Part shown: piece after piece, positions 1 to 64,000 of the stretch
Numbering within the stretch: the first letter of the stretch is position 1
Layout of the letters: each line of letters begins with the position of its first letter
Origin: Ramazzottius varieornatus
Lineage: Eukaryota; Animalia; Tardigrada
Assembly (NCBI GenBank): GCA_001949185.1
Contig: BDGG01000006.1
Coordinates: forward strand, 1,036,827-1,100,826
Length of the DNA stretch: 64,000 nt
Reading direction: 5' to 3'
The notes under the pieces: model-generated
What the model saw: only the letters and a program-made list of their open reading frames with translations
Told to the model about the DNA's origin: nothing
Database searches by the model: none
Made by a program: the position numbers and the translations under genes

Positions 1-59
1 GGTACTAGAAGCACATTGATACGTGGAATAACTATTGTTCAGGCTCTTTCTTCTCCGGC

Positions 60-1428
60 TGCTGTTTGATGCTCGCAAGTTGAATCTATAACAGGAGATT
101 AGCGGAGTGCACTGCGCTTCTGTTCGTCTGGCTTCGGCTTCTAGTTGTTGTACGCTCAGTGCTTCCATGCGTTCTTCGAACTGATATTAAGCTGTTTTTT
201 CCACTGCCAGCATTTTCCTGCAGGATAGTTCGCTCTTTTTCGTCTTACCAATCCAGCTTCCTGCTCTCATAGCCTTCCACTACCTCATCGTAGCTGAGGA
301 ACTTCCTTTGTGTCGAAAAGGGCTTCTTGTTTCCTCTGAGAGTCAATGGAACCTTCAGCTCGGGGTTCTTCCGCTTTCCACAGCCTGCGTCAGCCTTGGA
401 ATCACCATCTGAGGACGAAGATGAACCTAAAAGGACTGTTACTGGCTTCTTTTTTGACGTCCAAGCTCCAGGTTGTGCTGCCGGAACTTCTGGTGCATCT
501 GACGCTTCGGGGGACGGAGATTGATCAGCAAACATATCGACTACCATAGAAGGTACGTCCAGATCGAGTAGGTCAGCTTCCATTTTTCGTCCATTGTCCA
601 TTAAGAACTGCTCTGCATCGTCTGTCGCGTCCGTATTGTCTGCTGCATATGGCGTAACCATCTTGGGACTGTCACGGAATACAGGATGTAAGCGGCTCCA
701 GAAGGGACGAGCTTGTTCCACCTTATCTAGAAATAAAAGACAGGTAATTGGATGAAGTGATGAAACTTGGAATTCTAAACGGTGTATCTCTGCTTGCAGT
801 TAAAATTTTTAACTTTCACCACTTCACAACCTATTGCGCTGAATCAGTAATAAAATACCCAAAACATATTCCGCACTAATCACTTGATTGCTTGACAGGC
901 GTGACCAGGCTTTTGCTTGACAAGCGTGACCAGGCAGTAAAAAAGCATGGTCAGCGAGTTGATTTGCTTGGACAGCTTGAGACGGAACATAGCTTTGAGA
1001 GTGATGATCTTCTGCTGGATATCGTCTTCTGTCACACCTTCTCCCGTTGTCCCGAACAGGGCACAGGGATCCCGGTAACAGCTCCCAAAGGACGTGAGCT
1101 TGGACTTCACGGAATCTACGGACACGTTGTCGATGCCGTTTGCATTCGAATAATCCACAATCGATCGTAGTACTGCCATCTTCCTGTTTTTAGACGTCTT
1201 CTTCTGACCGGCAGCCGTCTTGGTCCCTGCGCAACGCCACTTAGCCCAGTTGCCTCGCTCTTCGATCCACTGCAAAAGTTAGTCATGAGCGGCGGTGTTG
1301 GCCTATCGAAACTGTGGTTCCCGAGGCTTGGGATTGCGCTTGCCGGTGGCTTCGACAAAAGGAGCACTCGGCCCCAGTTGTACCTGCGAACTTGCTGGTT
1401 TCGCCCGGATGGGCTATAGCGGTGGCAT
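60..1428 (-). pseudogene. Decayed Myb/SANT-like DNA-binding protein of the type associated with PIF/Harbinger transposons
   Basis: From ATG 1428 the frame reads MPPL*...PQFR*ANTAAHD*LLQWIEERGNWAKWR...VKSKLTSFGSCYRDP...TTGEGVTEDD. After an intron (acceptor ...tttctag near 728) it reads DKVEQARPFWSRLHPVFRDSP, then an acidic/coiled tail. Three in-frame stops plus a likely frameshift near 245. Family assigned by motif recognition only. Confidence 0.55.
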
Positions 1429-1900
1429 GCTTATTTGAGCATCAGGAAGAAAAACCAGGACGGGATTGAAGAACGGAAGACTTGGAGAAGGAGTAGGTTA
1501 CAGAAATAGCGTCGGTAAAGCGAAATAGAAACTGAAAATTTCGTCAGCTGGTGGGAACACGAGTCGCTCCGGAGTAGGTCGTAATTACACTGTCATGTCC
1601 CGTCGATTTCTTCGCGGAGAATTATCGTTGATTAAGCTGTTTTCTTTATTTTCTGATCTTGGACTGATATGAAAGAGCTGCCAGCACGGTAAGATGGGAG
1701 AGCCTCGGAGAAGCAGACAGTAATCGCTGAAGAATCGAGCGAGCTTCTTCACCATCTGTTCACCAAAAGAAACTTTTCCTGCCGTCGTTATTTTCATCGG
1801 AGGCTCGAAACGATCTCAGGATATCCTAGAATGCGAAGCTGGAGAGTAGAAAACTGAAGCAGAATTTATGAAATCGTTTTTGATGGAAGGAATCGGAACG

Positions 1901-3376
1901 CGGAAATGACGCATTTTGGTATTCTAGGGCTTGGCTGATTCATCGTTCTATCGCCGTCAGCTGATAAGACTGTCCATATCGTTACCTTACCCTTCAAACT
2001 CACCTTTGTCTCTTTATGCTTTGCAGAATCAGACATCAACGAATATGGAAACTACCAACGTGGTTAATTTCAACAGTGGCCAGCAGCAGTCACAGCAGCA
2101 GAATATTCGGCATCGGCCGCCTTCTGCTCCTCAGAAAGCCCGAACGACGTCGGGCAGCTACCCCAACCAGAATAGTGCACCAGGAGGTGCTGGCGGATAC
2201 CTTCCTCCAGGCCAGCAAGGCATGAGCAACCACCAAGGACCACCACCGCCGCAGTTCATGCAGAATGGTCAGGCATTCAACCCGGCCATGATGCCGGGCA
2301 TGTATTCCTTCCCACCACAGAACCCTTTCGTCCCAGGAGGAGTAGTCATGACCATGCCCATGGGCGGAATGCCATACTACAGTCCTCAACAGATACCTGG
2401 CCAACAGATGCCACAGAGAATGCCACAGGTAGATGGCCGTAAATACTGCAGAAAAGCACGTAGCTGCATACTTGCCCAGTGTGTACTTGGAGAGGGCGAA
2501 TGTATGCAGGTTATTGACCAGTTACCTCGTTTCTTTTTCTAACGCTTCTTGGTTTGGCAGGCAATGCCGATGTCCTACGGTACTTCTCCCGTACAAGGTG
2601 GCTTCTACATGCCTGCTAGCGCACTCGTCGCTCCTCAGTTCAACCCGAATCAGCCTGGTAAGTCGCAGACTGTCTGTTTAAATTATCGTCTAAATTATCG
2701 TCTCCAAATTGGTCAAAACTGAATAGCAGTATGTGTTGGTACGTCAGAATCAATATCTAAAGATGACCGCCGCTATCATGAAGCGTAATCTTATAACTGA
2801 ACTCACTAGATTGTAAGTGAGGGGGATGGAAATTAGCGATGTCTTTTTCTCTTGTAGCTTTCGTGCCTGGTCCAAGTGGCGCACCTTCGCAAGGCTACCC
2901 TTCGCCGCAGGGCAGCGTCTCGCCGAATGTCCCTACAGGTGGAGCTGGTCAGCCTGGCATAAATGCTGCTCCTCGCTTTCCGGTCCCCGACGTGGTAGCT
3001 CAGACAACTGGAGCAGCGCCTGGAACACCCAGCTTCGCGCCTAGAGCCCCTGGTGTCGGACCTCCAGTACGCCCTTACTGGCAGACTGATCCGCTCTTCG
3101 TGCCGGGTCAGGCACCAGGTCGTACGCCTTCAGTTCCGGTCGCGACGAAGCCATTGCCCGAACGGAAAAAAAATGTCCTGGTCTCTACTGATCCCAAGAG
3201 TGGATCTGTGGTGGATATCCCGAAAACCGATGAGAAACCCAAAGCCGCTGCTGTACCAGCTGATGCCGGCCAGGTATGTGCCAGTCAAAAACTTCATGCA
3301 CCAACACACTGGTTCTGGGGTTGACTTACAGTCCAGTAGTGTGCAGGCGGGTGACAAGCGTGATAGTGCATCATGT
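1901..3376 (+). pseudogene. Inverted partial duplicate of the eIF4G 5' end (coding exons 2045-2428, 2561-2657, 2858-3273; truncated in the next intron)
   Basis: Near-identical reverse complement of ~21950-23446. ORFs 1931..2542 and 22795..23406 differ at only two residues. Exon lengths 384/97/416 nt and splice sites match the parent. No eIF4E-binding motif, MIF4G or MA3. Confidence 0.9.
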
Positions 3377-4639
3377 TGACCATCACAAGACTGTCTGCTA
3401 CATCAGTCAAGAACTTTCTGATTTTGGCGTGACGTGTGTTCTTCGCCTCGTATTGACTACTAGTATAAAAAAGGATGATGCCGAGTGCAGTTTTAACGAC
3501 TGTTACGCGTCGCAAACGGTGTAGAGATTTGGCAAAAGTACGCCTTGCCTCTGCGACTCCGAATTTTCTAGAATTCCGAAACAACTAAAGAAAAACCCTC
3601 CTTCGCAAAAAATGTGTTGAACATCTGCGAAATTGCAGCCCAGCAGTTCCGACCACAGCACAACATCAATCTTTGCTCTGTAGAATTCCACTCGAGCGTA
3701 CCCGTATGGTTCGTTCTTCGGCCATCTAATTCCTTTCCATGTTATGAATACCGCTCCACCATTGTATCGCGGAACCAGAAAGATATCCTCCTTCCATTTC
3801 TTCGAGACCCTGAACAGTGCAGATTTGAAAACTGATGCAGTTGAACTGGACGTAGGACTGCATAGAGAATCATACCACTTACCGTGTTAGACGTTGATAG
3901 TTTCGGACGTCCAAATGTTGCAGTATTTCTGTCCTAATCCCACAGGGCAAAGTCGCCCATAGTTTGCTGTCACAGTTCGAACGCGGGGCTCCAAAACTGA
4001 TCCGAAGTATCTTCATGGTCGCGCCGATTTTCAGTTCTGAAAAACCGCACGGATAGTTGGTCAGGACTTGTAAAGTTCTAGCAGAGTGAAGTACTCATGC
4101 ACTCAAAAACATTGAGATTACTTTTTGGTGTGTAAAGCAAACTGTAACCCAATGTGCGATCTCTTAAGCTATAGTCATCACTAATGTGCTTCTGTAGAAA
4201 GATGTAAGATCAATGTAGATCGACAAAACACGACATGCGGCGTACACACGATACTACGAGGAGTATGTTCGTGCATGCTAGTCCGTGCTATTAATACAAT
4301 AACACACAGATGCCACTTTAAATCCCGATCATTTCGGACCGAAGTCTAGTAAGTGCGCGTATATGTACACCGGAGTGCACGGTAAATGATATGTGCGACC
4401 TGGGGTACAGATATTTTGGAAATAAATTTCGGCCAAAGACCCGGATTGTCGTCATGTAGCCCTTGATCTTGGTGAGAGCTAGTCGAGGGCTTTCTTGCTA
4501 CGAGCAGCGAGGCCTCACTTTGCTCAGCGTACAAATTTGCTCACATACCTCTTATGCTACCTGTGGCAGCTCATGCGTAAACCGTCTAGGTCCATACGCG
4601 TTCACCAGAGTCTATTCTGAAATGTCAATACCAGACAAC

Positions 4640-5103
4640 AGTCCTCCTCACGACAGGCCGTAAAGCTCCGTTGATTGTGTTGATCTTGAAAGTGGATTAC
4701 AAAGTTTCGCTTTCAAGATAAGCAGCGCTCGAGTAGCTTATCTCGGAAGCGAAAACGAATTATTCTCTGCACACTTCTCAAAATTTCAAATTTCCATTTC
4801 TCAGCTGATCTCTGTCTGCACAGTGCTTGACGTTGCGAGATACCGTTTCACGTATGGGCTTCTTGATACCTATTAGTATCGGGGATATCGACAGACAGAG
4901 ACTAGCCAGAGAGAAAACCATGAATTTCAGCCTAGTCAGGAGGCAAAGTTTGCCAACAGACCTACCTCGCAAAACTCGCGCATTTCGGCTGCCGTTTCCG
5001 AGACTTTGGAAGAACGCAATTTTGCCTCACGACTAATTTCCGTTGATCCAGGAAACTCATATTTTAAAACAAACATTTGCGACATAAACAGCTCGGTCGT
5101 GAG
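4640..5103. mobile_element. MITE, family A copy 1 (right terminus eroded)
   Basis: Starts agtcctcctcacgacaggccgtaaagctcc and is highly similar over ~460 bp to 12772-13247. Ends ...gtcgtgag without the last gaggact. Confidence 0.8.
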
Positions 5104-6019
5104 TAGATCTAATATCTACTCAGAAACCATAAGTGACGACCAAACAACTTACGCGCTTTAATTGAAACGGCTGGTGTTTCGCAAAAGAATTCTACAGTAC
5201 TCAAAACATGCGGAAGTTTGGATAACTCACGCAGTTATCCAAACTTGAGCACACTCAAAACACTTCTCACAGCTCTCCTCTGCGTTCACCTTTCTCTTTG
5301 TTTCCTTGGTACGTGATTGCCAAGCAGTCATCCGCGGATAGTCTCTTTTTATGCATGTGCGCGTCTCTGGGCATTACTTGTATGGTGGTGCATGAGAGTG
5401 CTGGATTTTTAACACGTGCGCGACACCTACATACATTCCGATAGGTCAGCGCACCTAGGGGCGTGTCAGTTGCTGCGCACTGGTGCTTGTACGGTGTTTG
5501 TATGTGCGTGTCGCGTCTACGCTAAAAAGCCGGGGCTCTCATCCACCGCCAGAAAAATCACGGAATGGACGCCAGAGACATGTACAATTATTTAAAGAGT
5601 TTTTTGAAAAATTCAAAATTAGCGTTGATCGTCGTGGTTTCTTTTTTCGGAGCGTCTATGCGCCGTTAATCTTCGTGTACTGACCTTCAACTTCAAAAAG
5701 ACTCCAAAGTTCTTGTACCGACCTTCAACTGTCGCAGCACCCCAAAAAAAGCCGTGAGCTAATCATTGAGGGATGGACCGGACCCCTGGTTTTGGTTCCT
5801 GGGGCCGGGTGGTGCGTTTCAACTTTTCGTCATTAGTTCAGGACAGAAAGCGCCAGCAGTTGCCGTATTTTCGTAAAGCAGATTGAGTGTTCGCGTTATT
5901 CTTACCGCTGGCATCGTAATAGCGCGTGGCCCATTAATTCATAGCAACACTTTGGGCGGGCTGCTATGACGAATCAAAGCTTGTACGGACTAAGGTCGGA
6001 TTCGCAACAGGGAGAGGAG

Positions 6020-6608
6020 TAAGGTTGTAAATTCCGGGCCGAATACCCTTGGAATGGAAAATAGGAAAGGAATTCCTAATATTCCTATATTCCTATTTCT
6101 TTCTCCAGAAGGTCCTCGCAGAAATCTGGAATTACAAAGTCCCATTGGCCAGCTTAGTTCTTTTTACATACCCATCTAAAACAGTAAACATGATCTGAGG
6201 TCATTAACAAATATTGGTTTTGAGACTGAAAGCCAGCTGGAGATTGACCGATCGGAACTTTCGGTCTTGTCGGACCTGAAAGTCCAAGGGAAAATCAAGG
6301 ACTTACGCACAGTTGAATGCACCGCATACTTTAGTGCGACGGATCGAAAACGCTATTGGTCGTTCAACTGAACGACCAATTAGCCTCAGGTGGTACGCAT
6401 GTGTGAGCCAGCATCGGGTTCAGTTTTTCGACAGGATCTGCGGGACCTTCGACTGTTTACCTCGTGGAATTCCTAAAGTTTCTCCGATTTTTGCTAGATT
6501 TCCAAATAGGAATTCCACCGTTCCAAACGGCTACCCCTTGAAACGGAACGGAATTCCAGGAATAGAACGGAATTTGGAAAGGAATGGAATTGGGAATTCG
6601 CAACCTTA
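6020..6608. mobile_element. Non-autonomous relative of the hAT element at 29458-32891 (opposite orientation)
   Basis: Termini taaggttgtaa ... tcgcaacctta. Subterminal ggaatggaaa/ggaattcc arrays match the reverse complement of both ends of 29458-32891. No clean TSD. Confidence 0.7.
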
Positions 6609-7765
6609 AGCTGAGATATGTCTATCTTAGCTAGCGTAGAAAACACCGCCATAAACTATTTCGACATCAACAAACCACAATCAACGTACTCAACATAACA
6701 GGCGATCCTGCTACACTAATCAGCTGTTGGAGCAAGAAACGGCTGCGTGACATCGCGTCCGAAACCCACGCTGACAAAGAACGGTAGTACTCTACAGTAG
6801 GTACCCTTCAAACTGCACAGTTTTTATCTCAGTTGTTTGGAAGCAGACAGTAGGTTTTGCAACGCGCTATCATAGTCTTTCAAACGAGCCCATGCGTGAA
6901 TTCCTCGGTGCTCTGCCAGAAAAGTTCCGTTGGACATAGCTACAGGTTGATTTTGATTGCCTCGACGGATTTTGAAAATCTATAGTAAAAGTAGGGCGGA
7001 TATTGCGGACGCCAAATTTTATCTCTACTTAACTCAGATTTTATCTCTATTTAACTCGTTTAAAACTCTTTCTTGAAAGTTCTGAAGAGATTTCTTGTAT
7101 TGGAAAATACAGGCAGAACAAAATCAAAAATCACTGGCAAAACACCCCTCAGCGGACTTCAGCCTGTGACTGCAAAAGACAGCTCACTTAATTTCTGTGG
7201 ACTACCGCTTATTCAGTAGACCATTCATTAAGCTTTTGATCCTCTGTCCTTTTTTCGAGTAAACGTTGCTGACTTTGTTCTACGCTACGTGAAAGAAGAT
7301 GGGCTTTTTTCGGTCAAATATCCTTGATTGATTTCTAGTTTTTACGGCTAACGTCAGAGAACTATGTGTTCATCCAAATGATTTTTCTCTGATAGCCAGT
7401 AATTCAGAGTCGCAGTGTAGATTTATTTGGTCACTTTTGATTCGCTCGAAAACAATGAACTGAAACAAATCCAAAACATTTCCAGTGCAGTCTCTGGATT
7501 GGATGTTGCCGATTCGACCAACGAGAGATATCCTAACAGAACTAATTCTTTCAATGGGTACAAGGAAGTTTTGGACAGATAGCGTTGGCGAAATTTGTTT
7601 AGCAACATTGATATAAGCAGCAAATTTAGTAAGTTAGTAGGTAACATAATAACGATTGTATTGTGTTTTGACTGTTCAGGTTGACTTCGGAGTCTGTCAC
7701 GTGAAAACCGGCCTCAGAACAGGCCCTAATTTCTCCATTAAACCAGCCACATTTGACCGAATATT

Positions 7766-10203
7766 ACAGGGTGAGTACAGTGTACGCCAACTTGCTACCA
7801 CCTAGAACTTCAGCGCAGAAGGAATTCAAAGTGCTGGTTCCTTTACGGTCCTTCGCAGATTTCGTTCAACTTTTCAAGCTCTTCTCAAAGAGACATACTT
7901 CATTTACATGCATTGAGACCAGGGTTGAAAAACTTGACCGGCATGACTTCCGGTAAGCATGACTTCTCGCCACGAATGAAGCAGGTTCCCTGGACCTCCC
8001 TATCTGAGAATCCATCCTCGATTTGATTTGAGTGTTGGTATACCTATCTAGGTTCTCATCCAAAATTAGATTAGATTGTGAGGTAATCAAACTAACTTTG
8101 AAAAGGAATTAAGATCGTCGAATTTGACCATTTTGCCGGGAAACCCCTCCTCGAGAGAAGAAACTGCAAAGTGTGTTCTAAACCAATATTTTGTACTCAA
8201 AACCACTTTTCATCTTGCTTAGCCCTTGGGCTGGTTTTTAACCACAGAGATGCGGGATCTTTTCGGAAAACTTGAAATTCCCCCAAAATTCGAGAAAGTT
8301 GTTGATTTGGGGGAACCTTGTTTTCCTAAAAAATAATCCGCCACTCCGATTTCGCGCAGTCTGTCCCAGACAGCTTTTGATTTAGATAGCACATGAGTTC
8401 GCCTCAGTTCGGTTACGCGTTCATGTTTCCCAAGAAAAAAACCGTAGATTCGGAGTACACCGCACTAGGGGATCCTGGGTGTTAGTAGCAAATAGAACTA
8501 GGATTCTACTAAATTGCACATGTGTGCGCATTACCTGTGCATTTCGATTTAGCCAATCAATCGATCAGACAGTATATTTAATCGCTTGATTGATGAAGTT
8601 CGGTTGATCGCTTGAATTTCTTGATTGTTTCAGCTGAATTTTGTTCTGTTGATTGTTTGATTGCCTTTCATTGATCTTTGATGAGCCGGTCCACCCGGAT
8701 TGATGATTGATACGGCCGACTAGGCTCGGTCGTTCGCCGAAAGATCGGGCCAAGTTGCTGGCCGGCTGACAGGCTGTCAGGCCAGGTAGTGACATGACAG
8801 TCTGGCAGTCAACCGCGTGATGTCAGTCTAATCTTCCCGTTTAGCGGTGACGTGCGCCCACCTTTCCCAAGACCACAACTCCTTTTGCTACCTCCACCCC
8901 ATCCGATTCTGATTAGCCGGTTGCTTGCACCATAACAGTGCTGATGGAGGGCCTGCAAAACAAGACGTTTCGTTCTCGACGGAATATACAAGTCGGGATT
9001 CTCATACAGGTGGATTCATAAGTGTTTTGCCAATTCAGGGCCCATTTCGTAAAACAGTTTTCTCCAGTTCAGAAAGATAACTCTGCTATTTCTTAGCATT
9101 CTAAGGAAACGCAAGATATTTCGGTTATCAGGAAGGGAAGATATCCATAAGATATATGCGACCAAGGTTGGAACTTGGTAGCTTTCAACAGAGCGTGTTA
9201 CACAAAGAGCGAAACCAAGTGCAGCAGCACGCTCATACAGCGTCTTTGATAGCGGAACCGCGCAGTCAATTCCAGCCCAGCGTTTCACTATCAGAGCGAT
9301 AATCTATGAGAACTCTCATACCATTTTCAGATATCAAGCATCCAGAAATATGACAGCCGCTCGCCCTCGGTAGACGCATCCAGCTCAGATGAGTGTGCCT
9401 GGTAACGGGAATCAGCTGTTCCCAGAATATCACAGCGACTTCTGTCGATGTCTGGAAGATATCCGCCAAGAGCAGGGCAGCGTATAGGACAGAGAGGAGT
9501 GAACAAAGATGAGGGAAGGTTTTGACGATATTTCCAGCAGGAGCAGATGTGAAGGAAATGAAATTTCATCGTCCAAAATTCAAAAGTCAAAACTGCTCGC
9601 GCGTGCATCAGAAACTTGGGTACCAGCGCACAGCCTGCGCTCGGTCACGTATGCGCCGGTTTAGATAAGTGTACTCTGGGTACCTGTCCGGCGCTAACTG
9701 AAGTACGAAATACACTTCGCTCGCTACTTTGCTTGGTACTCTTTTTTTCTGGGGATTAATTTCCGGAAAACGATTCAGCCCATTTCGAGAAATCTCGTTT
9801 TTAACCGACCACCCTTTATTTCTGCACGATTTTGCAGAAGTTGCTGTATCCGTGAATCAACAAGTGGTACAATGAGCCACGATGTTTTTATCGTTAGCTG
9901 GACTACCACTAAATGGTTTGCAATCAGCAGTTTTCCATTACAATTGAAATTGAGTGAAAAAAGGTTTTGCCCCGAGGGAGAAACAGCGAAATGTTCGGGC
10001 CGGAGCAGTTCCGCGGTTGCACCTTCCCTGATCCCTGATCAAATCTGGGATTGCTGCAGACATTCTTTCAGACCAAGTTATTTTTGAAAGGTAGCAAAAC
10101 GGATGTCACAGTAGAGAAAAATAGTTAGGAGGACGAAAATCCACTCAGTCGAGAGCGTCATAATTGTTAACAGGTGGTAGCAAGTTGACGCAATCACCCT
10201 GTA
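7766..10203. mobile_element. Possible Tc1/mariner-type non-autonomous element or a pair of its termini
   Basis: ta|cagggtg...caacttgctaccacct at 7766 faces aggtggtagcaagttg...caccctg|ta ending at 10203. A third similar end lies at 10322. No transposase seen inside. Confidence 0.35.
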
Positions 10204-11679
10204 ACTGACTGAAGCGCTGACACCATTGTCACGCGACCGGAAAACATAGTCTGTTTCGGCAAAGTTGTTTTTGTTTTTCGGATATTTGCGGCGGTCCGAA
10301 AATTCTTCTCCTCGACGAATCTACAGGGTGAGTGCGCCAAGTGACTACCACCTTGTAATATTCATGGCGCTCTCGACTAAGTTTATGTTGGTCCCCATCA
10401 CCATTCTTCCTTGATTAAGTATCCCTTTTGCTACCTTTTCAAAATAACTTGGCCAGAATGAATATCTATACGAAGTTGAGAATCAACCCAAACTAGAGAG
10501 GATGCGGCCGCGTACCTGCTCCGAGGCGAACTTTTCACTGTTTCTCCCTCCTCGTTTTTCCCTCTTCTGCTCTTTTCCCTGTTGCCACAAGTCTTTTCCA
10601 CATTAAAGTAACCTAATGTTTCTGTGGCTAAACCTCTGCCAACCGTCGGCTTCCCAGTGAAGCTGAGGGCTTTGCAAGGTGAACCCGATGTGCTGATGTC
10701 GCACCAGCACAAACCATAGAAACTCCAAACGGTTCTGGGATTTTCCGTGACAAGAAGGCGGAGCTATTTGAGCTGGATTGTGGATTGGCGGTGGGGCTGT
10801 TTTCGGCTGCCTGTTAACTTTTGCGAGATTTCGTTTTTGGAATTTCGGAATTCGGTTTTCTTCCAGCTTTTGTTTATCTCGACAAATCTGTCTCGAAACC
10901 CAGCTGCTGTTAGTAATTCTGGACGCAAAGTGCCTCTGGAAGGGAGTTTTGGGATCGGACAACGAAGAGTGGAGGAGGGAGTCAAAGAGAACAAGTTTCT
11001 GCAGCTGATGTTATCGCCGCAAGTTGCTCGGACATGCTGATGATGACTGGGCCTATTTCAAAGGTATCATTTGATTCCCAATGCTATTTTCCATACTGGA
11101 ATTGACCGTAGAACCTTGCTTTGCTTGGCTTATGGTGTCATAGCTTCTCACATTGTTACAGGTGGCAGTCAGGAGTTGGGGATGGGCTCATTAGCGATAT
11201 CGCTCCGGGATCAGCCATCAATTAATCAGGTGACGGTAAGTGCGCGTTGCATCATCGGATTTCTACCCACTAAATGAAATTCCCTATCGCACACTTGTCG
11301 GCTATTTCATCCAAAAGTTGCTATGACGGCTTCCATGCGTTGTCCAAGGGCGAAATAAACACACTTCCCTATAGAATGCCATGTTAACTTTCCTGGCTAA
11401 CCATTAACTTGAGCACAGCCATTGTTCGACCCATCAGGCAGACCTCGAACGTGATCCATTTTAACTAGAGAGACCACACGTATCTGACTTTGGCATTCTG
11501 AACAAAAAAATAAAATATTAAACTCAGCATCATGCAATAGGATACAAATAAGTTACGGGTAACATCATCAGCCACCTATCAGGGTACAAAATTGTCTGCG
11601 ATCAACGAGTCATGAACGTGGAAAGCTATTCGTAAAGTCAGAAAAATTGACAAAGAGAATTAGGTTAGCATAGCACGGT

Positions 11680-11960
11680 GACAATTCCAGGCTGCCATAA
11701 AGAGAAACGAAAGAACTTGGCTTCTAACATTGGTCTTCTTCATTCTGGAACTTCAGGACCGAAGACCACATAACCCATTCCCAAGAACCTGTACATCAGC
11801 TCCACATCCTTCTCCGCTTGCCGAATGTTCTCTGTAGTGAACTCTGCACAAAACCTCTCCAAAGAAACTACAAAGAGAAACACTTGCTTGAAAACACGCT
11901 CTAACAGTACTAGTATCCAAATTCAATAAGTCTACTATTACTTCCAGAGGATGCACTGGC
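11680..11960 (-). pseudogene. Out-of-frame remnant resembling the start of the CBP/p300 HAT (KAT11) domain
   Basis: Removing one A from CGGAAAGCCA (~11960) gives FLRKPVHPLEVIVDLLNLDTSTV...VLCRVHYREHS...TNVRSQVLSFLF. Compare CBP FLRRQNHPEAGEVFVRVVASSDKTV...FFGMHVQEYG...RCLRTAVYHEIL. In-frame TGA at 11753. Weak similarity, judged by eye. Confidence 0.45.
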
Positions 11961-14606
11961 TTTCCGGAGGAACGCGATGTCTTCCTCGTTCAACAGAAAT
12001 GAAGGTACAGGCAGCATGTCCACTATGCTTTTCGGCAGCCAAGTTTCTAACACACGCTCCGGAACTGGGAGGGACTCCGTCTCAGCTGAAGTTGTCTCAG
12101 GAGAGCGAACAGGAGAAACTCGACCTAAGGTGTATTCGATCTGTTCTACTGTTTCGTCTATTCGTAACGGTGGAAGTTCCAATCTGCTAGAGTCAGATCT
12201 CTCTTGTGCCGTGTCGGCTTGCGTTAGATATGGTAGCACTGAGTCCGGTTGTTCAAGTGGAAAATTACCAGGGGCAGTGTTTGTGAGATCTGGTGGTGAG
12301 CGCGTGCTGACTATTGGAGAATTTTCTGAAGTGGTTTGATCAGATTTACTGTCTTGATTCATGTCTGACTTCTGGAGATCTGTGTTACAGCTGGCTAGTT
12401 GATCGAGGTATTCGCCAGGAGGTCGCCTGGAAAATTCGTCACATTGGACCTGAGGAGAGGAGCATAGAGCTGAGGCAGGAAAAACTCCGGTGGAACTACT
12501 CTGAGCTTTGACGTTTTGGCATTGTGCGTTTTCCGGAGTCACCGGACTCTTTTCAAAAGACTCGGAAAGAACCTTCAGTTGTTCGTGAAACTGTTGACGA
12601 AGTACGGGCAGGTGATCGGCGATGGCCTTGTCGTAACTTTCCTACGATAAAAAAACCAGTCAGAACCTTACGTCCACAGTCTGTGCGTGTGACGCACCGC
12701 GGAAACTGGACAGTTTTCGTACGATAAATACTGGACAATAAAGCGGGCCGAGCTTACCGAAATTAAGTCATTAGTCCTCCTCACGACAGGCCGTAAAGCT
12801 CCGTTGATTGTGTTGATCTTGAAAGTGGATTACAAAGTTTCGCTTTCAAGATAAGCAGCGCTCGAGTAGCTTATCTCGGAAGCGAAAACGAATTATTCTC
12901 TGCACACTTCTCAAAATTTCAAATTTCCATTTCTCAGCTGATCTCTGTCTGCACAGTGCTTCACGTTGCGAGATACCGTTTCACGTATGCGCTTCTTGAT
13001 ACCTATTAGTGTCGGAGATATCGGCAGACAGAGACTAGCCAGAGAGAAAACCATGAATTTCAGCCTAGTCAGGAGGCAAAGTTTGCCTACAAACCTACCC
13101 CGCAAAACTCGCGCATTCCCGCTCCCGTTTCCGATACTTTGGAAAAACGCAATTTCGCCTCACTCACGACTAATTTCCGTTGATCAAGCAAACTTAACTT
13201 TTAAATCCACCGTTTGCGACATAAACAGCTCGTCGTGAGGAGGACTAATGGTTCAGGTTGACTGCTGTTTTTCGGATATGACACACCCAGTCAGCCTTTT
13301 TGTCACCATGATTTTTACGCCTACATTCGTTTGTACCTTGGAGTGGCCTGTCGCTGCAAAGATGGCCTCTTCCACTGCCTCGATTTGGACCACTATGGAG
13401 TAGTAGATGGCCACAGACTTGAGGTTGGGTTCGTACAGTGGACCAAAGACCTGTCGCAGTCTACAAAAGACAACCAGGAACGGTTAGGCCACGTAAAACC
13501 CCGGGGAAGGTACGGCGAGAGTGGCTGAGTGACTTACAAATTATCTGAGAGCACTCTTCGTGCTTTGCCTGTCCGCATTGCAATGTTGAGGGGTATCTGG
13601 AACCTGTGAGGCTGTGGAGAAGGTCCAGTCTGAGCACTAGAAGGTGAGGTGCTGGTGGTGGAGGAATTCGATGATGAAGAGAGCTTTCTTCGGAGCATCT
13701 GCGTGAGCAGTGGCTGCGAGAATGCACCTGGCATTGCCGGGGATGACTGAGGAGGTAGTTGTGATCGAGAAGTGGTTGATAAGTTCAGAGGTGACTGTGC
13801 TGGAACGGCTTGTACGGAGGGAGGAACGCTGTTCACCGTGGCGAAAGCACCTGCAGCGACCAACGGTCAACACAGTCAGAGCCAATCAATCAATAACAAT
13901 GTAAATCAATCGAACTGGCAAGAGATGGACAGCTGAAACAGAAACCAGGTCTGCTTTGGTCAGCCAGTACGTGAATGGGCCCTGATTTCTATTATAAATG
14001 CCATTTCGACAAGATGACGTAACATGACCTGATTCGGACGTGATGCAGACCTGATGCGTCATGTAATGCTATGTCACACAAGCATACTAAAATTTTGATT
14101 TCAGAAAGCGGAAAATTCGGAGGATTTCTTCACGAGAGTTTCTTCTTACGAGCAACAATTTCATCTTGGTTAGGTCTTTGAAGGATATCTCTGATGGGCA
14201 GACAGACGGGGCATTCCGCAGCGACACAGCTTTTCCAGTGGCCAAAGATAGCTGTTGTCGTCGCGCAATTTGTCACTGTAAAACCAAACTCATGATATGG
14301 AGGACAATGGAGAAACAGATATCACAAAAATTTACCTGTGCAATTTCTTCCATTTCTACAGGTGTTCATATGGTAAAGCAACTGACGAATGCTCAGACAG
14401 TATGAATCAGTGCACAGCATTTCTGCTGGAGGGGCATCAGAGTGAAGGAGGCCAGAGTGATTAGCGTAGGGCAAACTACCTTCTCGGCAGCGTTCAGCGT
14501 AGACAAAGACCAGCAGGTGCCTCCGAATAGTCTCCCGACGTCTACGTGACTCTTCTACTGTTGGGTAAGAGCCGGAGCTCACCAGGGAGGGGATAACAGA
14601 CGACAT
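11910..14606 (-). CDS. Divergent CBP/p300-like protein (TAZ1 + KIX + Ser/Pro-rich region), ~521 aa; exons 14336-14606, 14150-14275, 13538-13850, 13337-13460, 11910-12641
   Basis: Spliced reading gives TAZ1-like RRETIRRHLLVFVYAERC...CTDSYCLSIRQLLYHMNTCRNGRNCT|VTNCATTTAIFGHWKSCVAAECPVCLPIR and KIX-like RRVLSDNL|LRQVFGP...IEAVEEAIFAATGHSK|ESYDKAIADHLPVLRQQF. All four introns are GT-AG with compatible phases (1,1,2,0). 1566 nt open. Confidence 0.75.
12772..13247. mobile_element. MITE, family A copy 2 (complete), inside the KIX intron of the CBP-like gene
   Basis: Perfect terminal inverted repeats tagtcctcctcacgac / gtcgtgaggaggacta. Second copy at 4640 and an isolated end at ~61060-61087. Confidence 0.85.
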
Positions 14607-16359
14607 CCTCCCAAACGATGCTGTAAATAATAAAGCTGATCAAGTTTCAGCCCGTCACAACATCAAGTTTCCGTTCGCTATTCAACCCGTGGAAACCATC
14701 CGTCATCGCACTCAACATATCAGTCCGTCATCTGTGATAACGCAGGGTCATAAATCTTCAATGTAGCTATTTTTATGACCGAACAAATTAATAAACGATG
14801 AAAGCTTCAGATCTTCCAAATAAATGCGGCCGCGAAATCAAAATATACATGTGACATTACACAGTACATCACATTAGAATTCAAAGTTATTACATAATAT
14901 GTAGTTACTATCCTAACGTGATACAGTTTACAGAAAGAAGTCCAGCAAAGGAAACCAGATAGATCAGGGATTCGGGTCTCTGAATATTAGTGATTGACGT
15001 CGTGTCGGTGATCAAGTGGATTTCGGTCGTGAAGTGAGAATGATAACATGTATCGAGCGACAAGGCCATTAAGAATATCACGCCGTCATAACGCCACCGT
15101 ATGGCCCCGTTCGTTCTCGCAATTTGATTCTCTTCAGTCTCTGCGTGGTCTTCCTTCCATCCATCGGTCGACAGTTCCCAGCAGGCCTCTTCACATTACT
15201 CATTCAAAGATCTATGATAATCCAGAAAAGAGAGACATTCCACGAAGCTAACGAAGCTTGACATGGAGCGCGGAGCATATTCTTTCATTCCACTGACACA
15301 CAATGGGCGGAGGGGAATTGATCATCCCGCAGGGAAAGCTTCCTTCCGGTTTCCTTCCGCACTTATTACCTTGCAAATTACGTCAGACAAGACGGAAAAT
15401 TCATATGATGTTAGGATCAACATCATAGACTTTTTTGTGAGCTTTTTTCCATGAACATTCGAAAGGCGATCATTAAGTTAGAGTCAGTAAGCAAAGGGCA
15501 AAAACCATTCCTCATTAAGTTAGGCATGTATGAAGTATGACATAACTCTAACAGTCAAACCAATTATAGTCAGACAGAAAAAGTCAAATGAATAAATAAT
15601 GGAAAGAGACTAACTCAAGATAAGAAATTCCCCACCAACCAAACAGAAAAGAGTCAACTCTGTCCCATCGTCCCAATGCAATCATTTCTATTCTATAAAA
15701 CACATCTATGCCAAAAGCCTTCCTGCTTTCGAAGTATAAACTCCCTTTGAATTCACGGGCAAAAAACTTCGTGAACGGGGCCAAAATGAGAATGATCGTT
15801 TAGAAGCGTCGCAAAACAACGCTTCGAAACAACCGTCCCATGTGTCACAGTCTTCATCGGCATCGGAGAGAAACAAGCCCCACAAGGCTTGCTTCTTGGT
15901 CCGACACATCCATATCTTTTGAGCAATGAAAGAGTCCCTGCAAGGCGGAAACACAGCTTTTGAAAATTCGTTTCTCATATGATTTGGAACCTGCTAAACG
16001 AAGCTCACTAGATCTAATTTTTTCCAGTGGCGCATACTTCCAGCCATCAACACTGAGAGCCGCCGCTACTTTGAAGAACAACGAGATCTTTTCTCCAAGT
16101 GGCGCACGCTATCGGCCAACAACAGCGACAACACTGAAAACGCGCGCCATCTGCGAACTCGACAAGATCGGTTTTCTCAAGTGGCGCACTCTTTGAGCTA
16201 CAAACTTCAACAGCCTGCGTCACTCAAGAAAGACAATCTTGTCGAGTTTCTTGGCTGAGCTGCCGTCTACATTACAGCTATCAATTTGGAAGTCGCGTGT
16301 TCGATTCTGTATTTTGATAGAATCTGCAGTTTTCAAAGTCAAATTCCGATTTACCAATG

Positions 16360-19300
16360 CTACTGGAGCAGTTTGGCCCAAGCGGGATCCTTGTTGACCA
16401 AGCTCTCCTTCTGGTCGGAAGCTATCCTGTCGGGCTCGTTCAGCCACTTGCGGAAAGTACTGTGGTACTTCTCAACGTCGCTCTTCCCGAAGACCTCATC
16501 GAGTCTGTCCACGGGGAAGATCTCCGCCAGGATCAGTGGACCCATCATTTCCACCAAGTACTCCTTGTACTGCGGAACGTCCATCTCGATGTCTTCTGTC
16601 AGAGCGACGGCTTGTCCAAACCTAACACACAGAAACCATGAATTTTCGATATAACAACAGTCGACCGACAGAAAGACGTACCCGTTGACGAGAGTCTCCG
16701 GAGGTAGACTGCCTTCTTTGGCCAAACCCATGAGCAGCGCCACATGCTTCGGCCTGTCAGGCTTCTTGGCTTCGACATACAAATTCGCAGCTACCGTCAC
16801 GATAAACCGCTCTTTCTGGTCCGGACTTAGTCTGGCGAGTTGACTCGAGGCACCGCTAAGTTCCTCCTGTCAAACAGAAAAGATGTACCTTCGCAAAATG
16901 TCGCCATCCTCCATACTTTTTAGCTGAGAGGCCGGCAATGAACCTTCAAGTTTCATTATTTCAAGTGGCGCAGGCTTTCAGCTAACAACAACACAAAAGT
17001 GCGCCGCTTGAGAAAAGAATGTCGTCGAGTTTTTGTGCCGACTTCCCACTCGAACAAACCCGAACCAACGATACAAAACACCCCATTTGGTCCACATTTT
17101 ACCCAGAAGAAACCTCGTACCTGCATTTCGGCATCGTCAGCGTTGAGGAAGGAAGCCACCAGATGCTTGGTGAAGTCTTCCAGTTCCTCTTCCGGAACCG
17201 GTCCTTGTTCTTTCGGCTCCTCGTTCCTCTCATCCGTCGGTACATTCATGGGTGAGCCCATCCTGGGTGTAGGTGCCGGTGTAATTTGTGGTGAGCCTTG
17301 GTTGGAGGAAGATTCCGTCATCGGGCTGCCAACTCGCATGTCCGGTGTGTTCGTCAGCGAACCCCGATGCTCACCCCGTGACATGCTGTTCTCCCGACTG
17401 TTGGTTGCCGAACGATTCGGGTTGTCCATCCTGCAAAATCAAAAGCGTAAAATACGTGCAGAAATTTCTCTTCATAAAATTTCCCTAAGCTTCAACGATT
17501 CAGCCAGCGAAAAACGTATATGTAGCTGGACAGACGAGATGAGTCAAGTCGCGCACGATTTCAGTATCACTGGCTGAGAGCGTGCGGCGTGTAGAAAAAA
17601 CAACCTTGTTATTTTGTCAAGTGGCGCAAGTTCTCGTTGTTACTGGCTGAACGGGTGCGTCACTTGCGAAAACGATCTAAATCAATTCGTTGGCCAAGCT
17701 CCTGCGTGTTCTAAAAAAGGGACAGCTTCTCATACCGGTTGCCGAAAGGACCCAATGACGTTCTAGGCGGAGGATTCAGCGAGCCGCTACCACTCGTCCA
17801 CCTTTGAGGTCCCAAGGTGACTGGTCCCCCACTAGCGCCTCCTGATCCTTGACGATCCTACAGAAGTCCCACCACAGAAGTTAATGTTCGTTTCTGACTC
17901 ACTGAAAAGGCAGTACAGAATACTCACCGATTGTCCGACCATGGACAAGAATTTATTGGGCTTGCTGGCCACGCTGCTAGTCTTGACAGCCGACGCTGGC
18001 TGGCCCATCTGTCCGCCCTGTCGGCCATCTCTTCCAGCCATACCCGCACCTCCCTGCATGTTGTTCATGGCGTTCGGCACCGACCTCACGGATTTTATAC
18101 CACCAGCCAGATGTGGAGGTGGTTGACGGCTTCTGTCCGGTCCCATTGGTGGTCGTCCTTGTGGCATAGGCGGTGGCAGTTGGTGTATAGCCGTCATCGT
18201 TTCAGCTTTCGACTGTGCTTCCTCCTTCATCTTCTCTTGTCGCACTTCCTCCTTGGTCTTGAGGCCCTTGGAAGCGTTGAGTTTTCTTGGCACAAAGTTG
18301 TTATTCTTCAGGTCGATGGCGTCTTGCATCAGGAAACGGATGCGGGAAGACGTTACTTTCAGATCGATCATCTTTTGCAGCTGATCAAAAAAGAACTTCA
18401 CACTCTGCAACGAAAATGAACATCGTCCGTGTCCACATGCTTTCGTATAGATGCGTAATGAAAACCTTGTCTTTTTGGAAAGCAACAACGGCGAGTTTAA
18501 CCGTACAAAATGAAACCCAGGTTCGTTCAACCGGACGACACCAGGAGACAAGCTCGATTTCTATTCCGGCTAGCCAAACCTCACTTTTGCTTACCGTTAC
18601 GAATTCAGGTTTGACGATCTTCTGCGAACAAGTCATCAGGAGTTTACAGAGACATTCCATCTTCTCTTCATCGGCATCTTTAAAGTCGGGTCTTTTGGGA
18701 AGAAGCCTTTGGAAGCAGCTGAGAATGACACGGTCCGTCAACATGTCGAACTTGTACAACTCCGAAATGAACCTAAAAAGAAATCACAATGTTAGAACGA
18801 TGGTTTCTCTAAATTAAAACTCTGCGAAGCATCATCGAAGATCACAATCTCATTTTCACTAACGAAACAACTTTTCATCGAAGATCACGGCAAGTGGGAG
18901 GTCGGCAAGAAAATTGACAAGATTGTTTTCTCAAGTAACGCATTCCCTCAGCGCCACTAGCTGAAAGAGTGCGCCACTTCAGAAGTGCGGTCTCATCGTA
19001 TTCCCAAGTGGCGCACGCTTGCGGCGAACAACAGTTAACCCGTGCGCCACTTGGAAGAAGGATTCTGGGATTTTGCTTGCCCAGCTCTCATTCTTGAATA
19101 TCCATTTTTAAATCACAAACTTACGTAATATTTCCGACGTAGTGTCGTTTAGCCTTGACCCTCTTTTGTTCGGCAACTTCCGGGTCGACCGTCACGTCTT
19201 CCTTGTCCTTGTCAGACTCTTGTTCTTCTCTTTCCGTCTTCTCGAAGTAATGCTGCGCGCGTTGCAGCAAGACAGTTCGGAACTTCATAGCTTGAGCGGG

Positions 19301-22300
19301 GTTTCCCTTGTCGTCCACCTCCCCAGGTTCTAGCGGCACCTGTAGGTCGATCAGCTTACGGCACAATTTGGCGTAGATCTCGGCGTAGTTCTGTTCGTCC
19401 AAGGCTTTGTCGAAGATGACGTCGACAGCGCCAACCAAGAGTTCTCCCGACTTTGTGAAAGGCATGTCCAGCATCTTGTTAGACAGCTTCTCGTAGTTGT
19501 TCGGCGAGATCTTGTTCAGCAATGCTCGAACGCTCGAGAGAATCGACTGAAAACACAAGCGAATATTTCAAATAACATTAGAAAAATCATGCTTGGAAAG
19601 ATATTGTGGAATAATTCACTGTACCTCTTTCTCAGCTTCTTCAGAGTCGATCTGGACCTTGTCCTTCTTATAGCTCGGCTTCCAGGCGTTTTCACTGCTT
19701 GCAATGCTAGCGCTGAGGTCGCGATTCAGTGTGATGACGCGCTGCTGATGTTCTTCTTGTTGGAAGTTCCTGCTCGAGTTCACTCTGGGCATCTGCGGTC
19801 CACGTTGATCGTACCCACCACCGCCACCTCCTCTTCCTTGGCCTTGACCATGATACTGGTCATTCTACAAAACATAAACCCGTCAGCACCATCCAAACAT
19901 GGACCGAAATCTCGACAGACAAACTCGACAGGATCATTTCAAGTGGCGCACATTCCCACTGCTGTTGAATGAAAGAATGCATCACTTCAGAAACCGATCT
20001 TGTCAAAACTCCAAGTGGCGCACTTTCTCAAGGTCCACGCGGAAAACGAGCGCCACTTTGAACTCCACCAAGGAATTAACATTTCCAGCTCTTCAAATTT
20101 TTCTAAATTACATCTTATGCTTGAATTTCAAATTAGGTAATTTATTTTGCTCTCGATAAATCTGACTCTAGAATATTTCTTCTGCAGATACCCCCTTACC
20201 CTGTGGCCTCCCTGTCCGCCGCCCCCGCCATCCTTCTTGATGATGGCGTTGACTTTATTCTTCAAGTCATCGGAAGCCATCATATTGCCCTGCTTATATT
20301 TGTTCTCCAGGCTGAGCAGTGCCGAGCGGTCGTACGTCTGCCTGCCAGCCACCTTCTCGAGCTTCTCCATCTCGTGTTCCACCTCCACTTCCCCGTTGAC
20401 GTTCTCCACGGGCCGGTTCTCCGCCTGTCTGTTCTCCTGAACAGCTGGTGGCGGCGTGGCCACATGTGGAGGTCTAGCCAAGCGGGCATCCTGAACTTGT
20501 ACGGACTTCCGGCGGATCTCGGGCATGGCACCCAAGCCCATTCCACGGTCCACGTGAGGCTTGACGGGCTCTTCTGACTTGAGTTCAGGAGTGGCTGTGG
20601 CCGAAGGTCTTCGTGGCTCCAAGGATACCTTTGCGAAAACAAGAAAAAGCGCTAGAAGTATTTGCGACCTTCGTAAACAAACTCGTCAGGATCCCTTCTC
20701 AAGCGGCTCATGTTTACAGCCAGTAGCATTGAAAGCCTGCGCCACTTGGAAAAGTCGTCAACATCCGATTCTAAGTGGCGCACGCTTTCAACCACTAACA
20801 CTTGGAACGTGCGCAACTTTATAGGAAAACTATATCCACTGAATTTCTAGTTGTCTGACGGCCGAGCTTCACAGCACGGAAACGTAAACTACAGAAACCA
20901 AGGAGATACTCCGTACCTTGTCCATTACGGGTTGCGAGGCCTCTGACGGCATAGCGGGAGGCTTGGAAGACGTGTTGGAAGAGGAAGTGACTGTCGGCTG
21001 CGGAGGAGTGTCGCTAGCCTCAGTCTTGACGGAAGGCACATCGGAAACTGGCGGCTTGCTTTCAGGCGTTGTCCTAGCACGATCAGCTTTCGCTGCATCC
21101 TCTGCAACCACACAAAACGCAAAATCAGTCCTTCTGGAATATTTCAAACGAGAATCTCATCCTGCATACACGACGTCGCAGGCTTAGCATAACAGACGGG
21201 TATGCAGGTGGATGCAAAGTTTTCAAAGTTAGTCTCCGGTCTCACAGATGAGAAATAAACCATCATAAATCGAACTAAAATCGAACATAGAATGTATTCT
21301 TACCGTGTGGACGAGTTTCACCGGGCTGCTGTCGCATCTGGTCAGAAGAAGACTGTTGCTGCTGTTGTGAAGAAGTAACACCGGTATCATTCTTCACCAC
21401 AGTCGGACTATCTCCAATCTGACCTACAACACACATCAAAACCTTCCATTCTGCACCACGGAAGCACGCTGACATCATTAAGACAGCTGATGTCAAGATC
21501 GGCCCACCTTTAGACTCTGTATCCTTGGACTTGGGCGCGCCGCCGGAAGACTCGCTGGTTGTGCGGCTAGTGCTACCTCCCTCGTTCATCCGAGCATGGA
21601 TCTGTCGCGCAAAATCGCCCTGGATTGAGCGTTTGAGGTCGTCCTCCGTTGTAGGCTCCTTCTTGTCTTCTGCTGCTACAGATTCGCTCACAGAAGATTG
21701 ACGACTGGTTGGCTCGGAAGTCTGCAACTATAGACCCTATGTCAACCAGTTACCCCTTCTCATCTCATGCACCACCCTACTCTTATCCATTGAATACGTT
21801 CAGTGATGCTGTATGCAGGCGAACGAACTAATTTCCACGTGCATGACCCACGTGCATGACCCACGTGCATGACCCACGTGCATGACCCACGTGCATGACC
21901 CACGTGCATACAGCTCATAGTTTCACCACTCATCCGTGAGTATGCAGGTACGTGACGCACTATCACGCTTATCACCCGCCTGCACACTACTGGACTGTAA
22001 GTCAACCCCAGAACCAGTGTGCTGGTGCATGAAGTTCTTGACTGGCACATACCTGGCTGGCATCAGCTGGTACAGCAGCGGCTTTGGGTTTCTCATCGGT
22101 TTTCGGGATATCCACCACAGATCCACTCTTGGGATCAGTAAAGACCAGGACATTTTTTTTCCGTTCGGGCAATGGCTTCGTCGCGATCGGAACTGAAGGC
22201 GTACGACCTGGTGCCTGACCCGGCACGAAGAGCGGATCAGTCTGCCAGTAAGGGCGTACTGGAGGTCCGACACCAGGGGGTCTAGGCGCGAAGCTGGGTG

Positions 22301-23292
22301 TTCCAGGCGCTGCTCCAGTTGTCTGAGCTACCACGTCGGGGACCGAAAAACGAGGAGCAGCATTTATGCCAGGCTGACCAGCTCCACCTGTAGAGACACT
22401 CGGCGAGACGCTGCCCTGCGGCGAAGGGTAGCCTTGCGAAAGTGCGCCACTTGGACCGGGCACGAAAGCTACAAGAGAAAAATACATCGCTAATTTCCAT
22501 CCCCCTCACTTACAATCTAGTGAGTTCCGTTATAAGATTACGCTTCATGATAGCGGCGGTCATCTTTAAATATTGATTCTGACGTACCAACACATACTGC
22601 TATTCAGTTTTGACCAATTTGGAGACGATAATTTAGACGTCGTGCCTTTTTCTGCCGAAACAAACAGTCTGCGACTTACCAGGTTGATTCGGGTTGAACT
22701 GAGGAGCGACGAGTGCGCCAGCAGGCATGTAGAAGCCACCTTGTACGGGAGAAGTACCGTAGGACATCGGCATTGCCTGCCAAACCAAGAAGCGTTAGAA
22801 AAAGAAACGAGGTAACTGGTCAATAACCTGCATACATTCGCCCTCTCCAAGTACACACTGGGCAAGTATGCAGCTACGTGCTTTTCTGCAGTATTTACGG
22901 CCATCTACCTGTGGCATTCTCTGTGGCATCTGTTGGCCAGGTATCTGTTGAGGACTGTAGTATGGCATTCCGCCCATGGGCATGGTCATGACTACTCCTC
23001 CTGGGACGAAAGGGCTCTGTGGTGGGAAGGAATACATGCCCGGCATCATGGCCGGGTTGAATGCCTGACCATTCTGCATGAACTGCGGCGGTGGTGGTCC
23101 TTGGTGGTTGCTCATGCCTTGCTGGCCTGGAGGAAGGTATCCGCCAGCACCTCCTGGTGCACTATTCTGGTTGGGGTAGCTGCCCGACGTCGTTCGGGCT
23201 TTCTGAGGAGCAGAAGGCGGCCGATGCCGAATATTCTGCTGCTGTGACTGCTGCTGGCCACTGTTGAAATTAACCACGTTGGTAGTTTCCAT
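16360..23292 (-). CDS. EIF4G: Eukaryotic translation initiation factor 4 gamma, 15 coding exons, ~1346 aa
   Basis: Exons 22909-23292, 22680-22776, 22053-22468, 21508-21721, 21304-21423, 20917-21101, 20200-20628, 19625-19864, 19125-19546, 18595-18772, 17928-18404, 17736-17857, 17121-17430, 16682-16866 and 16360-16621 join in phase. Contains eIF4E motif YDRSALL, SENAWKP, MIF4G (VRALLNKISPNNYEKL...IFDKALDEQNYAEIYAKLC...FRTVLLQRAQ...SSRIRFLMQDAIDLK) and MA3 (EDIEMDVPQ). Confidence 0.93.
21836..21909 (+). repeat. 13-bp minisatellite (CACGTGCATGACC) x ~5.7 in eIF4G intron 3
   Basis: Perfect tandem units read directly; six CACGTG hexamers. Confidence 0.95.
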
Positions 23293-24931
23293 ATTCGTTG
23301 ATGTCTGATTCTGCAAAGCATAAAGAGACAAAGGTGAGTTTGAAGGGTGAGGTAACGATATGGACAGTCTTATCAGCTGACGGCGATAGAACGATGAATC
23401 AGCCAAGCCCTAGAAGACGAAATTTTACCCAAATGCGTCATTTCCGATTAGGTTCTCTAAAACTAATTTCCAAAAACCTCATTTCACTTTTTTCCTCTCA
23501 GGCTCGCCTTCGAAAAATTCATAAAAGTGATAAAACGCTCTCAAAACTACTCTCAGAGGATCGAGCCAAGGAGAAATTTTTGTTGATGAGCAGATGGTCG
23601 ATTGTCAAGTCGACAGAACATCTAATGCTACCTCGATTCTTCCATGATAACTACTACCTCTTCCATCTTACCGTGTTGGATAGCTCTTTCATACCAGTCT
23701 AGAACTAAAACATCGAAAAGAACAGGTTAATCTACGATCGTCATCCCCCAAAAAATCAACGGGACAACGGCGGTGGTAATTTCCTACGGATATTTTGAGG
23801 GTAAAAATCATCCATCATCATAATAGTCATTAGCGGAAATATTCGCAGTCAAAATCGCTCAAGATCTACCTTCAAGTCCTCGACGGATACATGGAGATGG
23901 CGGAGTCTGCTGGGAGCGACTCGACGCTAAAGGTACAATTTTGGAGAGTACAGAAAAATGAAGACAAGGAGGAGATCCCAAGAAGAAATCTGGAATAAGA
24001 TTGGGAATATTGAGGCTGAGACGATGGTCGAATACGAATGATCTACCGGCTCCCTCGCTTACCTAGATAACTCAAAGATATCCCCGAACGACGCGGAGCT
24101 TCTACTCCACTGCTCCTCCTAGTTCTGGAGGATGAATAGTGTCCAGATACCAAGTATACTTCGATCAAAACGGTGATGGGAAAGTTCGTTGATTTTAAAA
24201 TCTACGCAATGTCGGCTCGGTGATCACTGCTCGCGCCTGCTACGTCGCAATCACCAGCCCCAATCTGCGGTACCTACATCGTTCCAGGCGGTACGGTATA
24301 TCGCTGAGAGTAGGCCAGGTGTCAACTACCACCAGTTACCGGTCATCAGCCACCAGTACCGCTTTGGGTCGCTGCACGGTGGCAGTGCCAGTGGCACAGG
24401 CGGAGTTCTGTCTGACAATTTCACCAATCACATTTTGCTATATGCCCATGCCGACCAACATGTGGGACAATTCTAAATTGCGGTGATGACTCGACCGCAC
24501 AGATAAGTGCCTTCCCTGGGACTTGAGACGGAGGCGGAGTAACGTGGGCTCAATGGAAATCCTGCCAGACGGAGCGGCAGTCACGTGACGAAAGCGAGCT
24601 ACGAAAATGACGTTTGGTGAGAAACTCGGCGAGTCAGTCTGTTTGATTTATGGCGTAAGGTAAGTTTAGACGGATGCGAGCACTCTTGATCTGCTGGTGC
24701 TGGGCCAACATCAGCAACTTTCACACAGAGAGTGGCGGATGAAGAAGAGTATCTTACAGACAGATGGCACATCAACGACAAGTTAGCGAAAGAAACAAGA
24801 TACACATTCGATGAGAGAATGCGGAAACACGATAATATATCCACCGACACACTTTCGACTTCTCTCTCATTCCATCCTCATAGTCTCTACGTTCACTCAT
24901 AGAAAACAATCATACAAGAATCTCGATTAAT

Positions 24932-28969
<4,038 letters not shown>

Positions 28970-29431
28970 TCTTCCTGGAGGAGAAAATGGGTCAACCGGT
29001 TGTCCTGCGCACGATCTTCCGTCCGGATGAACGGCAGCCTATTCTTGACAACCCGTCCGCTTGGCTCCTCTGACCACCTAAAATCAATCAAAAAACGACA
29101 GCAGCTTCACAATATCGCTGAGGGAAGCCGAAGGAAGCTGCAAACGTGGAAAAACTTCTGGGAAGAACGACGGACATGAAAATTCTCGTCACTGTACAAG
29201 TGCGGGACTATTTTTGATTAAAGCCAGACAACTGCACGTCATATAGCGCAGTAGAATGTGACGCATCGACAGCTTGACACAGTCTGGTGTTTTCATTATA
29301 CAGATTGCGAGCGAAAGCGCACAAGCACAACCCGATACGCACAGGAACATCGAGACATTTAGTGCTGGCAACGATACGGTATACCGATATCGTATCGAAA
29401 CACATCAAATCTTTGCGATAAAATATGCGGT

Positions 29432-32400
29432 CAGTGCCGTCAAGTGGTACTATCAACTAAGGTTGTAAGTTCCTAATTCCATTCCTTTCCGAATTCCGTT
29501 CCATTCCTGGAATTCCTTTCACTTCCATGCCGCGAGGATTTGGAACGATGGAATTCCAAATTTGGAATACTAGATTGAGCTGGATAAAAATACGTAGAAT
29601 TCCTAGTTTTCTATAGGAATTCCGTATTTGACTGTAACGAAACCGAAATTAATGACTCCACCGGTGTACATAGCCTGGATACAACCCTCGATGGGTTCCA
29701 GCAGACGTACCGAACGCAACCGAAGGGTGCCCGCATGACACAGCTGTTACCCCAGGGGATACTGTGTGGCGTTCTCGCGCTGGAAAATTTCTTTTCCATG
29801 GAAAGTTTTCTTCCAGCCTTCTAAGTTCCTTCCACAGCAATATTATAGTGCTATGGATTCTTCGGACAACGAGTTGCCACTCCCAGAACTCCGACTGCAG
29901 AGGAGAACGATGGCCAGTAGGCTGGATGTTTGGGACATTTCGAGCGTGGCGAGGGGATATACAAGAAAACGAATCATCGCGTCGCGACGTGCAAGTTCTG
30001 CGTAAAGGCCAGCGCCAAAGTCGTGGAGCTACGTGGAGAACGGTCGTACCTTGTCAAGTACGTGCTAGGATGTGTTCATGTACCGCAGCCTGTCAAAAAA
30101 CCTTATGGAGCTCACTGAGCAACGTACGTTTAGGATTGAGAAGTTGAAGGCGAGGCTGAAACGCCCGACCACGCAAGGAAGCCTTTTGGGCTTGGTCTGC
30201 CGTCCTCTCACGACTCCTCTCAAGTCTCAGTTCGAAAGACTGCTTGCCAATGCCTCCCTCGACTGTGATATGTCATTCAGGTAAAAGCTTACGCGATGTG
30301 GTTCTTAGATTACGCTCGATGTCTATGTAAAACGAGACTGATTTTTGTTGGTTTCCGTATTAGAGATCTGTTGAAGATGAATCGTTCGTGGAACTCATTA
30401 AATTTCCGATCAAGTGTCAAGCTTCCGAACCCTATTACTTTCTCCCAACGGATAGTCAAGAACAGAATGTCGGAAGCTGTTTCCGAAATCGACACAGTAT
30501 TCAGTAGGCACCCAACCGCGACGTTAACCTTTGATAGCTTCAAGAACGTATCCAAGAATAAGCTGCTCGGTCAGACGCTAAAACTTATGTAGAACTTCTA
30601 CGGAAGTTCTTATCACGTTTTTATTTTGTAGATATTTCGTTTTCCGCTGCAGGTTTTGTCGCCGTCATCCGTACCAAAAATAGCACCGAGAGCCACATCT
30701 TTGGCAAAATCGAGAATACTACAAGCGTTAGTTATACGGGCGACTTTGTCATTGAGCAAGTTGAAAGTGCTCTGGCGATCATGAGGACCAAGCACAACAG
30801 AACAATCCAAGCGGGGACATGTGGTTCAAACGGGGCTCATCGCAATGCCAGAACCGACCTGACCAACTCACACTCTATGGTGAGACCAACTCACGCTCGA
30901 AGACCAATTCACACTCGATGGTAATCGTACTACTTCAGTTTCTCAACGTACAGAAGTCATCCATGGCACTACAGGTAATTCGCGGCTGACCATTCTATAT
31001 GGCGATGTAGTTGTCTCTTATGGGTAATACCCTACTGTATGGGTTTCTGATTTCAGAGTTACGCAGTCAAGTTCGGAGACAACGAGGACTACCTTACCGG
31101 AGACACAAAGGCTGCCATTGGAAGTAGTAAGTTCTGGGATTTCCTGAAAGACGTGCTGGCCCTTCTGCGTCCACTGGTCGATGCCCAGGCAAAAGCAGAA
31201 AGTGACGACTGTACACTCGCTGAGATCGGTGTATATCTGGCCGACATCTACAGTTCCTTCCTCGAGCACTCTGTGGCAAGCGAACACTCCATTCTACTTG
31301 AGAAGCTGGAACGACGCTGGAAATGGTTTTACGAACCCGAAATGATGGTGGCAGCAATGTTTTTGCATCCTCACGTCAAGCTCATCAAATTTCGGGTATG
31401 TGATTCCAGGTCTTTTCAATACCATCAGTCTGTGAACAGACAACTTTACATTTTCAATCTGAAATTTTGATTGTACTGCAGTTCTACCAAATTATCGCGC
31501 ACTGAACCACATGATAAGTCATCGCTACCCAGTTTGATCAGATGTTATCACTGCGGCCACGAGGACTCTCACCCGGGCATCATTTACTGTTCACGTGGTT
31601 GAGTGCGAGATAATCTGGTAGCACTACGGCATTCTCCAGGCTGATCCGTCAAAGCTTCACAACGGTGAGATTGGGACGTGGTGTACAGACTTGTACAAGA
31701 GGTACACAAGCCTGGCCTAAATGTGGGGATGGAAAAAAATGTGGAGAACGGAGCGAAAGCGGCACGGGCCAGCTGAGGTTGGCGAATCAATTAAATCAAT
31801 CGGAGCACAGCCGCTTTCGCTCCGTTCCCCACATTTTTGTCCATCCCCACATTGAGGCCAGGCGCGTATACTTCAAAAGAGACCCCACGTCGCTCCTGCC
31901 ATCCCTTCTCCAGTACGCAAACAACACAAACATGTTCGGAGAACGCTTCACTTCCCAGTTTAAGAAGCCTCTCGACTTTTGGTCTTACGTCCGAACCGAA
32001 CATACTGAGCTTTCAGACTTGCTCCTTAAAGTATCCCCGCACGCTGCTGGAGTGGAAAGACTGTGGAGTCGCATGAAGGGTGTGCATACAGATGCACGCA
32101 ATCTGCTGAAGGTCGACCTGGTAACAGGAATATGTGTCGTTAAAATGCAGTTCCAGGAAGAACGGAAGTAGAAAGCCATTCAAGGTAGAAGCGAGCTTAC
32201 TTGAAGAGTGTAACACTCATGTTTATTTCATCCAGAAACCGAGTTTAACCTAAGTAACGAAAATTTCAATACAAGAAAACTGAGCATGACTGTTACGATC
32301 TACAAGTCATCTGTAATCATCGCTTTTACCTTGTTTGCAAAGCAAACGAGAAAGCCAAGCTCAAGGACGATGTGCTTGACGCCTTTCAGACCGCAGGACC

Positions 32401-33349
32401 TGTCGCAGAACCCACGCCTTCAGTGGATTCACATGTACTAGTCCTCGCCGTCGAGTTCGATGAGTTCATGGCCGAGCTACTGGAGAAAGACGCGGAATTT
32501 GACACAGATGATGCCGAAGAGGTAGCAGTGGTAGAGGTTTCGCTTGGTTTCCGTACTCTGAAACACTTGTTTGGTTATACGGTTGCAGTTCAGTTTTTAT
32601 TGTGAGAACCGATCATTTGCGTTGCTTGACCAGGCCTGTCAAATTCAACGTCGTGGAAGCCGGTAGAGACTTTTCTTTGAAAACTATCAGCTTCAGATCT
32701 GTGATTGATGATCTCGTAGTGTATTCTGTTATTCGTATGGTTCCGTATCTATATGTGATGAAAACTAGCGTTCTCGGAATTCTTAATTTGGCCGCTGAAT
32801 TTTGGATAAGTAATATAAGAATATACGAATATGAGGAATTCCTTCCCTGTTTTCCATTCCAAGGACCTTTGACTAGGAATTTACAACCTTACTATCAACA
32901 GGGTTATCAATTCCGCATTAATCGATAAGCTAACATCTTCGATTGATTAGTACAGAATTGATTGATCAAATTCGAGATGACGACTCATGACGCATCAAAA
33001 ACTTGGAAAAATTCATCAAAAAATTACGAAAATCAGAAAAAATCGGGAAATAGGCGTAGTGTGCTCTGTACACCATGGCCAAAATCATGTTTGTGGTACC
33101 CGAGGGACTCCGAATCGCAAACTCATCAGAGGAAGCTTGAGCTCCAGACAGCACGATCCTTTACTCAGGATGATTTCCCGATTTTTTCTGATTTTCCTAA
33201 TTGTTTTGACGAATTTTTCCGTTTTTGATGCGTCATGGGTCGTCACTTCGGATTTGATCAATCAATTCTGTACTAATCAATCGAAGATGTTGGCATATCG
33301 ATTAATGCGGAATTGATAATCCTGTTGATGGTACCACTTGACGGCACTG
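29432..33349. mobile_element. Palindromic MITE (~480 bp, long inverted arms) split by the hAT insertion
   Basis: Left tip cagtgccgtcaagtggtactatcaac (29432-29457) continues at 32900. Right end gttgatggtaccacttgacggcactg (33349). 32900-33050 is the reverse complement of ~33175-33325. Confidence 0.85.
29458..32891 (+). mobile_element. hAT DNA transposon with a decayed, intron-containing transposase (~29910-32600)
   Basis: TIRs taaggttgtaa / ttacaacctta. Perfect 8-bp TSD ctatcaac (29450-29457 and 32892-32899). BED-like VWDIFERG...ATCKFC, LTFDSFKNV, LEKLERRW...AAMFLHP and dimerisation motif LDFW...PHAAGVERLWSRMKGVHT. Frameshifts and stops present. Confidence 0.9.
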
Positions 33350-33778
33350 CATGATCAAAAGGGTATAATAATGAACGTGCCTGTACGTACAACAGATGAC
33401 TAATGGTAGAGACCACTTTCAATGCCAAGAAATCTCTCTTTGATCTTCCGCCATAAGCTCAGGCTTGCCACAGTTTGCCCCCATTTAAGGGCTTTAGAAT
33501 GCCTGACCAGCTTTCTACGATGACTCAAGTGGTCTATGATTCATTCTAAAGCTCCGCTGGAAGGCCAGCCTTTTGGGCGGAGCTCTCGCAATATTTTGCC
33601 CGGCTCGGCTCGGCTCCGCAAAACCTGGCGGTTGATTCGTCTGCTCGATTGACTGTTGTTTGACAGCGAACTTTTGTTTTGGTTTTTTTGCGCCAATTCA
33701 AGCGATTTCCTCCTGCTGAAACTTTTCCTGAAAGCCAGATTGAGACAGATTTGCTCCATTCAGACGTTGCTTTATGAG

Positions 33779-34690
33779 ATGGATGCAAATATTGGAATTA
33801 TTGACACTGTTCTCGCGAATGAGTCCGTGGCTGTGGAGGATGCAGCAGCAGAACGGTCACCAGCCAAGGGGAAGACGACAGGAAAAGGAATTACTTACGG
33901 TGAACTCGCTCTCCCCCAAGCTACCGTCGTAAAGATCGTCAAGGACTTCGTAAGTTACTTCGTTCAAATCTATGTGGAAGGTGGTGGGAATGTGTTTTCA
34001 TAATCAAATCCGATTTACAGTTACCCAGTCAGGCCGTACTGTCGAAGGAAGCGAAGGACATCTTTCGGAAAATATCTGCGTATTTTATTCTCTACGTGAC
34101 AGACTGGTGTGCAAAACGTCGCAGTCTTTACCCTGTTTCTTATGGCAACTTTCTGTCTGTAAAAAACGATTTTCTGATGTTTCAGTGCTTCGGACATCGC
34201 GTTGAGGAAGAAACGGAGAACAATCCTACCAGAAAATATCCTCGCAGCTTTGCAAGAGTTGGGTTTTGAGGATATGACGGTCAGGCTAAACCAGATTCTC
34301 TCGGGTGAGCTATGCCTGATTTTCAAAGTATCTTTAAATGTATATCTCATCGATGTTCGGATCTTCCACGGTATTTTAATTGTAGCGCGCAAGAGACAGC
34401 AGACGAAAGAAAAGTCGTCCCCGATACTCAAGGCACCAGCACCTCAGAACGATACCGAAGACGCAGCACTCGCAGCTGTCACCGACGATTTTGACGATCT
34501 AGACATACACTCTGAAGAAGAAGCTGCAGACGACATCGATCAGGCTTTCCCTGCTATCGAAGATTCAGTAGAGGTTGGTCAGGATGAATTCGTTGACCAA
34601 GATAACACAGAATCTTTTGAAGAAATGCATGACGAGCAGCGACGAGAAGTCGACATTACCGCGTTTACAGCCTCGGACGATGAGGAATGA
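33779..34690 (+). CDS. POLE3: Histone-fold protein of the NF-YB/Dr1/POLE3 family, best fit POLE3/CHRAC17; exons 33779-33949, 34021-34106, 34186-34304, 34386-34690
   Basis: ELALPQATVVKIVKDF|LPSQAVLSKEAKDIFRKISAYFILYVTDC|ASDIALRKKRRTILPENILAALQELGF plus an acidic tail. Intron phases compatible. Dr1/NC2-beta not excluded. Confidence 0.65.
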
Positions 34691-35475
34691 AAGATCTTTT
34701 CTTGTCTTCTTGATAGTTCAACCCGACGACGCGTCTGTGCCGCTGTCGGATGCATTGTTGGAGTCTTGGCTCTTGGTTCAGTTGAACAGAACTTTTATTT
34801 CAACATGCGCATGTCGTCACGAGGGACGTTACCTCAGTGTGGGCGAAAGTGCCACCTGTCGAGTGGTTCAAGCCTCACCCATGAAGCACTTTGACAAGGC
34901 CAAATTTGGCGAGCCTTGTCGTGTACAGTTTAGTCACTTGATCGATCAACTCCGGGTTGCGTATGGTTGGTACGGCTGGTCATGAAGCGCTGGATGATTT
35001 GTGGCCCACTCGGTAGTGTGACGTGTGTCGGCTGATGTCAGAGTCAGACTTAGACCAGCTGGGCTGCTTTGTGTGCGGTGTTGTGCTTTCCTTATTCCAG
35101 TTCACTTGCCTTTATGCTGCCTTTATGCCATCTTGTACGTGCGACTTCTTCGAAGACTTTCAAAGTTCTTTTGCGCAACAACAACAACATCGTTAAAGAT
35201 TCCGAAAGTGATAGTTGCCTCAGGACTTGTTGCAGTCGTCAAAGGCAGGTACAGGAACGTGTGGATTCAAAGAAAACCTTGTCGAGGTCAGCTGTTTGCT
35301 CGTTATCAAGTCTTCTCAAAGTCACCAAGATGCCCTTCATGCTGCAAAGCTGTGGACACGCTATGCGATTTGCTGCACCGGTATGATATTTCAGCTACCT
35401 TGCAACTTTTGAATGTCTATCCTTATCACGACGATGGCTTTCTAGGACGGAATTTGTCGCCGTTGCTCCTCGGAC

Positions 35476-38377
35476 ATGGAAGGAATTAGCAGTAACGGTA
35501 AGTGTATCGAATTTTACTTTGATTTGTTTGGTGAACATGGTGCAATGCAAGGGTGTCAGCATGGGTTTCAAACTAAAGTGATCAGGGCTCGAACTGGACA
35601 CGGCTTGTGGATATGCAACGTGGTGGTGCGATTAGTTTCCCTGTTTGCTGATCTGGATACACCTGCGTACAGGGAGAGTAGGCGTTGCGTCGGATTAGGA
35701 AAACTTGTCTGAGTTTTTGTCGATAGGGATCGATTTATTGACTTTCATTTCAGTCAGCTGTCTTCTTTGTGGCTGTGTTTTATGTTTACTCTTTTTCCTG
35801 TAGAGAGTTCCGGCAGCGAGATGCGAGTCAACGCGGAGAACGAAGTGCCGGATCAGATTGAAAAGCACGAAGACGAACTTATGAACGGTGCTCCCACCAG
35901 TAGCAACAAGAAGTCCTTCGGGGATCGAGTCAGCAAACTGTTGGGCCCCGTGGTATATTCCGAAGGCCCGGAGATAACGGTACATTTTTTTTGCATGAGA
36001 GAAGTAGTCATACCATGAAGGTGATGGTTATCACCTGGTTGTCTGACTGCGTTACAGGAAAGCTTCGTTCATGTGGCTCGCAGCATGTCAACATTCACCG
36101 CGGCTGAGCGCGCCGATTTTATCTTCCATCTCGTGATTATGTACTGCGAAGCACGTCGCGAAGACCAGCCCAAGATTCAAGGACTACTGAGTGAACTGGC
36201 CAAGAAAAATGTCTTGGCCAAAACGCACATTCTGCAAAGGTAAAACTTGCATTGAATCCACTCAGAAAACCTACTCAGCCTGTTTTCCCAAAGTGGCGCC
36301 GATCTCAGTCAATAACAGTGACAACATGCGCCACTTCGAAACCCGGCAAGATCGTCTTTTCAAGTGGCGCACAATTTCCGGCAGTAAAAATGGACACGTG
36401 CGCCATTTGAGATATCGATCTAGTGAATTCATTTTCCAACGTCCCGTATTTCGATTCTGCACAGTTTCATTCAGTTTCATCTTCGCAGCGCGAAACGTCT
36501 GGCGGCGGAAGTCGATGGGTTGTTGATCGACTGGCCCAACGTTTATTCGTGTACCATCGAGCTCCTTGGAGCTTTGTTGGTCCGAAGCGACGAGAAAGAC
36601 ACCGTAGAGAACCTGACAGCGTTCCGAAGAGCCTTCAAGGAGAACCGTGGTTTTCTCCAATGTCTCTACTCGACCTACCCCAACTTGGGCCTCGAGACTT
36701 CCCAGTCCACCCCAAAGAAACGCGGCTCGATGGGAGCGAGAACGTCCTTCAGCGAGCGACGAGCCTCGATGGGCAACCAGACCCTTCCCTTCTTCCGGTC
36801 GCCCGTCGAAGTGAAGGATAGGTTTGTCCAGCCTGTCGGACTGCGTCCTGCATCGACTGGCAAGCCTCCTGCCCATGTCTACACGAGGGAGGAGATGCTA
36901 AAGTTGGGGGAAGCCGTAAAAAAGATACCTGTTCGAGCTGAGGTGTTAGAAGCCGTCAGAGCTTTCAAGAACGATAGCTGGGTGGGCGATCGTGATAACC
37001 AACAGCTCAAGCGTTCACGCTTTGTCTCGGAGTCGACGGCTCATAACGAGGGATTCAACCCGACGAAGAGGATGTTAGAAAGTACGAGCCCGACATTCGG
37101 AGCAGAGAATGGCGGCAGCTCGCGAACCTTACAACCTCATCCCGAAAAGGTAAGGCTCTCAGTTCACTGCACAGTCAACAACGTCCGGCTTGCACCTGCA
37201 TACAAGCCACCCCTAGTTTCACGGCAGGTGCTCGCATGCAGGTGCACCAACCTCTCCTTGTTTCACGGGTCGCATACACCTGCATGGTTCTCCGCTGTAC
37301 TTCTGTGCTGGTAACGTGTATGCAGGTGCCTGTAAGTCGACCAGGCTTTGTTGTTGACGTTGCATTTTCCTTCGGACGTTTCTGGAAACCGTTTCATGGA
37401 TCGGTAAGAAATCTCGCTTAATTTTTTTGCAGGGTCACAACAACCGAAATCAGTTTTTCGGAGGAACGCGTCAGCGTTACGTCTCGGAGAGTCATCACCA
37501 ACAACCACCCAGCCACGCTCCTTCGACCAGCAAGTCTCCCACTCCAGCTGCTGGTGCCGCGCCACGTAACGTTCCTGAAGTCTCTCCTCGAGGGAAGCCA
37601 GTTAGTCCACCGTCGCACAGAGGGGCTCCGGGCAGCAAGCCTCGTTATAACAGCGTCAGCACGTCTTCGCCAGTCAAGATGGAGCCAGCCGGCCAAGCCA
37701 AGAATCAGCCCAACGACCCACCCCAGGCAACACCTGCACCGCATGTCACGCCACATGGACCAGCTAGTCGTCCCCAACACTCCAACGGTCGTCCTGCGAA
37801 TGCTAAACCGAACAAGTTCTTGACTGCTCTTCACGTAAGTGATCTACGCGCTCGGCGGGTAATCTCGGCAGGATCGTTTTTCCAGGTGCCGCATGCCTCC
37901 AGCCAATAATACCGAACTCGTGCGCCACTTGAAGAAACTGATCGTTTCTCCAAGTGCCGCACGCTTTCAGTGAATTGAAGCGTGCGCCACTTGGGAAAAC
38001 GTTCTTGTCGTGTTTGTTTGCCGAGCTCCCGTCTCTCTGAGATAGAGTGGTGACTTTAGTGGACGGTGTGTGAAGGTAAGAATAATCTTTTGCAGGTGGA
38101 AAGAGCAATGGAAACGGAGAGCGGACAGCCAAGTCCGACGTTGAGTCCAGGTGTGAAGGGTTCTTGGACCCAAGGAAGTGGCATGCCACACAAGGGTGGC
38201 GAAGGTCTGCCGCACTTCCCGCCACCGCCATCTGCTCGTCCCTTCGGGAATCAAGGAGCCAACCGTCATACGGGACCGGTCCATCATGGTCAGTTCCGTA
38301 CTGGCTATTCAGGGGCGCCGCGGCAGGCACAGCCTGGATCGTCGGAGGAGAACTGGCGCCGCCCTGTTCAGCCATGA
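35476..38377 (+). CDS. Rearranged eIF4G paralogue, ~574 aa: MA3, eIF4E-binding motif, post-MIF4G linker, no MIF4G; exons 35476-35497, 35804-35979, 36058-36239, 36489-37149, 37433-37834, 38096-38377
   Basis: Six exons join in phase (1725 nt, GT-AG, no stops). MA3-like ERADFIFHLVIMYCEARREDQPKIQGLLSELAKK...VDGLLIDWPNVY, then YTREEML, KPNKFL and SWTQGSG...PPPPSARPFGN. Each segment aligns to the local eIF4G. Confidence 0.8.
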
Positions 38378-39279
38378 GCAGGCACAGCCCTGATCATGGT
38401 CATAACTCAGGATGCTGTCAAAACTGTTTCGCGCAAGCTTCTGTCTTTTTTTTGTACATAGATCGGACCCATTTCTAACTTGTTGTTCACTTGCCGCGCT
38501 CTTTAGAACGTTGATAAGTTTCTCATCATGTCTTCGGCACAAAAACACATCATGGCTCGCTTCGGTTGAGGAGTTGAATTTATCCCAGTTGAAAGCTTTT
38601 ACCTTAGGTTCTGTGTCTATCTTTTATTATTCTTGCTAATCCTCGCAGAATTCCAGGCTGAGCTACATTCGAGCTTCTTTCGTGGTTGTTAATCTTCTTA
38701 CTAAGCATTGAGTTTTTCTTCTGCTTGTGTACAGTATTTTCATGAATTTCACCTCCCTTGTGGAGAAGTTCTTCCTCCTAAACATACAACCGAATAAAGA
38801 GAGTACATCACGTCTTCTCTTTACAACTACTGAGCTAGGCAGCTTAAATTCGCCTCTCGAATACCTCGACTTTTGGGATGGAGGAGTGAGACCGGAAGAC
38901 AGTTTTCAAAAGTCGGATATAAAAGTTAAGTAATTGTCAGATCTTGTAGGCGCCACCTACAGGCAGGCTGCAGCTTTTTACACGTAGTCCCAGCCACGTC
39001 ACGGAAGTGGCATGTTCCGCCGTTGGGTGTTTGCCGGATGAACACGGCACGGTGTCACAAGAAAAATTCCGAAAAATTCCTTTTTGTTTCTTACTTTCTT
39101 CCAAAAATCATTTTCGCTCGGGACGTTCATCGGGATTTGCGGACGCTCTGCTGTTTAACGTTGGCTATAGTTGTACCGGATATCACCTACGGATTGTGCG
39201 GGCTGTCGCTGAAAGGAAAGCTACGTGGCTTGGGAGGTGTCTGCTCGAACAGCGATTTGTGCTCCATTTACATTTGAAA

Positions 39280-42105
39280 ATGGTACGAAATGATCGTTTA
39301 CGGTTGTGCCTAAATTCTAAGTCGCCCGAAGATTTGGACGGCTCCAATGACCATGTATCTTAATTTGCAGGTGCTCCTGGCCGCTGCAGTATGCAACAAA
39401 CAGGGCAAAGGTACGTCTGAGAAAGGGAATCTTACTCGAACTAATGGTGGCGCAGTATTGGTCGGAATTTGCCTGGAACTGTGCGCGAGTTGACCAGGGT
39501 TATTATTCAGTGGATTTATCTTTGTAGCCTTGATATCCCGGCAGTTTGTGGAGATGACACGATCCCGCATCGAAGGGCTCCTCGCCTCATTCTCTAAGCT
39601 AATGACTACTGGAAAGCAGCATACGTTCGTGGAGACGGAGACGGTGCGCTTCGTGTACCAGCCCATCGATAAGATCTACATGGTGCTGATCACCACGCGG
39701 AACAGCAACATCCTTGAAGATCTGGAGACTTTGCGACTCTTCGCGCGCGTGGTAATTATCCTTCCTGTTCTTTTCTAGTGTTCAAGCTCTTTGACAGATT
39801 TGTGTGGAATTTTCAGGTGCCGGAATACTGCAAATTGTTGGATGAAACCGACGTCTTAAAAAATGCTTTCTCGTTGATCTTCGCTTTTGACGAGATTGTG
39901 GCGCTTGGATATCGTGAAAGTGTCAGTCTAGCGCAAATTCGAACCTTTACGGAGATGGATTCACAAGATGAGCGTATCCAGATCGCTCTGCGACAGGTAA
40001 GTTCTAGTGCTATCGAATTTGTCAGCAAGTATAGTACGACCTGATAGAAACTAATGCTTATTCATGGACGATGTCACGTGTCAGTAGCCTGGTTTCTGTT
40101 TGAGTCTACTTCCGGTTCGCTATTATCAGTGCACGATGTCGTTTGGTTTTGCAGACGCAAGAACGCGAAGCAAAGGAAGCTTCGAAGCGAAAAGCTAAGG
40201 AACTGACGCAAATGCGTAAGGACATCGCCAAGCTCGGGCGAGGTATGCCGAGTGGAATGGGCGGCATGGGCTCTTCCGCCAGCTCGTTCAATACACCCAT
40301 TGTGGAGAGTGTTCGAAACGAGGAAAAACCCACATCATCCTATCAAGCACCGTAAGCCAAATATTGATTCCCCTAAAAGGGTGATGTGTGGTTTCTCACA
40401 AAAAGTATTCCGGTTGTAGGAAAGCGTCAACAGGTAAAGCTATGAAACTTGGAGTGAAGACGAAAGATGTGGATCATTTTGTGGACCAGTTGAAGTCTGA
40501 AGGGGAAAGTAAGTTTAGAAAGTTTAGAGAAGTCTGTTTGCGTTTTTCTCTACGGTGTTCCGCTTTACAGAGGTGATGTCCTCGGCTGCTGCTTCGACCG
40601 CTCGAACGCCAGCTACGGTGGCCGAAGCGGCCAGCCAAGCTGCAGGACGAGAAAGGTGCGAGTTGGTTCTTTCAACTTTCCTATTCCTCCGAAATTTCGT
40701 TTCAGAAATTGGTAGTTAATTCTTTAGCGTTCACGTTGAGTCGAAAGAAGAGATTACAATGTTGATGAAGCGTGATGGTGGCTTGGTCGGAGATTTGGAA
40801 ATTACCGGCACGCTAGCCTTCCGTACGACTGACGAGAACCTGACCAAGTTGCAGCTTACTTTGGGTTCCGGTGAAAAACAGTGCAACATTCAGGTACGAA
40901 CGTATGAGGATTTTCGTTTGGACTTGGGAGGTTGGCAAATCAACGTACGGGATCGTCGTTTTATGTGGCGCACGTTTCCAGTCAGCAACTGTGAAAGCCT
41001 GCGCCCCTTATGATGACCGTTTCATGTGGCGCACTTTACCGAGCAACAACAATGAAGAGGCGCGCCTCTTGAGATAACGATCTCGAGTGGCGCACGCTTC
41101 TGGCCGAAAACAATGAGAACCTGCGCCACTTGGAATAACGATCTTGTACGGTTCATTTGCCGGTCTCCCAGTCTTAGTTACGGAAATGGCCCATGCAGAT
41201 GTTAGGTTGTGTTTCTTGCAGCTCTTCCCGAAGTTTGACAAGGCCAAATGGCTGAACGAAGGCGTCGCCACGCTGAAGGATCCCAATGAGGCCTTCCCAC
41301 TGAACATCGCCATTCCGCTTCTCCGATGGCGTATGTCTTCTTCCGACGAATCTGACATACCTCTAGCCATCAACTGCTGGCCTTCTGAAGCCGGTAAAGG
41401 ATGCACCGTCAATGTCGAGTACGTCCTGAACGACACTGCGCTGGAGTTGAACGATGTCGTCATTTCCATTCCGATACCGTAGGTTAATTTTATTCCTTCT
41501 ATGTGCTCACCTGGCTGAATATGTTCTTTTGGTATAGACAAGGGACTGGAACTCCGATTGTGGGTGATCTGGACAACGGACAGTACTCCTTCGAACGCGG
41601 GTCGTTAATGTGGAAGATTCCCGTCATTGATGACACAGCTGCAGTTGGAACCATGGAGTTCACTACACCGGGTGGAAACCCTAACTCGTTCTTCCCCATC
41701 AGAGTGAACTTTACGTGTGGAGTCAGCTTGGTCGGCGTTGAAGTATGTTCACACTTTGTACAAAAGACGATATTCGGAATGTAAATTACCAAGGCAAATG
41801 GAGGCTGGACAAACAAACTGGGCCAGACTGATTTTCCTAAGTGGCGCACGTTTATAGTGTTATTTGATGCAAGCGTGCGTCACTTGGAAAAGGGGTCTTG
41901 TCAAGTTGACAAGTGACGCAGTTTCCCAGTATTAGTGGCTGAAGCCATGCGTCACTAGGAAAAACGGTCGCGTCGAGTTTGCCTTCTCGGGTCCAAAATG
42001 ATCTGATTTTTGTAGGTTGAGGAAATTCATACGATTAAAGACGAAGAAGCAGTCAAGTTTTCCACGGAACACACTTTAGCCATCAAGAAGTACGAGATCA
42101 TTTAG
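39280..42105 (+). CDS. ARCN1: Coatomer subunit delta (delta-COP), ~11 exons
   Basis: M|[13 protein letters not shown]|[69 protein letters not shown], mu-homology [11 protein letters not shown] and FFPIRVNF, ending KYEII*. Confidence 0.95.
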
Positions 42106-42550
42106 CCATTTATTCCGAATACTTTTTTTACTCTCAAACGTTGGTCTTCTGCGAGAATAATAACCCGTAGCTATCTTTTTTATCTGTTTGTGCAAACTGG
42201 GATTTTCTTGCTATGATTTGACCCCATAACTTCTCGGAAGAAGTCTGGTAGACGATCGAGGTGAGGTCGCGTCGCTCCTTTGCCGCGTTAACTTATCTCA
42301 TGCTTGCAGGCGTTATCGTTCTGGTATAAAACGTGATCCATTTCTCGCGTTATCTTCGTTGTAAACAAAAGTCACGAACCAGGATGCTGAAAAGTATCAA
42401 GGCCAGTCTTGATTTGAGCGAGCTTATCTTCCACAGAAGCTACAACTAGTCACTTACCGTTCCCCAAATTCACATTTTCTCCCGTAAGCGTATTTATTCG
42501 TCCAAAACCTATCGTATCCAGAAAAGTGATTCTCGCTTACAACTTCCGCC

Positions 42551-43711
42551 ATGGCTAATCTTGTATTACTTCTCGTATTACCGTCCTTCATGGCTGGAGC
42601 TCACGCTCAGCTAGTGACTGAAAAACAGTTCCAGGATGCCTTGACGTTGAACAAGTACCGGAAACCATCCAACACACAGTATCGCAACTTTATCCAGCGG
42701 ACCGCCAATGGACGCATCAAGGACAAGCGAGAACTGGCCATGTTCCTGGCTAACATCGAGCACGAATCCGGTGGGCTGGTGTACACGGAAGAAATCGGAC
42801 CGCCACCACCCGGAAGGTACCCTTATCCTGCGCTGGACAGGCCCGGAAAAACGTACCATGGTCGCGGATATATCCAACTAACCTGGTAAGACACAGAATA
42901 ATTTCTGAAGCATTCAAGAATATTTCGCCACTTCGAAGACCGCTGTTTTGCCGAGTTGTTAAGTGGCGAACGCTTTCGGTGATATTGGCTGGAAGCGTGC
43001 GCCACTTGGAAAAACAATATTACTGAGTTTGTTTGTCGACTTCCCAACTGGGCAAAACCATAAATAATCGATTGTATTCCGGTTAAATACGATACCGATG
43101 GTACAGTACTTGAGTATTGTTACAAGAATGGTCTCTCTTGTTGAAGGTCTTACAACTACAAAGCAGCCTCGGAAGCTCTCTATAAGGATGCCCGCCTGTT
43201 AAACAACCCGGAACAGGTCGCCACCAACGACGCCATTGCCTGGGATGTTTCCTACTGGTTCTGGTCTGCTAACGTCCATGACAGGGCCGGCGTTCAACAA
43301 GGAAACTTCGGCAAGACCATTCGAGCCATCAACAGCGGAGAATGTCAGGGCGACCGGCAAAAGATCGCACGCAAACGTATCACCCTGTACGAGAACGTCC
43401 TCCGGGCCTTCGGTATCTTCAAGAGCGCAGCCTCGTGCAGCGACCCATGTGACTGTGTCATTCCGACCACACTTGGAAGCGGTGGCGGCGGCGGTGGCGG
43501 AGGTGGTGGCGGAGGTGGTAGTGGAGGTGGTAGTGGAGGTGGTAGTGGAGGTTCGGCATGCTCGCAGACCTACACGGTCCAGTCCGGCGATTCCTTCTGG
43601 TCTATCGCCAACAAGCACAATATGACTGTTCAGCAACTACAAGCTCTCAATCCTACCGTCACGAATCCATCATTGATTTATCCTGGGCAGATTCTTTGCG
43701 TTCGTCGGTGA
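42551..43711 (+). CDS. Secreted glycoside hydrolase family 19 (chitinase/lysozyme fold) with Gly linker and C-terminal LysM, ~299 aa; exons 42551-42885, 43147-43711
   Basis: Signal-like MANLVLLLVLPSFMAGAHA. GH19 motifs ELAMFLANIEHESGGL, YHGRGYIQLTW|SYNY, VSYWFW and FGKTIRAINSGEC. Poly-Gly linker. LysM YTVQSGDSFWSIANKHNMTVQQLQALNP...IYPGQILCV. Confidence 0.9.
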
Positions 43712-45699
43712 ATTTGGAGACAAAAAAATGTTTTCTACCGATGCGTCGTAAATTAAAATGTTGGAGGTGGATGGAAATGTTCGTTTCAGTAGTTTCGTTG
43801 TGATGTTGAGCCGTTTCGAGATTTGCATGAGCTGAACCTGGGATATGACCCAGAGAACTCGCGCTGTTGATTTTAATTGTCCAATGTTGCTGGGTAACAA
43901 ATCAAAACGAGGCGAAACTCCAACTGATGTTCTAGTAAGGATCTCGAACTAGGAAGTGACTTCCTAATCATGGCGTTATTGGGCCTGAACAGGACGATTT
44001 TTTTCCTCTGGTATGCGGTCTGTCATTGTGTGCAGATATCCTCTCATCCACACCGGTAAACAAGCCATCCGAGATACCCCAGCAGCACATTGCACTGTAC
44101 GACGAATCGTCCGAAGTTGGATGGTCTTCAGGATTACGGCGGTGTTTTCGTGGGAAGTGTATCCACGAAGTGCAATCACCAGCGCAGTTTAAAACTGCCT
44201 GTTTTGACCATCCCCGCTCTCGTTCAGTAAGGTAATTACACCATTAGAGTCTATGATTATAAGAGGAGCGTCTGAGGCAGCTTACCCATTTTTCTTCCTG
44301 TTGCCTTACCGGTTCCCTCGAGTACTCTACTTCCGGATCAAGCGGCCGTATAGCTAAAAAAGGCAGACTAAACAGGAAAAGCAGCACTTTAGAGAGGAGA
44401 ACAGATACGCCAGAACAGCAAAAGCTGTATAGTGGTGTAAATCAAAGACAGTCTCGAATCGCTACATGGGGCTCTCCCTAAGTTAGCGATTCGGGCTGCC
44501 ACTGTTTGACCATGTCAATCATTTTTATTGTGCAAAAATTAAAAATGCTTGCCCGGGACGTTGCCGCTGGCACGATATAGTTTTCACCTGTCGATGAAAG
44601 ATCCAACGATCAAGAACAACACGTTTCCGGTAGGCTGTGTGTATTTTCGTCCAGTGCGATTGGCAATGTCTCGACTTCCATTGCGTTGATATCTGATGCG
44701 AAGACCAGATATTTATCGGGAAACATGTTCCATTCTCCAATGTCCACAACTATCCATTTGTCAATTTCTATCTTTCGGCATCTGTAGAACCTTTATGTCC
44801 CTTTGCTTTTGATTCATCTTGAGACTAGCATGTTGATGGATAGCCGGCAAAATGAAAGGATATTTCTGAGCTCTAAATCTGACAGGGCCAGTTTTCTTTG
44901 CCACTGTCCCTACTTCGTCTTATCAGGGACGGGGGGTCAAAGTGTCGCAGACCATCTACGGTAGCAGTGTCAAAGCCACCACTGCCAAACGCAGTGGCGC
45001 CACTGTATGGAGAGCCCATGAGCGTGATGATCAGCATATTTGCATGTAAGGATCGTCGCAGTTCTTGAAACATGAACCTTACGGCCCATATCCAAAGATT
45101 TTGTACTTGTCAGTTGGCGGACCAATCGATCCAGAACATTCCTAGTCGTGACCGAGAAAGCGACCCTTTAATGTATGTTCGGCTGTCCTTGCCGGCGCGA
45201 ACTTCGGTTGGCGTAAAACAATGTATCGGACGGAACAAGGCCTACTTAGTTGTCAGGAGTTGGCGCCTCCGGTGTTCTTGGCTTACGTCTGTACTCTGTA
45301 GCTTCTACTTTCAGTTGACAAGGCAAAGCGTATCGAGCACAACGTCGTCTGCAACGCTTTTTCACCGGCCTGGTCGCCAGTAAATCCACCAGGATCTTTT
45401 CTTTCGGATTTTCACAAGAATTACATTGGCTTGCTGTTCATTTAGCTGGAGCGACCCACATGCTCCTTATTACGGGTAAGTTTTAGCTGGTGAATTTCGA
45501 AGATCCTTCATGCCAGTTCATTGTCACTGTTTCGTCGGTCTTTTTCGCAGTTTCCTACTGGACTTGTTCGGTGCAACTGAAGACTCGCAGCGTTTGCAAA
45601 AGCTTCACTGGTAAACCGACGCTTTGCTGCATGTGTAACTTGGCGTAGTCGACAACACTGTCTGCGACTATATAGCCCATAATGTCAGTTCTTTCCATC

Positions 45700-45840
45700 A
45701 GTTCCTATTCCAGTTCCGGAACTGGAATAGGAACTGAAATGTTTTTTGAGGAACTGGAACTGAAATTAAAAGAACTGAAATGAAAAACCTGGAACTGGAA
45801 TAGGAACTGGAACTCGAATTGTGGAAGATCCGGGACTGAA
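45700..45840. repeat. GGAACTGGAA-rich short repeat/palindrome cluster, probably a MITE end
   Basis: cagttcctattccagttccggaactggaataggaactg is a palindrome, followed by further ggaactg units. Confidence 0.5.
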
Positions 45841-48126
45841 ATTTTCCTTTGGTTCCTTTGGTTCCTGTGGTCTGAGTACTTTCTAGCTTTTGATTTCCAA
45901 TGGTTCTGTATTATTTGGTCTGCTGCTGTCGTGGTCGCTAAAATATTTTGGAGTATAACATGGGTAAATATATGGCGGAACTTTAACGACTCTATTTTAG
46001 TTTTGATTTTACCTAAAAAAAAAGGCTTTGTGAGTAAAAGGCTTTGTGAGCTCTTGCCCAGGGTTCATACACAGTTAAATATAGTTCTTGGATGATATCC
46101 ACTGTTCCTCGCTAGGAAAATGTGGGGATCCAAGACTTCATGTCGACATCCACAAACCAACATTTTCCAGATTCATTTTGATCGTCTGCGTGACCATTGA
46201 CTTTGCGGCTTGGTTTCTAGCTCAGCGCATCCAGATACCTTGGATTGTTTTGATGCCGGATGTCGTTCCTAGTTCCTGTTTGTAGTCTTTATCGTCATGT
46301 TTGTCAAAAGTCGAAGCAAAAGAGCACTAGTGTTTGCACTGTACACTTAGATACTCAAATCATCTTCACCTTAGCAAATTGGCTGTCAGTCTGCTCAGAC
46401 TGGATGGAATCTCCGTTGATAGCCACTGCAGGTTCCGTGAAGAAGTTGTTTGCAGTCGGCGATTTTCCCATCACCGCTGGACAGCTAATTTTCGGAAACT
46501 ACTTTGTGTAATTGACATTCTATACATTGTGGTGACGAATCGAAAGTAACTATCAAGATATCTCAAAGGATTAGGAGTCTGAGGCGCAGTCTATCCCAGA
46601 CTGAGCTTCGAGACCCTGACTGCCGTTTTCAATTGAACCGCACGAAGCCAATGTTAGCTCGAAATACTAGCCATCCCCGCGCAACCGCTGGATAGAAACC
46701 AGCCAGCAGGTAGCACGCGGGACTTCTAGCTGCATAATGATTGCAGCCTAATCCCAGTCAATTTCAGCATTTCTGCCTTGTTATGACAATCGATAGGAAG
46801 TGTGTACGGTTTATCGTTCGTAGGCCTGTGGGAGAAAGTTTCGAGAAGCACTTTGTGAATGGCCCGGCGTGGCCATCACAGTCATGCGCATTCTGACTGC
46901 GAAACTTCTGTCGGGCAATAACAAAATCAGGATTCTGCACGCACCGGTATGTTTCAGTCATCCAAGTTTATGGAACATTGGCACAGACTAGCGGGATCTT
47001 TTCCGTCTGGCGCGTTCATTTTGACCCTGCTTTCAATAATAAACAGGGATGAAGGCAGATTGACGACTCGTTGCGTTGTCCTAGTTGGCTCCATCGTGTC
47101 GGTCTGACATACCGATGCGAAACGTTACTCCCCCCTCCCCCCTTCATGCATTCCATCTGCTCCATAGTGTGGTTGTGGTCTACCGGGATGTGGCAAATAA
47201 CCGGCTCTCGATCCGGTGTGCATTAGCTGGTGTTTACTTCTAGTCCTGCATTCCTCATGACCATCGTTTTTGTTTACGTAGGTGTGCATTTTGGGGCTCG
47301 CAGTAGTGGAGAAGATATTGAATTTTCGACAGAGCTCATCCTCGGTTACTCAAAGAACGTACGGATGTTTGTGAAGGCGTCATATGTAGGCGTCCAATGA
47401 ACCGCAGTGTCACCGGAGTATACCGGTGGCGTCTCTCGGTATTATAGTATGTCGTGTCATGCCAGGGGAGCTTACGGTAGGAGCGCCTCGGGCATTCCCA
47501 GCTTCCCAGCTGTGGATCCCTTGCAAGACATCTTCCAGAAGCTTACACAAGTCAGTTCTGCCTTTTGCTTGTACCTAGCGGTCCAGCTCTTGATTCCCTC
47601 GTGTTTGATTGTTCGGATGCGATATTTTCCCCGTGTTGCATCCTTTGGGCCCTGAGCTTGCTGGTGCATCTCTGAGAGAAGTCCGATCAACTTCCGGCTC
47701 GATTCATCGTGTTTCTTGCTAGGGCTTGTCTTCAAAAGTCGATGTGACAGATCTGGACCTTCTGTCCTGTATCGGTCGTGAGTCAGGGTGAGGAACCTTT
47801 CAGCTCGACGTTGTCTTCGTGTGGTTCGTTGTAACGGGCGATACGTTCGTAGACGGAGGTCGTTTTGCGTACGATTTCACGGATTCGGACCGGCGATGAA
47901 GGCCTCCACTCTAAAAGGTTTATTGCGGTCGCCAGCTAGCGTGCAATTTTTGGCACTGCTTAAGGCTTGGAGTTCAATTAAGGAGCCTCAAATGGGGGTG
48001 GGGCTCACCTAGGCGTTGCCTCCTTCTGGGTGTTGGCGATACGGTTGGGCATGGTGCTCCTTTATCGGCTAGATCCACCAGCTCATGCACCCCCGACATC
48101 TACTGTTTCATATGACGTGTGAATAT

Positions 48127-48561
48127 TAGGGGCTTACAAAGATAGATTAAACCGCTGGTGGAATTACAACGCTGGTGTAATTGCCGCCACCCACACCCTT
48201 ACGATTGGCCTATTCATTCCACCAGACATTACACCTTCGGTGTAATTACGAGTCGCTCCGGAACGACTCGTAACTACACCAGACTTAACCAACATCCCGA
48301 GTGCGCTGTGCTCCCCTCCAAACTTTCAAATGTCACTTCCATGACGAAGTTTCTCGCTACCCGTCCTACTGCTGAGTGTATAGTGGTTCCTCCGACATCA
48401 AAGATCTCATAATTCTCCGATCATACTAACCTGCAGTGCGGGGCTTCAAAACAAGCCGTTACACCGCTTTCCTAACTGGTCAAAAAAAATTTCTGGGCGT
48501 ATCCACCAAAGTAGCTGGTGTAATTACACCACCAAGCCAGCTTAGTCTTTGTAAGCCCTTA
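48127..48561. mobile_element. MITE with 15-bp TIRs
   Basis: taggggcttacaaag / ctttgtaagccctta (14 of 15 match). Internal ggtgtaattac repeats. Confidence 0.65.
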
Positions 48562-49634
48562 TTGATTGTTTTTTCCACCGCCTAAAACAAGTCACGTCAC
48601 ATCTCATTGGTGGTTCGACGAATCGTACGGTTGAACCTTGTTTGATGTTGATAATTTTTCTGTCGTTGCTGGGATAGTTGGGATGGGGATGAGTTTCTTG
48701 AAGCTCATTCCTCCTATAGTCTTGATAGTTTCGAGTGCTTCGATGGTCATGTTAGGGCCAACACCCGACAGACGTGGAAACTTCTGACTGTACCTGATCG
48801 CCTTGTCGTGTAAGGGAGCATTCTTTAATGACGTCAGGTACCCAGGGAGGGATGATGGGTACCCGAAACCTGACAGCAATGCTATGAAAGCCAGTTGATT
48901 GCTTGAATTACCTGAGATGGGGGGGGGGATGGTCAGGCCTGCTAATCTCAAAACCTGACGTCATTAATGAATGCTCCCTAACGATTACGCGCCTAAGATG
49001 TATCCCGCATTCTTACATCTCAAATGGGGGTTGAGCCGGACTTCGGCCAAGTATTCGCGGATACTGTCGGGGGCGAAAAGTACGAAACAACTTCTTTTAG
49101 CTATGGCCACATCGATCATCGCGCCAGTCAGATCTTCAAGGCTCCCTGGTCCTACGCCGCACGGTCGGTTTGGTGTCACACCGATCGACCGTGACCTTGC
49201 GAGGGCTTGGAACAGTCTCAGGCAGCCCAGTACCGAAAACTTTAATCCGACTTCGCTCGAAAGGTCGGATCCAATAATGACGGGATGGCCACTTCACTGT
49301 GGCCAAGTAGCCAGTGCAAGATACGATCTTAGAGGAAGGGAAAGTGCGCCTAAGACGCTGTACGAGTGGCCGTAAACGCGGATTGTACACGCGTCTGGCC
49401 TAATTATTGGCCGGGACAAAATTTTTGGCCACCGGCAGCGCTTTGATTGATTGGTCTGTTTAGCTGGCAGCTGCCGCTTTCGGCGGGTGGCCGAAATTTT
49501 TTTCCCCGCCAATAATAAGGCCAGGCTCGTGTACTCCTTCGGCGTAAATTCCCACTTTTACGACAGAAATTAATCCAACTGAACGGTGCTGGCCAAAGCC
49601 CAACTGACTCAGTGTAACTCGAAACATCCAAATG

Positions 49635-49825
49635 ATTTTTCGGGTAAAGGGCGCAGTAAAAATGGTTTGCTGCAATGCAATTTCTTTTTTGTCCACTTAA
49701 ATAGGATATTTAAATACAATTGGATTTGAAAGTGAAAATATGTGTATTTTTACTTTGAATATTTTTCCGAGTGTGCACATATCGCCCGTCACTTTTTCCC
49801 TTCGGAAAAAAAAGTCGTAACAAAG
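49635..49825 (+). pseudogene. rrnS: NUMT fragment of mitochondrial 12S rRNA, 3' end
   Basis: gtgtgcacatatcgcccgtcact...aagtcgtaacaaag are the conserved SSU 3' motifs. Left boundary approximate. Confidence 0.8.
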
Positions 49826-50235
49826 TAGAGCACGGCCGCGTGCGCTGTACTGCACTGCAGCTGTGCTGTGCTGCAGCACAGCTCCAGTGCGAAAATCGAC
49901 GAAATTCGTGCAGCACAGCGCAGCAATGCAGCATGAAGCCGAAGACTGCCTCGCAGATCCACGGACCAACACTTACCAAAAATTGGTACTTTTGGGTATT
50001 CGAGTTTCAGGCATCCGAGTTTTGCCGTACCGTATGGCCACGTTTTCCCGGTGGACTACCCATTTTGCCGATAATACTATAAGGTACGTCAGTACATCAG
50101 CGTGCAGCGCAGTTGCAAGAGGTCCATGTGCATCTGCAGCGCAGATGCCCAGCCACTGGGCATGAAAGTTGTGCAGCACAGCGCAGCGTAGAGCAACCTG
50201 GTAGCGTGCGCAGCACAGTTGCTGCGTAATTTTGA
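49826..50235 (+). mobile_element. GCAGCACAGC-rich MITE, family B copy 1 (one end truncated)
   Basis: Starts tagagcacgg; diverged inverted copy of 51307-51742. Confidence 0.8.
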
Positions 50236-50239
50236 AGCA

Positions 50240-51860
50240 TTTTTTCTTTTACAATTAATTATTATCCTTTTTTGGGTTGCCTTAAAGAAAACGCAATAAT
50301 ATTTACATTTGAATTTCATACGAAGAGAGGGAAAATGTTTTGTTAAAAAATAAATAACTATGAATAATGAGTTGGAAATCGTGCCTTGAGGCTAAGGATT
50401 TTTCTATTTATTTAATTTAGCGTTTCTCGATTATTAAGTTTTTCTAAGACCGTATTGTTTTATAGTGGAAAATTTAAATTCAAAATAAAAAAGTGATAAA
50501 AAGTTTCGACTTAATAGGTATCTAGTTAATTAATTTTAAATTTAGTTTTTTTCTTTCAAATCCAAGCTCAAAGGTATAAATTTTCATTTCCCCCTTCCCA
50601 ATTGCAAGTTTTCTGATATTTGAATTAAAATTTGAGGGGTGTAGTTTTATAACTTGTTGGTTTAATATTTTTTTTAATTGAAATAAAAATTTAGTTTAAT
50701 CGCGTGAGGGATAAAACTATGATAAAATTAGTAGAATTATTGTTTATTAAGCTTTAATAATATTTAAAATATTTGAAATTAATCTGACTTTATTTTTTCA
50801 TCTGTTTTGCAAAAACATAGTACTGAGGGATAATTTAGTATAATGTCTGCTCGGTGATATATTAACGGCTGTAGATTTCTATGCTAAGGTAGCATAATCA
50901 TTTGTCCCTTTATTGGGGACTGGAGTGAAAGGCGCTTTGAAAAATTTTTTCTTCGTTTATTGAATTGAATTTAGAATTCTAAGTGAGAATACTTTTTATG
51001 AGTAAAAGGACGAAAGGACCCCATAGAGCTGTAAATAGTTTTTGATTTTTCTCATACAGTTTGATTTTAACTGGGGTGGTTAATGGGATCTCATTTATAA
51101 GAAAAACTTTTATTGGTGTACCAGGATCCACTTATGATGTGATAAAAAATATTTTACCTTGGGGGTAACAGCGTTATTTTTAAGAAGAGTTCAAACTGTT
51201 TTAAAAGTTTACGACCTCGATGTTGGATTAAAGTCACTTGATGGGACAGATCGTTTTTAAGTTTGTCTGTTCGACCCATAAAACTTTTCATGATCTGATC
51301 TCAAATTAGAGCACTGGGCCGCAGGTCCAGAAGTACGCTGTAGCTGCGCTGCGCACATTACCAGGGCGCTGTATGCTGCGCTGTGCTGCACAACTTTCAT
51401 GCCCAGTGGCTAAGCAGCTGTGCTGCAGATGCACGTTGACCTGGTGCAACTGCGCGGAACGCCGATGTAGTGACGTGGTTTGTAATTTTGGTCAGCGAAA
51501 TGTGTTGTAAACCTGTAGAACGTTGCCCTAAAGTACGACAAAGCTGGAGACGGCTGACGTTCGAATGCCCAAAAACTAATTTTCGTTAGGTTTCGGTAGG
51601 TGCATCTGCGCGGTAGTCTATGGCTTTCTGCTGTATGCTGTGCTGTGTCGCACAAGTTTTGTCAGTTCACGCGCTGTAGCTGTGCCGCAGCACAGCACAG
51701 CTGCAGTGCAGTACAGCGCATGCGGCCAGATTCCGTGCTCTGGTTCGAATCGGTGTAAGCCAGCTTGGTCTTTATCGTTTTTGGTAAAATTAGATAAAAT
51801 AGTTAATACGAAAGGACTTCTATTTAGTTTAATCAAGAGTAAACTTAATTTTTTCTAAAA
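50240..51860 (+). pseudogene. rrnL: NUMT of mitochondrial 16S rRNA, interrupted at 51307-51742
   Basis: gctaaggtagcataatcattt, gacgaaaggacccc, ggggtaacagcgt, acgacctcgatgttggatta, gtctgttcgac, catgatctga, then cggtgtaagccag after the insert. Confidence 0.9.
51307..51742 (-). mobile_element. GCAGCACAGC-rich MITE, family B copy 2 (complete, hAT-like)
   Basis: TIRs tagagcac / gtgctctg. Degenerate 8-bp TSD tctcaaat / gttcgaat duplicates part of the 16S motif gatctgagttc. Confidence 0.8.
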
Positions 51861-52227
51861 AAAGTCTTTAATAAAGTAGGAGCCACGAAGGGCCAGTTTT
51901 GAAGAAGTCTCAGAAAAATATATGGCTCATATTTTAGTTTAGTTCCCGTCAATATATAATTGAAAAAGGGCACGTCAGAACAACCGACCTTGTGGGGGTC
52001 GTGCTTGCTTGCTTTATTGATATTAGATCATTTAGTTCCTGAAGTTTTATTTTCGTTGTGTTTTTGTTTCTTATTCTGTTTTATTTATTATTCTTATACT
52101 ATATCTTGTTTATTATTTCATTAATAAATATAAGATGGAGATTGAGTTTTGTGTGCGGGGTGCATTATTTAAAAATATAACTGAAAGTAATTATTGTTAT
52201 TATGTATTTGTTATATTTTTAAAATTT

Positions 52228-52290
52228 TTGTTGGCAGATTAGTGTGTCAAATTCAGGATTTAGGATTTAAAGTTATGTGTTAAATTTAGG
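52228..52290 (+). pseudogene. trnL1: NUMT tRNA-Leu(UAG) relic with local micro-duplications
   Basis: ttggcagattagtg D-arm and tttaggattta anticodon loop, the latter repeated several times. Lies just upstream of nad1. Confidence 0.55.
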
Positions 52291-52352
52291 ATTTAAAATT
52301 TAGGATTTTTTAGGAAATGTATTTTACACACTTTAAGATGCTTGAAAGGGGA

Positions 52353-53238
52353 ATGGTTTTTTTTATTATTTCCAAGTTTTAGTTTTTTTTATGGTTGCTG
52401 TTGCCTTTTTAACGTTATTAGAGCGCAAGGTACTGAGATATAGTCAACTTCGTAAAGGTCCTAATAAGCTTGGTGTTGCAGGTTTATTTCAACCTTTTGC
52501 AGATGCGTTAAAACTGTTTTCTAAAGAAGAGATAGTTCCTGTTTTTTCAAATTTTTTGCTTTATTGATCTTCTCCAGTACTGAGCTTTGTAATAACTATG
52601 CTTTTATGGGTTTTTTTGTTTAGCTTTTCAGGGTATCTCGATTTCAAATTTCCTCTTTTGTTTTTTTTTGGTGTGTTAGTTTGAGAGTTTATGGGTAATC
52701 TTCTCAGGGTGGTCTTCTAATTCTAAATACGCTATGATAGGGGGTCTGCGCACTGTTGCTCAAACTGTATCTTTCGAACTTACCCTTGCTTATATCTTTG
52801 TCTTTGGTGTTCTTTTGTTTCATACACATTTTCTGTTATCTATAATTTTCACACTTATCTTAGATTTTTTTCCTCTTCCCTTTAGCAGTAGTTTTTTTAT
52901 TTCATGTGTTTCTGAGACAAACCGGGCCCCTTTTGATTTGGCTGAAGGGGAGTCTGAGCTAGTTTCTGGTTTTAACGTTGAATACGGGGGTTTAAAATTT
53001 GCTTTAATCTTTATAGCTGAGTATGCCAGAATTTTATGAATGAGGCTTCTATGTGCTATTCTTTCTTTTTTTGATTGTTCTCTTTTATCGAATTTTTGTT
53101 TATTTTCGTTTCTTGTTTTCTTATTTTTAATGTTTCACTCTTCGTTTCCTTGTTTGCGCTATGATTACTTAATATACTTAACTTGAAAAAAGTTTTTGCC
53201 CTTGGTTCTGATCTTTTTTTTCTTTTCTTTCAGTTTAA
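52353..53238 (+). pseudogene. nad1: NUMT of NADH dehydrogenase subunit 1 (frameshifted)
   Basis: [49 protein letters not shown] and [24 protein letters not shown]. Confidence 0.92.
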
Positions 53239-53295
53239 AACCGGTAAGTATATTCAATACTTTTTTATGTTTTCAAAACATTAATTAACGGTTTT
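53237..53295 (-). pseudogene. trnS2: NUMT tRNA-Ser(UGA)
   Basis: Acceptor stem aaaaccg/cggtttt and anticodon arm atgtt-TTGAAA-acat. Canonical position between cob and nad1. Confidence 0.7.
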
Positions 53296-53296
53296 T

Positions 53297-53652
53297 AAAT
53301 AAAAAAAACCACCTAAAGTAAAAGAATGTGCCCGCGACCCTTAATGTCAGAAAGGGTTCTTCTACAGGTTTTATTCCCAATCATGTTAAAATTAGAAAAA
53401 CTATAACAAAAAATCGAAAGAACAGGTTCTTTTGATTTTCTTTGTTGAATTGTTTTATTGAGGGTTGCAAAATTACAGGAATAAGTGTAAAGATTGAGAG
53501 GAGTAGTGTAACGACACCTCCCAATTTGTTAGGGATTGCTCGTAAGATAGCGTAAGCAAATAAAAATATTATTCAGGTTGGATATGAACAGGGGAAACTA
53601 GCGGATTTTCCGGAATAAAATTTTCCTCGTCTATGAGAGAAAAGGCGAAAAT
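53297..53652 (-). pseudogene. cob: NUMT of cytochrome b, 3' part
   Basis: [34 protein letters not shown] and KPVEEPF. Confidence 0.9.
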
Positions 53653-56600
53653 ACAATGTTCAATCTTTTCAAATAATTCAAATAATTAATTTTTTCCGAT
53701 TACTAATTAACTGAAGCCATGCACAAAACGCAAGCCAATTAGCGAAAGCATAAAGAGGCCCGGTAGTACCGTACCCCAAAACATTAAAAATTCAAATCAG
53801 CTAAAAATCTCGGTTATTGACATCGACAATAGAATGGATCTCCAAACCTCTATGACTAGAAAAGGTTCCGAAAACAGAGGCAGCATTACCACGTTGAATA
53901 TCTACACTAAGCTTTTGCTTCAAAAACGAGAGCGATCTTGTTTCGCCGGTGGCTTCTGCTATTCTTTTGCCTATCTGCTGGATAAGGCTGGATGCTTCGT
54001 TCCCGAAAGGACCGAAAGTTTCGAACGCTACTGGACAGAACAGATAGCGACCATCCAGCTCGCGGTAATTGTCTCTTGAGCTCTTCCGCCTTGTTGGCGG
54101 CATAACCGAGCTGCCCCGCTGATCCTCGCAGGTATGTTTCTGCAAGAGTGTCAACACAGGTTACATCCCAGACAAGAGCCTTACCTTGTTGCCACGGGAT
54201 GAGCGTCAGTCCGTCAAGTCGTTTCTGGTCGTCCCTGAGGATCCCGTTGAGCTCAAGGACGTTCGGGACTCTACAGCTGATGAGGGCACGGTGGAGGGAG
54301 TCATTCAGAGGGGAATGTCTAGAATGACGTCCGGCACTCAACTGACAAGACAAGCCGTGGTGCCCCAGCTCGTCGACAAGTTTTTCGCAACGACAAACAT
54401 GGGGCTCACAGAGTCTAGCCCCAAGACGCAAACCAACTGAGATGCGAAACGAGTTGTCGTCCAGCAAATTACCTAAAACAGAAATGGGTAACGCATGAGC
54501 CATGCTCCTGAGTCCGTGGCTGATACGGCAACTAGTCTGGCTCTTTCTGCTTGGGAACTAGCATGCAGAAGGGTTTGGTAGTGCTGGTCAACTATCGGGA
54601 TATCCCACGCCTTCTGCGCTGATCGGAGAGTGAGAATGGGAGGCTGTGAGAAACTTTCTTCCTGCCAGAGGTTTATCGCTGGCGATACTATACTTCTAAC
54701 GTCGACTTGAGGATAGATCTGCTTCATCAGATCGAACGCCGAGTGAACGGAAGCCAAAAAGGCCGGGAGAGCCAGTCCATCGACGCGTCTGATTCCGAGA
54801 CCGCCCCTACTGATGGGAAGGCTTGACTGCCGCCAGACCGTGTCGTCCATCGCGATGTTGGCGATTTTACCTGTAAATTTCCGGATGGTCTCGTCAGAAG
54901 CTTGAAGGGAAGGAAGGCAACTGAAAGTCGGGCTGCAACGAAGGATATACAATAGCTTAGGTAGACTAAGACGATTCTTCAACAGAAACAAAGCTTGGTG
55001 GGCCGAGATTCCAAGCGTGAAGTCATGAGCTCAGCTTGTTGGATCTTTTTCTCTAGGACCGGAGGGATCGCTTCGGGGAAGACTGGAGCTCCAAGTAGCG
55101 TTAGGGTCTCCTTGTCCGGAAATATTACGCCAGGGCAGAGGAGCTTCATTTTTTGGCGTGTAACTTGTTGTTGGGTAGGAGTACCTCCACAGACAACAAA
55201 CTCACATTTGGACGTATTGAGCTCGAGGCCCAGAGAAGCGCCGATCTTCACAATGGTCTGGAAGTCCCTGCTTACCAGTTCGAAGTCTCCACCAAGCGTG
55301 GCATCGTCAAGATACCATACATTGAAGGGCGACTGAAGCGACCTGGACAGGTTCCGGGTCAGAAGACAGAACAACAATGGCCCTAGGGGGTCTCTCTGTT
55401 GAACCCCCCGGGCGAAGGGATGACGTGCTCGCCGTAGATGAGATTTGTTGGCGATCTGTACATCTGAAGATAAAAGGATAAATCTCGGGAAGGAACTTCT
55501 GAGCCTCCTCGAGTAGCCTGTCTCTGTGAGCGGAATTGAAAGCATTCCTGAAGTCCAGTTTCAGCAAAGTCTGGCAGCCTGTCTGGCCTGAGTGGAAAGC
55601 TCTAGTGGAATGTACTGCTGTTTTGGCGCCGCCTCTAGTGCCATAGCCCAGTTGTTGGGGTCGTACAAGGTTGCCTGTGGCTTCCATCACTCGTTTACTG
55701 ACGATCTTTCCCGCTAAACGCCGAAGAGTGTTACCGACCGCAATGGGCCTTATTCGCCCTGTCTTCTTCAGCAAAGCGATCAGCGAGGCACCATACAAGG
55801 CAGGGCAGACGTCTTCTGGTACTTTGCCATCCAGCATCAAGCCGACCAAGGCGGCAAGTGCTTGCGCCAGCTGTAGCGACATAGGATGCCTCAGACCCCC
55901 TAGCAAGTCTTTCAGGTGCTGAGGGCGAAGACCATTAGGACCCCCAGCTGAGTCACAGGGGAAACTGCTTACAGCTGACATTGATTCCTGCGTGGTGACT
56001 GGTGGCGAGGGAGGACCAAAGCATCCTTTTGAGGGGAAATGGGCATCTTGATGTTCGGCGGGATGCTTTTTTCGTAGCTCTGCCAGACTCTGTTGAAAAA
56101 GGGGCTATCACATCTTCGGAGGCGAGGACCCTAACGGCACCGCTGATGTCGCCACCGTTCAACTTCAGCTCCACTCTTCTCTTCATCTGCGAGTCTTCGT
56201 CGATCGAGTTCTTCCTCTGCTTTGGATTATCGGTTTGCGTTTTCGCAGTAGTATTCCCCGCTGCAGCTGGCCTAGCGATGTTCTCTTTGACGAGAGTGGT
56301 AAAAGACCTCTTCTTAGAGGACGGCTCTGAAAGTTTGAAAGCAACCGAGGGGAAAGTAAGTAGTTTCTGCCAGTATTCCACATCATTCTTTCTAACACAC
56401 TCTCTCACAATATCGAGGAGGGCGGTTATTCTGCAGTTATTCTCGCGCCACGTGGTATTCTTTTGATAGTCGGGACAGATCGTTTGACAGGATTGACGGA
56501 TCGGTTGTCGTCGTTAGCTGCTGAGGACTGGGTAAGGATGACTGTTTGGTCCTGTAGCTTTCTCAGGGCTTCTTGGCATGGCCTTTTTCCTCGATGCTTG

Positions 56601-56979
56601 GTTAGGAAACCCTCTGAGGCATCTAATAAACCACACAAGTCGCACTTCACTTTCGACTTTCCTTGAGATGCCATCGTGGTGCGATCCGAGGGAACGCCAA
56701 CGTTCACCCCGGAGTCGTCCTCAAAAGGCCAGAGGGAGCAACTTTGTCGTTTCTAGTAGGACTATCCGAGCTTGTATAGGTGGCTGATTGTTGAAACACC
56801 TGAAAAACTTCAAAGAGACCAATACTGTCCAAAAGAGGATGTCAGGCGACGTGCGCAAGAAGGAACCTACGTGCGATCCGGAGAAACGCGTGCGTTTTTT
56901 TCCCGGAGTCATCTTCAGAGGGCTCAAAGGACATTCCAAATGGATGAAGCGTTTCACAACAATGACCGAAACCACGTGA
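53653..56979 (-). mobile_element. CRE-like non-LTR retrotransposon (Zn finger, RT, restriction-like endonuclease), frameshifted, inserted in the cob NUMT
   Basis: KCDLC...KH, SAGGPNGLRPQHLKD, IRPIAVGNTLRRL, LKLDFRNAFNS, GVQQRDPLGPLLF, WYLDDAT, RGGLGIRR, CRC...HGLSC, RHS, RLDGLTLIPWQQGKALVWDVTCVD and AFETFGPFG. Boundaries approximate. Confidence 0.88.
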
Positions 56980-57465
56980 TAAATATTATTTATTATTACA
57001 AATACAACGATAATCAAAAGTAAGGAAGTTATATCTCTTAAAGAAAAATAAGGGTGGAAAGTAATTTCATCTATTCCCACGCGCAGGCCTATTGGATTAC
57101 TTGATGTTTGTTCGTGAAGAAAAGTTAAATGTGTAATCACTAATAGTCTGATAACGAAAGGTAAAAGATAATGGAGCGAGAAAAATCGAGTAAGAGTCGC
57201 GTCAACCACCCCACACTTATTCGACTAAAGGTGTTCCACCATATGGGATTGCTGACAATAGGTTTTTAATTACCGTCGCCCCTCAATAAGACATTTGTCC
57301 CCAAGGTAGGACATAACCTAGAAATACCGTTATTATTGATACTAAAAAGTAATTACCCCTCTTACTCAAGTCATATTTAATACATACGATTTAACATACA
57401 ATCCCCGAACGATGAGAATAAAAAAGCTAAAAAAATGGTGATGCCCCGTTCGCATGGGTAACTCG
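56980..57465 (-). pseudogene. cob: NUMT of cytochrome b, middle part (5' end missing)
   Basis: LRVTHANGAS, FLGYVLPWGQMSYWGATVI, ATLTRFFSLHYLLPF, FLHEQTSSNPIG and FHPYFS. Confidence 0.92.
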
Positions 57466-60400
57466 TAGCGCTGGCAGAAATACGATAAAATGCGATACGA
57501 TATTTTTCGATACAATATCGGCGGGTATTTTATCGCGGTCTTCGATATTCATTGGATATCGACATTTCGATACGATATTTTTCCGATACCGTATTTTCGA
57601 TATATCGTATCATAGCGCAGCGATATATCGATATTTCTGGAATTTTAGTTTTCCGGAATCCCACTGGTTCAAGCCCAAAAGCTCAAAGAGCCGATTTCCA
57701 CATAAAGTATTACTAGGATCGAAAGCGTCGGATGCAGCAAAGATATGACTATACCAAGACTTCAGACACATGGAAACCTGGACAAAATTAGTACCAGAAT
57801 CGAATGGGCGCAGTGTGCTCCGTACACTATGGCCAAAATCAAGTTTTTGAAAATTGAAATCAACCATGGCTAGGGATGTTAATTATCCATCCACAACGGA
57901 TTTATCCGGATAAAACCTGGACTGGATAAGAGTTTTATCCATCCAGCTCCCAATCGGATAAAACTCTTATCCATCCGGATATCATCCGGATAACGTCTCT
58001 ATCCATCCAATGTTCATCCGAATAAACCTACCTGATACAATAAAACAGACAATCAAAGCGGAACAGCCCAATTCGTTTTGCTAACGTTACGTAGCGGTCT
58101 GAAAGAATCGTAACGATGCGCAATCTCTCTACTGTTACGAGCCTACCGGAAGTCAGCTTAATGAACATTGTTTCTCGTTACACTCGTCCGCTCTTGCTTT
58201 GATCAATGTTCATGTTAACAAGCTGCTCCTTCTCCTCCATCACTAGTTAACGGGCTGTAGCCCGTAGTTCTGAGATTACGGTTTATAGGCATGAGTACCC
58301 GAGAGAGTCCTTGGAATCGACCAAGGAATAACAACGATGACGACGGCCCGCACGACGATCTTGAGGACGAAGCTGCGGAGTTTGAGGCTCAACTTCGGAG
58401 TCCGACTACACCTGTGAGCGCCGCCGACAGCCTTTCCGAAGAAAGCAATACAGTGAGTACGTCGGAACCAGCAGAGGAGAAGGGTAAGGGGGCTTATTCG
58501 GGCATAAACGAGAACTTCACAAAGTCGACGGGAAAAGATGGGAAAATCACGGCCAAGTGCAACTACTGTTCCACCACCAACAAGAACGTGCAGGGAACGT
58601 CTAACCGGCACTACCATATGAAGAATGAGCATCCGTCGAAGCTGAAGGATGCCGTCAACAGCAAGCCAATTCCCGAAGCGTTTCGTGTAAAGCAGAAGGA
58701 TGAGCCGCAGATCATGTCGAAAAAGGAAACCACGCGTGATACCAACAACCTCACGGAATGGATCGTCTGTACTGCAAAACCCATCGGCACTGTCCATGAA
58801 CCGCAGTTCGTTAAGATGATCAACGGTCTCAATTTCAGTTACAAGGTACCGATTCGTGCTTATCATGAAATAAGCAAGACAGGTTATAACCTGTGAAGAA
58901 TACATCCTACTGTACGGTCGAACTGCTTCTCGAACTGTAACTATTTCCAGGTCCCTTGTCGACATACTATTCGAAAGTTTATCCTTGATGGATACAAGAT
59001 GAAGAAGATGCAGATCTTCGAAGAGCTGGCAGCGGTGACCAGTCGTTTCTCTCTCACTAGCAAAGCCAGTGCGAGAAAACAGTCGTAACTTGCCATCACC
59101 TTACACTGGATAGACAACGAGTGGAAACTCAGAAACGTCATTCTCGACTTCCGCTATTTTCCAAAGAACCATTCCGGCGAAAACATAAGAAACGCGGTTA
59201 TGGCAACTCTTCGAGAGTTTGAAGTCGCCCACAGAATCTCCGGAGTGACTACAGACGGAGCACTCAACATGGTCAAGTTCTTCGAGCTGCTGGTCACGGA
59301 GATGCAGGCCGAAAAGCGTAGTTTATCCCGGACGACACAATTTACACCTGAAGGTAAGTTGCCCATTCTAAAAGCGCAGTTCCCAGAACCGCAACGAGAT
59401 ATATCTCGTCAGTTTTCATGAGAATATTGTGATCAAGTGTTTTGAATAAACTACCTTGATTTCTTACTCGTTTCTTCTGGAACTGGTGTGCGGCGCATAT
59501 CGTGAATAAAATTGCGGAAGTTGCGACCAAGAAGGGTGGTGACAGTGGACAAGATACGAGCCTGTGTGATATATGTGCGTCGGCCCACCATCCGTGAGAG
59601 CTTTCTTGCCCCAATCAAGCCCGCAACCGAAGACCTTAAGCTGCCACTGGACGTCTCGACCCGGTGGAATAGCTTGCTGCACATGGTCGAAAGCGCATAC
59701 GCTCGACGCCATGAACTTCACGACTACTTGTCTGCCCAGAAAGGTGCCATCAAGGACGAAGTTCCGTCAGCGGAAGAGTAGATCGACATGGAGGATCCTA
59801 TCGAGCTCCTGAAGCCTATGGAGGCCGTCTCCGTAGACTGTTCGGCTTTCAAGTCCTCCACTTTCCACCTGGCTTTAGCCGAACTGGAGTTTTTGCGAAC
59901 CCATCTAGAAGTCTTCGAAGACCTTACTAAGGTAAATGCTAATTACGTTTACGCGAACGAAATATCTTGATTATTCCTATATCTAAGCGTCCGGTCTATA
60001 AACCGTGATTTTTCCCTAGGCGCTCCGGATCTGCGAGGTGGCCAAAGACATGTTGGTTAAACTGGATGAATGTCCGAGACTGTCTTAGAAGAAACCTGGT
60101 GTGAGAATACAAGTTCCCATGATAGCCCGTCTGTTAGATCCGAGCACAAAAGACGCCTACCTGCCCTCAGTAGAGTCGTACCGCCGCCGGCCCCATGTTG
60201 AAGCACATTGTCCAGCTATACAAAGGTGTTCCAAGGTAAGTGCCGGTTTCTATGATGTTGTTGTAGCTATAAGCGTACGAACTATAGCTCGTGCTGTTTG
60301 TAAGTTGCTTTTATTGCAGCCAAAGAGGAAGTTCCGACATTGCCGAGAAGTCTACTGCTCCACCTCCGAATACACAGCTGTCTATCCGCGAACGGATGAT

Positions 60401-61056
60401 AGCGCAAGTCACTTCGGCAGCAGACCACAGCTTAACGAAGTTGACCAGTTCTTCCGAGATCCAGAGGAATCAGTCAGAAGAGATGTCCTGGAATTTCGGA
60501 GCATGTCGGAAAGCCGCTATTCGACATTGTACCGCATTGCGAAGGATGTTCTGGCTGCACAGGCTTCTTCTGTGCCTTCTGAGAGTGCATTCTCTGGTGG
60601 TGGTCGATACGTTACCATCCTTCGTAACCGTCTAGAACCTGAGGCCCTTCAAGCCGTGTTATGTCTGAACTGTTGGACGGTGGTTTTTGCAGCCATGGTA
60701 GCAATGATGACAGACGATAAATAAACGCGCTACGAAGTTTGGTAGTTTCGGTTTGGCTCTAGTGATTGAACATATAATTTGTATCTAATTTGTTTAACCG
60801 GATAATATTCGGATAATCCGGATAAAAGTTTTATCCAAGAAGCTGGATACGGACAAAACCTCTTATCCATCCAAATGGTATCCGGATAAGTTCTTATCCA
60901 TCCGCTTATCAATCCATTTAACCGTCTATCCATACATTAACAACCCTAACCACCGCCTTCCGTAAACGAGATATCACTGGCGAGTTTGCCATTCAGCAAA
61001 GTACCGATATATCGATAACATATCGATATGGCGCGATATGATATCGCCGAATATTT
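57466..61056. mobile_element. CGATA-rich non-autonomous element split by a hAT insertion (57466-57870 and 60949-61056)
   Basis: Starts tagcgctggcag with dense cgatat/atatcg repeats, which resume after 60948. A similar start (tagtgctggcaacgatac) lies at ~29360. Confidence 0.55.
57871..60948 (+). mobile_element. hAT (Ac-like, BED finger) transposon with a decayed transposase (~58291-60724)
   Basis: TIRs tagggatgttaat / attaacaacccta. Degenerate TSD accatggc / accaccgc. Subterminal ttatccatcc arrays. AKCNYC...HMKNEH, AITLHWID, GVTTDGALNM, WCAAHIVN, LDVSTRWNS, RLLDP and ASSVPSESAFSGGG. Several stops. Confidence 0.9.
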
Positions 61057-62419
61057 AGAGTTTTACGGCCTGTCGTGAGGAGGACTATTAAGTCTGACCG
61101 GTTTGCACTTTGCAGGATGGACCTTTGGGGAACATTCACGGACAAAGTTGCCCTGATGGCTTTTTCGTCGATTATTCTATTCTTCCTGCGACTAACCCAG
61201 CTGGACGAGCGAACCGACGCGTGAGTATATGGGCCTGACGAAAACCACCGGGATAAAATCCCGAAACACCGTCACGAAGGTATGGGACACGTGAGAGCTA
61301 GGAAACAAGGCGTACAAGATCTTTTTCTTGAGCGATGCACCCTTCTAGCCATTAATAATGAAAGCGTGCGCCAGTTCAGACATTCTGTTTGCTCAGCTTC
61401 CGCTTTATGAATTTACTGTCCTACGCTAAGAATTTATAGACCTGCTTCGCAAGTCACATTTCGGCTCTGAATAGAATAAAATCTCATGATCTCATGATTT
61501 TATACTGTTTCAGTTTCTGTGCAGAAACGGTTTCGCGGTTTGCTCACTTCCGGCACAGAATATTAGCACAAAGGGATATTAGGCCGCGCGAGTTCAGCAG
61601 GGCATCGGAAGTCGCGGGGCCTATCATTTAGCCTCTACTGGATAAAGCCCGGACTTCTTTCGCTTTGTGGCGATAGTTTCGGGAAGACAATTATCTCTTC
61701 CTAACTTCAATGCTAGTTTCGGTCGAAAACATGATGGATTCTGAGAAGGAACGTGAGCGGAAGTCAAGTGGCGTAATGTGGGAGAGGCGTGTAGCTCGGA
61801 TCACTTGACGAGCCAAGTTCAATTCGCTGATTGGCCTGATACAACTTTTGTGATTACAATTCTACCAAGATTTCAAATTTCGACCAAAGTGGTCAATAGT
61901 ACGATCAACTCAGCTTGCACAGAATTTCACCAATTCTGTGCAGCGATATTGGGCAAAACACAAGCCGTGGAAAAATGCACAACATAAAACCTATACTTAT
62001 GCTGTGCAAGCCGAAAACATGACTTGCGAATAATGATGAGCATTACACGTAGATGGTCCGTGTAATGTAAATTGTAATACAGTTTACACCAGTTTTACAA
62101 ACCAGGCGGTTAAAAGTGGTACGGAACGACGAGAACGATAAACCAGCTATGTCTGCGTTTGCATAAAATATAGATCATACTAACTGTCTTCCAGAAATAG
62201 TTGAAAATACGGTTACAAAATGACCATACCCAGGAGGTTTCTGACTTTTCACACGTAAGTCAGCTGAATTTTAGATTTCCAGCGGCAAAATACTCAAAAC
62301 ACTGCAGATTTTGGCTTTGAAAAGTTGTAATTGCATCTTACATTTACATTACAACTTTTCGGTGGTTGTAATGTACTCTAATTAACGACCAGATTTTGAA
62401 CTCTGATTAACTCCAGACA

Positions 62420-63420
62420 AACGGTGGTGGAAAGGTGGTATTAGGAGACTAGGTGGCGAGGGGTGGTATGCGGAGACAATGGTTGTTTTTCAGTGGTGTG
62501 CGGAGCACTTTCCCTAAGTCTTACTCCCGAGATTTAGTTTTACTCCTGACCAACTTAGTGTTTCTCTTTCCGAAAATTTGGTCTTGCGAGCTCGAATTTC
62601 AGTCCTGCGATTCAGTTTCAGTCCCGAAAAATTCAGACTGACATTTTTCAGGATATTTTAGTCTTTTGAATCTGAATGTTAGTCCTGACTCTGAATATCA
62701 GTTTCAGTATTTACAAAACCGGATGTTCTTCAAAACGGTAGCTTACTTCCAAGACCTATTTAACGCCAGTCCACGGCCGCATTATTTGGTCTTAAGGGTT
62801 TCTTGGTCTTGTGGGTTTCCATGTTTGGAATTCACGGTCCATTCTTTCGGATTCATTACGGTAAATTTCGAACTGAACAACGGTATAAGGATTTCCGGAA
62901 CGGAAATGGAAATCGAGAGAACTGAAGCAGAGCCGCTAACATTCCGCCATACCATTACCCAATCCGTACCTTGCAGAGCAGACTGTCACAGTGGCCACAG
63001 CACTAACAGGCCAAATAATACAGAAAAGAATGAGAGCGTGATCTAGCTTTCTTCTGAGACTAAATAATGAAAACCAATCTGGCAAAAAGTGGTGCTCGAA
63101 GTCCTTGGTGGTGGCCCTTAGTTAGAAAGTGGTGTACGGAGTAAACGGTGATGATTTGGAATTGAAAGGTGGTATAGGAACTACGGTGGTGAAAGGTGGT
63201 ATCAGGAGGACTATGGTGGTAAAAGGTGGTGTGCGGAGCCTTCCCCAAAACTTAATTTTGGAAGAGTAAAATGCCGTTGAACAAGAATAAAACTTAGTTG
63301 GTCGGGAGTAAAACTAAATCTCGGGAGTAAAACTGGAATTCGGAAGAGTAAAATGCTTTTGAACGAAAGTAAAACTAAATTGGTTGGGAGAAAAACAGAA
63401 TCGTAAGAACTGGAACTGAA
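62420..63420. repeat. Nested direct (GGTGGT-rich) and inverted (GGGAGTAAAACTAAAT) repeats, probably MITE relics
   Basis: 62420-62515 resembles 63170-63247. 62521-62558 is the reverse complement of ~63293-63330. Confidence 0.5.
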
Positions 63421-64000
63421 AACCGTGGGTGCTGACTAATGATATTTATGTTTAGTCATGAGTCTACAAATTACTTGGCTGTTTGATCTAATCAGGAATG
63501 ACATAGAGACCGTTCAAGTATTACGTAAGGCGCCCAGAGGGGGGGGGGGGTACTGGTCGAGGTAGTCTTACAGAAGTCTTAGGGGAAGGGGGTAGAGGTC
63601 TCAAGAATCATATGTAAGAGAATTAAAAATCAAATATTTAATTGAAGTAGTTACCAAAGCCTGTAAAGGCCCCACTTTTGGGACTCGAACCGTCACTCGC
63701 TGCTTCAACCAGCTGATTATTGGCCCTAAGCGACCCCCCAGACATACATATACCTACTCTGCGCATCCGTGCTTGATCCCTTCCACCGCTGCGCCGTTCT
63801 GTCTCTGTTTTTTCTTTAGCCCGCAAAAAAACATGGTGTGAGCAAGCGTTGCGAACTCTACCATTCTACTCAGGTTGCGGTCAAGTTACACCAGTGTGCG
63901 GAACCTTCGGAGGACAACCAAAATCATGAACTCGACGATGTCATGGAAGTGGAAGAGGCGGCGAGACCAACCGTAGTCGACGAGGATGCGAGGGACCGGA

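What the first reader, a model, noticed from the sequence alone, without database searches (positions are those of the whole stretch)
11910..14606. Hidden CBP/p300 derivative keeping only TAZ1 and KIX
Seen: five exons, not evident from the ORF track, splice into ~521 aa with TAZ1-like (HMNTC...C...C...HWKSC...CPVCLP) and KIX-like segments. The last exon runs without a break from KIX helix 3 through a Ser/Pro-rich stretch to HAT-like sequence, leaving no room for bromodomain, RING or PHD. The first zinc-ligand His of TAZ1 (LHAHKC) reads VYAERC. Known: TAZ1 binds HIF-alpha/CITED-type activation domains and KIX binds CREB/Myb. Inference: this is either a catalytically dead decoy or adaptor that titrates activators, or a young pseudogene of a fast-evolving CBP copy.
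Basis: partly seen in the sequence, partly recalled or inferred. Interest (0 to 1): 0.82.

Follow-up and report, generated by a model that had tools for sequence, protein, structure and literature searches.

The report
Tardigrade HAT-less CBP mini-paralogue (RvY_11377)
This is a real, already annotated gene of the tardigrade Ramazzottius varieornatus: an old, fast-evolving partial copy of the coactivator CBP that keeps a recognisable TAZ1 zinc domain and a badly eroded KIX remnant, with no enzyme part, much like the short cbp-2 gene known in C. elegans.

Summary
The observation largely holds. That model adds a sixth exon. TAZ1 is solid: Pfam zf-TAZ scores 44.5 bits, solved TAZ1 domains match at E 2.6e-12, and 11 of 12 zinc ligands are kept. 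The His-to-Tyr change at the first ligand is real.

KIX is not recognised by any profile. It is still homologous by descent. The introns in the TAZ1-KIX block sit at the same codons and phases as in the canonical CBP on contig C15. The intron-anchored alignment beats shuffles (22 of 20,000), and language-model neighbours are KIX families. The phospho-KID contact residues are replaced.

The 'HAT-like' tail is not supported. No bromodomain, RING/PHD, HAT or TAZ2 is present.

The frame has 0 internal stops against 21 and 24 in the other two frames, and all splice sites are canonical, so a neutral pseudogene is unlikely.

No relative was found beyond the canonical CBP. Two Hypsibius proteomes carry only two TAZ domains.

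The closest precedent is C. elegans cbp-2 (TAZ1 + KIX only), which is expressed and has RNAi effects. Verdict: a new member of a known kind, of moderate interest. Expression and function remain untested.

The parts
14336..14606 (-). Exon 1 (271 nt). It holds the start codon at 14606-14604, 19 N-terminal residues, and TAZ1 helices 1-2 with zinc sites 1 and 2. It ends in phase 1.
   Evidence: Exact mapping of P0001 with donor GTAAAT. zf-TAZ scores 23.8 bits on this exon alone. BLASTP to the canonical CBP exon gives E 2e-8.
14150..14275 (-). Exon 2 (126 nt). It holds the last ligand of TAZ1 zinc site 2 (Cys94) and zinc site 3 (motifs HWKSC and CPVCLP).
   Evidence: zf-TAZ scores 20.4 bits. It is 44% identical over 32 aa to canonical CBP, E 4e-10. 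The intron before it lies at the same codon and phase as in canonical CBP.
14202..14525 (-). TAZ1 domain, residues 28-115, interrupted by the 60-nt intron 1. Ligands are Tyr36(His)/Cys40/Cys65/Cys70, His79/Cys83/Cys89/Cys94 and His103/Cys107/Cys112/Cys115. The loop between Cys40 and Cys65 is 24 residues, against 12 in mammalian CBP.
   Evidence: Pfam PF02135 scores 44.5 bits on P0001. PDB TAZ1 chains match at E 2.6e-12 to 1e-10, TAZ2 only at E 0.5.
13538..13850 (-). Exon 3 (313 nt). It encodes a Ser/Pro/Thr/Gln-rich linker and the stretch that occupies the place of KIX helix 1. It ends in phase 2 with a split Leu codon (TT|A).
   Evidence: Canonical CBP has the same split TT|A Leu codon at the same place. 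The helix-1 stretch itself shows no similarity: 11035 of 20000 shuffles reach its score.
13337..13460 (-). Exon 4 (124 nt, 41 codons). It is the counterpart of the canonical KIX core exon (118 nt, 39 codons).
   Evidence: The global alignment to the canonical exon is reached by 89 of 20000 shuffles. There is no BLAST or Pfam match.
12549..13569 (-). KIX-derived region, residues about 227-309, spread over exons 3-5 and interrupted by introns 3 and 4. Three helices are predicted.
   Evidence: Intron positions are shared with canonical CBP. The shuffle test on the summed score is reached by 22 of 20000 shuffles, z 3.4. The three best atlas feature hits are KIX families (0.83-0.80), and the best structural rows are KIX at TM 0.59. 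Helices 227-245, 250-274 and 278-309 appear in a low-confidence AlphaFold2 model.
11942..12641 (-). Exon 5 (700 nt). It encodes the counterpart of KIX helix 3, an acidic Ser/Thr/Pro-rich stretch that the AlphaFold2 model leaves mostly unstructured (about 170 aa), and the start of a C-terminal helical part. The donor is GTAATA at 11941.
   Evidence: An exhaustive HMMER search with this exon finds only the protein itself.
11740..11867 (-). Exon 6 (128 nt including the stop at 11740-11742).
   Evidence: P0001 residues 512-553 map here after a 74-nt GT-AG intron.
11910..11912 (-). It is reached only if intron 5 (11868-11941) is retained, which gives 521 aa.
   Evidence: ORF 11910-12542 and the translation. 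Which 3' end is used could not be tested.
11743..12035 (-). C-terminal helical part, residues about 481-553, with no recognisable family.
   Evidence: Helices. No Pfam, PDB or atlas match. No paralogue in the genome. No similarity to the canonical CBP locus.
12769..13250 (.). MITE-like repeat with 26-nt terminal inverted repeats, inserted in intron 4. It explains why that intron is 695 nt long.
   Evidence: One search shows the inverted repeats. One search finds at least 40 near-full copies at 91-94% identity in the genome.

Best explanation
RvY_11377 is a protein-coding gene that arose by a DNA-level partial duplication of the 5' part of the tardigrade's own CBP/p300 gene (the TAZ1-to-KIX exons). 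It then evolved very fast. It kept a TAZ1 zinc-bundle scaffold, let the KIX module erode to a three-helix remnant, and gained a long acidic, probably disordered stretch plus a short helical C-terminus of unknown origin. It has no HAT, bromodomain, RING/PHD, ZZ, TAZ2 or NCBD, so it cannot acetylate or read chromatin.

The most likely mode of action is inferred, not shown. Through TAZ1 it would bind amphipathic acidic activation domains of transcription factors. It would then either compete with full-length CBP for them (a decoy) or link them to partners of its own C-terminal part (an adaptor). The KIX remnant probably no longer binds phospho-CREB in the canonical way.
For: Identity and structure: the six GT-AG exons reproduce GAV00546.1 exactly.

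TAZ1: Pfam scores 44.5 bits. Solved TAZ1 domains match at E 2.6e-12, TAZ2 only at 0.5. Eleven of 12 ligands are kept although identity to the canonical domain is only 25-44%.

Origin by DNA-level duplication of CBP:
- The intron inside TAZ1 (phase 1, three residues before the Cys), the first KIX intron (phase 2, the same split TT|A Leu codon) and the second KIX intron (phase 0) coincide exactly with those of the canonical gene on C15.
- The intron after TAZ1 has the same phase and lies within three codons of the canonical one.
- The genome holds TAZ only in canonical CBP and in this gene.

KIX ancestry: intron-anchored similarity of the helix 2 and helix 3 segments is reached by 89 and 95 of 20000 shuffles, and the summed score by 22 of 20000. 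KIX, KIX_2 and Med15 families are the nearest atlas neighbours.

Selection on the frame: 0 internal stops in 553 codons against 21 and 24 in the other two frames. There is no nucleotide similarity left to the parent gene.

Loss of enzyme parts: no other Pfam family at E <= 10. HAT_KAT11 occurs only at C15 and in a small fragment 450 kb away.

Precedent: C. elegans cbp-2 (TAZ1 + KIX only) and cbp-3 (TAZ1 only) are expressed, and their RNAi changes reporter activity (PMC10320766).
Against:
- No orthologue was found, so no dN/dS could be computed.
- The first zinc site has Tyr for His and a doubled loop, which may destabilise the fold.
- KIX fails every profile test.
- Single-sequence AlphaFold2 is of low confidence (mean pLDDT 42), and its fold search gives nothing significant.
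- A gene that died recently after a long functional life cannot be excluded.
Confidence: 0.6

Rival explanations
1. It is a recently inactivated or functionless relic. On this view the copy was constrained for a long time, but it is now transcribed noise or an unexpressed ab initio model. The eroded KIX and the His-to-Tyr change would be signs of decay.
For: KIX is not recognisable by any profile. The first zinc ligand is lost. No orthologue or other relative was found. Two Hypsibius proteomes hold only two TAZ domains (PMC12941274 Table S2). The public gene set merges ab initio with RNA-seq models, so the model alone does not prove expression.
Against: There are 0 internal stops against 21 and 24 in the other frames. 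All ten splice sites are canonical. Eleven of 12 ligands are kept amid about 70% divergence. [quoted passage not shown]
Confidence: 0.2
2. It is a neofunctionalised zinc-scaffold protein. TAZ1 would have been re-targeted to a tardigrade-specific partner unrelated to competition with CBP. The acidic stretch or the C-terminal amphipathic helices might bind TAZ1 in cis (autoinhibition), or might recruit full-length CBP.
For: There is an extreme rate asymmetry. The canonical TAZ1 and KIX exons score 94 and 51 bits against mammalian structures, whereas the whole TAZ1 of the copy reaches 49.5 bits and its KIX nothing. The middle region is acidic (26 D/E against 12 K/R). The new C-terminal helical part has no relative anywhere. 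The classical TAZ1 ligand HIF1A is reported lost in this species.
Against: This is purely inferential. No partner is known, and fast evolution equally fits relaxed constraint.
Confidence: 0.15
3. The 'KIX' part is not KIX at all. On this view only TAZ1 was duplicated, and residues 215-309 are an unrelated helical linker.
For: There is no Pfam, PDB or BLAST match. The helix-1 segment shows no similarity. Atlas scores are below 0.9 and count as leads only.
Against: Two introns inside this stretch coincide in codon position and phase with the two KIX introns of canonical CBP, including an identical split Leu codon, and the exon sizes are close (124 against 118 nt). The anchored similarity is reached by 22 of 20000 shuffles. 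All top atlas families belong to the KIX clan.
Confidence: 0.05

Closest known systems
C. elegans CBP-2 and CBP-3, short paralogues of cbp-1 (PMC10320766)
   Same: They are partial duplicates of the resident CBP/p300 gene. CBP-2 keeps only the first zinc finger (TAZ1) and KIX, CBP-3 only TAZ1, and neither has a HAT domain. They were long regarded as pseudogenes, yet they are expressed and RNAi alters reporter activity.
   Different: The worm copies lie within 160 kb of cbp-1 and still align closely with it. The tardigrade copy is on another contig (C6 against C15), has no nucleotide similarity left and is only 25-44% identical in TAZ1. Its KIX is below profile detection, and it carries a new C-terminal part. 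The origins are therefore almost certainly independent.
Canonical CBP/p300 (KAT3) of R. varieornatus, G000:C15 about 1062115-1067596
   Same: It is the parent gene. Both have a TAZ1 of the TAZ1 subtype, and the intron positions and phases through TAZ1 and KIX match.
   Different: The canonical gene has KIX (52 bits), HAT_KAT11 (130 + 100 bits) and TAZ2 (47 bits), and it is highly conserved with mammals. The copy lacks everything downstream of KIX.
Other stand-alone TAZ or KIX proteins: plant BTB-TAZ (BT) proteins, MED15/Gal11 and plant KIX8/9 (from my own knowledge)
   Same: These use a TAZ or a KIX module as a pure protein-interaction adaptor, without acetyltransferase activity.
   Different: They are unrelated in origin and architecture. 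None combines a CBP-type TAZ1 with a KIX remnant.

Membership tests
zf-TAZ (PF02135), TAZ1 subtype | Profile match above Pfam's gathering score | tested here: met
   44.5 bits against a cut-off of 25, covering profile positions 2-72 of 72. The six-frame own-genome scan gives 30.1 bits.
zf-TAZ (PF02135), TAZ1 subtype | Three HCCC zinc sites | tested here: inconclusive
   Sites 2 and 3 are intact. Site 1 has Tyr36 in place of His, and its loop is 24 residues instead of 12. Whether zinc is still bound there cannot be told from sequence.
zf-TAZ (PF02135), TAZ1 subtype | Closer to TAZ1 than to TAZ2 | tested here: met
   TAZ1 chains match at E 2.6e-12 to 1e-10, TAZ2 chains at E 0.5-1.6. In the own genome the only other match is the TAZ1 exon of CBP.
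KIX (PF02172) | Profile or sequence match to KIX | tested here: not met
   No hit at E <= 10 for the exons or the whole protein. No hit in the six-frame scan. No PDB KIX hit. No BLAST hit to the canonical KIX exon.
KIX (PF02172) | Homology by descent: position in the gene and shared introns | tested here: met
   Both KIX introns share codon position and phase with canonical CBP. The anchored alignment score is reached by 22 of 20000 shuffles.
KIX (PF02172) | Three-helix bundle fold | tested here: inconclusive
   Three helices of fitting length are predicted, but pLDDT is about 50-59. The atlas model aligns to KIX clusters at TM 0.59. Foldseek on my own model finds nothing significant; the Gal11 KIX appears at E 6.
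KIX (PF02172) | Phospho-KID contact residues Tyr658, Lys662 and Tyr650 (their role is from my own knowledge) | tested here: not met
   In the intron-anchored alignment these positions are Pro290, Gln294 and Asp282.
CBP/p300 (KAT3) acetyltransferases | HAT_KAT11 catalytic domain | tested here: not met
   No PF08214 match in the protein or in the window. The tail has no similarity to the canonical CBP locus.
CBP/p300 (KAT3) acetyltransferases | Bromodomain, RING/PHD, ZZ, TAZ2, NCBD | tested here: not met
   zf-TAZ (one copy) is the only Pfam family found at E <= 10.
HAT-less partial CBP duplicates (cbp-2 type) | Derived from the resident CBP gene, keeps the N-terminal TAZ1(+KIX) block, lacks HAT | tested here: met
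   The architecture of CBP-2 is described in PMC10320766.
HAT-less partial CBP duplicates (cbp-2 type) | Expressed and functional | not testable with these tools
The supplementary tables that are held do not list the gene.

The most novel reading that the evidence does not exclude
HAT-less 'mini-CBP' proteins (TAZ1 plus a KIX-derived module) may have arisen independently in nematodes (cbp-2 and cbp-3) and in a tardigrade. They would be a recurrent way to tune or block coactivator recruitment. In the extremotolerant R. varieornatus, which has lost the HIF pathway, the fast-evolving copy might be a lineage-specific competitor or adaptor for stress-responsive activators, for example during entry into or exit from anhydrobiosis.
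Probability: 0.2. Interest if true: 0.6.

Novelty: new member of a known kind. Interest (0 to 1): 0.38.

Why it matters
CBP/p300 is a central hub of animal transcription. Short paralogues that keep only its activator-docking modules could act as natural dominant-negative or adaptor forms.

A second, independent case beside C. elegans cbp-2 and cbp-3 would suggest that partial duplication of the N-terminal block is a repeatable evolutionary route. It also offers a natural experiment on how far TAZ1 and KIX can drift while the gene stays open.

There is a practical point as well. UniProt's automatic name 'histone acetyltransferase' for this protein is misleading, because it has no HAT domain. 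Germline knockout by DIPA-CRISPR has been reported in an extremotolerant parthenogenetic tardigrade (PMC11175437, seen only as a title and abstract; the species was not checked), so the function may be testable.

Tried and rejected
1. 'HAT-like' tail. Pfam at E <= 10, tblastn against the whole canonical CBP locus and the atlas search of residues 470-553 gave nothing. A resemblance to the end of the p300 HAT domain that I recalled from memory was not borne out, and I dropped it.

2. Orthologues.
- The word search with exon 5, with the whole protein and with the TAZ1 region found only the protein itself. Those searches are limited by word sharing and length.
- The exhaustive HMMER search with exon 5 over 1.84 billion representatives found only itself.
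- The metagenome scan found no relative.

3. Structure. Single-sequence AlphaFold2 gave mean pLDDT 42, and Foldseek against the PDB found nothing significant. An alignment of P0001 with the canonical exon translations was misaligned by MAFFT, so I did not use it for a second prediction.

The gene id is absent from the held supplements of four papers, and no supplements are held for PMC5034306.

5. Link to the HAT fragment at C6:601843-602040. That fragment is 82% identical in nucleotides to canonical CBP. It is therefore far younger than this gene and is a separate event.

6. Segmental duplication including neighbours. tblastx of the whole window against the canonical locus finds only the TAZ exon.

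Joined-model step: I sent no self-joined exon model to any search tool, and exon searches were made by reference. Full-length searches used the database record P0001. The script threaded P0001 back onto the window to find the exon borders. To check identity it concatenated the exons in memory only; it neither printed nor saved a joined sequence.
Full report
**What is there.** The window is G000:C6:1036827-1100826 of a 55.8-Mb, 200-contig assembly. The gene product found below is GenBank GAV00546.1, locus RvY_11377, 'hypothetical protein' of the tardigrade Ramazzottius varieornatus. UniProt (A0A1D1VIC4) auto-names it 'histone acetyltransferase'. The contig is not human.

An exhaustive HMMER search with the long last exon returned one protein, P0001 (553 aa), as the only hit among 1.84 billion representatives. 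Threading P0001 back onto the window gives six exons: 14606-14336, 14275-14150, 13850-13538, 13460-13337, 12641-11942 and 11867-11740. All introns are GT-AG, with lengths 60, 299, 77, 695 and 74 nt, and the translation is identical to P0001.

The public model instead splices to a sixth exon. I could not test which end is used.

**TAZ1.** Each half of the domain scores just below Pfam's cut-off on its own exon (23.8 and 20.4 bits). The whole protein scores 44.5 bits against a cut-off of 25. The best solved relatives are the TAZ1 domains of p300 and CBP (E 2.6e-12 to 1e-10), while TAZ2 domains reach only E 0.5.

The ligands are Tyr36/Cys40/Cys65/Cys70, His79/Cys83/Cys89/Cys94 and His103/Cys107/Cys112/Cys115. 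The first loop is 24 residues, against 12 in mammalian CBP. The loop contains two histidines; whether one of them replaces the lost ligand is speculation.

**KIX.** No profile or pairwise method sees KIX:
- Pfam on the exons and on the whole protein at E <= 10
- the six-frame scan of the genome with PF02172, which finds only the canonical gene
- PDB sequences
- BLASTP against the canonical KIX exon

The stretch is nevertheless KIX by descent. In the canonical CBP gene on contig C15 (TAZ1 at 1062115, KIX at 1063164-1063478, HAT at 1065642-1066675, TAZ2 at 1067381), the introns compare with those of RvY_11377 as follows:

| Intron | Phase | Canonical context | RvY_11377 context | Agreement |
|---|---|---|---|---|
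| Inside TAZ1 | 1 | split codon three residues before the Cys (M-P-H-C) | same place (V-T-N-C) | exact |
| After TAZ1 | 1 | 12 codons after CLP | 15 codons after CLP | same phase, within three codons |
| First KIX intron | 2 | split Leu codon TT\|A, five residues before the conserved Phe | identical | exact |
| Second KIX intron | 0 | ...ANTR\|EEYY | ...GHSK\|ESYD | exact |

The exon between the two KIX introns is 118 nt in the canonical gene and 124 nt in the copy.

Using the introns as anchors, I scored three segments against the canonical ones and against 20,000 shuffles:

| Segment | Shuffles reaching the observed score |
|---|---|
| Helix 1 | 11,035 of 20,000 (no similarity) |
| Helix 2 exon | 89 of 20,000 |
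| Start of helix 3 | 95 of 20,000 |
| Sum of the three | 22 of 20,000 (z 3.4) |

Twenty-four control windows from the rest of the protein all scored lower. For residues 215-310 the protein atlas lists KIX, KIX_2 and Med15 clusters as the three nearest by features (0.83-0.80, which the tool rates as leads only). It also lists KIX clusters first by structure (TM 0.59). AlphaFold2 without an alignment predicts three helices (227-245, 250-274, 278-309), but at pLDDT of only 50-59. Its fold search is not significant.

In the anchored alignment, the positions of Tyr650, Tyr658 and Lys662 are Asp282, Pro290 and Gln294. From my own knowledge, Tyr658 and Lys662 hold the phosphoserine of CREB. So this is an eroded KIX remnant, not a canonical KIX.

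**What is absent.** zf-TAZ is the only Pfam family found at E <= 10. The tail (residues 470-553) has no atlas neighbour, no similarity to the canonical CBP locus and no paralogue in the genome. The rest of the protein is made of:
- a Ser/Thr/Pro/Gln-rich linker (56% S+T+P+Q)
- an acidic stretch of about 170 residues that AlphaFold2 leaves mostly unstructured
- a predicted helical C-terminus of about 70 residues

**Gene or pseudogene.** The copy has no nucleotide similarity left to its parent. Its TAZ1 is 25% and 44% identical to the canonical domain over the two exons. The canonical exons, by contrast, score 94 bits (TAZ1) and 51 bits (KIX) against mammalian structures.

Despite this divergence, the coding frame has no internal stop in 553 codons, while the other two sense frames have 21 and 24. 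All ten splice dinucleotides are canonical, and 11 of 12 zinc ligands survive. That pattern needs long-lasting purifying selection on the frame and on the TAZ1 scaffold. A 'young pseudogene' is not compatible with it, although a recent death cannot be excluded.

The published gene set merges RNA-seq and ab initio models, and its expression table is not held.

**Distribution.** The genome has TAZ only in canonical CBP (two domains) and in this gene. A published count of zinc-finger domains lists zf-TAZ as 3 in R. varieornatus, 2 in Hypsibius exemplaris, 2 in H. henanensis and 6 in Paramacrobiotus metropolitanus (PMC12941274, Table S2). That fits an extra copy absent, or unrecognised, in Hypsibius. 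No orthologue appeared in any protein or metagenome search. The word searches are limited, and the tail probably evolves too fast to be found.

**Mechanism.**
- Shown: a CBP-derived protein with a TAZ1 scaffold and no catalytic or chromatin-reading domain.
- Inferred: it binds activation domains through TAZ1 and acts without acetylation, either as a competitor of full-length CBP or as an adaptor through its new C-terminus.

HIF1A, PHD and VHL are reported lost in this species (PMC5034306), and the CREB-contact residues of KIX are replaced.

**Comparison with what is known.** C. elegans has two short paralogues of cbp-1: CBP-2 with only the first zinc finger and KIX, and CBP-3 with only the first zinc finger. 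Both lack HAT and were formerly called pseudogenes. Both are expressed, and RNAi against them affects promoter reporters (PMC10320766).

The tardigrade gene has the same architecture. It is much more diverged, unlinked to its parent gene and carries a new C-terminus, so it is almost certainly of independent origin. I found no paper that mentions RvY_11377 or a short tardigrade CBP.

**Verdict.** However, it is already annotated, its KIX is only a relic, and its tail is not HAT-like. It is a new member of a known kind (HAT-less partial CBP duplicates) and of moderate interest.

Noticed in passing
window 12769-13250 (intron 4 of the gene); another copy at about window 4640-5113: A MITE-like element of about 482 bp with 26-nt terminal inverted repeats. 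At least 40 near-full copies at 91-94% identity are spread over the genome (150 first-look candidates), so this is a young and abundant family.
   Followed up: partly
G000:C6:601843-602040 (L010:5847-6032), about 450 kb from the window gene: A fragment of about 190 bp (62 codons; 158 bp align at the nucleotide level) of the CBP HAT exon. It is 82% identical in nucleotides and 73% in amino acids to the canonical CBP on C15 and has in-frame stops. It is a recent pseudogene fragment, unrelated in age to RvY_11377.
   Followed up: partly
window 19121-19558 (-): An ORF with a MIF4G domain (PF02854, 42 bits), part of a multi-exon gene a few kb upstream. It lies in the same window as the 'MIF4G-less eIF4G paralogue' noted at 35476-38377 by another finding.
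   Followed up: no
UniProt A0A1D1VIC4 (= P0001): The automatic name 'histone acetyltransferase' is a misnomer, because the protein has no HAT domain.
   Followed up: yes
PMC12941274 Table S2: Paramacrobiotus metropolitanus is listed with six zf-TAZ domains, against two in each Hypsibius species. Extra CBP copies or further short TAZ paralogues may exist there.
   Followed up: no

What the first reader, a model, noticed from the sequence alone, without database searches (positions are those of the whole stretch)
35476..38377. Circularly permuted, MIF4G-less eIF4G paralogue: a candidate combined eIF4E/eIF4A decoy
Seen: six exons splice into an intact ~574-aa ORF whose parts match the eIF4G at 16360-23292 in a different order. 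First is MA3: DFIFHLVIMYCEARREDQPKIQGLLSELAKK...VDGLLIDWP vs RFIVTVAANLYVEAKKPDRPKHVALLMGLAKE...TEDIEMDVP. It sits on a 182-nt phase 0/2 exon, matching the parent's 185-nt phase 0/2 exon. Next is HVYTREEMLKL vs QTYDRSALLSL. Last is KPNKFL followed by a phase-0 intron and PTLSP...WTQGSG...PPPPSARPFGN, vs KPNKFL, phase-0 intron, VTLGP..WTSGSG...PPPRTSLGPFGN. No MIF4G lies between. Known: YxxxxL-phi binds eIF4E, MA3 binds eIF4A (as in PDCD4), and MIF4G is the core needed for initiation. Inference: the gene arose from the junction of a tandem eIF4G duplication and later lost MIF4G. It could act like 4E-BP and PDCD4 in one chain. High divergence with an open frame suggests selection. I know of no described protein with this architecture, but I could not search.
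Basis: partly seen in the sequence, partly recalled or inferred. Interest (0 to 1): 0.92.

Follow-up and report, generated by a model that had tools for sequence, protein, structure and literature searches.

The report
Tardigrade eIF4G-derived eIF4E-binding protein
This is an expressed tardigrade-only gene (Ramazzottius varieornatus RvY_11382) that was built from rearranged pieces of translation factor eIF4G, lacks that factor's core domain, and probably binds the cap-binding protein eIF4E, so it is a candidate new regulator of protein synthesis.

Summary
All five splice junctions are present in spliced transcript contigs from four studies. A sixth intron lies upstream, at 35381-35445. The conserved start codon is ATG 35330, giving 601 aa rather than 574; the GenBank model of 673 aa starts at 35114.

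The gene is RvY_11382. It was deposited in 2015 as 'tardigrade-unique protein with predicted mitochondria targeting peptide 1'. Orthologues were found only in tardigrades (Hypsibius, Paramacrobiotus, a congener).

- **Fold:** the only folded domain, residues 140-295, has an MA3 fold. The top five of 48,161 PDB chains are PDCD4, eIF4GI and DAP5 MA3 domains (Z 11.8-13.9). Pfam does not detect it.
- **Origin:** a family profile picks three exons of the neighbouring eIF4G as its best non-self hits in the window, in permuted order. Three intron positions are shared.
- **MIF4G:** absent.
- **eIF4E binding:** the Y-x-R-x-x-[M/L]-L motif and a downstream hydrophobic motif are conserved. They dock on the R. 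varieornatus eIF4E dorsal and lateral surfaces in silico (ipSAE 0.87, best control 0.01).
- **eIF4A binding:** doubtful, because one of the two PDCD4 acidic-patch residues is lost family-wide.

The eIF4G descent and probable eIF4E binding are supported. The 'double decoy' function is untested. This scan had not noted the gene on other DNA.

The parts
35099..35380 (+). 5' exon. It holds weak upstream ATGs at 35114 and 35125 and the conserved start ATG at 35330 (MPFML..CGH..).
   Evidence: Transcript contigs start at 35099, 35151 and 35210 and join 35380 to 35446. The frame and ATGs were counted.
35351..35466 (+). Conserved N-terminal C-x-H-x10-C-x2-C motif (P0010 C80, H82, C93, C96), split by the 65-nt intron 35381-35445. 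It may be a one-zinc knuckle.
   Evidence: This stretch is 18 of 27 identical to both Hypsibius and Paramacrobiotus. Zinc binding is inferred.
35446..35497 (+). Exon 2 of the transcript.
35804..35979 (+). Exon 3 of the transcript. Its 3' part encodes the first MA3 helix. It ends in phase 0 at the same point as the eIF4G exon 17121-17430.
36058..36239 (+). 182-nt exon with phases 0 and 2, encoding the core MA3 helices. It is the counterpart of eIF4G exon 16682-16866 (185 nt, same phases).
   Evidence: Smith-Waterman score 55 against 20.9 +/- 3.9 for shuffles, 0 of 2000 reaching it. tblastn E 0.003.
35902..36696 (+). MA3-fold domain (P0010 residues 140-295, eight helices), spread over three exons. 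The D-W-P signature is at residues 240-242.
   Evidence: AlphaFold2 pLDDT 70-87. VIA-align top five are all MA3 domains, Z 11.8-13.9. ESM Atlas gives 0.91 by features and TM 0.74 by structure.
36489..37149 (+). 661-nt exon. It encodes the C-terminal half of MA3, a disordered spacer, the eIF4E-binding motifs and the RxRxxS and S/T-P motifs.
36880..36900 (+). Canonical eIF4E-binding motif Y357-T-R-E-E-M-L363. The family consensus is Y-[ST]-R-x-x-[ML]-L.
   Evidence: Y357, R359 and L363 are invariant in the family. A helix is predicted at 359-370. In the model these residues contact the eIF4E dorsal surface. The region aligns to the eIF4G motif at 20314-20334.
36925..36975 (+). Non-canonical, lateral-surface motif region (residues 372-388, [LP]P..[LV][LV] type).
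   Evidence: Conservation, predicted helix 376-386, and interface residues 372-388.
37009..37035 (+). Invariant K-R-x-R-[FY]-V-S-E-S motif (RxRxxS, the AGC-kinase type of site). A second copy lies at 37469-37492.
   Evidence: Invariant columns K400, R401, R403, V405-S408. DNA repeat D5. The kinase reading is inference.
37066..37092 (+). Invariant K-R-x-L-E-S-T-S-P motif, which includes a proline-directed Ser site.
   Evidence: its function is inferred
37433..37834 (+). Exon encoding low-complexity disordered sequence. It ends with KPNKFL (37805-37822) plus four residues and a phase-0 intron.
38096..38807 (+). Last exon. It carries the linker motif TLSP..SWTQGSG (38138-38182), the conserved C-terminal ENWRR, the stop at 38375-38377, the 3' UTR, AATAAA and the poly(A) site near 38807.
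16360..23292 (-). Neighbouring eIF4G gene, the source of the parts. eIF4E motif at 20314-20334; MIF4G exons at about 18388-19558; KPNKFL at 17946-17963; linker exon at 17736-17857; MA3 exons at 17121-17430, 16682-16866 and 16360-16621.
   Evidence: Pfam MIF4G E 8e-11 and weak MA3. Match to human eIF4G1 E 3e-9. Sequence. Motif coordinates.

Best explanation
The locus is RvY_11382 of the tardigrade Ramazzottius varieornatus, a seven-exon, polyadenylated, tardigrade-restricted gene.

Its product is most likely 601 aa, starting at ATG 35330. It has:
- a short conserved Cys/His motif at the N-terminus;
- one MA3-fold HEAT domain;
- a long disordered tail.

The tail carries a bipartite eIF4E-binding site (canonical Y-x-R-x-x-[M/L]-L helix plus a downstream hydrophobic motif), two RxRxxS motifs, an S/T-P motif, and the KPNKFL...W-x-x-GSG motif of the eIF4G inter-domain linker.

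The gene descends from eIF4G by a rearrangement that put the MA3 exons in front of the eIF4E-binding and linker parts. The junction of a local duplication would do this. The MIF4G core was lost. This happened before Hypsibioidea and Macrobiotoidea split.

Inferred mechanism:
- Without MIF4G it cannot build a normal eIF4F.
- It therefore acts as a 4E-BP-like competitor or holder of capped mRNPs, probably under kinase control.
- The MA3 domain supplies a second, still unknown contact. eIF4A is possible but not favoured.

Shown: transcript structure, conservation, MA3 fold, similarity to eIF4G and shared introns. In silico only: eIF4E docking. Inferred: competition, repression and regulation.
For: Transcript: spliced contigs from four studies cover every exon and reach a poly(A) tail.

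Identity and range:
- P0010 (GAV00551.1 / BAQ94588.1) is encoded exactly by the window.
- An exhaustive HMMER search of 1.84 billion representatives found five clusters at E <= 0.001. The one with a source name is Hypsibius exemplaris. The word-index search with P0009 added R. varieornatus and Paramacrobiotus metropolitanus. Three hits come from unnamed sources.
- The gene is single copy in the genome.

MA3 fold.

eIF4G descent:
- Profile hits to three eIF4G exons rank 1, 2 and 4 among non-self segments.
- The four other MA3 loci the genome search found are not hit; two of them lie in tandem in one PDCD4-like gene.
- The exon-pair score lies 8.7 SD above shuffles.
- Three intron positions and phases are shared.

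eIF4E binding:
- The motif residues are invariant.
- ESMFold2 complex with R. varieornatus eIF4E RvY_03327 (P0019): ipSAE 0.87 in three runs, best of three controls 0.01. The runs agree in at least 84% of contacts, and partner pLDDT is at least 65.
- That mark was reached by 51 of 78 solved complexes and 2 of 108 mismatched pairs.
- The interface covers the H30-P31 and W66-helix region, residues 132-143, and lateral residues 40, 55-58 of eIF4E.

Selection: conservation is mosaic.
Against: - Pfam finds no MA3, no eIF4E-binding family and no other family, even at E <= 10. A family profile finds nothing in PDB sequences.
- The individual profile hits to eIF4G are weak (E 0.01 to 1.2 in a database of only 2080 segments).
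- The complex test is untested for peptides and disordered chains. Many eIF4E-peptide complexes are solved, so the pass may reflect memory; it shows likeness, not binding.
- The motif has Met where the consensus has Leu in Ramazzottius and Hypsibius.
- The gene lies head-to-head with eIF4G, 12 kb away with other genes between them, so it is not in tandem today.
- There are no expression data across conditions and no experiment on function.
Confidence: 0.6

Rival explanations
1. It is a positive, specialised scaffold, a 'mini-eIF4G'. It would link cap-bound eIF4E to the 43S complex through the retained linker motif (the eIF3-binding region in mammals) and to eIF4A through MA3. In this way it would support translation of particular mRNAs, for example during entry to or exit from anhydrobiosis.
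For: It keeps three eIF4G elements, not just the eIF4E motif. The linker motif is 54-57% identical across tardigrade superfamilies. In mammals the MIF4G-MA3 linker binds eIF3 (review read). The source paper picked its six candidate genes from 'abundantly expressed genes'; that this gene was among the six is inferred from its GenBank name.
Against: MIF4G is the conserved core that binds and activates eIF4A, and it is absent. Homology of the tardigrade linker motif to the mammalian eIF3-contact segment could not be shown with tools. The acidic patch is half lost.
Confidence: 0.15
2. It is a 4E-T or Cup-like mRNP storage factor. It would bind eIF4E on capped mRNAs and hold them silent and protected in granules, or shuttle eIF4E to the nucleus, rather than simply titrate free eIF4E.
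For: The canonical motif (Y-T-R-E-E-M-L) resembles the 4E-T type as I recall it. The tail is long and disordered, with basic K-R-x-R patches that could act as nuclear localisation signals. The binding is bipartite, as in Cup, Thor and 4E-T.
Against: No 4E-T, Cup or other family is detected. There are no localisation data. The resemblance to 4E-T is from memory and was not tested.
Confidence: 0.12
3. The eIF4G resemblance outside the MA3 exon is chance in low-complexity sequence. On this reading the protein is a tardigrade MA3/HEAT-domain protein with an unrelated role that does not bind eIF4E.
For: The hits to the eIF4E-motif exon and the linker exon are weak (E 0.01 and 0.05). Y-x4-L-hydrophobic motifs are common in disordered sequence. 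Searches of PDB sequences with the motif regions found nothing.
Against: Three independent eIF4G exons rank at the top of 2080 segments, each on the expected profile region. The motifs are invariant where the surrounding sequence is not. Intron positions are shared. The complex prediction passes with controls at 0.01.
Confidence: 0.1
4. It is a mitochondrial protein, as its GenBank name suggests.
For: The 673-aa model has an N-terminal extension that the depositors' programs scored as a targeting peptide (name; method).
Against: The 72-residue extension is absent from every orthologue. Its ATG has T at position -3, whereas the conserved ATG 35330 has A at -3. Two of four transcript contigs start downstream of that ATG. 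The paper states that only MAHS and ATPM1 of six candidates localised to mitochondria.
Confidence: 0.03

Closest known systems
eIF4G (the neighbouring R. varieornatus gene at window 16360-23292; human eIF4G1)
   Same: Both have an MA3-fold domain with the D-x-P signature, a bipartite eIF4E-binding region and the KPNKFL...W-x-x-GSG linker motif. Three intron positions and phases are shared.
   Different: The order is circularly permuted, with MA3 first. There is no MIF4G, no long N-terminal region like that of the neighbouring eIF4G, and no W2. A new N-terminal Cys/His motif is present. The protein is 601 aa rather than well over 1000.
4E-BPs with bipartite motifs (4E-BP1/Thor, Cup, 4E-T; Igreja et al. 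2014, PMC4164784)
   Same: A canonical helix is followed by a non-canonical motif about 12-15 residues downstream. [quoted passage not shown] Conserved Ser/Thr sites lie nearby.
   Different: There is no sequence-family relationship. This protein carries a folded MA3 domain and eIF4G linker elements, and it is eIF4G-derived rather than an independent invention.
PDCD4
   Same: Both are MIF4G-less proteins with the MA3 fold. PDCD4 gives the best structural matches (Z 12.6-13.9). RxRxxS sites recall the S6K/AKT control of PDCD4 (my recollection).
   Different: This protein has one MA3 domain, not two. The E249-equivalent acidic residue is lost. R. varieornatus has a separate PDCD4-like gene with two MA3 domains (contig C3) that the family profile does not hit.
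DAP5 / eIF4G2 / p97
   Same: It is an eIF4G paralogue with an MA3 domain (Z 11.8) that does not bind eIF4A, which shows that the fold alone is not predictive.
   Different: DAP5 keeps MIF4G and W2 and lacks an eIF4E-binding motif, the reverse of this protein.

Membership tests
eIF4G family | MIF4G (HEAT-1) core domain | tested here: not met
   There is no PF02854 hit on the exons or on the full-length orthologues at E <= 10. The only folded domain is residues 140-295.
eIF4G family | eIF4E-binding motif Y-x4-L-hydrophobic | tested here: met
   Y357, R359 and L363 are invariant, and position 362 is M or L. The region aligns to the eIF4G motif region. Docking passes its controls (in silico only).
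eIF4G family | Common descent with a bona fide eIF4G | tested here: met
   Profile hits to three eIF4G exons, exon-pair z score of 8.7, and shared intron positions and phases.
eIF4G family | eIF3-binding inter-domain linker | tested here: inconclusive
   The tardigrade eIF4G linker motif is kept. Its equivalence to the mammalian eIF3-binding segment could not be shown.
MA3 domain (PF02847) | Match to the Pfam model above its cut-off | tested here: not met
   No hit at E <= 10. The genome-wide PF02847 scan does not list this locus.
MA3 domain (PF02847) | MA3 fold | tested here: met
   VIA-align against 48,161 chains: ranks 1-5 are PDCD4, eIF4GI and p97 MA3 domains, Z 13.9-11.8, 126-154 residues aligned, rmsd 2.9-4.0; the next hit has Z 10.4. 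Foldseek TM 0.66-0.70 to PDCD4 MA3. ESM Atlas TM 0.74 and feature score 0.91.
MA3 domain (PF02847) | eIF4A-binding acidic patch (PDCD4 E249/D253, at positions -4 and 0 of the D-x-P signature) | tested here: not met
   The mapping was verified on the PDCD4 chain sequence and the mutants. D240 (position 0) is invariant. Position -4 is G, T, A or Q in all family members, whereas the neighbouring eIF4G has D there.
4E-BP class (functional class) | Canonical plus non-canonical eIF4E-binding motifs | tested here: met
   Conserved motifs, predicted helices at 359-370 and 376-386, and dorsal plus lateral contacts.
4E-BP class (functional class) | Physical binding to eIF4E and displacement of eIF4G; repression of cap-dependent translation | not testable with these tools
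   Only a structure prediction is available.
PDCD4 | Two tandem MA3 domains | tested here: not met
   There is one folded domain only. The genome's two-MA3, PDCD4-like gene is elsewhere, on contig C3.
Mitochondrial presequence proteins (the GenBank name) | Conserved N-terminal targeting peptide on the real N-terminus | tested here: not met
   The extension is absent in orthologues, its ATG context is weak, and the paper reports only two other candidates as mitochondrial.

The most novel reading that the evidence does not exclude
Tardigrades evolved a kinase-switched shut-off factor for cap-dependent translation from a permuted eIF4G. One abundant protein would clamp eIF4E through dorsal and lateral motifs. 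Through its MA3 domain and retained linker it would also hold eIF4A or eIF3 away from productive eIF4F. That would allow the rapid, reversible translational arrest and mRNP preservation needed for anhydrobiosis. It could act together with the tardigrade-only MIF4G-bearing eIF4G-like gene array noted 250 kb away.
Probability: 0.15. Interest if true: 0.85.

Novelty: new variant of a known kind. Interest (0 to 1): 0.62.

Why it matters
- **A mechanistic lead for a tardigrade-only gene.** Tardigrade-unique genes are mostly discussed as disordered protectants. This one is a tardigrade-only gene from a study that chose abundantly expressed candidates. It can now be read as a rearranged translation-initiation factor with a specific, testable partner, eIF4E RvY_03327, and mutants can be designed at once (Y357, L363, the 372-388 motif, D240, S406).
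- **Gene birth by circular permutation.** It is a clean natural case at exon boundaries, in a factor where domain order has been stable across eukaryotes.
- **Corrected annotation.** The start codon and the 'mitochondria targeting peptide' name both look wrong.
- **Possible link to anhydrobiosis.** If the protein represses translation, it connects the initiation machinery to reversible metabolic arrest.

Tried and rejected
- **Pfam:** the five exons singly gave nothing. The full-length orthologues gave nothing at E <= 10.
- **PDB sequences:** the family profile found nothing. phmmer with the eIF4G linker exon, the eIF4G eIF4E-motif exon and this gene's motif region found no eIF4G, 4E-BP or 4E-T peptide. 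This is uninformative for short motifs, because even the genuine eIF4G motif finds nothing.
- **Foldseek:** on the 673-residue model it gave no hit at E <= 0.001 because of the disordered bulk, although the PDCD4 MA3 domains had the best TM scores.
- **ESM Atlas:** nothing usable on the tail, residues 320-673.
- **Synteny:** Synteny in Hypsibius and a dN/dS estimate with the congener's cDNA could therefore not be done.
- **Finding eIF4E:** the first attempt, with one exon frame, returned only a 93-aa fragment. An alignment of exon frames then retrieved RvY_03327.
- **Literature:** searches for RvY_11382, BV898_07213 and tardigrade plus eIF4E-binding found no paper.
- **MA3 tree:** a tree with eIF4G, DAP5 and PDCD4 was not built. 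At 10-14% identity it would not be reliable, and eIF4G orthologues could not be fetched under the length rule.
- **Rejected readings:** fusion with the upstream gene, because a stop at 35051-35053 closes the frame and run X7 has separate contigs; and pseudogene status, because the orthologues are intact and the gene is expressed.
Full report
**What is there**

The region 35099-38807 (+) is one gene. I laid Logan contigs from four runs, belonging to four studies, on 34000-39900. The runs had been found because they hold about the exonic share of the stretch's words.

Each run has a single contig that carries every exon. There is one more joint at 35380|35446. One contig ends in a poly(A) run at 38807, 20 nt after an AATAAA. 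In one run the upstream gene forms a separate contig ending at 34859. In another run the two are merged, but the reading frame is closed by a stop just before 35054.

**Start codon**

In-frame ATGs lie at 35114, 35330, 35339 and 35363.

- The GenBank model (P0010, 673 aa) uses 35114. Exon by exon it is exactly what the window encodes.
- The Hypsibius and Paramacrobiotus proteins begin MPFML..CGH.., which corresponds to 35330. Nothing upstream of that is conserved.
- ATG 35114 has T at -3 and ATG 35330 has A at -3. Two of the four contigs start downstream of 35114.
- I therefore take 35330-38377 (601 aa) as the likely CDS.

**Rule on joined sequences**

My own joined exon model was not sent to any search, fold or complex tool, and that step is left out. 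Searches used single exons by reference, or database proteins that the tools returned (P0010, P0009, P0004 and others). In one search a script concatenated the exons only to count the frame and list ATGs. Only 15- and 60-base stretches of the join (the start-codon context and the 3' end) were printed, and nothing joined was sent to a search.

**Identity and range**

An exhaustive HMMER search with the 220-aa exon against 1.84 billion representatives found five clusters and nothing else at E <= 0.001. Look-ups name them as follows:

| Protein | Source | Length |
|---|---|---|
| P0010 (RvY_11382, GAV00551.1 / BAQ94588.1) | Ramazzottius varieornatus | 673 aa |
| P0004 (BV898_07213) | Hypsibius exemplaris | 643 aa |
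| P0012 / P0011 (LOC129582546) | Paramacrobiotus metropolitanus | 532 / 496 aa |
| P0009 | unnamed, 73-75% identical (a congener) | 602 aa |
| P0003, P0005 | unnamed fragments | 242 / 235 aa |

P0010 was deposited as 'tardigrade-unique protein with predicted mitochondria targeting peptide 1'. The family is single copy in this genome.

The source paper is Tanaka et al. 2015 (PMC4326354). It chose six abundantly expressed, tardigrade-unique genes with predicted mitochondrial peptides and reports that only MAHS and ATPM1 went to mitochondria. That this gene was one of the other four is my inference from its name. No paper mentions either locus tag.

**The folded domain**

AlphaFold2 on the seven-sequence alignment gives one confident domain, residues 140-295 of P0010 (window 35902-36696). 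It has eight helices at pLDDT 70-87. Everything else is below 50 except two short helices at 359-370 and 376-386.

- An exhaustive structural comparison with 48,161 PDB representatives puts five MA3 domains on top: PDCD4 3eij_A Z 13.9, 2rg8_A 13.4, 2ion_A 12.6, human eIF4GI 1ug3_B residues 1234-1416 Z 12.0, and p97/DAP5 3l6a_A 11.8. The next hit is CNOT1 at 10.4.
- Foldseek agrees on TM score, 0.66-0.70 to PDCD4 MA3.
- The ESM Atlas agrees by both routes: feature score 0.91 with 23 of 30 hits MA3, and TM 0.74 to a chordate MA3+W2 cluster.
- Pfam does not detect the domain. It only barely detects the MA3 of the neighbouring eIF4G (E 0.058).

**Relation to the neighbouring eIF4G**

The gene at 16360-23292 (-) is a genuine eIF4G. 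Its exons hit MIF4G at E 8e-11 and human eIF4G1 at E 3e-9.

I built a profile from the orthologue family and searched all 2080 open segments of the window. After the gene's own exons, the ranking was:

1. the eIF4G exon with its eIF4E-binding motif (E 0.0098, about 70 profile positions, including the region after the motif);
2. the eIF4G linker exon (E 0.053);
3. an unrelated proline-rich segment (E 0.22);
4. the eIF4G MA3 exon (E 1.2).

Each eIF4G exon aligned to the expected part of the profile. The genome's other MA3 loci were not hit at all. These are a PDCD4-like gene with two MA3 domains on C3 and single MA3 loci on C4 and C5.

The 182-nt and 185-nt exon pair scores 55 against 20.9 +/- 3.9 for shuffles, with 0 of 2000 reaching it. 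The following exon pair is marginal (86 of 2000), and the preceding pair is not significant.

Read directly from the sequence, both genes have:

- a phase-0 intron just before the 182/185-nt exon;
- a phase-2 intron 14 residues before the D-x-P signature;
- a phase-0 intron 4 or 6 residues after KPNKFL.

The order of parts is MA3, eIF4E motif, linker here, and eIF4E motif, MIF4G, linker, MA3 in eIF4G. The break of the permutation coincides with the eIF4G intron between the linker exon (17736-17857) and the first MA3 exon (17121-17430). This is what a gene spanning the junction of two tandem copies would look like.

The present arrangement is head-to-head, 12 kb apart, so at least an inversion must be added. 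The area is clearly rearrangement-prone: a 1.47-kb inverted copy of the eIF4G 5' end, 97% identical, sits at 1915-3376. The mechanism of origin is therefore plausible but not proven.

**eIF4E binding**

- In the family alignment Y357, R359 and L363 are invariant. Position 362 is M or L. A second hydrophobic motif follows after about 12 residues. This is the bipartite design described for 4E-BPs.
- Result: ipSAE 0.87 in all three runs, best of three controls 0.01. The runs agree in at least 84% of contacts, and partner pLDDT is at least 65. That mark was reached by 51 of 78 solved complexes and 2 of 108 mismatched pairs.
- Contacts run from Y357-L363 and following residues to the H30-P31 and W66-helix region and residues 132-143 of eIF4E (the dorsal surface). 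Residues 372-388 contact eIF4E residues 40 and 55-58 (the lateral side).
- Caveats stated by the tool: it is untested on peptides and disordered chains, and a pass can come from memory of solved eIF4E-peptide complexes. I read the result as strong likeness to known eIF4E ligands, not as proof of binding.

**eIF4A binding**

- PDCD4 binds eIF4A through an acidic patch. The E249A/D253A double mutant abolishes binding in vivo.
- On the PDCD4 chain sequence these two residues are positions -4 and 0 of the D-x-P signature, and D414/D418 are the same positions in the second domain.
- The neighbouring eIF4G has D at both positions.
- The new family keeps D at position 0 (D240, invariant) but has G, T, A or Q at -4 in every member.
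- The DAP5 MA3 domain shares the fold and does not bind eIF4A.
- I put eIF4A binding at roughly 0.3.

**Other conserved elements**

- An N-terminal C-x-H-x10-C-x2-C motif is 67% identical across superfamilies.
- K-R-x-R-[FY]-V-S-E-S is invariant. A second copy is visible as a DNA repeat. It fits the RxRxxS pattern of AGC kinases.
- K-R-x-L-E-S-T-S-P is invariant.
- The C-terminal ENWRR is conserved.
- The linker motif lies in the part of eIF4G that binds eIF3 in mammals, but I could not demonstrate equivalence.
- Conservation is mosaic. The MA3 domain is 48-53% identical and the linker motif 54-57% identical to Hypsibius and Paramacrobiotus. The spacers are about 25% identical. That argues for purifying selection on the domain and motifs.

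**Verdict**

The eIF4G descent in permuted order and the absence of MIF4G are well supported. eIF4E binding is probable (about 0.75). A repressive, 4E-BP-like role is the best mechanistic reading (about 0.5). The combined eIF4E/eIF4A decoy is possible but not favoured.

The gene was already known as an uncharacterised 'tardigrade-unique' entry. Its reading as a rearranged eIF4G with an eIF4E-binding site appears to be new. Other notes of this scan report a tardigrade-only MIF4G gene array and a divergent eIF4E in the same genome. My own scan found at least five eIF4E loci. The initiation toolkit of this animal therefore seems unusually diversified.

Noticed in passing
window 1915-3376 (+) vs 21950-23422 (-): A 1.47-kb inverted duplicate, 97.4% identical, of the 5' end (promoter and first coding exons) of the eIF4G gene. 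It looks like a recent partial copy (tblastn hits).
   Followed up: partly
window 4640-5113 vs 12773-13249: A direct repeat of about 475 bp, 93.5% identical. The second copy lies inside the stretch another note calls a CBP/p300 derivative.
   Followed up: no
window 36306-36424 and 37861-38015 (introns of this gene); also eIF4G introns near 16990-17010 and 17560-17700: Copies of a short palindromic repeat built around AAGTGGCGCAC / GTGCGCCACTT. One low-depth contig in run X1 even joins 36380 to 37976 through it. The repeat resembles the 36/72-bp phased arrays noted by the scan near this window.
   Followed up: partly
window 35114-35329: The 72-residue N-terminal extension of the GenBank model, which gave the gene its 'mitochondria targeting peptide' name, is not conserved and is probably 5' UTR with weak upstream ATGs.
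   Followed up: yes
G000 contigs C1:9217280-9217967, C3:3292303-3292960, C4:2158923-2159418, C5:2312695-2313479, C7:841816-842217 (loci L001-L008): There are at least five eIF4E-family loci in R. varieornatus. The loci on C4 and C7 are divergent and carry long extra regions. The locus on C1 (RvY_03327) looks canonical.
   Followed up: partly
window 37011-37032 and 37468-37489: An internal DNA repeat encodes the two copies of the R-x-R-[FY]-V-S-E-S motif. This suggests a small internal duplication of a regulatory site.
   Followed up: no
runs X3, X4, X5, X8 (study P2): Runs labelled as four different organisms (B to E) hold the stretch's words at about the exonic share (0.61-0.66). In X4, the one that was laid, all six contigs were at least 99% alike to the window. 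The labels may cover the same species or very close strains.
   Followed up: no
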